Shown here: positions 1 to 64,000 of the stretch, one piece after another
Numbering within the stretch: the stretch's first letter is position 1
Layout: every line of letters begins with the position of its first letter
NCBI GenBank assembly: GCA_965153455.1
Contig: OZ234493.1
Span: forward strand, 4,650,001 to 4,714,000
Length of the DNA: 64,000 nt
Source: Sphagnum compactum
Lineage: Eukaryota
Reading direction: 5' to 3'
The notes under the pieces: generated by a model
Told to the model about the DNA's origin: nothing
Databases searched by the model: none
The model's input: only the letters and a program-made list of their open reading frames with translations
Program-made: the position numbers and the translations under genes

Positions 1-1384
1 AAGAACATGGCATTGCAAAACAAACTTCAACCCCTTACATTCCTCAACAAAATGAGGTGGTTGAATGTGCAAATTGAACAATTATGGAAATGGCAAGGAC
101 CACGTTGCATGCCCAAAACCTCAATCTTAAACTTTGGGTAGAAGTGATGATGAATGTAACATATATTCGTAATTAGTGCACCCCAACAAATGTAGTTGTA
201 ACCAATATTGACCACACATTGCACACATTCAAGTTTTTGGATGCATCACATATGTTAAGGTGCTAGATTGAAGGTGAAGTAAACTTGATGCAAAAGCAAG
301 CAAATGCATGTTTTGGGGTTATTATGAAAACACAAAAATATATAGATTTATGTGTTTGGAGACAATAACAATCATCAATAATCAACATTCATGGAAGACA
401 ACAATGTTTCCAACAATTTGGAGATGCATCCAAGTGGGAGAGATGTGGAGCCAACTCTTATTGTGGACAAATCTTCCAAATCATTCAACAAAGATGATGG
501 AAAAACAAACATTGATAATAATTACTTGATGATATGTAACTAGTAAGTCATGACATACTTGAAATTCCAATAACCAAGAAAAATGCAAATGGTCATAATT
601 AAGAAGTACTTCCAAATGCACAAGTGGAAAACCACACCTATAATGAATAATGATAACCTATAGGGGTGCACAAGTTGCTTGGAGAATGATTGAAGAATCA
701 CATTTTGCATGACCAAATGGAAAAATGCAAATATGGTGTCTCTCAATGATCCAATACACATTGTTGAACCTTGCAAAGTGATGACGTGATCAAATGGAAG
801 AAAGCCATGCAAAAGGAATATGAATCGTTCATGGCTGACAAAACATGGAAGTTGATTCCCCTTCCTAAGGATTGTAAAATCATGGGGTGCAAGTAGGTGT
901 TTTGTATAAAGTGATATGCACCAATCACATTATGCATCACAAGGTGAGGTTGGTGACAAAAAGGTACTCACAAATTATTGATATTGATTTCAAGGAGACA
1001 TTCACCCCTAGTGCCAAATCCATTACCATTAAATGTATATTCACCATTGGAGCTACCATGGACTTGAAAATAGACAAAATGGATGTGAAGATTGCAATTT
1101 TGAATGGAGACTTGGAGGAAGACATTTATATGGACCATCCCGAGGGATTTGTGCACGAAGGTCAAGAATATATTTTGTGCAAGTTAAAAAAGGCAAGGGT
1201 ATGAGTTGAAGTAAAACTTGTATGGGTTGAAGCAAGTTCCAAGGGTGTGGTATAAATGGATTAACATTTTTTTATCACCCAAGGCTTTGAAAGGAACCAT
1301 GCCAATCATTTTTTGCACATTAAACAAATAAGTGAGTTTTTGTTCATTATAATCATTTATGTGAATGGTTTGATCATGTTGACA

Positions 1385-1481
1385 CACTACTACAAAACAT
1401 GTCCCCATTCCATTATCCATTCTACCATTTTGGATGTTGAGTAGAATGGATAATGGAATGGGGACATGTTTTGTAATAGTG
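1385..1481. mobile_element. 97-bp CACTA (En/Spm)-type miniature fold-back element
   Basis: Begins CACTACTACAAAAC and ends GTTTTGTAATAGTG. 41-bp inverted arms (1385-1425 / 1441-1481) with 1 mismatch around a 15-bp loop. 3-bp TSD ACA at 1382-1384 and 1482-1484. Removing it restores the copia RT frame (LIMLTSDIRMIEMM). Confidence 0.9.
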
Positions 1482-1562
1482 ACAAGTGACATAAGAATGA
1501 TAGAGATGATGATAGCAAAGTTTGAAGAGGAGTATGAAATGAATGACCTTGGAAAGTTACAG

Positions 1563-2532
1563 TGTAAAACCATGGGATTCAACAACCTAATTACCATCAA
1601 GGAAAATGTTGTCGAATAGAAAAAAAATAAAAAGAAAAATGAAAAAAATGAAAGTGAAACCTATTTTTTATATGCCTACCATCTTATAGTACTTATTGTC
1701 TTGCAGTAGCTATCATTTAAAAACAGTTACCATCTTGTAATAATTATTGTCTTGCAACAATCACCATCCTTCAATAATTACTGTCATGTTGCACCTATCG
1801 TCATTTGTAGATTTGAAAGAAGAGCTAAAGTGCTTATAGACTTCTTGTAGGTGTTGCTTGCCATCTGCAATACCCACAAACCTGTTATAACTACTACCTA
1901 CCATCTACTACATCAATATAACTTCTACAACCTTTAAATCTAGTGGTTATTTTCATGCTATTGCTTTCTAATGGTATTTACCCTCCTACAACAGCATTAC
2001 CTTCATAATCCAATAGCACGTAAAAGAGTAATTTCATTGTCAAATTAAAAAATCAAACTGAGAAACTAATATTCTACATCAATTAAAAAGGAAATCTTTT
2101 CCCTACCTTCCTAAAATTCAATACAAACAAGAAAAAATAATGCACTTAATTCCACACAACTTTCAACCATTTTCCATTTTACCACACCAAGTACAACATG
2201 GCTCTCCTATCAACTCTCCCAACCTCTCCATATTTCCTCTTACCATGTTACATTGAAAATGATCCCCCTTCTTTTTCCTTAAAGGATAAGGAAATAAAGA
2301 AGGTTGCCCATCACACATGTGGGTTTCCTTATCTTCTTCTTCTTATTCTTATCTTTTCCACACATCCCATTAATTGATTGAATAACAAATACCAATCTTT
2401 ATACTCAAGGACTAACTGGCCCATTAGGTTCATTATTTAGGTAAATAGAACATGGTAAGTAAATCTACCATTAATAACTAATTACTGAAATGTTCATGGC
2501 ACTAATTAACCTAGGAATTTCTACCCTTAACA
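1563..2532. mobile_element. Probable old solo LTR inserted into the copia RT
   Basis: Starts TGTAAAAC and ends CCTTAACA (TG...CA). It splits the RT motif DLGKL|HFCLG. Flanking 5-mers TACAG / TGCAC fit a decayed 5-bp TSD (3/5). Confidence 0.6.
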
Positions 2533-3429
2533 TGCACTTTTGTCTTGGGGTAAAGTTTGTGAGATTGGGTAATATGCACAATCACCATGAACCAAAGGAA
2601 GTACATTAATAAAATGTTGAAATCTTCCAAAATGGATGGTTGTAAACCAATGGGTACACCTCTTGATCCACATGCCAAGCTAATGAAGTTCTTTGATGAC
2701 AAATATGAAAAAAAGTTGTTGCAATGAACGACATTACATACAAATCAACAATAGAGTCATTGATGTATGCCATGATAAGGACACACCTTAACCTTGATTT
2801 TCCCATGAACATTGTAAATCAACATGACTAAACTCAATTAAAGGCATTGGACAACTATCGAGAAAATCATGCCTTACTTCAAGGGAACTTTGGATTTCAT
2901 ATTATGCCTCGAAGGAAATGATATCCATTAAAAAGACATTGTGATGTAGATTGGGCGAATGATGCAAAATGATTGAAAATCTATGACCATCTATGTGTTC
3001 ATGGTTGGAAAAGGAGTCATTTTGTGAAATAACAAAAAATAACTAACCATATCATTATCAAACACAAAGGTGAAATGCATGGCAATGAATCAATGCACAA
3101 AGGAAATCATTTCCTTTTCTTGGGCGTTAAGTGACCAAAAACCTTAAAACATTGGTGTTGTAATTTCATTTTATGATACAAATCACTTAGAATTTGACAC
3201 ATTGCTAGAGATTGAAAAAGGATTACGTTAAAACTTAGAGCAAAAAATAATGGAATTTATGCAAAGAAATTAGTGCAAAAGAGATTTAAATGTTTGCATC
3301 AAAAGTGCAACCTCATTTTGCAATGCCTACATTTGCAACATATCACTCTATCAAATTAGTGTTTTTCAAATTCATCATGACTTCACAACATAATAGATAA
3401 AAGAAGCAACAAGCTTTGAAAGTTTAAAA

Positions 3430-5438
3430 ACGCACTTGAGTCACCAAATGTGGATCCACAAGGTACTTGAATAAGTTCATCTCCCTAGTAAGAGAATTTA
3501 ATATTGAGAAGCTTTGACGACCATTGTTTCACTTGTTGATCCTCCTACAAAGAGCTACTTAATCTTGCCTAGCTATAATGTAAAGTTGCAAGAAACACAA
3601 TACCAAAAATAAAGAATGCGAGTTCACACCTTCTTTGCAAGGCACAACCACCATGTTCTCACATTGCACTTTGAACATCTAGGCTCCTTGCTTGTGTGTA
3701 TATCCCATTACATTCTTTGGTTAGAAGCTTGGGATCATGTACACAAACCCAATAAGTCTCTCAAATGCCATTGTTATTGATAGAAAAATGAGGTCAACAT
3801 AGAAACATAATTGTGAAAGACAACATTCTACAAGATTGCAAAGAAAACACAATACAATTCCATGACATTGTAGAGAAATCTCCACACTTTTTTATGATAT
3901 TGCAAAGAAAAATCCACACAATTCTACAAGATTGCAAAAAGAATTGCACAATAAATACTTGGAAGATAATAAGAAAATAGGTGTAGACATAACCTTAGGA
4001 GAGTAGCTCACAAAACGACAAATTGTCATCACCTTTGTAGTTGCCATGACTCCTCCACTAATTTCATCATCTACTAATATCAATGATAGGTGTTGAAAAA
4101 CTAAACGAATATAATATCTCTAAAATTGCAACAAAAGAAATCTATGTGAACAACACACTTTGAAAATAAACAACACAATAAGTGTAGCAAAAAGACATGA
4201 ATCGTTCTAGAACATTTGCTAACAGATCAATTGTTAGTCACTTTGTCAATTTGCCATCACTTTGCCTTGTTGCATCTGTAGTTGACATCATCGAAGCTAA
4301 GTCCCAATAGCTAAAGAAACTTCTAACAAATGTAATGCTCATTTTTGAAGAAATTGAGACACAAATCTACAAAAAGTTTCCCAAACCAAGAACATGACAC
4401 TCTTGGCTCCATTTAGAATGGGTTTCTTTGAGCAAGAATTGTTCAACAATAACACCATAATTGCATAGTCTTGGAATTTCTGCAGCTATGCAAAAAGCTT
4501 CATGTCCTCCAGGTCTATACCTGTTTGTGTCTACAAGCCTATCACAATGGACTGAACCATTTGCTTGCTAATTCTTGCAACACATCACCCTTGCATCATC
4601 ATCAATTAGGAGCAAATTGCAAACAACAGGGTCACATCCTCATCACCAACTCTAGACATTCTTCTCATTCCCAAGTTGTAATTAACACTTGGGAACATAG
4701 TTGTTAAGAAAACCCTGATTGCTCTAAAACCTGAAAAGCTCCACCCAAGTTTTCCTCTTCACCATTGTGCCCCCTCAAAACAACCTGCTTGAATTCAACT
4801 TACTTGACTCATGAGCATGGGAATCTGAAACTGAAAACCAGAACCCTTCTTCAAATGGGCAAAATACTAGTGGTTCTCTCTCCTTGTTGATACCATTCAT
4901 TCTTGAATATTGGCAAGTGTTGAACAATTTGTGAGTTTCTGTCGAAATTTGGAACACGCCATTCATTCTTGAATGTTGCAAGTGTTGCACAATTTGTGGG
5001 TTTCTGTCAAAATTTGGAAGACTCAGCCATGATGCTCACTTGCAAACAAAGAACATGGCAAGGAGAACGAACACTAAGCACTCACATACTACATAGAAAC
5101 TAGAAGAAGAAACCAATGCAATCCATATGATGGAAAGCTCCTCTTTAATCCTCATGTTCCTGCATTTAGTTCTTCTCCAAATGAAAAAATTCTTCAGATT
5201 TGCACACACATTCCTTGAGCTTCTCTTGACGTTCAACAACTTGTAAGCAAATCTCCATCGTCTTACTGCATCGAGATTACAGCAAAATTTGCAACTGCAA
5301 TAACCTATCCATGCAGCTTTCAGCAGACTCAATGAAGAAGGGATTCGGAAAGTGGAACACATAAGAAGCTTTCGTTTCTGTGATGAAAGAAGTTTGCTCA
5401 AATTCCAAAGATAAGTGCTGACACTTCTTGTAATCCAT
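3430..5438 (-). pseudogene. Decayed, unidentified protein-coding remnant divergent from CSLD
   Basis: Minus frame from ATG at 5438 reads MDYKKCQHLSLEFEQTSFITETKASYVFHFPNPFFIESAESCMDRLLQLQILL*SRCSK...EKN*MQEHED*, with stops interrupting an otherwise protein-like frame. Further blocks downstream include LTIDLLANVLERF (~4200-4240) and EPRCSKCNVRTWWLC (~3640-3690). Family not recognised. Confidence 0.3.
4893..5019. repeat. ~66-bp tandem duplication
   Basis: Two near-identical copies of CCATTCATTCTTGAAT(A/G)TTG(G)CAAGTGTTG(A/C)ACAATTTGTG(A/G)GTTTCTGTC(G/A)AAATTTGGAA. Confidence 0.85.
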
Positions 5439-5627
5439 ATTCCTAGAAACCTCAATTAGAAGAGCAGACTGAAACGTCCTCTAGGAGTGTTGATGCACCA
5501 AGGGGAGAAGAAGAAGAAGAAGGAGAAAACAAAGTGAAGAGTCGTCACTGCGGAGAGAAGAGAGGCAAGGAAAAACAAGACCTTTCAAAACCCCGGTCCT
5601 AGACTTTTGTGTACCTGTAGTCACCAG

Positions 5628-5887
5628 GTCCTGCGGCGCCATTTCAAGTTTTCAGATCCTATTAGTCTCACGGGGAGAGAGAGAGAGTGAGACAAAAGAG
5701 CAAAACGAAAAAGGCGATGGAAGAAAAATTGCAATTCCCGACTACAGGGATTTACGTCCTGCGCCAAATTTTCAAGGTTTCAGATCCTATTCTCACGGGG
5801 AGAGCGCGACAAAAGGGCAAACAAACGGCGACGGAAGAAAGAAACTGCGCTGGGAAAGCGAAAACTGCGATCCCCAACTGCAGGATT
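5628..5887. repeat. ~128-bp imperfect tandem duplication upstream of CSLD
   Basis: GTCCTGCG...TTTCAAG(T/G)TTTCAGATCCTATT...CTCACGGGGAGAG...GACAAAAG...GGCGA(T/C)GGAAGAAA...ACT(A/G)CAGG occurs at ~5628 and ~5757. Confidence 0.8.
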
Positions 5888-6231
5888 CAGCCGGGTTCGT
5901 AGAAGCCTGCTGGACCCGGAGGATGGTTTGGCCATTGAGGTGACGAGTCCATTGTGCAGGCTGGATGGGCCCCGGTTGTTGACACCCGTATAGTTCGTCT
6001 TCCCGCTGCTGGCGGCGTGCCTTGGCGGCTTTCGTGGATCTCCGCACGTCGCCCCCTTCCCTTTAGCTCGTTGACGTTCTCCTCTTCGACGCGGTCGTTC
6101 GGACTCTCTGTAATACATCACTGTAACACGCGATTTATGTGGGGCCCTTCTCTCTCTTGTTCCCTCCTCCCCTTGATTGTTGTTGTTTGCTCATGCTCTG
6201 TCAATTTTGAATCTTGTTGTGAGGATAGTGC

Positions 6232-6293
6232 GAGAGAGAGAGAGAGAGAGGTTCTCGATTAAGAGATGTTGGAGTACAAAGGCTGAGGGGAAG

Positions 6294-6342
<49 letters not shown>
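6232..6342 (+). repeat. (GA)n microsatellites in the probable CSLD 5' UTR
   Basis: GA runs at 6232-6250 and 6296-6342, directly upstream of the ATG at 6364. Confidence 0.95.
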
Positions 6343-6343
<1 letters not shown>

Positions 6344-6363
6344 AGTTTCGGTTTGGGGTGATT

Positions 6364-9300
6364 ATGGTGTCGCCGAGGTCGGCTGCGACTGGCGGGGCGT
6401 TGGGATTCCGTGGAGGTGTGGCGATGAGACAAGGGGCGCAGAATGCTGCAGGTGGGGTGGTTGTGGAGAATTCCAGTAGCAACAACATCCCTTTGCATCA
6501 TCCTCAGGCGGCGGCACGTAGAGGAGGCGGAGGTCGTTACATGAACTTGTCGCGGGATGATAGTTCCATCGGCGGAGGTGACGACAGTGAGATGGGTTCC
6601 GAATTTCTCTACACTGTGCACATTCCCTCAACTCCCGACCATCAGCTCATGTCCGCCACACCTTCGGTGCGCTCCATGGATCCAGGAATTGCAGTGAAAG
6701 CCGAGCAGCAATTCGTGTCCAGCACCATCTTCACTGGCGGCTTCAATAGCGTGACACGAGGTCACGTGATGGAGAAGATGATGGAAGGCGAGGAGTCCAA
6801 CCATCACCATCCACAGCTTGCGTGCGCAAGGGGGGCTACTTGCTCCGTTGAAGGTTGCGATTCCAAAGCCATGCGAGATGAGCGCGGAGAAGACATGACT
6901 CCATGCGATTGCCAGTTCAAGATCTGTCGCGACTGCTACATCGACGCACTCAACTCGTCAGGGAAATGCCCCGGTTGTAAAGAGGAGTATAAGATTCTCG
7001 ACGAGGAGGAGCGCCCGATGAGGATGATTAGCAATGGAACTCACCACCACAATGGCGGCGGCACTGATTCCTCCTCAGACATCAGAGCTTTACCACCGCC
7101 CCCGTCTTCTTCCGCCGATGACGGCACCAACAAGAATCTGGAGCGACGTCTGTCTCTGCTCAAGGCTCAGCCGGGGGGCTTGCTCATGAGCAATCAGTCC
7201 TCGGACTTCGATCATACGCGTTGGCTGTACCAAACCAAAGGCACGTACGGCTATGGCAACGCCGTGTGGCCAAAGGATGATGGCTACACCAGCAGCAGCG
7301 GCAACAACAACAACAACAACGCACCACATTTGGGCTCGCAGCCTGATTTCAACGACAAATCCAGGCGTCCTCTTTCAAGGAAAGCTAGCATCTCACCAGG
7401 AATCCTTAGTCCATATAGGTAACAACAACACCCTAGTTCCACTTTCTCTCTCAATCCTCTAGACCCATGTGCAATCTTCTCCTCCTCCTCCTCTTCCTCG
7501 ACACCCACAATCCCCACAGAATCCCTGTTAGCCTCTTGCAGTTGTTTCCTTTTTTTTGGCACCTGAAGGAGGAGTTGCTTGTATCAATCTGTGAGAAACA
7601 AAGTCTCAGGGACAGAGAGAATGGAGCTCAATTGTGTATGATCTGCAGAGGAAAAAACACTTGCATTGTGTATGCATCTTCAAGCTTCCTTCTTGCACTA
7701 GATTACAAAGACCACCCAAGTGCTCTGCAAATTCTTTCTTGTTGGCCGGAGTGGAGTGGATTCCTGAAATGCTGCTAACTTCCAGAGGCTCAACATAGAT
7801 AGAGGTCTAGTTTGATTGATTGTGTCAACCTCTGAGATTTTGTGCACACTTTGCCAGGCTCGGTAGTAGCAGACATAGCACCAATCTTTTTTCAATTGAT
7901 GGCAGACTTTTTTTTCCTTTTGTTTTTTTTCATCTTGGTTTTTGCAGATTGCTCGTGGTGATACGGATGGTGGTTTTGGGCTTGTTCCTAACATGGCGTA
8001 TCAAGCATAAGAATGTGGATGCAGTGTGGTTATGGGGCATGTCAGTTGTGTGTGAGATCTGGTTTGCCTTCTCCTGGGTTCTTGATCAGCTCCCAAAGCT
8101 GTGTCCAATAAATCGAATGACAGATCTTCAAGTGCTCAAGGAGAAATTTGAGATGTCTACTCCAAATAACCCGTCTGGAAGATCTGACCTACCAGCTGTG
8201 GATGTGTTTGTCTCCACTGCTGATCCTGAAAAGGAGCCACCAATCACAACTGCCAACACAATTTTGTCCATTCTTGCTGCTGAGTACCCTCTAGAGAAAC
8301 TTTGTTGCTATCTTTCAGATGACGGTGGAGCACTTTTGACATTTGAAGCTTTGGCAGAGGCCGCAAACTTTGCAAGGGTTTGGGTTCCATTTTGTCGTAA
8401 GCATGACATTGAGCCTCGCAATCCTGAGACCTATTTTCTGTTGAGAGGCGATCCCACCAAGGGCAAAACGAGGTCTGACTTTGTCAAGGATCGGCGACGA
8501 GTGAAAAGAGAGTATGATGAGTTCAAGGTGCGCATCAATGGCTTGCCTGAAGCTATTCGTCGTCGCTCAGAGGCATACAATTCACATGAGGAGATTCGTG
8601 CAAAGCGTGATCAAATTGAGACTGGTGCTGATCCCTCAGAACCTTTTAGTGTGCCCAAAGCAACATGGATGGCAGATGGAACCCACTGGCCTGGCACTTG
8701 GACACAGTCAGGCAAGGAGCATGGACGTGGAGATCATGCAAGCATCATCCAGGTAAAAAGACCTACACTCCAATCTTCTCCACAGCCAATGCTTGTAGTA
8801 ATTGAGATTTAGGTTTTATCATACTGGAATCAATTTCATCAGCAGGTTGCATTTGAAGCTTTTTTATATATTCTGACTTGTGATCAAAATCTAGATGTCA
8901 TGATCTACTTGGAACAGGAACTAGCTATAAGCAGGAAAAACAGGCATTTTCCAAAACCCTAATTTCTTGCTAGTTACACTGAGGGAAGAAAGACTGATGG
9001 CTGGGCTGTGACTTTAGGTGATGTTGGCTCCTCCTACCAGTGAACCTTTGATGGGAAGCAATGATGAGGAGAATATGATTGATACATCAGACATTGATAT
9101 CCGCTTGCCGATGTTAGTCTATGTCTCACGAGAGAAAAGACCAGGTTATGACCACAATAAGAAAGCAGGAGCCATGAATGCATTGGTCCGGAGCAGCGCA
9201 ATCATGTCCAATGGCCCATTCATCCTGAATCTTGATTGTGATCACTACATCTTCAACTCAAATGCCATACGAGAGGCAATGTGTTTTTTCATGGACAGAG

Positions 9301-10958
9301 GGGGTGACCGCATTTGCTATGTTCAGTTCCCTCAACGGTTTGAAGGTGTGGACCCGAATGATCGATATGCAAATCACAACACTGTTTTCTTTGATGTGAA
9401 TATGCGAGCATTGGATGGATTGCAAGGGCCTGTGTATGTTGGCACTGGTTGTGTGTTCCGGAGAATTGCACTATACGGGTTTGATCCACCACGGATAACA
9501 GAGTATGGCCCATGCTGGCGCTTCTTCTGTTGCTGCTGCTTGGCAATGAAGAAAGAGAAAAAGCACTCACAGCCAGAGAAACGGGGTTCAGAGGTCAGAG
9601 CTATGACAGGTGCAGGTGGAACTAGTGATGAGGATGATGATATTGAGGCTGCTATGATGCCGAAGCGATATGGAGCATCTGTCAGTTTTGCATCCTCCAT
9701 TGCCGTGGCAGACTTCCAGGGCCGACCCCTTGATGACAAAGGTGTGCACAATGGGCGACCAGCGGGTGCACTCACTATCCCCCGGGAGCCTCTGGATGCT
9801 AGCACAGTTGCAGAGGCCATCAGTGTCATTTCTTGCTTCTATGAAGATAAGACAGAATGGGGGCAGAGGGTGGGTTGGATTTATGGTTCTGTCACAGAGG
9901 ATGTTGTCACAGGTTTCAGAATGCACAACCGTGGTTGGAGATCTGTTTACTGTGTGACCAAACGTGATGCCTTCCGTGGGACAGCTCCCATCAATCTCAC
10001 TGACCGCTTGCATCAGGTCATTTCTCTCTTCCACTACCTGCATGCATGCATCCAGTGATTCCTTGACAATAACTGCAGATTATTTGTTGTTTGCCACCAG
10101 GCCAGCATAGAGTGAGAATGAGACTCTGTGTGGGTGTTTTTCACTGAAGTGGTGGTCAAATCGCAGGTGCTGCGGTGGGCAACAGGCTCGGTTGAGATAT
10201 TCTTCTCACGCAACAATGCTCTGCTGGCCAGCACACGCATGAAGTTCTTGCAGCGTGTGGCATACCTGAATGTGGGCATCTACCCCTTCACTTCCGTGTT
10301 CCTCATCGTCTACTGCTTCTTGCCCGCACTCTCCCTCTTCACAGGCCAGTTCATTGTCCAGTCACTCAACCTCTCTTTCCTCATCTACCTCCTTACGATT
10401 ACTGTCACACTGTTTATGCTTGCCATTCTGGAAGTGAAGTGGTCCCGCATTACACTAGAAGAGTGGTGGAGAAATGAGCAGTTTTGGGTCATTGGTGGCA
10501 CGAGTGCACATCTTGCAGCTGTGTTCCAAGGATTACTGAAAGTCATTGCTGGTATCAATATCTCATTTACCTTAACCTCAAAGTCAGGAGCTGAGGATGA
10601 AAGCGACATATACGCAGACCTGTATGTTGTAAAATGGAGTTCGCTCTTCATTCCTCCAATTACAATCATCCTGACAAACATCATCGCCATAGCTGTTGGT
10701 TGTTCTCGTACCATCTATAGCACAATTCCACAGTGGAGCAAGCTGCTTGGTGGCATGTTCTTCAGTCTATGGGTTCTGTTTCATCTCTACCCATTTGCAA
10801 AGGGTCTCATGGGCAGAGGTGGCCGTGTACCGACTATTATTTATGTGTGGTCGGGCCTGCTGGCTGTTATTATCTCCCTGCTGTGGGTCTATGGCAGCCC
10901 TTCTTCAAGTAACTCTCAAACAAGTGGAGGAAGCAGAGGCTTTCAGTTCCCATTCTAG
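6364..10958 (+). CDS. CSLD: Cellulose synthase-like protein D (GT2), 4 exons: 6364-7418, 7948-8752, 9018-10016, 10167-10958 (~1216 aa)
   Basis: CSLD N-terminal motifs [10 protein letters not shown] and [22 protein letters not shown]-type zinc finger (CSVEGC...[11 protein letters not shown]...CPGC). [56 protein letters not shown], and QVLRW spanning intron 3, followed by C-terminal TM helices. All introns are GT-AG and the joined length 3651 nt is in frame. Confidence 0.97.
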
Positions 10959-12929
10959 AACTCCGACAGCCGAATGCAGCTCCAACCCATCTCTCCTGCA
11001 ACGATTTGGCTGCTCCTGAAACTGCCCTGATGGTGGACCCACTTAACATTGAGCACAGAATGTTGATGTGAAACTTTCTTCATACTCACTGCTTTGAATA
11101 AAGTGGGCAAACCTGGATCACCCATGGATTTTGACTTCGTCATCAACAAAAGGAGAGAGATAGCTACTAAATACCACAACCAATTCACAATGTTCCTGCT
11201 CAGCTAGGCAATGGCAATCTGAGCAAAGATTCATTTGGAGTAAATATTAAACCATTAAGTGGCAGCTGAAATGCACTTTCAGTCCACTCCTTGAAGAAAG
11301 CCTACTTGGTTCCACATGATGACTGCTTTTCGTCTTTGTTACAATGCATTGTTTCTCATGCAAGAAATTTGTAAATTTGTCTTTCAGTACTGATGTGGTT
11401 CCACTAAGTTGGAATTGAGCTCATTTTCAAGGCATCATGTGTTTTTTCATGGAGGTAATATCAATATTCATGTTCAATACTTTGCTGGTATTGGTCTCTT
11501 GAGTCACTACTTATTTTCATAACTATATTATAAATTTGGTTATATACTCATATCATAAAAATATATGAAGTTGACAGTTTGTCTAATATAAGGACTTTGG
11601 TACTGAAAGTTCTTGAAGATTTCTATATTGTTACCCTATTGGTAAAATAGGTATATCATAAATCATATAATTGCTCAACACTGAATACAATGTTGTTCCA
11701 GATTTTATTTTTAAATTCAGAGTCACAAATCCTTCAAGTTTTGGTTTTCTGAAAATTTCTAGAATCAAAGAACCTTCAGCTTCAGCTTTTCTAATATTTT
11801 CAAAGAATCAACAGTTTTCATGAAAGAACTGGTGATTTGGGTTAGGTTATTTGACATGCTTCTTTCAATTTTTAGAACCCCAGTTAAGGATATTGGAGAG
11901 CCAGAAAGGAGGACAACACCTTGCTCTTTTCCTGGCCCATTCTCGAGTTGTAGTTTTGATACTCTGAAGTTTATAGAGATGGTGGAGTTGTAGGAACTTG
12001 CAATCAGTCGATGATAAGTAGGAAAAGTTTGTGCAAGAAAGAATTTTATGTAATTTATTTTGTTTCTTATTTGTTGTATATGTTGCACATTTGCCTTTGT
12101 AGGTGTAAGTTGACACTTATTAGTGGTTACAAGGACCTTGATTTGAAGGTTTATTATGTCTGGCAACCAATCACTGAATTAGTTAAGACCATTTAGCTCC
12201 AAAGGACCCAAAGCAGAAAGAGAAATGTGTGAATGCATATAGTAGCATCACATAGAAAACATGATAGATGTCAAGTAGCTGTGTACCAATTGCTATGTAT
12301 AGTAAGTATATAATGTCGATTGGTGTTCTGCAAACATGTCCTTTCATATTTTTAAAAGTCTTAAAACTGAACATTTTCAAACCTGCATGTCTCATCATGA
12401 AATTGAATTCTTTTGGCACATATCCAAAAACCAATGTAGGTGCTTGCAAAAAATTCAACACTGCAACTGCAGCACGATACTTCTAACTTAACACCTATAT
12501 ATTATACAGTTTTTTAAACATATGAGGCTACTTAATTTCTTAACAATTAGGGCGTGAAGAATCCAGCAATTGATGATGTGACCCACTGTAGATTTGGAAA
12601 TGTACGAAGGAATAAGAAAATGGAAAAGGGAGAAATTATAGAACATCAAGTTAGCTCAAACTAGATGTCAAAATCTCTCCATGTCAAAAACTGACTGCTT
12701 ATAATAAATCAGCTGTATTGGTCTTCAGCATTTTCTCTCAAGTTACCTTGAATTGAAACAATATCATGTTGAAAAAGCTTGATGATTTTGAGAAATGATG
12801 GGCACCCATTTCCTCACAAGTAACCTCCAGTTGAAACAATATCATGTTCAAAAAATCCAGTCTGTGGGGAGAGAGAGAGAGTGAAGTGAAGCTTTAAACT
12901 TAGTAATGTTTTGTTTTTGTGTGTGTGTT

Positions 12930-12950
12930 GGGGGGGGGGGGGGGGGGGGG
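12930..12950. repeat. Poly-G tract (21 G)
   Basis: Direct read; similar tracts occur at 36182-36201 and 44916-44939. Confidence 0.9.
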
Positions 12951-13276
12951 ATGCCAAACGCCAAAGACAAATAAGGCAAGGGTTTTTATTGGTGACCTAA
13001 AATTGGCAAAAGATGGATATTGTTTCATAATTTAGGTAGTATCATAATTTTGAATTTGGATAGATGGCGACCATTGAAAGCAGAAGCTTCTAAACACTTT
13101 GATTATTTTGACCATGTTGTATGGATGATCACCACATCAACCACATTACAAAATTTTGCTAGAAAGTCAAATTAAAAATTTGCTAGAAAGTCAATTGAGT
13201 TTGGAAGTTTCAGTTACCTGATGTAGAAGGGCGCAATAAAGTTTTAAATTGTCAGATTTGTATACTTGATTTTTAT

Positions 13277-13666
13277 TAAAGTTATCTATAAAGTCACCCT
13301 CTCTTTCACCCCCTATCCTCTCTTTCAGTGGTATCCGCAAAGTAAGATAATTTTATTAAATCTCAGTATGAAATGCTGAAACTCAGCATTTAGTGCACAA
13401 GGTCCAAGAGTAATTATACAGGTTGGAGCAGTGAAAATATATGTAGCAGAAGTGGAGGCGCTCAAGAAAAAGGAAAGAAGGAATGAAACTCAGTTGACCA
13501 CCAAAATTAATTTCATCAAATTGGTGGAAAAACTAGTTTGGGTCCACTTATTTCGTTTTGTAAAATTTTCATTCCCAGTCGTGCATTTGATGCCCTATTA
13601 TGTCGAAACTAGCTGTTCTCGCTCCCTAATCGCCTGACTTTATAGATAACTTTATAGATAACTTTA
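13277..13666. mobile_element. ~380-bp MITE-like insertion with 20-bp terminal inverted repeat
   Basis: TAAAGTTATCTATAAAGTCA (13277-13296) and its exact reverse complement (13635-13654), followed by a 12-bp slippage duplication TAGATAACTTTA. It appears to interrupt a copy of the dispersed repeat (...CAGATTTGTATACTTGATTTTTAT | TGCGTAGCCAAAAATATAGAAGG...). Confidence 0.65.
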
Positions 13667-13667
13667 T

Positions 13668-13785
13668 TGCGTAGCCAAAAATATAGAAGGATGATTGAAG
13701 ATTTATACATTATTTCTGGTTTATATCCAGATTTGACTATATCTTCCTAAGGATGGTCATCACTTTGGCTACAAACAAAAAATTC
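13668..13785 (-). repeat. Copy of a dispersed short repeat family (core GATTTAGCCAAATCTGGCTA...TATATTTxTGGCTAC)
   Basis: Reverse complement aligns by eye with 27880-27975. Related pieces lie at 13115-13151, 14069-14135, 14545-14590 and 60225-60385. Confidence 0.7.
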
Positions 13786-16700
13786 CAAAAACAGACACTG
13801 ACCATAATGGCCTCAATTGGAGAGCCTTATCCAAGGGGAAAAAAAGGGGGTATTGAAGCTAACTTAGTAAAAGTTAGCCATCAAGGTGCCTCACAGGCCT
13901 TTACACTCACAATTGCCCTAAAGATCAAAGGCAAAACAACAAACATCTTTTTGCAATGGAGAATTACCCACTATGTAGGGCTTTGAAGGTTTTTTTTTTG
14001 AGAGAGATGAACAACATGTGATATTCAAGTGTGCAGGTTGTTGGTGCTTCTTTTCTTTTTTTTCAATCTTGTAATGTGGCTGATGTGGTGATCATCCATA
14101 CAACAACTAAAGCAAATCTGGCTACAACAAAAAATGAGAGTAAATTTTTTTTAAGTATGATTTTATTGTTACCCCACTAGAACTTAATAAGAGATTTTAC
14201 ATACTTTTTTAAAAAAATTCCAGAGTTGGCAAATAGAAAACATGAAAAACACTTTTTTTCACTATTTCCCCCCAAATCATCACCACACGTGATGTGAAGT
14301 TTGGCCTTTTAAAAAACCCATATTGAGGTTTAGACAATTGGGGTTGTTAGAGTTCATTCAGAAGTTAGACGATATCCCTCCAGGTTCTTCATGAAGAAAA
14401 GACCCAGAGTTAAAAACACGAGAGAAATTCATGATTTTGAACTTCAAAAGTATAGTGGAGAGGTAAGAGCTTAGGATATAATTTAATGCTTTGGTGTAGT
14501 CCAAACAATGTAACTTTGGTTATTAAACTTTCCCCCGGTAAAATTGTCCATAAGATGACTTACTAAACTTGGCTATAAACAAAAAATTGAAAGTTAAAAA
14601 TATATATCTATATATCCTTTTTTTTTCTGGTACCTATTGGAACTTAATACAAAATTTGGTGATTGTTGTACTTTTATTTCATAATTTGACAACAAGAAAA
14701 ACCCAAGACACTTTTTTCGAATTTTTTAAAGTTGAAAATCACCATTTGTTGAAATTTTACCGACTCAAAATTGTGAGCATGAGTGAGTATTATCTAGGCA
14801 CAACTCAAATCTCTGAATGCCAAGGCCATAAAATGCATAGTCACTAAACCCCAGCTCTCTAAACTCTAAACTACAAAAATGTTCAGGGACTGACCTATCC
14901 ACCATCATTTGTTGGCCTTGCCTACCAAGGGCAAGGATATTGTGTTTAGATTCAATATATAGTATAGTAGCTTAAGGGATTTTGGCCCCTAGGTAATAAT
15001 AATAATAGGTCTATTTTTATATGAGGATTTTTGAAACATGATAATTTTGGCTTGTGTTGAAACTTGAGATTAGTTATAGAGTTATAATATCTTGAAGGAT
15101 TTTGGTTTCTTTTAGAGGATTTTTTTGGAATATTATATTTTTGTAAGGTGAAATATTTGAGTTTCCATAATTCTTGTTTTGCCTTAATATATACTTTCTA
15201 ATGTAAATGGCAGGGCCACAGTGTGACAGACCCCTTGTTACAATTTATAACTGTTGATAGTAGTAGTGTAGATCAATACCTAAGTTTTGAAGTTTGAACT
15301 TGAAGTCTCAAATGACTCGTTGCTTTCCTCAGTTATGTTTAACTGTTTTAAAAGTCTAAAGGTGGGGCCACACTTGGAGGTAGCCCAATTTTTCAATAAT
15401 GTTTAGAAAAATGCCATTTGTCACCCTAAAGTTAGCTATGGCCACTTTTTACTTACCTCCTATTTAGCTTGTTCATATGTACAACCTTAAAGAAGGGGTT
15501 AGCTTACCCTTTTCACCTTTCAGCAAAGTAGTGGTCACACCTCCGTTACGATGATGCTACGACGCTTTTCCATCACTAGATACCAAACATCAGACACCTA
15601 CTTTGGTTTGCTCTTGTTATGACACCAAACACCAAGGGAGAATGTTGCTGCCCTTCGGAGAACATTATGTTGTTGCTCAAGTGGTAAATTGTTGAAAGCA
15701 CTAAGGAAGGTCGTAGGTGAAAGTGCTAAGTTAGCACAGACTACTTATCTTGACGTTTTTTGAGAAATTAGCTACCTCTGGATTGTTGAAGAAAAATCTA
15801 ATTTTTTTGTAAATTCAAAGGTAGCAATTAGGCTAGCTACCTCTAAGTTAACTTCCTCTACCACATAGGCATCCACATAGGATTTGTAGGTAGTTATTTC
15901 TGCATGTGTGGACACAAGGTTAAATGTTTAACATTTCTAACTCTGATTTAACTATGTTTTACCTCCAAGTGTAACCCCACCCTAACTTGGATGCTAAATC
16001 ATATGTCTAACACCTCACTCACTTATCTTCCTTATATTTTTCACATAATCAAACTCCCCGCTTTTAGTGCCTTGGAATACGAACAACTAAGTACCTAACT
16101 ATTATTACCAAGTTTACCTCCATTCTCTTGGTATGCCAAAATTTTGAAAATAATAAAAAGGATCAAAAACAAATTTTACATAAATAATTTTTTTGTTGTT
16201 TTTTTAATGGTATCATCAAGACTTTAAATACAATTTTCAAGATGGTAACCAAATGGGAAAATAGTCCTTTGTCAAGACCTAGTAGGAAGTATAAATGATC
16301 TAGGTAGGAATTAAATAATTTATCAATATGGGTTACTAGGTTCACAAAGTGATCAATAGTAGGTAGGTTACTACCATTATAGAAATTATACTATGAAAAA
16401 AACTTTATTGAAATATAACTATTACCATGGAGATCTAAACAACTAAAAACCCCAATAATGAAAAATTATTGTATTAGAAGGGGAAATAAAAATTTAAAAA
16501 AACAAGAAGGTAAGATTTGTAGTAGATAGAACACCTATTGTAAATTCACATATAACAATCAAAACAAAAATGAAGTTATTTTACTTGGTTTGGGAGTTCA
16601 TTTAAAAGGGTTCGGTAGTGGAATTTACCTAATATATGACCAACTTTAAGTGGGTAGAGTACTATCAAACCTCTTATCCTTGAAGGAACCCAATGTATGC

Positions 16701-18247
16701 ACCTAGGTAGAATGCAATATTGCAATTGTAATAACTATGAAACTACATTGGTACAACCCCTCAAAGCAAGCATGCAAGAAGCCTAGAAAGTTCAACAATA
16801 TTGCAGCCGTTTGGAAGTAATTGGTGCTCCACACTCCATTTCCTAATCACACATTTTACCCTCTTATTTACACATACACAAAGTCTCAAGTTTGCCACAT
16901 GAAGGGATTTCAAACCCGAAATCCACACATTAAGTTCTCTCCTTGCATCCAAATTCCAATCGTTGAGTAGTTTCAAACAACCATTCCTTACTTCCTATGA
17001 AAGTTGTAACCGCATTGAATAACCATGTCAATTAAATCAACTTTCAATCCTATTTAAATGACAATCTTCATGCAACTCACTTGCCAAACATGTTAAATCA
17101 ATGCCAATTACTTTTCAAATAATGAAGGTAGCAATTACCTCTTAAGTCAATGGAGGTAGGGGCTTTTTAGCCACTCCTACCTATAGTAAATAATAAAAAA
17201 CAACCACAAATTGAGTAATTTTCTCTTGAACAATAACTTTCCCAACTAATGCAATCCATAGTGATGAAAATGTTGCAACCATGGAAGGGAAACAAACTAA
17301 CCATCACCTCAAATTTCAATCCACAACTCTTTTTTTGTAGATAAACAAGTTTCAAAAAATGTGATATTGGTTATTTAAAAGATTCAAGTGAAGTATACTA
17401 TGAATAATATGAAAAATCAAATGGCACCCACACGCTTAAAATTTGGAAGTAGCTATAATTTAAATATTATTGACATTATTAATTGGGCCTTAACATATAT
17501 GTTTTCACACTCCTTCCTTCAAGTTTTTATATCCATGAATAAAAATGACACATGGGCATGTGCATGTTACACCCATGCACATGCACTAGTCAAAAAGGTG
17601 AACAAATATTTATAGACCTTGCTTTAATTTGCATGTTAGTGCAATGACCAATGTCGTTTGCCCAAAATGGTGAGTCTCCTTCAATTCATTTTGCTTTGTC
17701 TCCCTTCACCTCTTTTCAAACTTAGTCATGTTATTTTGAACTTTTGAGCCCAATGAAAACATGAAGAATCTACTAATTAAAAGGAAATTAATTTGGACAA
17801 GTAGTAATCTATAACCTTGGATGATGTCCCAACAATGCTATCAAAAAAACATTCTAAAACATTTTGAGTATACATATTGTAAACCAACATACAAAAAAAA
17901 TCAAATTAAAAAATATAAATCTCAAACCTTAAAAAACCCTAATCAAGTTGCCACTTAGGAGCTATTAAACACTAGTTAGTAGGTACTAGCCTTGAACTTA
18001 TGATGTGTCAAGTTTCAAACACATTATATGTTAACATTCTTAGGTCAATAAACAAAAGTATCATCCTCTTGTTTTCTTTCTAAAAAAGGTGTCATCTTCA
18101 TTTTTTTAATCATGAATTAAATGGTAGTTGACATTTTATAGTTGTTTGTTATTTCAATAGTGTTTCATGCACAAATATTCATTGCTCATATGAAGCTTTG
18201 ATTTTTATATTTACATGGTTTTTGTGTCGCAAGGAATAAGAATGAGG

Positions 18248-18388
18248 TTTGACTTCCACCATTGTGTGAAACAAAAGGGGTCCATTCCCCATCCAATTTG
18301 ACTTCAAGTGTTGTGTGAAACACGAGAGGTCTTCATCCAATTTGACTTCAAGTGTTGTGTGAACCATGAAAGGTCTCCACCCAATTTG
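18248..18388. repeat. Three-copy ~44-49-bp tandem repeat
   Basis: TTTGACTTC(AAGTG)TTGTGTGAA(A/C)CA...AGGTC...CA(T/C)CCAA repeated three times. Confidence 0.85.
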
Positions 18389-19329
18389 GTTATAAAATCT
18401 AATTCAAGTTTTTTCTTTCACTTTTGCATTTTGTCATCATCTTGTTTTTTTGTGTTGTCTTATTAATTTGTTTTTTGAAATTTTTTGGTCATTGTTTTTT
18501 TTATAGCACTTGGCTTTTTACTAAGGGTAAACAGTTGTTTTTGTTTTTTCCTCTTTGATTATTTTCTTTTTATTTACAAACTTGTTGAGTAGGGATTTTT
18601 GTTTGTAGTCAATTTTTTTTGTTTTGTAACTTGATGTGGTTCCCATTAGGGGTTTACCATTTTATTTTTTGCTTCTCTTCTTTTTTTGGCACAAAAATTG
18701 AGATAAACCCGTGGGCGAAAATATTCCTTCCCATGGCCCACAAATTGACATTTGGCTTGCCTTCTTGTACCTAACTTGTTTCATCCATGACTCTACTAGG
18801 ATTGTTGTAACATACCAAGTTGTGAAGTTGCAACACATTGAATTGTAGCAATTTTTTGGGTCATTTTTTGACCTTTTTTTCATTTTGTTTCATCATTTAA
18901 AAAACTTTCATTCAACTTCTTATTATCATTTGAAAATAGTTTGGTATTTTGTACATTTCCAAGTTTGCATTGTATGTGTTTTTACAATAAATTGACAACC
19001 TATATTAAGATTCATGATGTCTTTTAATAATTCTTCTTTAATTATTAATAAGCAAATGAATGGCTTCCTAAAGCATTAGATTGGACATTTGTTAAACATG
19101 GAAACTTTTAGGAATTATGATACTAATATTGTGCAAAAACATTCAAAACAACATCAATAACAAGAATAAAAGAACAAATTTTTAAAATGTAAAATTGTGT
19201 TATTCAATTCCATAGGAAATTCTTCAACCATTGGAAGAACAAGTTGCTAAATCTTCTAAGAAAAAAATTGGGCACAAGAAAATGGGAGGGCCCTTTAGTT
19301 AGTAAAATTATCATTGATTTAACAAAACC

Positions 19330-20690
19330 AAAATTGAAAGCAACTTGTTGCATGATATTCTTTTCAATGTCATCAAATCAAATCATTTTTAAGAAATACT
19401 AGTTGATATTAAACATTATGGCCTTGTATATGTTTGTCCAAGTTATTAAAAATTGTGAACAATCTTGTTTAAATTGATTTGATTAAGGAATTGGGTGTTG
19501 TGAAGGAAAGTTGAAGGGATAGAGGATGTATAATAACATGTGATGGTTGGACAAATGTCAATAAGAAACCACTACAAAATATCTTGTGTGTGTTCTCAAA
19601 AGGTGATTTTTTTTAGGCATTTGATATAATGGGGAAGGACAATTAAGATGGCCACATACATTGCTAACATTATTTGTCAAGCAATTGAAAAAGTGGGTAG
19701 TGAAAATGTTGTGGTGATTATTAATGCAACAATGTACAAAAGTGTTGGACATTTTTTAGAGGATAAGTATTCATATCATTTATAATGATTACACAATTCA
19801 TGGATTCATCTTGTCCTTGAAAACATAGGAAAAATAAAATAGATTACTAAAATATTCAAAGAAGGCAAATTTAACATAAAATTTATAACCAATCATCATA
19901 AAAATCAAGCATTATTTAGAGAATTTTCAAGTCAAGAAGACAAGTTGGAATTATTAAGACTAGGAGATACATGATTTGGAACAAATTTCATTATGTTTAA
20001 ACACCAATACAACAAATGATAGGAAGTGCAAAATGGAAAAAGTGGGTTGGTCCAAAGGAAAAAATTGATGTTGAATGTGCACTTGTGATCAATCAATTTT
20101 GAATTTTTTCTAACATTAATTAATTGAGAAAATCAATGCAATGGAAAATTTACCATTAAAAAATGAAAAAAAAATTTGTTAATATATTAAAAATGATCGA
20201 TGGCATTTCATCCATAGTCTAATGGATTATGTATGAACAATTTTGGATCTAGAAGGGAATGGGAAAGGACATGAAAAAATCAAAGAATTCATGATGGGAT
20301 TTCAAAAAATTAGAAACAATTTTTTTCTTGACATATGTGATTATGTGAAAATTGATAAACAACTTGTTCATTATAGGAACATGTAGGGACTAACCCAATG
20401 ATGGTTTTGGTTGCCAAAGAAATATTTACCCATATTTTATGGAATTCATATCGATTAGATACTTTAAATTTGTAAGGCTTTGTAATTAAATTTTTAAGTC
20501 AAATGACAATAACATCTACATGTGAAAGAAATTAAGGAACCATTGAATTCATTCATAGCAAAAATTGAAAAATGTTAACTTATGAAAGGGCTACAAATTT
20601 TGTATTTGCATTTAGTAATTTATGATTGAATTTTTTTTTGTATATCTTGATTATAGAAAGAATTCGTAGAATGGGCATGTGATGATGATG
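19330..20690 (+). mobile_element. Degenerate hAT-superfamily transposase (DUF659 plus C-terminal dimerisation domain)
   Basis: Fragments GCIITCDGWTNVNKKPLQNILCVFSKGDFF (~19524-19615), VGSENVVVI, ELLRLGDT*FGTNFIMF (decayed RPGxTRFxTNF) and LSQMTITSTCERN*GTIEFIHSK (hAT dimerisation SxCERNWS-like). Many stops and frameshifts. Confidence 0.85.
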
Positions 20691-21482
20691 AGTAGATTAT
20701 CAACATGTTATGTTGAGGTTGTATTCAAATTATTCTTTTAAACGATTTTCTATTCAATCAAAAAGATTTCATACTTTATCATTATTTTTGTGTTGCCTTA
20801 AAAAAAAAAAGGTATTTTTGTTTCTTTTAAAAACACCATACTTCATTTGTGGTAAATACATTTGGGCCCAAGGTTTCTAATGCAGTTCATTACACTATAC
20901 AAAAGTTTTGTTAGGGTTAGTGTTTTGAAAATTTTGTTGTACAAATCAAGGTTCAACATGCATGAGCACCCATCGTCCTTTGTAAGTTTTATATATGATG
21001 GACCTTGTGAAATATAAAAATGTTCGAAGATCCAAATATAAAACCCATAACCAATAGATGGAGGGAATGCAAGCAAACAATAGAATAATGTTCCTTTCAC
21101 TTATTGGCATGGTCTACCCATATGGAAGGGGAAATACTACAAGTATATAAAAAAAAAACTACAATGTTTAAAGTGAAATATAGTCCATTGTTTTCAACCA
21201 TGTTTTTTCAAATAAAAGCTTTCCTAATCAGGCATAATGCAACTTGGAAACAATGGGTGCAGTCACAATAAACGAGCCAAAAAGGATGTCAAATGACAAA
21301 AAAAACAATCAAAATTGGAAAAATACTTATGTTTTACCATTTCAAACCATGGCAATCATGGCAAGTTGTTTCTCTTTCATTCATATGAATATCAAGGAAT
21401 TCAAACCAAAAATCCATGTGATAAAGTTTTCAATTTAAGTTTCGATTAAAAACCTTTGGAAATGGACACCTATTACAGCAGA

Positions 21483-22302
21483 TGACGCGCTCCTTGGTCC
21501 CGAGGTGAACCCACTTGAGGGTTCACCAATGTGAAGTTGCGGAAAGTGGGGACCGAAGGGCACGCTCCCGACTTCCAACCCTAGAAAGGGGTAGAGGGTC
21601 GAGTTGGAAGCCCCGGGATTAGACTAGGAAGATGGACTAGTAGATCAAGCACGAATCTGCATCCAAAACCAACCACAAATGGGTTAGTTCACATTCGAGA
21701 ACACCCTTGGGTGTTGGGACAAGCCACGGGCACTTTGGACTACTTGACTCACCACGGCCCGGACTTGGGGGAAGCCACCACCTTCCCCCTTATAGTTATC
21801 TCTGCAGCTCACCACGGAGGCTACATCCAAATGGCACATTTTGTTGGGACTCCCGAAATGGAGTCCCGAAACTGTCCTGGCGGGACTTCCAGGACTTTGA
21901 ATGGTCATAACTCCCGATTCCGAAGTCCGATCGCGACAAGGTCTGAACCAAAGTTGTAGCCCTCGTCGAGATCTTTCTAACGCCATGTCGCACTCCCTGA
22001 GGCGACGTCGGGAAAGGGTCGATTCCCGACTTTTAGTGGTCGGGAGTATAATTGCCAGTTTGACTCCCGGCCCTTCTTTTGCCCATAACTTGGGCTTCAG
22101 ATGTCCAAATGGTCAATGCGAGGCCATTTTCAATATCTACGTTTCAAGACCTTTTCAATGACACCAAGAACACCCTAATGCGAGGTGTTTTGGGCCTTGC
22201 TGTTGAGCTCTGAACATTCGGGAGTCCCGGAGGACTCCAAACCTCCGACTTTTCCAAGTGTTGGGCTTCACCCCCACACTTGGACAAAGTGGGGTTGCGA
22301 CA
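21483..22302 (-). mobile_element. Solo LTR (820 bp)
   Basis: TG...CA termini with short imperfect IR (TGACGCG / TTGCGACA). Perfect 5-bp TSD GCAGA at 21478-21482 and 22303-22307. GC-rich compared with the flanks and no pol sequence adjacent. Orientation is tentative. Confidence 0.9.
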
Positions 22303-25300
22303 GCAGAAGGAATCAATTTCGCAAAGGACTATCAAAAGGACTCATATAATAAAACAAAATTAATGGAAAAAAATAAAAAAGATAAAAACCTGTTAGTCAC
22401 ATTCAAAAAACATTCATACCTTAAAATATGTGGAAATTTCAAACTTTAAAAATTCAAAAAACTTTCCAAAATTGATCCACATTTTTTTAAAATTCAAAAG
22501 TCTTTTACCACATATAAATGGGGTATAATGTACATGACATGTTCAAAAAAAGTCGTAGCTTATTATACAAGAAAACATATAAATTTTTAGCATCAAAATT
22601 TGGTTATGATTTGAAATTGTTATCATTTTTAAAGATGAAACACTAAATTTACAAGGAATCAACACATTTTTAAAAATTCATATTTATTCCAATATTATTT
22701 TAAACATGTAATTAGACAATTATGAACATTTATTGTAACAATTTGTAAAAAAATTGTTCAAAAATTCATTTGTATGAAAAAGTTATTTTTGGGCAAAAGG
22801 ACATGTAGTCCTTTTCTAAAGTAATGTCATTGGCTAGTTTTATTTCGTTTGCACCCCAATGTAAGAACCAATTCAACAAGTCCAAAAGAAAAATTTCATG
22901 GTAAATTCATCTTGTTGTAAGGTAACAAAAATGGTGGAATCAAAATTCAAAATTAAAAGGTTCTTTGATCCTAAAATGTTCAAAATATCAAAATTGGAGG
23001 TTCATTGATTTTTAATTTTTAAAAAAATTGAACTAGAAGCTAATTTAGAAATTTCAAATAATTGCATTAGTGAGGAGTCTTGGGAGAGCTTCCATTTTTC
23101 TCCACAAACTTCCACTTCATGTTGAGGGTGTTTGCATTCTTGTGCCATTTCTCCACACCTCGACCATTTCCATGGCCCAAATTCAAAGGAAGTTTCATCT
23201 TTCCTTTCTTCATGTCCCGTCCCTTTGTTGTCCACCCCATGAGTTGGTCACACACCCAAGTTGAGATCATGACACTAGTTCATTTGTGCATGTATTATAT
23301 AATTATCAAAAAATGACATCTTGTAACCTACCCGACATAACTCATTATATGTACACCAAGTTTTTATAATCAATTATAAAAATGTGGTATTATATTTAAT
23401 TGATCTCATCATTCATTGACAAAGTGCATTATGAATGTATAATTTCATCCATCACATTCGCTTTCAATCCATAATGTTTATTTAGGTCGAAGGTGTTCAA
23501 AAATATTTTTTTTAATGGTGAGTCACATCAAAACTTATTTGTATTAGGTATGAAAATGGTACTTTTATTTTTTTCAACATTAGTTTGAAATATGACCACA
23601 TGATATAATGTTGTTATTTTTGTTTCAGGTTTTCAAAAATTTCATGTTATGGATAAAACTAACATTTCCATGTTATGCATGGAAATATATTTTTATTTTC
23701 TTGCATATTCATGGTATGGTGACTCATTTTTCGCATAGGAATCACTTTATACAAGTCCCATACATTTAATTTTAAAATGTTCAAAAGAGTTGTTAATTTT
23801 AAAGAGTTCATTATTGTCATGTTTCACAATTAACAATTTGCCCACCTAAGTATATCCTAAACCATTTTGATCAAAACCCACATATGAACACATTGATGTC
23901 CTCTTTTATGGTGCATTTTGGAACCTACTTAAAATAAAATTGTTAAAGTTCACATGAACAATATAATCTATGTAAAAAAATCAAAAAACATTTGTGAATG
24001 GAAAAATAGAAACTTTGAAGTTTAAAAAAAACAATTTTAGAGGACTTATGAAAATATGGTCCAATTTTGACCATTTAAAAGTTTAAAATATTAAACTTTG
24101 GTTACGATTCTTAAGGGGAAGCTTCCATATCTTTTGATATTTATATTGCAACACATATATAAACACCACAAACCATATGGAATGGAAATCAATATCAAAA
24201 TTTCATTTCACATGTATAGCATTCCAATTAGGTGACTAGTCCATGTTGTCAAACTTTTAAAATCCATTATTAATAATGAGTGTACATAGAAATAAATAAA
24301 TAAAAATCTTCACAATGATGTTATTAATGTGGAATTGATTGCTAATTAACATATTTAAGATTTTTTAATCTAATTAGTATTTAAATGATATCTACTTAAA
24401 ATTGTTACACCAAAAATGAACCATCGTACCTTGCAACCACATTAGTGTTTGTATTTGTGATAGTAGTTGTAAACTTAAACTTTTAAAATGTGTCATAAGT
24501 ACCATGATTTTTTTCCACATGGGTTTCCAAAATTGACAATTTTGTGTATTATGCAAAAAATGAAAATAATGACCAGCCGAACAATATTATCAATGGATAT
24601 TTGATATACAATTTGCATATATAACAATGTCAATTTTAATCCACATAAAGGTTGAATATTATAGGGCTTTCAACTTTTTTTCCCATCAAATATGTTAAAC
24701 AAAACACAAGTATTAATGTTGTCAACATAATATTACATGTGAACTTGAACCAAACATCATGAATATCTAACCATATGTACTTTGAAGGCTCTTAAACGAT
24801 TTGGATGGAATACAACCATTATGAATTTGTATTTTTTTGTTTTGAAATTATGATTTAAAGGTTGAACCAACTCAAATCAGTAATACAATATGTGGCCAAG
24901 TTTTATGTTTCATTAGATTTTGGGTGAACTTGGATCATTTTACCATAATGAAAGTGGTGAACCTTTTAGTGAACAATGACCAATTGTTATGGACATCATG
25001 AATTCAATAAAATAGTTGAACTCACTAATAATTAATTCACTATGCTAGTCTCCAAGTTCCTAGATTAGCTAGGAGCCTAGATTAAGCCACTTAGGCTAAG
25101 AGACCTAACCTATTAGTTTTTTTTAGCATGGGTAGTTAGGCCACCCATGTTAAAAAAATGGGCCCTAGTTAATTTAGACTAGGTTGCAAGAGTTAAGATT
25201 TTATTCCCTCAATTCCATTTTGAGAGACAAATTCCATACCAAGTTCGACAAGATAAAGTAAACCAACAAAAAAAGTCTGCCCAAAATCCAATTTAAAAAT

Positions 25301-25944
25301 GAAATAATTTTTTATATGGACACAAGAAAGTAAATTCAAAACATTTTGAAGTAAAAATATGAAAAAAGGGTCATTGCATTTGGTTTATGGGAAGTTGGAT
25401 ACAAAATTTGAACAACTTTGGTATCAGAAAAGTAAGTTGAAATTATGTTTGAAATTGATTAGGTCAGTATGGTGTTCAAACTTACTTCATATTAAAATTT
25501 TGATATATTTTGATTATAACATGCATAATTTGACAATACATAAGTATTTTTTAGGGCTCCTTTAATTTGAAATTTGAAAAAAATCAATATTTCATCTACA
25601 TGTAACCCATCTTGTAAGATCAGACATCGTGCAAGTAGATGCATTTAAAAAAATTCTACTCACATCTACTTTCAAAATGGGGTTTTTCAACATTTTAAAT
25701 ATAAAATGAAAAATTATAATCATGTTAATTATTATAAAAAATTAAATTCTACTATCAATACATTGAAAATATTTCATGGTTATTTGTAATTTTTTCTTTA
25801 CGTAAAGGAGTGAGTTGTCTATTTTACCATTGCACCAAAACTTTTTATGTGAAACAATTCGTGACCACACTTTATTAAACATTTTTATACTATTTAAATA
25901 GATTATTGAACTTACTCAAATTAACCTACTTTAGTTTATATAAG

Positions 25945-26432
25945 CCTAGGTAAGCTAAGTTAACCTAAAGGCCTACTTGGCACCAACATAAGCTACCTAG
26001 GGGTTATTACAAGGGACCTATAAAAAACCTACCTAGGCCTACCTATGGGCTATTTAGGTTTGCTACTTAAAGGGGTTACCTATATAGCCTACCTAGGGAC
26101 AACATAGGCTTACTTAAAGGCTATCTAAGCCTACCTAGGGCCTATTGTAGGCTGCCATAAGAACTTTGTATGCTACCTTAGAGGTTATCATGTAGTCCTA
26201 CTTAAAGGCTATGTAGAGTACATAAGGGCTATTATATTATAGGTTACAATAAGGGATATTATAAGCTACACTAAAGGTTATGTAGGCTACCTAAGGGCTA
26301 TATAGGCCTACTTAATGACTACATTAGGGGTTACTATAAGTTACATTGATGGTTATGTAAGTTATTTAAAGGGCCTATTGTAAACTACCTAGGATTTAAA
26401 ATAGGCTACCTTAAGGGCTATGAGGGCCTACA
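25945..26432. repeat. Degenerate minisatellite, ~20-22-bp unit (consensus approx. TGTAGGCTACCTAAGGGCTA)
   Basis: About 20 diverged units, e.g. TAGGCTACCTAAGGGCTA, TAAGCCTACCTAGGGCCTA, TAGGCTACCTTAAGGGCTA. Confidence 0.75.
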
Positions 26433-27814
26433 TGATAGCCATTTTTGCCTACACTAATACCTTTTTTTAGTGCTGGAAAAAATGGATGATAGACACAACA
26501 TAAATTCCAAGCAACCAATGACATGAGGCAACAATTAGCCAATAGGCACAATGTCTTTTTCATGGGGGGGAGGGTTTGCCCACCATGTTTCCAAGTTTCC
26601 AATACATTGGCCAACATATGCTTGATAACACCAAACTTAATCCCATAACCTTTGCCCAAGTTGAACTCTAATAAACAAAATAGCTGGGCCAAAGGGAAGA
26701 AATTCTATAATTTCAATTTGGGAATGCAAACTTCTATTTGGGAAAGTGTCTAAACTTTCAAAATTTATTTTGTGATGAGCTAATCAAAGTGAGTCATTGC
26801 AAAAATAAAAATTGAACTTTGGGGTGCACACGAAAACTAATTAATAGAACTAACAAATAAGTACCCATTACTAATTCAATAGACACTAATGGAGGAAAGA
26901 CAATTCCAAATGATGTTCATGTGAATTTGTTACCATGTGCACATTGATTGAAATGATGTCATGGGTTTGGTTACAAACATAGTAAGGTAAGCAAGGTATT
27001 GATGGACGGGGTAGCCCAAATGTGTAGTTTATTGGAATAATGGCAAACAAAACATGAGATGATAAATTTTATTGTTAACCATGTTTTCTTCTTATGGACA
27101 TGTATGATGTTCCAACATTGGTGAATGTCAAAAACTTGAAAGTTGTCCTGAAGCTCTTTTCCAAGCTTGTCAATCATCTTTTAGACTACTTAATATGAAG
27201 AGCATATTTGAAAGATGAAATTGTTGGAAACGAGTGAGGTGGTGCTAACATGAATTGTTTTCTAAGGAGGAATCAAAATTTGTAATTTTGATGAGAATCC
27301 AATGTGCTCAAGCTACACGGAAAGACCAAGGTGGGTTGTTGATTTGATTATTTTTTTGATTTGTATTGTGTGAGGGCTATTTAATTGTTGTTGAACATCT
27401 TTGTGCATTGCAAGATTGTGTTCATTAATTATTTGTTGCATGCTTATTAATGCGACAATTAAACACCCAAAATCAAACACTTTTGTTTGTTTGTGAAGTT
27501 AGAATTACCTATTTAAAAAAATCCTTCAAGTGACACCAATAAGTGTATGTGTGTGTTCCCAAACCCCTTTAAAATATGGTCCAAAAGAAATGGGTCCTTG
27601 CATGGCCAAATGTTCATCTACGCGTCCAGTCCTAAGCATGCATGTGAACATGCAATTGTGTGCGATTGTTGACCAGCTACATCCAGAACAACTGACGTGT
27701 TCGGTTACTGGCTGATGTGCGGTGATGGACCAGCTTACCCTAATACTAGCTACTTACAAACCAGGGTTCTTTGCACATTGTTTGCTTGTGCACATTTTTT
27801 TTTAAAGATTTTTT

Positions 27815-27990
27815 TTAATGCAGCCTAAGTGGCCTTCATCCACAGGAAGAAAGATGTTAGATGTAAAAAACTTTTAAAAAATGGTGAGCATCCATGGGAA
27901 GATTTAGCCAAATCTGGCTATAAACCACATGCGGAGTGCAAATCTTTAATCGTCCTTTTATATTTATGGCTACACATTGAAAACCAACTG
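27815..27990 (+). repeat. Copy of the dispersed short repeat family upstream of the HGSNAT-like gene
   Basis: CATCCATGGGAAGATTTAGCCAAATCTGGCTATAAACCACATG...TCTTTAATCGTCCTTTTATATTTATGGCTACAC matches the inverted copies at 13668-13785 and 60225-60385. Confidence 0.7.
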
Positions 27991-28357
27991 TAAAAACTCC
28001 ATGATTTAAACTATGTTTTTGCCCTCACTTCTTAGGATTCAAACTGTCTCCAAAACCAATCCAAAAAAAATAATTTTGATATTTAATTTCACTTTGGCGA
28101 AAAGGCTTTAAAAAAAAAAACACAAGACTACTCAATAGCTAGGCTATTGACAATGTGAAAAAATCTGCTGAAATTCGTAAATTTCACGGCAGGCATTTAA
28201 TTTACCACGATGCCTGGCGTAACCAGAAATTAGGGTTTGGAGCTTGAAGCTTTCGCACGGCTCCTTGCCTTGTTTTGCTTGCTTCCTTGTGTCCCGACCA
28301 TCTCTCTCTTCTCGCTCCCTTCTTCGGCTTGTATATATATCCCTTGGGGAATTCTGC

Positions 28358-31300
28358 ATGGCGGAGGAGCAGCAACGTCGCAGTGGAGATGGGAGGGTGG
28401 TGGTGGTGGTGGACAGTGATGCGGAAACCGTAGCGGATTTGACGCGTCCGCTGGTAAGCAGGACTGATTACAGGGAGCCGCGGGAAGAGGCCACGGGGAC
28501 CCTCGGCGTTCCTGCTTCTACTGCTTCTCGCAATGTTGGGAAACCTCCGCGTGTGGCTTCCCTCGACGTTTTCCGGGGACTTTCCATTGCGGTAAGTTTG
28601 TGAGACAATTCGGGAGTGAGAGTGGTTTAGTTTTTGTATCAGGCGAGTTTTTTGTTTCCTCAGTAGTATTGGATCACAACCATAGATTGGAAGGGTAGAT
28701 ATTTTGGGAAATGGCTGTTCGTATGACCGTCCATGCAACTGCTTTTGCAACGCGTGTGAAAATTTGGAGGTGTTTTGAGAATTGACTGATTTCTATATTT
28801 ACTTAAGGATTGAATTGTTCCAGAACAATGCAGTTCAGCAAGGGTGTAGGGTTTTTCACAATTGGTAGGAAGATGTCAGAGGGATTGTCCTTGGAATGCA
28901 TTTGGAGATAGCATCCGCTTGTCAGTGGACACGACTAGGTGTGGAGTACTCGTCAAATTGGACACTGCCTACATTTTTGTTGGTCCTATTGGGGGGCTAA
29001 ACTAGCCTGCACGTTCCACAATAATCATGAGTTTGATTGCAGGATGTTTGAAGATAGTGCAAATGATTTGTGCTTGGCCAAGTGCCAAATGTCTATGTGA
29101 AGCTGAGTTTGTTGTGGTTGGTTTGCAGGGGATGATATTGGTGGATAATGCAGGTGGTGTGTGGCCATCTATCAACCATTCACCATGGAATGGTGTGACA
29201 CTGGCTGACTTTGTGATGCCTTTTTTTCTCTTTATTGTTGGGGTTGCCCTAGCTCTTACATATGAGGTAAAAGTTATATGTCCTGCTGTGTTCAACTTTC
29301 TTCAAATCTTACAGAAATTCTGTCTGTGAACCCTGCAGTGCAAGAATGCTGTAGAACACACTCCAACAAGCTAAATGGAGTCAGGTCACTTAATGGCATG
29401 CAATTTTCAGCCAATATCAACAAGCTTCTGAATTTATGTCTGGGCTGCTTTTTAGTATTGTGTTTTATCATCTGCACTAGGACTCCACTGTCACTGCTGA
29501 TTACAGAACCTCACATGGCATACAGAGAATTCGTGATAGGAAGGCAGCAACACAGAAGGCTGTTGGCCGTGCAGTGAAACTCTGCATATTGGGAATAATT
29601 CTACAAGGTTTGTTTGCCTTACCATCCCTTCATTCTGATAAAACTTGGAATCTAAAAGGTCAAATTTGTGCTATATCTTATGGTTTCATTTTAAGTGGCA
29701 TTTCTGTGTATCCTTGTGCACCCCGTGTATTGTAGGATGTCGAGATGTAGTCTTCAGCTACAAGTTCAAGCTTGTACAATGTCAGCATCTGGACGTCCCT
29801 GTACTGCAGTTCATATGATTTGTGAACATTCTCTTGATTTTGCTCTTTCTTGTGATGTGTTGGACACAGTAACTGAGTTCATGGGGCATCTTGTAGGAGC
29901 AGTATATTCCACTTTACTGCCAGGAATAAAACTGCAAATCTGAATTTTACAGGTGGTTACTTCCATGGTCTGAACAATTTAGCATATGGAGTGGACATTC
30001 AGCATATACGATGGTGCGGGGTTTTGCAGGTGAGTTTTGAGGTGTATTCCTTTTTGCTGTTGACTTTCTTCTCAACACCTGCAGTAAAGTCTGATGCACT
30101 CTGCTTTACTGGTTGACATAGTTTGGAGTGCCATTTTGCAATTTCTTTAGGTGTGTAATTGAGGTGTCCCCATGGTTGGTTGCTGGTTGCCATGGCAGAG
30201 AATAGCATTTGGCTTCCTATTGGTAGCACTCTGTGAAATATGGGCACCAAGAGGTCCTTTTCACAACATACCTGAGGGAACACTGGGAATCTGCAAAGTC
30301 TACTATGTTCATTGGTTGGTCCTCTGCTTTACATGATTTTCAATTGCTGTTTAGTATTGTCTGCCTACCTACTGCTGGAAAATTTCTTCCTTGGACCACC
30401 TACTTTGTTGAGGACCAATTGAAATGAGAGAACTGCCTCCATTTCTTCAGTAAGAGATGTAGTGTTCCTAGGCAGAGATGCAATCAACCCTGGTGCTCAT
30501 GGTAGAGGGCTTGCTTGTCAGGGTGGTGACAGCAACAATATTTGTGACATATTTGGCACTTCTGTATGGCATGTATGTGCCAGACTGGGAGTTTCTGCCT
30601 CCATCTCCAGCCTCAAACTCCACTCTCATTCAGGCGAGCAGTGCTCTCACAGTGAGTGTGGTTGGAAAATATCTGCTTAAAAAAAACCTGCACTTGTCAA
30701 GGTAGATCAGCAGGATCACCTTGGTCCTCATTTTGTAGTTCATAGTGTTTTTCCTGAGTACTCTGTTCCACTGCATTGTCATTCTGGAGCAGAAGATGTA
30801 TTGATCACGCAAAGTATCATAGCAGGTATTACATCACACGTAGAGCATTTGCATGTGCTGAACTCTGTTGATAACACAGAAAGGGGTAAGAAAACTGTGG
30901 CAGTAGTAGACTTTGCACTTTACCTTGTTTTCCTTCAAGTGTAGATTCCACTCTAGGGGTGAAGACCAGTGTTTTATTATGTATAGAAATCAGAATGGCC
31001 TCTCAGTAGGAGGACCATATTCCCATATCTTATGCTGTCATGGTTCAATTGAACTTGTCAAGGTCAAATGTGGAGTGAGAGGGGATGTTGGACCAGCCTG
31101 CAATGTGGTTGGCTACCTGGATCGCACCCTGCTTGGCATCAACCACTTGCACCCACGGCCTGTGTATCAGCGCACTCCTGTGTGTTTTTGATGCCATCTC
31201 AAATGCACCTTTTTCCATTGATTTTCCTGCCTGACGTTTCTTGCCCTCACCAGGGGGCCCTGTGCAACAAGACATTTTTATAGTCTTAAATGTCTTCTTC

Positions 31301-33323
31301 TTTCTTCTAATTCTCAGATGGTTTGTGGGACAGGATTGTAGCACAAAATCACCAGATTATGGGCCTCTTCCACCAGGAGCTCCAAACTGGTGCAAAGCAC
31401 CATTTGATCCTGAAGGTCTTTTAAGGTGAGGTCTTGCTTCTGTTAGAGTTTCTCTGGTGTTCACATTGTTGAAGTATAGATGCGCATGCCTTCTTTCTTA
31501 AATGTCTTCTCTTGAAGGTCATCCCTTACCATTCCATTGTCTGTGTATGCAGCTCACTGTCTTCAGTTGGTAGCTGTTTTATAGGCTTGCATTTTGGCCA
31601 TGTTCTGGTTCACTGCAAGGTTTGACTTCCCTTTCTGATCTCCAACTGAATATGTACATGTTGGCCTCATAGAAACTTTTTTGGTTCTTTCTGCGAGGTG
31701 TACAGTAGAAACCAGACTTAATGTCAATCAAGCGCTGGGACACTTGAGTTGTATGCAGTAATGTGTGATTTGTGGTTTGCGGTGTTTGTAGGAGCACTAT
31801 TCCAGAATTTGGCACTGGTTCTTTCCTGCTCTTGGACTATTAGCTGTGGGACTGATGCTACACATATTAGGTGTGTGCCTTTTTGCATGTTCTACCCTCA
31901 ATTATCAACTGATCAGTACCAAATTAAACTCTGGGTAGGGCCGGCAAGGTGAACAGTCTGTGCAATTTTCCGATGCTCTCTCTGAGAGTTTTGCACTGTT
32001 CTGTTTGCAAGGTTCCCTTAAATCTGGCAATGCTCTATGGAACAGTTGTATTGGTCTCCAGTTGTGAGCAAGTTTCAAGACACCAGGCACATTGTACCTT
32101 ATGTTGGCTTGCTTGGGTTGGAGAGTGGTGTAGCTTTTTTCTGTGAGGCTGTTGTGCATGGGTTGGCTACTATGTTACAGAATGGCCGCATATGTGTTCA
32201 GGCAAGCAGTTGCCATTGTTGTGTTGTCTGCCTGCCAGCTGGCTGGCAGTACATGGTTGCTTTTTGAGGAAAATCCTGCATTTCATCTGAATGTTATTGA
32301 GGTCTGTAACATGCTCTAATTTTCAGGAATGGAGTTCAACAAGCCACTCTATAGCTTTAGCTATTTGTGCTTCACAGGAGGTGCTGCTGGGCTTGTTTTA
32401 ACAGGCTTCTATCTTCTGGTTTCTCCCCTCCTCTCATTGTTTCACCCTGAACAAGTCAAGAGTCCCTTTTATTTTGGATGTCCATTTAATGTTATGCAGA
32501 AACATGTGAAACTCTTTTGTTTCTTAGAAGCATGGCTTGATTTGACGACTTGAACTTGGTCTAGTATTTCACAGTTTTAAAGGGCTCCTGTTTACCATCT
32601 TGGAACTTTACCAAGGCACAACTTGCAATAGAAGCTAGAAGGAACAAGAGCAATATGAAAGAAAGGGACAACAGGCTGATGACTCCCAAGAGCTATGTTC
32701 CAGATAGAGTCAAGGAACATTGGAGTTTCATATTTGATGATATTTCACTTTAACTGCAGGTTGATGTACATGGGTGGAGACAACCCACATTGCTTTTAGA
32801 ATGGATGGGCATGCATGCTCTTCTCATGTATACTCTAGTTGCCTGTGGTGTCCTCCCAGCTGCTCTGCAAGGTTTCTATTGGGGATCTCCTGACAATAAT
32901 CTGGTATCTCTCCACATCCTTCTCACTCTTCATCATAGCAGTCTAGAAGTCTGTTCTTTACTGAGCTGGAGTTCTAAGGAACATGAATTCAGTGGTATTT
33001 GGAGCTTGTGAAAAGCAATATCATGGAGAGCTTCTTCAGCTGGTCTTTTTTATTAAGATCTTTGTCTGGGATCATATTGGAAGTAGTTACTACTTTGGAT
33101 TTGTATAGTTAGTTGCCCAACAGTCTATTGATTGTGGATCTGTTCTTGTTCTGGTCAGCTCTTCTGACTGCTTGAGCTGAAACACCAAGCTTGAGGAGAC
33201 GATTCTATCACAACCTGATAAATTTCAATTCAGGATCCATTTGCCAGCAGTAGACTGTGCACTTTCTCTTTTGTGATCTTTCTTATTTTGTAGATGGTGG
33301 TGACCAGGCAAGGGTTTGAATGA
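28358..33323 (+). CDS. HGSNAT: Heparan-alpha-glucosaminide N-acetyltransferase-like membrane protein, 13 exons: 28358-28591, 29129-29266, 29526-29607, 29953-30029, 30199-30314, 30522-30651, 31063-31179, 31334-31425, 31553-31619, 31792-31870, 32327-32418, 32760-32903, 33294-33323 (~465 aa; last exon tentative)
   Basis: Motifs RVASLDVFRGLSIA, MILVDNAGG, INHSPWNGVTLADFVMPFFLFIVGVAL, LQGGYFHG, IRWCGVLQRIA, YGMYVPDW, CGVRGDVGPACNVVGYLDR, APFDPEGLLSSL, NKPLYSFSY and LLEWMGMHAL. All introns are GT-AG and the joined length 1398 nt is in frame. Confidence 0.92.
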
Positions 33324-36317
33324 CGAGGGCTGTTGTGTTGTGATGGGCAGATTGCATGGATAGTGGTGCATGGGCCATGGCATTATTTCCAAGGCTTCAA
33401 TTGAACATAAATATCATTTTTTGTAATGATTTTATACTTCAGGTAACAGATATTCCCTCAAAGTATATATCATTTGATACAAACATGTGTGTGTAGATGG
33501 GATGTGGAAACATATGAAATATGGTAGTATCCACCCAAATTCAAATCCTAATTTCAACAGATTAGTTGATTCATTGACTTTGTTTATGAGGTAGTTAGCT
33601 GACTAGATACTCTGACATATAGCCAGATTAACCTAGTTTGATGACTAAATTTAAATTCTTTTTTTCATTCAAATAGTGATTGTGCCAATTGATCATGATT
33701 AGCAACATGGTTGGCATGGTGTACAAAACAGTTGGTCATTTATGACATATCCATGATCATTCATGATATGCCATTAACAACAAGTCTTCACAAATCAACC
33801 AAATTGACAAGGACATAGATGACCATATGTTTTGTTTTGGTCATAGATGGTGAGATATGTATTGCTAAATCAAATTCTTGGTTGTAAACTTTGGACATTT
33901 GAGTGGATTTTTGTAGTAACGAAAGCACAAGATGAGTATATTTTGTTAGAATTTTTTTGTCGAATGCCAAATGATTGTTAATATGTCTTGAGAATATGAC
34001 ACACCACCAATGATATACACACTACCAATGACAATGAAGGAACATTAGGTTGGAATATGACCATGAATAATATGATACTATATGGAGTTGAATTTTGATA
34101 AATTGTTTTTGTTCATATGAGGACATATGTACATAATGGTTGTTGATGTAGATCTGGACAAATACATTAAATGAGCATAAGGTGGATAAGAAGCATGGTG
34201 GGTATTTAGGGAATGGTGATAGCTATTTATTGTTTATGTTGTTTTACAAATATAATCATAGTTGGGATATATTATATTTAGATTATTTTGGTTTAAGTTT
34301 GAGTGCCATATTGATTGCATATGTTATTCTGAAAACACCATATTATGTTTGTTGCATGACATTTGCATGTGTACTCTTTTAAGTGTTTAACATTGATTGA
34401 TTACTAGCAAGTAGTTGTATGGTGTCATATAGTAAATTTTTAGTTATTGGTGTAGTTGAATTGTATATTGTGAAATGTAGATGAAGAGTCGATGTGTCTA
34501 TTTTGATCAAGATTAATGATTGTTATTGTTAATCAATGGTAATTATTGTCACAAGGAATGAATTTGAAAGTTTAAAAATGTGTAGAACCAAAATGAAACT
34601 AGAATTGGAGCATAGGATTCAATTATAAAAAAAATCTAAAGTAGGATAGGTTATGAACATCCCAAGGTAGATTTTACATTTATTAACTGTGGTTTCTAGA
34701 AAATTGTTGAAAGTTTCTCTAAAAATTAGCAAAGTGATGACATATTGCCCTCAAACTAAGAAGGACATAAAAAACTTGGCAATATTTTTTCTAAAATCAA
34801 AGTTCTTTTTTGTTTCGGGGTTATTTTTGTAGAAAAAAGAGGTACTTGCAATAGTTCACTAGTGTTGGATTTTTTAAGCTTGAATTGGACAACACCAATT
34901 TGAATGTTACATACCATTTTACACATTGGCAAATTCTTTGGGAAATTTTAATCATTTGCCAAGAAATGATATCCAAAACTAGGTGTGTTGCAATCTTGCT
35001 AGGACAAAAATAATACTTCAATGCCTTAAAACGAAGGAAGGGGAAAATAAAATCATACCATGCAAAAAGGTCATTGATCATCAATATTACAAGATCACAC
35101 ATAATAGGGCCACATTGAAAATTATCCAAGTAACTTGCATTGCAATGCATAATGACAACATGTTTTGAAAAATAACTAAGCCAAATGAAACCAAATTAGA
35201 TATTCATATTGGATTTTGCCCCTTGTACTTGGTGTCATCATTGATGTATATACATATCATTCCAAAATTTTGGGGCTTGGTCTTCAAGGCAAGGGTCCTA
35301 GCCCTCATGGCTAAAGAAGCTATGAACCGTATTGGCTTTGAGTGGCATGACACCCTTATATATATATATATGACTTGATCATTTTTTCTCTAGATTTATT
35401 GAAAGTCTATGGTTTCAAGTGGTTCATATGTATGTATGTATGTGTGTGTGTGTGTGTAATTCAAATTATATAATTATCTGTTTTTAAAAAAAACATGAAA
35501 GGGCACATTAACATGTGCATTTTCATGTCCATGTTATATAGTAAAATAAAAATTGAAATTGACATAAATAATGATGAACTATTGGAAACCATATGGGAAC
35601 ATACGAGGGAAATTAAAATTGAGGGAGGGGAGAAAGTGATATTATTAAATTGATAAACCTCCATCTCCTTTACCATATTTTATCTTTTCTTCACATTTTC
35701 AAAATGTAGAGATTTACTTAACTATTAAAATACATTTCATAATTCTAGAGCTTTTTCCCCAACCACAGGGTCCTAGTTGGGGCCCTTAAAACATCCTAAG
35801 AAATTTCCTAGTGTACTTGGAAGGCAACTTATGAGGCAAAACTTGGGCATTGCCTCATCCTAAACCCTTTATTTTGGGAATGCACCCACCTTAGGGCTTT
35901 ACCTTCCATATAAATCTCCAAGATGATAGTCCTAACATTGATGCCTAAGGAAGAGGCTCTAACTCTTGAGCCACACGGGCAATGGCTGTTATTTGATACT
36001 AGTGGGTACCCGTGACCTTCGGACACTGTGAAGTCCCCCGGATTTTTTAAACCATATTTATTTTCTTTAAACCGGGAGCATGCCTCTCCCGGGCAAGACG
36101 GTTCCGGCGGATGCGCAGGTCCTCCAAAGGGGCCTCCTCTTCCTCTTCGTTCATTGGTTTAATGAGGGTTGTTGTGTTGAAGGGGGGGGGGGGGGGGGGG
36201 GAGATAGGTGAAGAGGTCCGTTCTGTGGGAAAGGTAACCAGGGAAACAAAAGGGATCCCAAGTTCTAGTGTAAATCGGGAATTTTTTTTGTTTCCCTAGT
36301 GTAAAGTCGACTAAAAT

Positions 36318-37229
36318 CTAGTGGGTACCCATGACCTTCGGACACGGTGAAGACCCCCCTTTCTTTAAACCTGGTTCATGTTTTAGTTTTTCCTAGAAAC
36401 TTTTATCTTATTTATTTATTTATTTATAAGTGTTTTCTGTTTTTATTATTATTTCGTATAATAATAATAAAGTGTTTCTTTTTCATTTTTGTATTTTTGT
36501 TTATTTGGATGCAAGTTTGAAGTTTGGAGAAAGAAGACGCACCTCATTCTTTTTCAAGTAGGGTTTTTTTTCATTATTATAAGTTTTATTTTTTTCTTAT
36601 TTTTTACTCTTTATTTGGTTTCTTCATTTTTTTAAAAAAAATTTGTCTTTTAAAATTATTTTATTGTATTTCCCTTTCTTTGTTTCATTTGTTTCCATGC
36701 CTTTTTTATAGTTTTATAGTTTTTACTTTTTTTTTGTTTATGTTTGTTTCATGTTTTTATTTTTTCTATTCTTATTTTGCCTATCTTCATTTTTTTTCTA
36801 TTTTATGCATTTATTTATTTATTTTGTTTCTATTTTCTTTTTCAAAAAGATTCTAGTTTTTCAAATATATTTTATAATGAAAATAATTTTAAAAAACTTT
36901 TGTATTTTTGTTTGATTAGATGTAGGTTTGAAGTTTGTAAAAAGAAGACAAACCTCATTTTTTTTTCAAGTATGGTTTTTTTCTCTTTCTTTTGCTCTCT
37001 GTTTATGTTTTTATTTTTTTTCTAGTTTTTTCCCTTTTAAAAATATATATTTGTTCTGTTTTTTTCTTTTTGGTTACAACTTTGTTTCATATTTTTAATT
37101 TATTAATAACTTGTTTTCTTCTTTTTTAATTTGAAAATTTTAATTTGTTGTTGCCGCTTTCGTCGTCCTCCTCTTCCATCATCTTCTTCTTCAGGGATGA
37201 GGAAGTTGGATGGATGGAAAGGACGACCA
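36318..37229 (-). repeat. Left arm of a long inverted repeat (non-autonomous Helitron module, T-rich on +)
   Basis: Reverse complement aligns with 42823-44032, including the GC block TGGTCGTCCTTTCCATCCATCC...GAAGAAGAAGATGATGGAAGAGGAGGACGACGA and the block CTTGAAAAAGAATGAGGTG...CAAACTTCAAACTTGCATCCAAATAAAC. Ends in hairpin-CTAG at 36318. Confidence 0.9.
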
Positions 37230-37292
37230 TCGCAAGCCAACAAAACCACCGATATGTTTTTCTTTTTTTTTCCTCTGACGAAATTAGTTTAG

Positions 37293-37382
37293 GCCTCGGC
37301 AGGAATGGAGGCCCTGAGGATTATGATTTCTGGAGTTCCGGCATCTGGAAAGGGGACGCAATGTGAGCTCATTACAACCAAC
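37293..37382 (+). pseudogene. ADK: Captured exon of a plastid-type adenylate kinase (P-loop), with upstream intron acceptor
   Basis: Translates as ASAGMEALRIMISGVPASGKGTQCELITTN, matching the plant chloroplast adenylate kinase motif LKIMISGAPASGKGTQCELIT. Preceded by a pyrimidine tract, a CTGAC branch-point-like motif and TTTAG (37288-37292). Confidence 0.85.
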
Positions 37383-37446
37383 TTTGCTTTCAACAGACCT
37401 CTTCACCTATCTCCCCCCTTTCAACACAACAACTCTCATTAAACCG

Positions 37447-40400
37447 ATGAACGAAGAAGAAGAGGAGGCCCTTTTGGAGGACCCGCGCATCTGCCGGAAT
37501 CATCTTGCTCGGGACAGGCACGTTGCTCGATCTGAGGAGCAACGTGCGGCAGATGCGAACCGGCGAGCAACTCACAGAGCTGCGCGTAGTGATGCGCAAA
37601 TTGCTACGAATGCCAGCCGACGGGCAACTCAGAGAGCTATGCGTAGCGATGCGCAGATTGCAACGGATGCCAACTGGCGAGCAGCTCAGAGAGCTGCGCG
37701 CAGCGATGCCCAGATTACAGCGGATGCCAACCGACGAGCAGTTCAGAGAACTGCGCGCAACGATGTGCAGAATGCAACGAATGCCAGCTGGCGGGTAGTT
37801 CAGAAAACTACGCGCAACGATGCGCAAATTGTTTTGGAAAATGTTGTGTGTGTTAACGCCCGGACACTTTTGCATTCTGATAGGCAACAGCAAATGCATA
37901 ACGCGGATCCTCAGGCTCACCAGGGCCAACGTGAGCAATTGTCGGAAGAGCGTCGCCAAGAAATTCGAAACGTTGACCGTCAAGCACGCAGTGCCCAGCG
38001 TGAACTGGATGGCGCAAACCAAGGTGGGAATCAAATGATACCTTTGGCGCGCCATGAATTTGATGGTAGCCATCGTGGTCTTCGCCACACTTTAGGTGAA
38101 ATGACCACCGTGTGTGGCAAGTGCGGCGCCCTACACTTTTTGGAAGAGCGTGTCGCATCAAGTTCATGCGCCAATCCGCAATTTACACTGTGCTGCGCGC
38201 AAGGTAAAGTGACGCTGCCCCCATTGGCACCCCCACCAGAGCCACTCAGGCGACTCCTTGTAAGTAAAGAAACGGATGCGAAAGACTTTCGTCAGCACAT
38301 CCGCTCTTACAACAGTGCGTTAGCCTTCACGTCTGTGGGGGCCAAGCTGGATACTAGTGTTGCCCAACCTGGCAATTATACTTACCGTCTTCGCGGTGAG
38401 CTTTACCATAGGATGGGGAGTCTACTTCCTCAACCTGGCAAGGCGCGAAAATTCGCCCAACTGTACATCAGCGATCCGCATGCTGAGCTTGATGGCCGAA
38501 TGGGCAATTTTGGTGGCCTGAATAGGGACACCATGCAATCGTTGCAAACGATGTTACATGCATGCAACCCCTATGCCATCATCTACCAAACGGCCGCGGA
38601 ACGGCTCCAAGGCGGGGCTATTGAGCTAAGTCTTCGTTTGGTGAACGATCGCCGCACTAATTTGCGACGTTATAATGCGCCAACTGTTGACGAAGTTGGC
38701 GCATTGATGGTTGGGGGCGATGTGGATGAAGTAGACGTGCGCGACATTGTTGTGCGTTCGACTAATGGCTATTTTCAGTGCGTCTCTCCCCTGCACAGTG
38801 CATATGCGCCATTACACTACGTCCTTCTTTTCCCAGATGGACGCAACGGATGGCATGACGGCATCCCATTGAATGGATTTCAATGGGATGGCTCTGTGTT
38901 CATCCAGGATGACGAGAATACAGTAGGTGGTAAACGCGGTTCTGCGCGCGTCACCATGCTTCAATTTTATGCATACATGCTACAACATCGCGTCAACGAG
39001 GAATGGATTCTACGAGCCGGAAGGCTTTTGCAGCAATTCATTGTTGACGCGTATGCATGTAATGAACAGAACCGCTTGAAGTTTATTCGCGAGAACCAAC
39101 GACAGTTGCGTTGCGACCTGTACAATGGTCTTCAAGATGCATTGAATGCTGGCGACGTTCTCAGGAACGACGTCGGGCAGAAGATGATTCTCCCGTCGTC
39201 ATTCCAGGGTGGTGAGCGCGCCATGTACCAGGATGCCATGGCCAGGGTCCGCAAATTTGGTAAGCCGGACCTTTCTGTCACATTTACCTGTAATCCTAAA
39301 TGGAAAGAGATTACATATGCGCTTCTCCTGGGATTACATATGCGCTTCTCCTGAGATTACATATGCGCTTCTCCTGGGACGCTTCAGACTGCCAAGGATC
39401 GCCCAGAGTTAGTAACTCGCGTTTTCAATTTGAAACTTGACGCCCTTTTGAGGGACATCAAAGACGGTGTTCTTGGCAATGTGATTGCTTAAATTTGGGT
39501 CATCGAGTTTCAAAAGAGAGGCTTGCCCCACGCACACATTTTGCTCATTTTAGATGAAGCGTCAAAATTGCGCACTGCCGAGGACTTCGATTCGATGGTA
39601 TCGGCCGAGATTCCGGATTCGATACGCCATCCTGAGGCGTACGAGACGGTCATTTCGTGCATGGTGCATGGGCCATGTGGTCCAGATTTTCTCAATGCAC
39701 AATGCATGGAGGAAGGAAAGTGCAAGAAAAGGTACCCGTGTTCCTTTAGTGAAGAAACGCGCTGTGATGTTGACGGGTACCCCGAGTATCGGCGCCGTCA
39801 AACTCGCATTTTTGTAGATCCAAAGACGCAACGCGTGGTGGATAACCGGTGGAAGTCCCGTATAATCTTCAAGTCCCGTATAATCTTCACCTGGCAACCA
39901 AGTACCACGCGCACATCAATGTGGAGATATGTTCGTCCATATCTACCGTCAAGTACCTGTACAAGTATGTGTACAAGGGACCTGACCGTGCTACTGCCGT
40001 TGTCGAAAGGCAGGCGAATAGGCATGGCCAGGAGAACAATGCGCAAGTGGTTGTTGCTAATGGTGAGGGGCAAAACCACGATGAAATTAAAGCATACCTT
40101 GAAGGACGTTATGTCTCTGCTTCTAAGGCATCGTGGCGTCTTTTCTCTTTTAGAATGCATGAAGGGACACCGTCTATCACACGCCTTGCCGTGCACGAGC
40201 CTGCAATGCATAAGGTCGTGTACAATGATAATGCCAATATTTTTGAAACTATTAATAGCGAGCAAAACCAGAAAACAACGCTCACCGAATACTTCCAAGC
40301 TAATATTGATTACCCCTTGGCCAGAAAAGTCACGTACATGGATTTTCCCTCTGTGTTTACATGGACCAATGGGACGAAAAAATGGACCATCCGACAGAGA

Positions 40401-42362
40401 GGGTGCTGTGTCGAGCGCCTTTATTTTGTCAGTCCTTTCGCTGGCGAACGCTATTTCTTGCGTACATTGTTAACGAAGGTCAAAGGTGCTGTTTCTTTTG
40501 AAGTTCTTCGCACAATTAACGATGTTGTCCATGACACATTCAAATCAGCGTGCATTGCGCTTGGTTTGTATGACTCGGATGACGAGTGGAATGCCTGCTT
40601 AGAAGAAGCAGTTGGCATGCAAACAGGTGCGCAATTGCGATCTCTGTTTGTGACCATCTTGGCCTTTGGCGTTCCAGGTGAGCCGCGCATGCTCTGGGAC
40701 AAGTATAAGGAGCACATTTGTGATGATTGTAAGGTAGCATTGCAACATCGCGGTATAGTGGAACCGTCCATTGAGCAAATTGAGAGTTGGGCATTGCATT
40801 CCTTACAGGATGCGCTTGCCAAATTTAACAAAACTCTCGAGGAATTTGGCCTTCCTGCCCCCTCTGTTGCCTTTGATCGATTAGAGACCAATCGCCTGCT
40901 TGAAGTGGAGCGCGACTACAATGTCGACGTCTTGCAAGCCGAGGTGGCTATGGCCATTGAGAACCTCAATGATGGGTAGCGTGCAGCCTATGATGGCGTA
41001 ATCAATGCATATGCTGCCCATCACGCTAAAGCCATCTTTATCGATGGCCCCGGTGGAACGGATAAAACTTACACCGAAAACTTGATTTTGAATGTTGTGC
41101 GTTCGCGTGGCGATATTGCATTTGCTGTCGCCTCTTCAGGCATTGCTGCACTTCTGCTCTCAGGAGGACGAACGGCCCATTCGTACCTGAAGATCCCGAT
41201 CGCACTTGACCGTACGTCCCTATGCTGTATCCGTAAGCAGGATGATTTAGCAGCGCTAATCCGTCAAACAAAACTCATCCTTTGGGATGAAGCTCCTATG
41301 ACTAATAAGCTCGCTTTTGAAGCGGTGGATCGAACTTTGCGTGACCTTACAGACAGGGATGAGCCCTTTGGCGGCATTGTTTTCGTCATGTCAGGGGACT
41401 TTCGCCAGGTCCTTCCGGTCATCCCCCGGGGATCCCATGCAGACATTGTCTCTGCATCTATCAAGAACTCCTTCCTATGGGAATCTGTTGAGGTATTCCG
41501 TCTTTCGGAAAATATGCGGGCCGCTGATGCCGTTGCTGTTCACCCCGATCTTGGGAATCGCACTTTTGCAGACTGGCTTCTTTGTCTTGGCAACAACGAG
41601 CTAGAAACCATCGATGAAGACTACATCAAATGTCCAGACATGATGAAACTCCCTCCTGCGGACACACGAGCCATGGCTGTGGCCATCTACCCTCAACTAC
41701 ACGAGGGCCAGGTCACAAACGAGTATTTGCGTGAACGCACGATTTTGGCTCCTCGCAACAAGGAGGTTTCGCTAATAAACGTGATGGTTTTAAGCTACTT
41801 TCCAGGCGCGCAAGTTGACTTCCTCAGTGCGGATTTTGCAAAGGACATGGAAGTGGCGAACACATACCCTTCTGAGTTCCTCAACACTTTGGAAGTCAGT
41901 GGCATGCCTTCACACAAGCTGTCGTTCAAGATTGGCGCACCAGTGATGCTGTTGCGCAATCTCGACCCATCGGCTGGGCTATGCAATGGGACGCGCCTGA
42001 TTATTCGATGCTTCACGATGCGAGTCGTTGAGGCTGAGATCATCACAGGCAAAGGGGCTGGTAATGTGGCCTTTATCCCGCGCATTAAGTTCATTTCCGA
42101 TAATAGCGGTTTGCCATTTACATTTCCAAGGAAGCAATTTCCTTTGCGGCTAGCCTATGCGATGACTATTAACAAGTCTCAAGGGTAGACCCTCTCTCAT
42201 GTTGGCCTTCATCTCGCAGATGACGTTTTTTCGCATGGCCAACTTTATGTTGCCTTTTCACGCGCCAAGGCACCAACGAACATCAAAGTTCAACTGCCAG
42301 ACACTATGCATGGCCGGATTGGCCTTATGCGCAATGTTGTGTACGAAGAAGCCCTCCTTTGA
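37447..42362 (+). pseudogene. Helitron RepHel transposase (HUH Rep plus PIF1 helicase), intronless, disrupted
   Basis: Zn motif CGKCGALHF...CCAQGKV, RSYNSALAFTS, FAQLYI, LLQQFIVDAY, ILPSSFQGG. Rep motifs PDLSVTFTCNPKW, EFQKRGLPHAHILL (HUH) and KYLYKYVYKGPD (Y2). Helicase motifs FIDGPGGTDKT, ILWDEAPM, GDFRQVLPV, LCNGTRL, QFPLRLAYAMTINKSQG*TL and FSHGQLYVAFSR. Lesions: frameshifts at ~39307-39390 and ~39852, stops at 39490, 40977 and 42186. Confidence 0.97.
37530..37830 (+). repeat. 57-bp (19-aa) coding tandem repeat in the RepHel N-terminus, about 5-6 copies
   Basis: G(C/T)A(A/G)(C/T)TCA..GA blocks start at 37567, 37624, 37681, 37738 and 37795; peptide unit approx. RSDAQIATDANRRAAQRAA. Confidence 0.9.
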
Positions 42363-42799
42363 GGCTGCATGCATCTCCTAAATGGCTCCGCGAGAAGCTA
42401 CATTCACGATGTGCAGCTGTTTGAAATAAAAACTTGGGGGTTAGGGTTAGCACGCCCTTCATAAACGCTTTTCAAAAGAAGAAAGCTTGGAATCTGCTCA
42501 AATCCTCCACAAATCTCAGCAATTTCAAAACCTATTTTTTTTCTCCTCAAAATGTGGCGATTTCAAAACCTTTTTTTTTTCCCCTCCTGGAAATGTGGCG
42601 ATTTAGTTTTGTTTTAGAAATTTTCCAAAATGCTTGCTTCACCATGTATGTTTTCATGGGGGACTTTTCAACGGATTTTCGTCACAAAAAATAAATAAAA
42701 TAAAAATAAAATTAGCTGCTTTGCGCCTTTGTGTGTGTCTCTCTTGGTTTAAAGAAACTGGGGGACTTCACAGTGTCCGAAGGTCACGGGTACCCACTA

Positions 42800-44413
42800 T
42801 CTACTTATATAATATCCTTGGGTGGTCGTCCTTTCCATCCATCCGTCCCGTCATCCAAGTTCTTCATCCCGGAAGAAGAAGATGATGGAAGAGGAGGACG
42901 ACGACGACTCATGACGGCGACAACAGTTTATCCACATGTTCATGTGATCCAATCCTGTAGTTTATGAAAAACTCCTGTAGTCTTGCAATTTGCCAAAAGC
43001 TACAAACTAATTTTAAAAAACTAAAAATTGTTGAAAAAAAAATGAGAAACAAGAGAAGAAATCTTTTTAAAACAACACAAGAAATTTCAAATTAAAAAAG
43101 AAAAAAAAAGTTATTAACAAATAAATAAAATGAAACAAAGTTGTAACAAAAAAGAAGAAAACAGAACAAATTTTTTTTTTAAGGGAAAAAGCTAGAAAAA
43201 AAAAACAGAAAAACATTTTAACAATTAGAAACTTTTTTAAAACACTTAAAAATAGAAAAAAATGAAAACATATAAAATAAATATATTTAAACATGAAACA
43301 AAAAAGGGAAATATAGTAAAATAATCTTAAAAGAAAATTTAAAAATAGATGACAAAAAATAAAAAACAAAATAGACAGCAAAAGAAAGAGAAAAAAAACC
43401 ATACTTGAAAAAAAAAAAAAGGTTTGTCTTCTTTTTCCAAACTTCAAACCTGTATTACAAAAATACAAAAGTTTTTTAAAATTATTTTCATTACAAAACA
43501 TATCAGAAAAACTAGAATCTTTTTGAAAAAGAAAATAGAAACAAAATAAATAAATAAATAAATGCATAATTTAAAAAAAAAATGAAGATAGACAAAATAA
43601 GAATAGAATAAATTAAAGCATGAAACAAACATAAACAAAAAAAAGTAAAAACTCAAAAACTATAAAAAAAAGGATGGAAACAAATGAAACAAGGAAAGGG
43701 AAATATAGTAAAATAATTTTAAAAGAATTTTTTTTACAAAAATGAAGAAACCAAATCAAGAGTAAAAAATAAGAAAAAATAAAACTTATAATAATGAAGA
43801 AAAACCCTGCTTGAAAAAGAATGAGGTGTGTCTTCTTTCTCCAAACTTCAAACTTGCATCCAAATAAACAAAAATATAAAAGTGAAAAAGAAACATTTTA
43901 TTTTTATTATACAAAATAATAAAAAAAAACAGAAAACACATTAAAAAAATTTTTTTAAAAAAAGTTTCTAGAAAAAACTAACATGAACCGAGTTTAAAGA
44001 AACCGGGGGACTTCGTTGTGCCCGAAGGTCACTGTTCGTCCGGTCGTCCTCCTTGGGTTGTATGTTGGGGGCGCGTTAGTGGGTATGTGTAATTTGGGGG
44101 AGGGATGATATATCATAGGCTGTGATTGGGTTCAGCAAGTAACTATCGAATAATCAATATATTTATTTTTAAGGATTTAGTTTTCACACATGTTCATGAG
44201 TTTATTTTTTAATTTTTTTATGTTGCAAGTATGACAAGGTTTGTTGAAATTTTCAGAAAATTATTTGAACTTAGACTTGCAAATTACACCTTTTTTCAAA
44301 AATAAACATTTTGAATTATGTTGTTTTGTTATGTATAGAGTTCGTAATATTGTTAATAGAAGAGAAAGTGATGTCATATGTCACAGTGTCCGAAGGTCAC
44401 GGGTATCCACTAG
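42800..44413 (+). mobile_element. Nested non-autonomous Helitron (1.6 kb); contains the right arm of the long inverted repeat
   Basis: 5' A|TCTACTTATATAATATCC at 42800 and 3' CAGTGTCCGAAGGTCACGGGTATCCACTAG|T at 44413. A/T target. An internal truncated terminus lies at 44005-44032. Confidence 0.8.
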
Positions 44414-44689
44414 TTATAGATAGAGATGTACCTATATACCTATTTTGGCTATCAAAACTCAATGTAAATTTCAAGTTTTAAAAACTCCCAAAGCCACAAT
44501 GTGGGATGAAGTGGTGACAAATAGGAAGTCCCATGCTTATACAACTACATAAAATATTATAGAGGCCATTTCCAAAACAAAAGATAGGTTAGGAATTTGG
44601 AAAGTAGTTGTGGGGAGTATCCACATTCTATTCTTAAAATAATGGTGTCATTTCCATGAACTAATTCCCAAACAAATTGGTTTAAAATT

Positions 44690-47600
44690 TACATAAAACC
44701 CTTTCACTCCTTGGTTTTCAATGTAAAAATATATACATATATCTAGTTGGCTATATATGTATTTGGACAAAGGCTTTCTAGTTGCCATTGTAATGTGGGG
44801 GAATTTTCAATTTGTAACAAATATACCTTTTAAGTACGTTCAAGTATGATGCAATTCCCTACAAATTTAGGAACATGATTAAGGTTTGGTTTTGGTGGTG
44901 GGTATATTGGTCTTTGGGGGGGGGGGGGGGGGGGGGGGGCTTCAATCAATCGTTGAAATGATCTTCCATGCAAGTTTTTAATTACATGAAAATCTTGCTT
45001 TTCTTGTAATCCTTCATGTTTTGTGTCTAATGATTCTATTTATAACCTAAGTTTCAAAAACCAGACACCACTTGGACTTAGATTTTCATTTTTTAGTTTT
45101 GTTCCCATTATTTTTTAAAAGTTAAATTCAACAAGGTTCAACATTTTTATGATTAACAAAATTGATTTATTTCATTCTTGTACTTGTCTAAGTACACTTG
45201 GTTCCAAAAGGTTCCATTTAAATATGTTTACTTTTTGTGAAAATAGCCTTCCAACATCTTTTTTGCCCTACTCCACCCAAATGCTTTTCCAACCTAAATG
45301 TTTGTTTTGATGTATTTTGTGTGGTCAAGAAGTCTTAAAAAGCGATTCAATTATCAATCCCATTTGAAGCATGATTGGATCATTAATAACATGCAATTGA
45401 AATTCAAAAACATAAAGTCAACAATGCAATGAAAAAATGTTGGACATTAAAGTTTAATAAACTTTAAACATATTTCATGTGTACATATTTCAACACAAAT
45501 CATATATTTCAAAAATTGTTATATGATTGATCTATTGATCCAAACTTTAAATCCAATGGTGTACAAACTTCTAACAATTTAAGAAACATTTTCAATTGAA
45601 TCAACACGAATATGATAAAATGTGGGCATATCCAATATCAACTTTCACTAATTATTGGAATTTGATTTGTGACAACCCACCAAAAGGGATGTGTGATCTA
45701 GTCACTTGTATCATATAATGTAATTAAGGGAACCAAAAAAATGAATTATTGAACATGAATCATATACTTACATGAATTGAATGTTTTGCTTTCTTCATAA
45801 ACTTGGTCCAACATTCAACTATAACAATTGAGCTTCGATGTACAATAGACAACATTACATGTTAGATAAGATCCATAAACAATGGAAAAATGAAAGGGAG
45901 AACTTTAGGGTTCATAATTAGGTAGATGGAAATCATTTTGACCTTTTTGTCATCCAAAAGACTTTTCTATTCAAATGGGAAGCATATTCATTCACAATGC
46001 ATGGCATGCTAGCATAAGGTGTGAAGAGTTTCCTCTATGTTGCAGTTGGAAAAGAGTCAAACAAAGGAAGGTTGTATGTAGAGTGCACCCATCTTATTTC
46101 ATTTGTTTCTACAGCGAACCAACTAAAAGTGGATCCCTTAATCCTTTGATCAAAAACCTAGTTGTGGTCTGGAGAATATGATGGAAAGTAAGAAAGGTAA
46201 TTGGAGGTTCCTAAAGTTGGATGTTGTAAAGGAACAACATGAGTTGGAGCTTTCTTGCCATAGGAGGGAGTCCAAAACCTCTAGGAATGTATATGCTCCC
46301 AAAAGTTGGAGGGAAATCCAAAGTGCTAGATTTGTAAGAAGGGAGAGTGCACGAAAGAAGAATAACCACCCAGCAATTGTCAAATTTGTGGCAAATATGA
46401 GAAAAAACACAAAGAGGATGGAATGTACAAGAAATATGGGGGAAGTGAGGGAAAATAATGTGTTGAGGAGGATTTTAGCTTCGTCCCAAGAAACTCCACG
46501 AGCAATTGCACAAGAACGACTTGTCGACCAATTGAAAAAAGATGTCAAATTGGGATTTAAGATGCAACCTAGCGAAGACTTATTGCAAGCATTTAGGCAA
46601 TTCGGAATAATGAAACACAAGAGTAGGGTGGAGATGGTTCTCAAAGACAACAAGAAGGAACTTTCAAGGAGCCACCAACAACGATTATTCCCAACAAATT
46701 TTCACATCATGAACCCAGGGTGGCGCATTTGAACAATGGATCCTTCATTATTAATCCTCCAAAGTCAATGATTTCCAACCAAATTTCATGGGTTTAGTAA
46801 TGGCTATAAGACCATTCATATATATTATTTTGTTGGGAGCATCTTGATGTACAAGATTTGTTCCAACTTGTCAACAAATATCTTGCCAAAAAATATTCCC
46901 ACCAAAAGAAAAAAGATACCAACAAAGGAAACTCAACTCTCATGTTTAATACAACCTATGTTGTTCACAACAAAATAATGTTGCCAAAACTATTTTCTTC
47001 CTCTCCACCTTCCATACTCTTGCAACGAGCTCCAGGTTAGCCTTCCATTTTCATTCAAATTCCCCTCATCCTCTAGAGCACACACATCATCAACATCATT
47101 GTCATTATGAGTTAATTTTTAGCTTCCAACTTTTCAATTTTCAAAATCACTCTCTAAATGGATTTGAAAGATACAACATGTTTGAGTTGATAATATTCCT
47201 TTACATACATGCAATCAAGATCTTTAAATTGTCTTGAAATGACTAAATAATAAGAATAATAGTTTGACAATTTGAAAATTTACAAATACAAATATATTAG
47301 TATGATTAAATGTAGGTTCAAATCCATAAAACAAGTCAATGTGTGATGGCATAAAGTTTCACATTTTAATTTATATCTTGACATCATGCAGTTCATCTTC
47401 AAGTGATTTAATTTATAATTCTTAAATTTTTGGTACGGAGAAATTTGACAAACATTTATGGAAGTCCTTGGAAATTTCAATGGGCAACCTCAAATCCTAT
47501 ATATGGTGAATTTAAATCCTACCCAATGGATGTATGCAAAACGTGAAGGGAGAAATAGAATCATCATATATTGCATTTAGCTACCATTGTTATCTTAACA

Positions 47601-48243
47601 AAAATATGGTGTTAACAACTAATTGCTTATAAAGAATCAATTTATGAAAAACTTCAATTGTACAACTAAATTTAATATGGTTCCACATATTGCAAAACAT
47701 GAACAAACATTCAACAATTCAAAAAAATTCAGTTCATGTAGAAACAAATTTCTTCCCTAGTTCACTCCTTTAAAATTTCAATTAATTTAAATAAAACCCT
47801 TTCTTGGGCCAAGTCTCTCTATGGCCTAGTTACTTAATTTTCTAATGAAGTCATCAACTACTATATTTAACAACCTTATTTTACATACAACTCACAATAA
47901 ATTTTCATCTTGAAAATCCATAAATAACCCCTTTCTCATTTAAAACAAATTGACATCCCTATTCTTTCATCTCTATGCCATAAAAACATGACACTTTCAC
48001 ATGGTGACTTAAAAACCAAAGAATGATCCATCATACCATAATATGTATGGACCATAACTACTCAACAAGGTGACATGTTGGTAAATTTGCATTTTGGTTG
48101 CAAACATTATCACAAGTAGATCTCAAAATAACATTGTGACTTGAGCATCAAAGTGTGATTTCTACTTTTTAAAAAACTTTAAAGTTGGAGATAGGTGATT
48201 AGCCTTAGGCCATGTTAAATGAAATAATGGAAATGAGAAATAC

Positions 48244-48298
<55 letters not shown>

Positions 48299-50520
48299 AG
48301 CCAATAATATGTAGGAAAACTTTTAAATTCTCCTTTTCATTTCTCCATTAATTTTTTACATTTTGCATATCATGATATGTTTTAGGTTATTAAAGCTTGA
48401 TTGCTAAATCTAAGTGTGGATCAAGTCTTTGGAAAAATAAGGAAATTTGATTCTTGTAATATTCTTAGATGATTTGTGTTCAACAATTGATTTTTTGGTT
48501 GCTTAAGAATATAAGTTGATGATAATGATTAGATCATAATGTCCTTTTTTGTGGATTGTACAAAACATTAAGCATTGGGTTGAAAATTCTATTGTATTGC
48601 ATATCACTTTACAAAATCTAAACAATTTTAGGGCATTTCAAATTTTTGAAATGCCTCACATTATTTTTTCAAAAAATTCCCTTTACATCCAAAAGGCACT
48701 TGCTAGGTATCATGGGAAGAAAATAAAAACAATTATTTTATGTTGTAACACTTTAAGATGGGTAACAACTTTAGAACAGGGCATTCTTAAAATAAGTGCC
48801 CCTTGGATCTAACTTAGGGGGCATTAATTTTGGGAACACCTTATTCCTCAAGCATTACCTTTCAAAAATATAGCATTGTACCCATGGCTAACATTCGGAA
48901 ATTTCTTTAAAAAATTTGATTTTTTCAATAAAAAAGGTTCAACATACCTTTTTTTAAAATTTCAAAACTATAAAAATTAATGTTTAGTACAAGAGGTGCA
49001 CATGAGTTTCACAATATATAATGATATACTAGTGAGGGTCAATCCTTGCTTTAAACCAAGTCAAAGTTCAATTCCTAGGTTTTTTGGTAGGACCACCCTT
49101 AGATTTTGTTTTTGGATTTCCTTCTTGGGAATTATTTAATGCAAAACCTTAGTATTAGGTATGGTAATTAGCAAAAGTTAAGACTTGATTGTGCACATTG
49201 ACATTCATGTTACTTTAGTTGAAACTTTTTTTTAATGTTGGTACAACTTTGTACATTATTGGATTTAAGGTTTAGATCAATAGATCAATCATCTTGCATA
49301 TTCATTTATTTCGAAATAACATATTATTAAAATTTGTTCAAGAACTTCAATACAATAGGATGAAGAACATGGAAACCTAAGTCCAAGTGATATTGCCATT
49401 GAGGTGAAGGTAGTCACCTCATTAAGGTCCATGTCACTTTACTCGGTTTGAAATAGAAAACCATTTTACTATTATTTTGGGCATTTTTTTGTCCTCATAT
49501 TCTTTTGACCATCTTTTTATTTTGGCAATCTTATTTTTGGACTTTAAAAAAAAATTCATCCTACTTATGTACAAAAGATGCCTCACTCCATGAAAACAAA
49601 TGTTAGGCAAAAAGGTAATGAACTCTTCCCAAAAAAGAAATTTTGTACATTGAAACATTTGTCACATTGGAGTGGAAGGTTTAGATGTTAATCCATGATG
49701 CATTTTGGTGGTGGAAGAATTCTTGTATATTTGCGGTGTGTGCTTTGGAGTAGGGAGGATCATCATGTCATTTACATATGCCAAATGGTTTAAATAGATT
49801 GCACATTCCCAGTCGACTTCTTGCTATCAATCAAGTAGTGAATAGTCAACTTCTCTGGAATCATCCATTGAAGGCTCCTATTGGTCATGCGGTTCATTGC
49901 AAGCTTTTCAAGGGTCAAGATTTGCACATTTTTATTGGGATGGTAAGATAATGTTTGAATGATGTAAGCAAGGAATGTTTCAAAGTTGTTGATGTAAATG
50001 TTTCTAGTGTGGAGAAGAATGTTAACATAATGAAGATACAAAATTTAGTGCAGTTGCTACTGAAAATTGTATGGTGATGTTTGGTGCCAATATAATTGAT
50101 AGGGATTTTGCATGGTGCAAGGACTAAATGAAAAATAAAACAATATTTTCTTTCCCATCTTGGTTATTGAACATGATTATATTTGGTCAATTATATCCAA
50201 TAGTTTCGTGGGTGGTCCCCTCAAGGCGAGGAGGTATGGATTTTGATAGAGAATGTTCAATTTGGAAGTGCAATATGATAATGCCAATTAACCCCATTTC
50301 CAATTATATATATAGCCACCACCATGACAAAATGTAGGTCCTACTATTGGATTTAGGCAAAATTACATCATAGTTTTAGCTACATAAAATAGTCATTTTG
50401 TTACAAATTGAAAATTGTTTCACATTGGATAGGCCATGTAGGAAAACCTTTGTTCACAATTTCACATATATGTTATTAAAATAAGAATAAAGATGGTGTG
50501 AAGAGGATTTAACATTCTTC
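44690..50520. mobile_element. Old element with long degenerate inverted arms (MULE/Foldback-like)
   Basis: Colinear inverted matches: 44755-44820 vs 50398-50470 (TTGTTACAAATTGAAAATT), 44845-44907 vs 50305-50375, 45068-45090 vs 49369-49390 (CACTTGGACTTAG), and 45523-45580 vs 49238-49293 (ATGATTGATCTATTGATC.AAAC.TTAAATCCAAT). Exact ends and TSD not resolved. Confidence 0.5.
48249..48298. repeat. (TA)n microsatellite
   Basis: About 25 TA units with one interruption; shorter runs near 35357 and 52137. Confidence 0.95.
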
Positions 50521-53500
50521 CTTAAATAACCTGGTCCTTTCAAAAGTGAAAAGTGTTTGTGGAAATCACTAGTTGCATGCACTTACATGGAGTCCAAACA
50601 CACAAGTAGAATAATGATTAAACTTTTTTGGGATTGAATGACAAGCACCACAAAATTGTGAGACATTTAATGTGATTGAACTAAAAGATTAAAGTATATA
50701 ATTTTTTTGAGCTTATGGAATAATAGTTTTTAAAAATTATTTAATAGGCAATCAAGTAGGTTATTATGAAATGCAAGTAGGTTTAAATCCTACTTTTACA
50801 ATGTCATCTTTTATAAAAGTAGGTATAAGTAAACTAAAATAATTTCAAATTCAATGTTTTTAAAGTGAGAGGCATTAAATATACTATAGGTTTTGTGAAA
50901 ACATGCAATTTGTAAAGTTATCTATTTTCTTTTTGAATGGAAGTACCTTTTAACATGGATTCCATAAATATATGTTTGAATATATTTTCAATGCACTTTT
51001 ACATGGTAAATTGTTCATCAAGCTTTAAGTCTGGCTCCTTATGAGGTTAATAGATGAGGTGGAATGATTGGTATTGTAATAAAATAATGTATTAAACTAC
51101 TTTCATGCTTACATGTGAATGTAAGATAATTAATTATTTGTTGACTACTATTTTGGTCTAATTGACTTGCTTTCACCCCATGGCATGTGTCATTAACCAT
51201 AGTACTTAAACATAGTAAAAAGAAATAGGATTTACAAAACACTGCATAGTAAATCCTATTTCTTTTCATATTTGTTTGACGAAAGGCATTGAAATTTTAA
51301 TGTTGTTTGAGTTTTCCTTTGCTTGCAGTGAACATAAATTTTCACATGTGACATTATATATCCAACCTTGATGTAGTTCATTAAAGTTTAAACATATATT
51401 GTATTTTTATTTATTTTTGAAATTCATGTAACTTAACTCACTATTCACTAGATGAAAGTTTATTCATGAACGTTCTTGCCTTTCATTCCAGAATCAATGA
51501 AATTCATTGATCATCATTTAATTCATCAATCATGGATGCATTTCATCCATGATCATCCATGTTTCAACCATAATGGATCTAATTCATTCACACCACATCC
51601 ACTTTTCATCCATAATAAATATTAATAAGGTGTTCAAGAATTTTCTTTGCACTATGGATCATATGGAACTAGATTTTGAGCTTGCTTCCGAAGTGAGTAA
51701 TGAAACTACTAAATTACCACCCCTCCCCCCAAAAATATCTTTAATATGTTGAATAGGAGTATGAAGTATGAACTTATGCTATAACATGTTTATTTCATTT
51801 CATGTTTTTAATCTTCTCATGTTATGAATAAAATTTTAGTTAAGTATTTCTTCTATGTTTCGTCACGTGGTTTTAAATATAATCTTTTGTGTGTGTTGGA
51901 TTTAAGTTTAGACCTATTTCATTCACTATGCCAAAAAAATGACTGTGTGACTACATGACTCCATAGTTCAATCAAAGTTGTCACTTTGTCCATGGCATAT
52001 ATGTATGTGTCAACATGGTGGCAATGTGGGTTCAATAACATGTATAGGGAAAAAAATAAAAATGTAAAAAAATAAGTTTGCTTGAAAATCAATTTATTCA
52101 TAGATTAATCTAGATAGACATGTTATTGAACCTTCATTATATATATATATATATATATATGGTCAAATTGATGAGTTTGATTTGCCTACAAATGTATAGG
52201 TACAAGTGTTTGATTAAATTATAGTCATGTACATCAATGTTGTTGGTTGGAATTGAACCCTCACTTCCTTGGCCATAAACCCAACTCCTCAACTATATAA
52301 TTTTCTCATTAAAATTAATTTCACATTCTTTGAGTTTGTAGTTACATTTAATTTGACAAAGTATTATGTTTTGAATGTAAAGAAATTTGAAATTTGAGAT
52401 TTTTAGTCCAGGCATTCAAATGTGATGATTTTGACTTTGAATTCAAATATAATATCTTAAATCACAATGAAATAAAATTACATAGGTAGTTTCATTGGTC
52501 TTTAATTTCATAATTAAGTTTGATCTCACAATTTGGAGGTTCATAACTACATTTAAATTTATAATTTCTTCAATTTCAAATGCAAAGTTAGGAATTTAAT
52601 TTTAATTATTTGGGTCATAGTTTCAAATATAATGTCTTTAAAAAAATTAAACATCAAATTAAATTTTTAAAAAACTTAGTGGAGTACTAAGTTTTTTTGG
52701 TTTTGTTTGTTTTAACTTAGATGAGCCATAATGAATTATGGAAAAACCTTGTCCATGAAAGAACATAATGGAAATAATATCAAAAATATTAGTTTCATGA
52801 TTGCATGTAAATTTTTTAAAAATTCAGTCTCAAAATGAAAAACATTTATATGAGATTATAATATCTATTTCTGATTTTTCAAAATAAGTTTTTAGAAATT
52901 ATGTAATTTTATAATGTGAATAACTAAGTAATCATGTAATACCAATGATGACCAGGGGAGGTTAAATATGTACAACTAGATGATGCACATGACTACATCA
53001 TATATGATTTAAATTGGGACAATGTAGTTGCACAATGTTTCTAGAGTCATGTTTGTTGGGCTTGAGTGTAGTAGTTATAGTTTGTTGTAGACCACATCAC
53101 CCAGTTGCCAACTCCACTTCATCACATCGACTACTTGAATGCACTTCAAGTTATCCAATATTTTAGATTTATGGGTTGTGTATTGCTTGAACTTTTGATT
53201 TTGGCACAACTTTTTACCCAAATAATTTCCCATAATTTAGAAACATTAATGGCCTACCTTGTTAATAAAAAGATTCAACATCATGATAAAATAATTAATT
53301 TGATGAATGTTTCAAACTTGAAAGGAACCTTTTCAAGTTGGCCTCTAAAGTTTTTTTATATATTTTCTACAAAGAAAAAAAATCAATTTTGAACTATGCC
53401 CAAATGCAATGAAATGAATTTTGATGTATTCAAAACAACCTAATTTAATGAATTTTTTTTCAAGGGATGAACGAAATAATTAGATGAACCAACTCCATCA

Positions 53501-56500
53501 GATTTCAAGATGAAATAATTTTATTTGTGGAATGTGTTTGTATAATTGAATAAAAATTTAAGATCTCTCAATCAAGACAAGTTTTCAAGTAATAAAAGTT
53601 GAACTTTTTTGAAAAGGTGGCAAGTTGTCTAGACTTTATAAGTAGTTGATGGGTTTTAATTAATTGTAGGCAAACTTTATGGGTACTTGATGAGTTTTAA
53701 TTAGTTGCACCTATGCATCCATAGCTTTAATTTTCATTAATCTCCATATGTATACCATATGCAATCTTGGGGCATGTGTAATGTGTACATGGAATTGGAC
53801 TAGTTTTCAAACTAGGCCTAAAGGTTCTTAAGTTTGAACATTTGTGCAAAAACCAAATCCATAGGGTTTAGAAATATGAAGAACCATGTTCAAACCCACA
53901 CTTAGAGGACCTAACAAAAAACAAGTATTATTTAAAATGTGACCAAAGGTTTTTTTAAGAAGGAAAAACCAACCCACGTTGGTAATTAAGTTGGTTTTCT
54001 TGACTATAAATTCAATCATAACAAACATTGGAGAATTTTGGCCTCAATTAGAGTGGACCAATTGTTTATACCCAAAAATTATCAAGTTGATGATGACTAA
54101 GATGATCCAAGTGTTAAACAATGTGGCAGGACTAATATATTTTTAAATAAAATTTGAAATAATTTTAGTATATAAAAAACTAACACCTCAATATTAATTA
54201 CCACATGTGATAGCCACAATTTGAACACATGGCTTGCCTACTTACTTACCTACCTATCTAGCCACCATAATTGCATACCCCCCATGCATGCTTATTTATT
54301 TATTTAATATTATTATGTACCACATCATCATGACTATTTTGTCATGTAAGTCATTATCATAAGATTTTCAAAGTGACATTTGAACCAGTGCCTCCTTAGT
54401 CACAATCTGAGGCCTTATTTATTTGACCATCACTTTGCATGATGAAAACTAATGGCATCGTAAAAAATACAAACACACATCCATTTTCAAATTTTCACAT
54501 AATAACATTATCACGAAATTTATGTAGTTGCATAATTAGATTGAAAATTGTAATGTGTTTCAATTTCTAAATATAAAAATAACTAGTTTCATGTTTTTAA
54601 AAAATACAAATGCAAATTTTTCAATCTTGATTTAGGTTATAGATTCAGATTTATAACGTTAGTTAAATTGAGTTTGTTTAATTTTTCATTTGACTTAGGT
54701 TAATTCCAAATGGCAAAAAATTACATTATTTTTTATAGTTTAATTTGTGCCTCAAATTCAAGTATCACATTTATTTAGAATAAAATTTGAAGGATTTCAT
54801 AATGAAATGAATTTCATATTTAAAAGTATGTCTTTGATTTCATAAGTCTATTTAGTTTCATAAATTTCAAATTTAAAGAAATTACAATTGGTTCAAGAAA
54901 CAAATTCAAAAATGTTAATGCATAGAGCCTTTTAATTATGTGCTATTTGCATGGTACAACATAGACACAAAAAATATCATAGTGTTGTAGTTGTCATGAC
55001 AAACAAAATTTGAATGATTTGGGGACATAATAAGAAAAGGTTTAATGATCAAAATGAGCCATCAAAGGTGGTTCACATCTTAATTTATCATATGTTGATA
55101 TATTGGTGCAAATAAGAATGATGTAATAGTGCTTTGGAGTACATTTGTAACATGCAATCGCTTGTCATAGAATGACTACTTTAACAAAAGGACTAAGAAG
55201 TACTTCTTTTAGTTGAAAATTTTCAATGAAATTTTGTACATCAATGTATATTGAACAAAGAGCAACCTTCCATCAAAGTTTACATCTAAATTATATAATT
55301 TTTTTTAATGGTACATGATGTTGTAATAATGGTGATCATTATGATGTTTGTTATTTGTATAATATTTTTCCATTGAACATGTAAATGCCTTGGAAATTAA
55401 TTTTATTTATCCACAAAAATGAAGTAAAGTTTTTGAATTAGTAGGAACATGGTATACAAGTATCAACCAGGTTGTTTAAAAAAAATTCATAATGTGATTA
55501 TGTACATTTACTCAAAGAAAAAAATATGAAGCAATTTGATATTCATGATTGTTTTAACTTATTTTACTTTTAAGGCCCAAATCAAGTAAATGTGATTTGA
55601 GATTTTCATTAAATGAATATTAAATTTTGATATTTTTAGTAGTTATGTACATTTAGTTTGACTTGTTTTGTGTCCATAGTAGCATGCAAACACCCTATGA
55701 TAGTGTAATAATGCAATTATGGTATGAAATTAATCATGTAATTAATTCTATGCAATTTTGTAATAAACTTAATCTCACATGTGAAGTATATAATTATGAA
55801 TTGAAATTATTCAATACAGTTAATTATATGCAATTATGAATTGTAATATAATTAATTACACATGTGAAGTACATAATTATGAATTTAATCTATAATTTCA
55901 TAGGTTATATTGGAATTACCTTCATAATGTATGAAAATTATGAAATATGATAACCATCAACTATCAATTTTTTAATAATTAATTTCAAAATAATCACACA
56001 ATAATGTTTTACATTTTAATGCTCACAAAAAAGTAGCATCAAAGGTGTAGTCATGGTAATATGTATTAAAATAGCTGTAACCATAATTTAATATTTTAAA
56101 TATTAAATTGATAATTTAAGTTGGTGTTGAAATTTTTAATTTGATTATATTATAAATAAATTATGGAAACATGTGAATAAATTTGAAATCAATTTGATGA
56201 ACAAAATACCCAAAAATACTTTTGAAATAATTATAATGAATGTTCTTAAATAGAAAATGACTTGTAAAATGAATTAAGTTTTTTGAGAATGGAATAATTT
56301 TGTAAAGTTTTAGTATGAACTGTAACATAATGTAAAACTTTTAAAAAATTATTTAAAAAGATTTTTTCCAAAGTATTTCTAGAATATTTTGAAAATATCT
56401 CAAATTAAACAATCATCTAAGGGGGCATTGTTGGGTCCTACTAGCATGAATGGACCTTCAAAAGTAGCATTATAATCACATGTGTCATAAATGTGAATGA

Positions 56501-57927
56501 TTGATTTTAATTGGATCAATGAAAATTTACAAATGGACATGTAGGCCTATATTCACCACATGCATAACATTTTGTTCAATTTGACTAATTATTTTTAGTC
56601 ATAATGAACATATTTAGTTTTCATTTTTGTCAACATAGACATACTCAATCATTTCACACTAATAAGTTTGATTGTAAAGTTGGTTTAGTCATGATTGAGG
56701 TTTTTTTTCTCAAAATTCTCAAGTAGGTCCACTAGCAAGAATTCCCAACATTAATTAACATTAAATGGTGATTTTTCTAGGTGGGCTACAACTTTTTTAC
56801 AAAAGTGTTGTTATAGGTGGTGATGTAAGAAGTTCCAAGGTCTAAATATGGTTAATTTAATTATTTTTATTTCAAAAATGGCAAAAAAGATCCCTAAAAG
56901 TCATAAAATTTTCTTTTTTTTTCATTTACAATTTCTGTTTGACAAGTTGCAAAAACAAGCCCAAAATGAAAAACTAGTCATGATGCTATTAACATAAAAA
57001 TCAAAATTTTATAATATTAGTGAATTAATTAGTGGCTAAAATGTATAAACATGTTCAAAGTGGCAAATGAAAGTCTACAATTTGAACTTACTAAAGCTCT
57101 TGCAATATAGTAGTTAGCAAGTTATCCATCCAATGTGCATTCCCCTATACTTTTGGTAAAAAATATTCATAAGCCTCCTCATAAATATATCACTAGACAT
57201 GTGTATCAAAAACGCAATGTAAAAGCTTGAAGATTAGAATTGAAGGTTGAAGGTAAAATAAACTTATATTAGTTCCATGATGAAAAAAAGATTTAAAATC
57301 AAATGTAATAGTACAATGCTAATGTTGAATATGAATTTATATATCAAGTCCATCTAGAGTTGAAAGAAACTATGATCTTGTGACATCCAAAACAATCCAC
57401 TTAACATTACTTTGACCATGTTCTTGTTGCAAACTTTTTAATTGCCAAGCATTCAAATTTAATCATTCAATGGCAATTTTTTTTTTTTTCATTAGATAAT
57501 ATGATTGTCAACTTTGGTCACCAAATATTGAAATTTAATTGGTGCATTAGTTAAAGTGATTAAAGATTGTAATTAGAAGATAATGAAATTGTCAAATGCA
57601 AAAACTTATCCACATAAGTTAATGATTGCATTTTGATAAAAATAATTTTAATCATTGTGCAAAAATGCTAAACTTGATTAATTTAGTTGACAATTGAATT
57701 ACAATCATGCCATAAATCAATCAATAAGTTTAATTACTACATGTCAAATTTTGATCACCTTTGTTACTTATTCAACCCAAATTTGATAATTAAAATAAAT
57801 TGGCATTAGGTGTGGTAACCAAATGTTGATTACAACATGACTAAATCACAATGTTGTTTGTTATGTGCAAAAACTTGGTAGAACTAATTGTTGACTAAGT
57901 TTTGGGACCACAAGTTTGATCACCAAT

Positions 57928-58102
57928 AACTAAAGTCACATTAATTTAACCTCCAATGTTAAAATATCATTACATTAGTTGAAAATAAAATTGTAATCAT
58001 CTCATAATTTGGTTAACTAAAGTCACACTAATTTAGTCTCCCAACATTAAAATATCATTACATTAGTTAAAAATAAAATTGTAATCATCTCATAATTTGG
58101 TT
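57928..58102. repeat. ~87-bp tandem duplication
   Basis: AACTAAAGTCACA.TAATTTA...TTAAAATATCATTACATTAGTT.AAAATAAAATTGTAATCATCTCATAATTTGGTT occurs twice. Confidence 0.9.
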
Positions 58103-61100
58103 CTCATCTGATTAAGTTTAGTCCCAATTGCCACCAATTGACAACCAAATGTTCTTTAAGACATAATTCAATCACCAAGGCTAATTGTCTATCACACTTG
58201 GGCTTTGCGTTACTCCACATTACTAATGACAATCAACTTTTTTTCTTTTTTCTTTTTTCCTTTTTTTAATGTTTTCATATGTTTTCAGTAATTCATTATT
58301 ATTTATATCGATGTCAAATTTAATTTGAATTAATATAAATATAATGTACATCAAAAGGCATGTCCCCGTTGGTGGGTAGGAAAATGAGTGAAGTAGTTTG
58401 ACTTGGAAATGAGGTAGGTATGAAATGACTATATGAAGGATTATGCAAATCTCCCATTTACTAGTAGTTTCTTGAAACTTTTATTTGATATAACTAGTTG
58501 GAGACCATGTTGTAGGGGCAACAAACTTGAGTCACAAAATACACTTGGCAAATGTTTAGATTTTTACTTTAGATGGTGATTGGATTTTGGTTGCAAGAAT
58601 TCACACACCAAGTCTAGTTGACAAGTTTGAAACTTTTTATTTCATTAGTTGGGATTCTTGTGGTTTGCATGAATGTTGTGATTGATTATAGTGCTTTTGC
58701 TATTTGAAAGCAAGTTTGTTTAGAAAAAGAGAAATAATGAAAAACAACCTTCCAAATATAACTTGGTTGGGTTGATCAAAATTCAAAAACTTGTCATCCT
58801 TCATTCCAACTTAATAAATGAATGGTAATATATGTAATAAAAAAGTGATGTTTGTTTATTTGTGTTGTCTCACCCTACTTCTTCAAAACCTCACGATTTC
58901 ACTCCTTTCCCTTACCCACTTAAATGGATATGAAAAGGAAAATTAACACATGCCTTTACGGGCATTTTATCTATATTAAAATAATTTAATAATCTACTTC
59001 TTTCAAGTTTATGTGTTTAACCTCTTTTCCCTTCGAATTTACATGGACATGAAAACACACAAATTTGAAATGTAGCATAAATGATTATGAACTATTGGGA
59101 ACCATTTGGAAACATAAGAGAGAGAAAAAAGGGGAGGATGAAAAGGGGAGGAGATTTTTGTTTTGTTTGGAACCTCCTTGCCCAAAAGGCAAGGGTATTA
59201 CACTTGTGCAATGAAAAAAACATATTTTTCGTTTTAAAAAATAGATTAAATGACATCCATGTTGTCAACAACATCCCAATCCACCCCTTTTTTTTCTTTT
59301 TTACCTTATCTTCCCATATGTTCCCAATAGTTTATTAACATTTATATCAAATCTCAAAATTATATTGTGCCTTTTCATTTGCATGTAGTGGGTAAGGGAA
59401 ACAGGTAAGGTAGTTAGCCTTGAAAGTGGTAAGGTATTGGATTATTTTTACATAAATAGCATAGAAATGGGAGAGCAGATGTTAAGCTACCTTTTTATAT
59501 CCACGTTGGTGGGTAGGGAAAAGGAGCTCAAGGTAGTTAGGCTTGCAAGAGGCAGGTGTAAATAGATAGACATTATTTATTTATACAGATCTAGATTAGT
59601 TGGTAATTGAACTACTTCATCCAAATTAATTGAATTTCATGCATCCATACGTCCATTTAAATCCATGAATGATATTTATGGATGTAAATACATGAAATTT
59701 GGCTAAATTTCAATGGATGAAATAACATTATGGATGAACTACATTCGTGGATGAAAAAGAATCCATTTATGATATTTCCTAGATCTAAACTTTGTTTTGT
59801 CTATAAATATCATAAAAGTTTGCCCGTTCATCCATGAAATTTCATCCACAAAAAAATTACAAATGAAATCTCATATGTCCATTCAATGGATTTGTGGATG
59901 CTTTTTCATGGATGTTCATTCATGGAAGCTACATGAATTTAATCGGATGAAATAACCTACAAATGAATGATCTCAAGGAGGAAATAAAATCATAAATCAC
60001 ATTCAATGGATGAAACTTGTTTGATCTTCAAGTATTTAAAAAGTTCACTTAATTACTGCATTCTTTAATGTTAAAAATAATTCTGAATCCAATTGGGTTA
60101 TTTTGCATCAAACTTTTTTGTAACTGATGAAATTAAAAATGAAGAAAACAAAAATAAAGTTATATTGGAGGGTGTCAATTGTTATGAAGAGAAACTAAAT
60201 GAAAAAGGAAGGAAAAATTGCCAAATTGCTATATTTGCTTCAAACAAGTAGCCAAGAATATACAAGGAAGATTAAGAATTTGTTCTTCATGTTTGGTTTG
60301 TAGTGAGGTTTGGCTAAATCTTCCTAGGGTGATTGCCCTTTTTTTTACGTCTTCCTATGGACAATCGTCAATTAGGCTACATTAAAAAATTCCTGAAAAA
60401 AACATTGTTGCAAATCCATCAAAATTCATCTCAATTCATTTCAACATAACTCTTGCATGAATTCAGCCAATTGATGTAGTTAGATTCCTCCATCAAAATC
60501 ATTTCATCCATTGATGTGGATTGCTTGTGGTCACATGTTATCCATCAATTTAATTTGGATGATCATTTATGTTTTCATTTTCATCTCATTCAAGGGGCTT
60601 ATGTTCCACATCCTTAACAAAAATTGGACATTGGGAGAACATAAACTTTGAGCTCTAAACCTTCCAAAATTGCTTTCACTATGTAGTTAAAAAAAACTCT
60701 AGAGGATAACTTGAAAGGTCTCCTCTCTTACAAAGAGCCATCAAAGTTTTGGAAACCGAATTATTGAACCTTTCTGAACTGGGCAGCCTATGAAGAATTT
60801 TTAATTTTGAGAAGTCTTACTCTTGTGGCAAAATTTTGGGCAGTGAAATAACATATTTCAAACATCAAGCAATTTTTTTGGGCAGCTCAAAGTGGATAAG
60901 GACAATCTACAGGATGAAGTGGACTCACATTGTAAAGTTGATGGCTTAGCAAAGTGGACTTTTTGACTAAATTATGATCATTTAAAAAAAATTTGGCAAT
61001 TCCAGAAGGTAATTAAATTATTTTATAACATCCAGTCATAAAATATTATTATTTAAACTGCCAATCATAAATTTTAAAATTAAAAGAATATTAGGCACTT

Positions 61101-61270
61101 TGTTGCCAAACCAGTCTGGGTACTACAGTGGTTCAGAAAGTTTTGAGGTGTTAAAAATATTCTGTGACAAAATCTGGGCAAAATCCCATTGGATGGATGG
61201 ATGGATTATGTGACACAGCACCCACCACTGGTAGTGTGCACCATCCATAGAAAACTCATTACAACTCCAA

Positions 61271-61591
61271 GGCCCACTTTAGATGGTGTCGGGTCCAGAT
61301 TCCTAGGAACAAATTTGGACTCATTTGAAGCAAATTGAATCCTTGAGTTTGGACCCTGCCTTGGACCCTAGCCTTGCATCTTGGTTCTCCAAATCACAAG
61401 CTCTCCTTTTGAGTTCTTTGTTTTCGTCCGAATCAATTGATTTGCCCTCCAAAATGGTGCCATGTGGGTTTAGCCACTATTTGGTCTTGGACTTTCATCT
61501 ATAGGATGTGGGCCCAATTTATGACTCTCACCCAATAGGATTGTTCTATTTCATTGGACCTTGGACTTTAGACCCTCATCTAAAGTGGCCC
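61271..61591. mobile_element. Tourist/PIF-Harbinger-like MITE (~320 bp)
   Basis: TIR GGCCCACTTTAGATG / CATCTAAAGTGGCCC (14/15), with extended imperfect similarity (GTCCA / TGGAC). Flanked by CAA and TTA, an imperfect match to a TWA TSD. Confidence 0.6.
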
Positions 61592-61611
61592 TTAGCTCTC
61601 TAGATGAACCA

Positions 61612-62048
61612 TTTTATTTTAATGGTCATGGAGGTGCACGGGGCGTCTAGGTGTGATATGGATGTTTCATCAGGGTGTGCTCATTTTTTTCACTATAGAC
61701 AATCAAGAGGTCATTTATCTTTGTCTTCTGACATTCAATTTTTCAGGCAATGTGTTAGTATTGCTTTCTAATGTGCTTTAGCCTCTGCTTTAGAGAGAAA
61801 GATTACGTTGGCATGTGATGTTTCTTTTAGACCTCCCATTATTATTAGATCTCGTGATTTGCATGCTGACGACATTAGAGGGGCCGTGGGTGAGATAGCT
61901 TTCGACCACGAAAGAGACTAGCTCTCGCCCTCTTTTGGGGCCCTTTGGGCTGTGCATCTTTTGGCCTTTCCTTGGCCTCCCCCTTTTTGTCTCACTGGGA
62001 TGGTTCTGACCATTGTTCTTTTATTGGGTTTTTTGTGTAAAAAAAAAA
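61612..62048 (+). mobile_element. 5'-truncated non-LTR retroposon 3' end (probably CRE-clade, RLE-domain C-terminus) with poly(A) and 10-bp TSD
   Basis: TSD AGATGAACCA at 61602-61611 and 62049-62058, with an A-tail at ~62039-62048. The frame reads FILMVMEVHG...FFRQCVSIAF*CALASALER...HERD*, resembling the FxPxxxExxG...RQRxSIALQRxxA C-terminus of CRE-type ORFs. Confidence 0.72.
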
Positions 62049-63685
62049 AGATGAACCACGACTAATTCATCAAGGTTCCACCTGGGTAACCTTTTGTTGG
62101 AACCCTTCTCCTTCTTCCCCCAACTACCGGGTTAACTACCATTGTTGGTCAGTTCCAGATCTGGTTATTGGTCTAGTTTCCAGTTACCTGGACCCTGGGT
62201 GCTGATTCCGAAAACTTGGAATTGGAACCAGACCTAGAACAAGCCTACTTTGGAACCCAAAACAGAACTAGGCTGTGGAGTCAGCCGCCTATTGGAACCT
62301 AGATTGAACTGGACCTGGGATTTAGCATAATGCAGGGAACCAAACTGAACCAGAGTTTGGCTGTAAATTTTTCAATACAAGTTTTAAATTTTTTATGTCA
62401 ATGAGTATTACTTTTTGTAGTTTCCAAGGCCAATATGGTAGTACCTTGGCAACTTCGGCACATGTATATTGATTTAATTGATGAATTTGAAAATTTATAT
62501 TTTCAACAATGTATTAGAATATTCCTGAAGATTCAATATTTTCTTTCACAAATTCTTTTTCTTTGTTTTTTTTTTTCCTGTGTGAAAATTTTGACACTTC
62601 TAAAAATAATTTGTTGAAGCTGCCATGGTATTATGGTATGTATTGCTTTAAAAAAAGGTTGTAGGTACATTGTCTTTTCCAATTAGGTGGTCACTTTGAG
62701 TTGGTCACATGACTATAATGATGTTATCTAGAGAAAAGGTGGGGTTCATCAACTATTTTATCTACTTTGGTAAAATAGGTTGTAAGACAAAAGAAAAAGG
62801 GAAGGGAGGAGAAACATCAATACAAATATACCCCATGTATTTCTTTATTGCAAAAATAAATCTAAGTCTAACAGATTTCCTTATGACTCAACAAGGAATA
62901 TTAATCTCATTACAAGTTTATTGAATTCTAAATGTTGTTTTGGAAATTTTCCCACCCAAGTCTACACATCTCCTTATGACTCCATCAACCTTCATGTCAT
63001 TAGCAGTTTATTGGATTCCAACTGTTGTTCAAGAATTTCCAAAGATCTCTTATATAATTCTTCTCATTACTCTACAAATCTTACATTGAATTTTTAATAT
63101 TTAGAACATGTCCATAATCTTGAAAGGATTAACATGGCATTATAATATTTCATGTCACAATCAATCTAGGTTATGTAAAGTCTTATCACCAAAACAACTT
63201 AATCATGAAACATGACCCCTTGCCAACCACAACCATATATGACAAGTAACCAAAATAATGCCTAAAAATAAGTTAGTAACTAACTTCGACCATAGATGGC
63301 AAGGGCCCAAAATAGCAACCAAAAACAAGTTCTTGGTGATCTACCTGACTAGCCTATCATAACCATAATTGGTTCATACTAAAATATTATTTCATCACAC
63401 ATCATATGGACAATATTCAATTACTTCATAAAAATTTATGTAGGTGGGTACAGGAGAAGGAATCTTCAATTATTAATTTATTTTTCCGCTGACTCACTTT
63501 AAATGTTAAAAAAATGCAATAGAGATAAAACTTTTTTAAAAAAAGGTGCCTTACAAATTATGGAAGGCACTCTGACAAGCTAGTGCAGGGTCTTACATGA
63601 AGAGCAAGGGCCTGCACCTGATTTTGCTCTAAAACAGTACTCCGCAAACAACACTTTAAAAGAATACTGGTTAGGAAATAGCTAA

Positions 63686-64000
63686 TCAGATTAGCGGGGT
63701 TGCGTATGGGACAGGAATACAACAAAGAAATGTCTCCTGTCCACAAATTATCCATCCTGCATGGTGTGATGGTGGGTGCTGGTTCACTCTGGCCCCTTAG
63801 AGTGAGTTTTCACTACGTACATTAATGTGCTGTGTAAGGGACAGCTGAGCTCATCAAAGTCCATCATAGGCTGAGCTTGAAAAATGTGAGATCAAGGGAA
63901 AGGCATTGGCAACTTTGACATTACTAGCTTGTTGTGCATTCTAAGACCTTCTTACCTTGCTTTTGTTGAGGTTGGTTCTGCCTTGGATCAACTCTAATAA
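63686..64000 (-). CDS. Possible 3' end of a minus-strand gene extending beyond the window
   Basis: Minus strand reads ...IRVDPRQNQPQQKQ G|GTAAG, a strong donor at 63955. Candidate acceptor CAG at 63757 gives a short terminal exon GWIICGQETFLCCIPVPYATPLI*. GC rises to genic level. No family recognised. Confidence 0.3.

Follow-up and report, generated by a model that had tools for sequence, protein, structure and literature searches.

A Helitron stack nested within the ends of one small Helitron, with outward-facing inverted termini, in Sphagnum compactum

Positions 35999-44426 of the window (the whole 64-kb stretch of DNA that was analysed) hold a Helitron stack of about 8.4 kb (8,428 bp) framed by the two ends of a single small Helitron. 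By comparison with a sister organism, this entire block is one insertion between a host A and a host T, with a 5' TC and a 3' CTAG on the minus strand and without target duplication. Helitrons are a rolling-circle class of transposons that lack terminal inverted repeats (TIRs), and the block shows a route by which apparent TIRs can come about in such a class. Since the stack is nested within the ends of a single small Helitron, its inverted ends are the outcome of nesting and not of a new transposon design. We put a probability of roughly 55% on the reading that the block is a compound Helitron of nested origin that arrived once, as a unit, and was mobilised in trans. The parts of the block, in window coordinates and with a slash marking a junction here and below, are as follows.

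35998-36031: left arm of the pseudo-TIR (terminus T_L1, facing outward), one half of the 34-nt inverted pair (97%)
35999-36317, minus strand: segment X_L with terminus T_L1, the 3' end in use (CTAG/T), delimited by alignments of loci L098 and L066 and by varied flanks
36318-37254, minus strand: body (U') of the outer element H- with terminus T_L2 (36318-36372, CTAG then A), recognised by its fit to family 5' regions, as the ~85% reverse complement of 42823-44031 and by a terminus match
37255-42800, plus strand: inner RepHel element, 5'-truncated (it starts with TG and has no LTS), with Pfam Helitron_like_N, PIF1 and Pif1_2B
about 37300-37370: adenylate-kinase-like peptide in the inner RepHel element
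37972-42356, plus strand: RepHel pseudogene
42746-42800, plus strand: terminus T_R1 of the inner RepHel element, ending CTA with the final G missing
42801-44413, plus strand: N1, a complete 1.6-kb non-autonomous Helitron (5' TCTACTTATATAATATCC, 3' T_R3 with CTAG/T), delimited by alignments of loci L058 and L002
44381-44414: right arm of the pseudo-TIR (T_R3, facing outward, 13 nt inside the outer 5' end), the other half of the inverted pair, with a terminus-core match
44414-44426, minus strand: 5' end (LTS) of H-, its first 13 nt, TCTCTATCTATAA, absent from the empty site and resembling family 5' ends

The limits of the insertion are given by organism B, a sister species in which the whole block is missing as a clean single gap. 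On a 12,783-bp contig with a depth of 33 (X5 record 25), window position 35997 is joined straight to 44426 with nothing between: record positions 4-328 align to 35690-35997, positions 329-809 align to 44426-44905, and a further piece aligns to 44956-45200. The empty site that the preliminary description had predicted, TTATTTGATA/TGTACC, is thereby found in a related organism. It reads ...TTATTTGAT(A)TGTACC..., the alignment resuming at 44426 with a 1-nt ambiguity over the A, and the host A/T boundary is 44426/44427. In view of this empty site, the outer TC...CTAG unit that had been proposed on the minus strand, with the RepHel gene antisense to it, has indeed inserted between A and T, and no host letters are duplicated. 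The flanks of the block differ from those of organism B at about 11 of about 790 letters (~1.4% divergence). In organism C, the match of X12 record 9 also ends at 35997 and is followed by 88 further letters.

In organism A, contigs of two samples span each outer junction with 0 differences (X1 records 1 and 7; X3 records 18 and 23). This reproduction in independent samples counts against an artefact, in which mis-assembled repeats would have yielded a palindrome-like order, although the arms are very high-copy, with depth bins up to ~110,000 as against ~20-40 in the flanks, and so invite assembly errors. The internal order of the block is that of the assembly, no contig among those listed crossing an inner junction; the arms are only ~85% alike, however, and are hence not collapsed duplicates. 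Alternatively, organism B could have lost the block by deletion or by excision, the latter having been proposed for Helitrons in maize according to extracts from PMC2267711, but its absence there is exact to A/T, with TC and CTAG at the ends of the block, which a random deletion would not give. Taken together, we regard an artefact or a loss as very improbable.

As had been described before, the two ends carry the same terminus, inverted relative to each other: positions 35998-36031 pair with 44381-44414 over 34 nt at 97% complementarity, with 1 mismatch (repeat search, with which self-BLAST agrees). At up to 1 mismatch, the 28-nt core of the terminus occurs four times in the 64-kb window, always within the region (35999 and 36318 on the minus strand, 42773 and 44386 on the plus strand), and has 0 occurrences in 100 shuffles; a fifth, truncated copy was found at 43992-44032 on the plus strand by repeat search and self-BLAST. 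The three inner copies are additions to the earlier account, as are the inverted arms of 0.9-1.2 kb, in which 36332-37229 is the reverse complement of 42823-44031 (self-BLAST, three segments, of 788, 139 and 82 nt, that are 82-86% identical). Among the family loci, 96 of 111 distinct termini end in CTAG, followed by T in 89 of these 96. Canonical Helitrons have a hairpin 10-12 nt before the 3' end; the terminal hairpin here appears weak, DNA folds of the four termini being no more stable than those of shuffles (z -0.13 to +1.01). The terminus sequence permits an imperfect short stem, GACTTC...GAAGGTC, near the 3' end and is highly conserved over 122 termini.

The block appears to be bounded by 34-nt TIRs because it has two outward-pointing 3' termini, that of the inner array, 13 nt short of the outer 5' end, and that of H-, on the opposite side. 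The pseudo-TIR is a by-product of an inner 3' end placed 13 bp inside an outer 5' end. A CACTA-type or other TIR transposon was rejected, the TAGTG.../...CACTA ends being the wrong way round and a duplication being absent; for the classical TIR transposons (hAT, MULE, CACTA, PIF) in general, the empty site holds no duplicated host letters. Fold-back through strand switching was likewise set aside, the arms being only ~85% alike and each having ordinary relatives of its own, and an inversion of the inner segment meets the same boundary problem and adds no explanation.

The frame of the block, H-, is a non-autonomous canonical Helitron of ~1.27 kb on the minus strand, made up of the 13-mer and of the sequence from 37254 down to 35999. 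Its 5' end reads A/TCTCTATCTATAA at 44427/44426 on that strand, starting with TC, and if uninterrupted would read TCTCTATCTATAA/TATCGG.... As a bare 13-mer, TCTCTATCTATAA is not significant (3 matches at up to 2 mismatches, as against 1.56 expected); it is accepted as a real 5' end because of the empty site and because 5' ends of the family, for instance TCTACTTATATAA in 9 loci, are homologous to it. The possible TC start suspected earlier, 13 bp outside the right copy of the terminus, is on these grounds genuine, and host DNA is ruled out as its source since the 13-mer is missing from the empty site. With a 5' TC, a 3' CTRR and insertion at A/T without duplication, the outer element has these three properties of canonical Helitrons (HLE1). 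Its body picks up the LTS from TATCGGTGGTTTTGT... and, from 37254 downward, fits the uninterrupted 5' regions of five family loci (L054, L101, L061, L058 and L043), no base being lost after ...TATAA. An inner boundary at 37229/37230 (A/TCGCAAGCC) was considered and dropped, since the homology of H- to family 5' regions reaches 37254.

At its other end H- finishes as ...CCCACTAG/T at 35999/35998, and in other contigs diverse flanks stand before 35996-35998 (13+19 in X3, 7 in X5 and 19 in X12). H- is itself chimeric, with T_L2 as a bypassed internal terminus. The arrangement is that of a compound Helitron: T_L2 lies unused inside, and behind it, joined at an ACTAG microhomology, comes X_L/T_L1, the 5'-cut 3' part of another family member, whose terminus T_L1 is the boundary of the block. 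This piece contains a G24 run and, separately, an inverted copy of 37392-37520 (matched to 36081-36222 by self-BLAST); L098 and L066 match 35997-36314 at 87-89% and continue into other sequence past 36314. Because X_L/T_L1 is 5'-cut and its missing part is absent here, with host DNA following 44426, H- was chimeric already on arrival.

H- is split after ...TATAA, 13 nt inside its 5' end, by a plus-strand insert of 7,159 bp (37255-44413) that lies antisense to it, between the A and the T of ...TATAA/TATC... and with no loss from H-. The first part of this array is the RepHel element, with plus-strand matches to Helitron_like_N (E 1.5e-29) and PIF1 (E 5.4e-68). The earlier statement that RepHel runs antisense to the outer element and has no recognisable 5' end holds, the gene being on the plus strand and the insert starting with TG at 37255; on the plus strand, TCTACTTATATAATATCC, sought upstream of RepHel as a family 5' end, turned up only at 42800. 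A homology boundary lies at 37255/6, where X12 shows a loose end before 37256 (4 contigs, 0.97 agreement). The exact A/T placement of an array that starts with TG may reflect an aberrant start or a later end-adjacent deletion.

The RepHel gene is dead, with 1 frameshift (tblastn of P0009 yields two frames) and 4 in-frame stops (39352, 39490, 40977 and 42186). No other transposase was found among the region's ORFs of at least 80 aa, and the outer element is not an autonomous Helitron, RepHel being opposite to its TC-to-CTAG direction and not intact. At 383 places in X1, mostly through transitions, the other copies have a prevailing letter that the window copy does not share. Given these many differences, the frameshift and the 4 stops, and the want of a TC 5' end, the inner array would be unable to move alone.

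N1 directly abuts T_R1 in head-to-tail order (42800/42801). Locus L058 matches 42821-44415 unbroken (1637 nt, 91.6%), L002 matches 43217-44414, and the T_R3-type 3' region occurs in at least 10 loci at 95-98% with different flanks. As N1 contains the truncated terminus at 43992-44032, it descends from an old tandem pair, and its recurrence with this inner terminus in L058 and L002 means that family composites with internal termini do propagate. Junctions of the CTAG/TC.. kind, like that of T_R1 and N1, are also present in L017, L043, L069 and L070.

The preliminary description had left a choice between a pile-up in which family members had inserted into one another's ends and a Helitron variant carrying its transposase in reverse with terminators on both strands. 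The dissection into H-, the RepHel element and N1 supports the former. A distinct variant, whether Heltir-like or two-stranded, would depend on TIRs formed by 3' termini on both strands and on an antisense transposase, and we find it scarcely credible. The near-perfect 34-nt inverted pair at the ends would suit it, but the right 'TIR' stops 13 nt short of the true boundary, and the true ends are an ordinary TC and CTAG at A/T with no duplication. The block does behave as one presence/absence unit, and maize Heltirs, as characterised in extracts from PMC3422177, have TIRs like Helitron 3' termini; against this, the transposase gene is dead, the array has no 5' end, and every part has ordinary relatives in one orientation. 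The junction was encountered nowhere else: inverted termini within 2 kb are found in 0 of 120 family loci (direct termini in 7 of 120), and the 20-mer across T_R3 and the reversed 13-mer, CCACTAG+TTATAGATAGAGA, has 0 exact matches in metagenome contigs that hold more than 120 family termini but not the locus itself, the count being for that reason uninformative on the absence of a second copy of the composite.

According to the preferred reading, a compound Helitron that arrived as a unit, the RepHel element with its dead gene and N1 would have come to lie head-to-tail and antisense inside the 5' end of H-, this stacking following a preference of the family for targets that resemble its own 5' end. 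One rolling-circle event, starting at the H- 5' end, could then have passed the inner termini, which are inverted and hence unreadable, passed T_L2 as well, and stopped at T_L1, with a living member of the family providing the transposase in trans. The X1 and X3 contigs over the right junction are unbroken at 44426/7, where a second identical-ended locus would break them; a donor with C for T at 44406 would escape this.

The presence or absence of the block fits arrival as one unit and stacking at the site equally. In a stepwise history, H- would have inserted here after the split from organism B, followed by the RepHel element and then N1 (or the two together) in the 13-nt hot spot at the start of H-, with the RepHel 5' end lost later and the block never having moved; we hold this to be possible, at odds clearly short of even. 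It would draw on the target preference of the family (33/89 versus 2/119, as set out below), on the end-to-end junctions of L017, L043, L069 and L070, and on the youth of the N1/T_R3 type, a subfamily whose copies occupy at least 10 different sites and are 95-98% identical. It needs, however, at least three events and an exact end-adjacent deletion in the short time set by the ~1.4% flank divergence, and a RepHel element with no 5' end and heavy decay would be hard to mobilise so late. A second composite junction was found neither in the metagenome contigs nor among the 120 family loci, as stacking at the site would have it, and maize offers documented cases of adjacent insertions made one after another (PMC2267711, in extract); even so, H- would have had to be a chimera, bypassed terminus included, when it arrived.

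The block belongs to known kinds, namely compound or nested Helitrons, and the maize Heltir is a look-alike; the published systems are compared here as they appear in extracts from the papers cited. Compound Helitrons formed by end bypass that propagate nested inserts include bat HelibatN539 (PMC4224331); that paper sets out the end-bypass model of Feschotte & Wessler (2001) and Tempel et al. (2007). Like these, which propagate nested inserts with the carrier, the block has a bypassed terminus, T_L2; unlike them, its cargo is an opposite-oriented Helitron array with a dead RepHel, seen at one locus. Adjacent CTAG/TC Helitrons that arose by consecutive insertion are known from the maize r1 region (Du et al. 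2008, PMC2267711, where the bat adjacent-Helitron cases of Pritham & Feschotte are cited). The junctions at T_R1/N1 and in L017, L043, L069 and L070 similarly set dissimilar elements side by side with no host A, but the G of CTAG is missing at T_R1/N1, and the outer pairing of the composite is head-to-head, not head-to-tail.

Maize Heltirs, whose TIRs resemble Helitron 3' termini (PMC3422177), are like the block in having such a terminus at either end, in inverted copies. In contrast to the Heltir, the block has its right arm 13 nt inside, real ends of TC and CTAG, and a single locus rather than a family. Elements of the HLE2 group (Helentron/Helitron2) have 12-16-nt TIRs and insert at T/T, and the example of Sphagnum magellanicum HelenSM92 (PMC11417382) places Helitron-like elements with short terminal inverted repeats in peat moss; unlike HLE2, the block has TC...CTAG ends and inserts at A/T, and the only matches of its RepHel are to Helitron_like_N and PIF1. 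What it offers is a cleanly delimited Helitron, backed by an empty site, that carries other Helitrons, together with a reversed and dead transposase gene. Such nesting would be mis-called by annotation software that works by matching TC with CTAG ends or by seeking TIRs.

A separate observation is that the 3' flanks of this Helitron family mimic the family's own 5' end: TATAA lies within 16 nt after CTAG/T in 33 of 89 distinct flanks, as compared with 2 of 119 control windows. It is tempting, if speculative and rather doubtful as a whole, to suppose that the family transposase picks targets that mimic its own 5' end (A/T, a few letters, TATAA), and that members would for this reason be steered, in either orientation, into the first 13 nt of one another. 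Insertion in antisense would place outward 3' termini on both strands of an element still mobile via the ends of its carrier, which might be a route from ordinary Helitrons to Heltir-type derivatives, seen here at its first step as a species-level insertion polymorphism. If they prove to be genome-wide, the 5'-end-like flanks would bear on target choice by the Rep nuclease and on the end-to-end clustering of Helitrons, and may matter more than the block itself.

Logan contigs from four public runs were aligned to window positions 35300-45200, and the run from a related organism (run X5, organism B) yielded a single 12,783-bp contig, at single-copy depth, that spans both flanks of the block at 35999-44426 uninterrupted.

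Alignment of the organism B contig to the window
35690-35997: contig letters 4-328
44426-44905: contig letters 329-809
44956-45200: continuation of the contig

Since this contig joins 35997 to 44426 unbroken, 8,428 bp are missing from organism B as one block. The empty site, which reads ...TTATTTGAT(A)TGTACC... in window letters at the contig's coordinates, with one A assignable to either side, is exactly the one that the preliminary description had predicted. On the minus strand the block reads A|TCTCTATCTATAA......CCCACTAG|T, that is, a 5' TC and a 3' CTAG at an A|T target without duplication. Both outer junctions were recovered with 0 differences in two samples of organism A (X1, records 1 and 7; X3, records 18 and 23), and the flanks of organisms A and B, with about 11 differing letters in about 790, plus indels, are about 98.6% alike. 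Contigs from all runs break at the G runs at 36181-36204 (G24, inside the block, within its segment 35999-36317) and 44915-44939 (just outside it); the place homologous to G24 in metagenome loci L098 and L066 holds only G6-G9. Left of the block, 35300-35630 is an unrelated high-copy repeat (depth about 3,400-9,000 versus 10-40 in the single-copy flank) where about 40 contigs per run stop at 35603 with an A run next; a retroelement or SINE may end here in its poly-A tail. The window is plant-like and also carries a CesA-type cellulose synthase gene at 6229-10958 (+), with a RING zinc finger and Cellulose_synt across four exon-sized ORFs.

The inverted termini reported at the two ends of the block are real, and their coordinates exact: 35998-36031 and 44381-44414 form a 34-nt pair that is 97% complementary. 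The 28-nt terminus core occurs in four copies at ≤1 mismatch in the window, against 0 in 100 shuffles, and the block holds five copies of the family terminus in all, including a truncated one.

Copies of the family terminus in the block
35999, minus strand: terminus copy
36318, minus strand: terminus copy
42746-42800, plus strand: copy ending in CTA and abutting TCTACTTATATAATATCC
43992-44032, plus strand: truncated copy
44381-44413, plus strand: terminus copy

The 3' end at the left terminus truly exists in many copies, as seen from dozens of contigs that start matching at 35996-35998 with unlike flanks (13 + 19 in X3, 7 in X5 and 19 in X12, the run of organism C; agreement 0.45-0.57). The 3' hairpin of the family terminus has a predicted stability no better than that of shuffled sequence. 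Elsewhere, locus L108 carries three terminus copies in tandem at 51-nt spacing, a micro-satellite with the 3' end as its unit, and one subfamily of termini among the matches listed has C runs of 8-11 upstream. In L046 a lone terminus, about 50 nt long, has the identical 14-mer TTCTATCTATCACA on both sides. It resembles a very small insertion of the terminus alone, bounded by a direct repeat, something that to our knowledge is not expected of canonical Helitrons.

The block was resolved by comparing the window with at least 120 loci, carrying 122 termini, from a terminus scan of metagenome contigs. A 5' region common to L054, L101, L061, L058, L043, L011, L025, L022 and L017 reads TCTACTTATATAA|TATCCTTGGTTTTGT...GGTCGTCCT, and the outer 13-mer, continued on the minus strand at 37254 and downwards (TATCGGTGGTTTTGTTGGCTTGCGATGGTCGTCCT), matches it with 0 bases missing. 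Given this seamless fit, 44426-44414 and 37254-35999 constitute one element, H- (1,269 bp), interrupted by a 7,159-bp insert (37255-44413) placed between A and T. Within H-, 35999-36317 represents the 3' portion of a different family member, matched by L098 and L066 at 87-89%; these loci run into other sequence past 36314, where the window copy is cut and fused to the terminus at 36318 at an ACTAG microhomology. As the missing 5' part of that member is not at the locus, H- must already have been chimeric, one terminus bypassed, on arrival. The pseudo-TIR is a by-product of how the elements are nested: 13 nt in from the outer 5' end lies the 3' terminus of the inner array, pointing outward, and that of the outer element points outward at the opposite side.

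At its 3' side the insert has a proper CTAG|T end, but it starts with TG and lacks a family 5' end. Four organism C contigs match from 37256 on, and the sequence preceding this point differs from the window and is concordant among the four, so that the inner RepHel (Rep-helicase transposase) element is 5'-truncated relative to its relatives. RepHel lies on the plus strand (Helitron_like_N, E 1.5e-29; PIF1, E 5.4e-68), the closest named relative of its helicase being a Sphagnum magellanicum protein (84% identity), and is flanked by inverted arms, of which 36332-37229 matches 42823-44031 in reverse complement (82-86% identity). A tblastn search with a 1,460-aa RepHel (P0009) matched two stretches that differ in frame, 37972-39852 and 39873-42356; stop codons interrupt the reading at 39352, 39490, 40977 and 42186 (all in frame), and judged from its sequence the gene is dead. 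In the Rep domain region a 23-nt unit stands in triplicate tandem at 39307-39379; other copies lack the triplication, and their contigs skip 52-59 nt there. A 57-nt unit forms four to five tandem copies (78-79% alike) at 37549-37831, in the N-terminal part of the reading frame. Ahead of RepHel, a short open stretch at about 37300-37370 (+) encodes the peptide MEALRIMISGVPASGKGTQCELI, which we take to resemble the P-loop start of plant adenylate kinase, and probably stems from a host exon captured in part. The remainder, N1 (42801-44413), forms a single non-autonomous element of the ordinary sort: L058 matches it without interruption (1637 nt, 91.6%), L002 from 43217 onward, and its 3' region recurs in at least 10 loci at 95-98% identity with different flanks. 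As its internal truncated terminus shows, N1 stems from an old tandem pair whose two members have since spread together.

The empty site alone does not discriminate between one arrival event and several. We give a probability of about 0.55 to arrival in one step, in which the ends of H- would have served to mobilise a pre-formed composite in trans. H- was chimeric in any case, and the inner array has no 5' end, a much decayed gene and 383 differences in X1, mostly transitions, from the prevailing letters of other copies; with flanks so nearly identical, a late separate insertion into a freshly landed H- is hard to picture. N1, moreover, shows that composites with inner termini do propagate in the family, and PMC4224331 documents that end bypass forms compound Helitrons and that nested inserts can be propagated. 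Against a single event, no second copy of the composite was found, the junction 20-mer having 0 exact matches in metagenome contigs (which do not include the window's own locus), and the contigs over the right junction do not branch in either X1 or X3, a test blind to a donor with C for the window's T at 44406. Among the matches listed, 0/120 loci have termini in inverted orientation within 2 kb, versus 7/120 with direct ones. Stepwise stacking at the locus is the main alternative, though less likely, and neither course accounts for how an insert without a 5' end came to sit exactly between A and T; an artefact, a deletion or a true variant share the little probability that is left.

The block is thus a compound, nested Helitron, an instructive case with clear boundaries, though of kinds already known. 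With its TC 5' end, CTAG 3' end and A|T insertion without duplication, the outer unit agrees, the hairpin excepted, with a canonical (HLE1) non-autonomous Helitron; an autonomous one was rejected, RepHel being dead. Classical TIR transposons leave a target duplication, which the block lacks, and this class was ruled out. So was HLE2, defined in PMC11417382 by T|T insertion and terminal 12-16-nt TIRs, neither of which the outer unit has. Maize Heltirs, compared by their one-sentence description in PMC3422177, resemble the block only in inverted copies of the 3' terminus, and no Heltir-like family is evident here (0/120 loci, among the matches listed).

Flanks of the 122 termini, with positions +61 to +76 as control windows, pointed to a target preference. 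Among the matches listed, 96 of 111 distinct 3' flanks follow CTAG, 89 of these 96 begin with T, A and T make up nearly all of positions +6 to +12, and TATAA lies within +1 to +16 in 33/89 distinct flanks (2/119 control windows). Preferred targets thus look like the 5' end of the family itself (TCTACTTATATAA; T-TACTTATATAA), a target mimicry that is the most interesting loose end of the analysis. At the block itself, the flank at 35985-35998 (TATCAAATAA, minus strand) belongs to the host and occurs in the empty site as well. This profile suggests a reason for end-to-end stacking: in L017, L043, L069 and L070, among the matches listed, and at window 42800|42801, the 3' end is joined straight to a family 5' end (CTAG|TCT..TATATAA). 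In maize, G/T head-to-tail junctions between unlike Helitrons are ascribed to consecutive insertions, according to PMC2267711. The reverse complement of the outer 13-mer (TTATAGATAGAGA) is again T followed by A/T-rich sequence, so that an antisense insertion there would be unsurprising.
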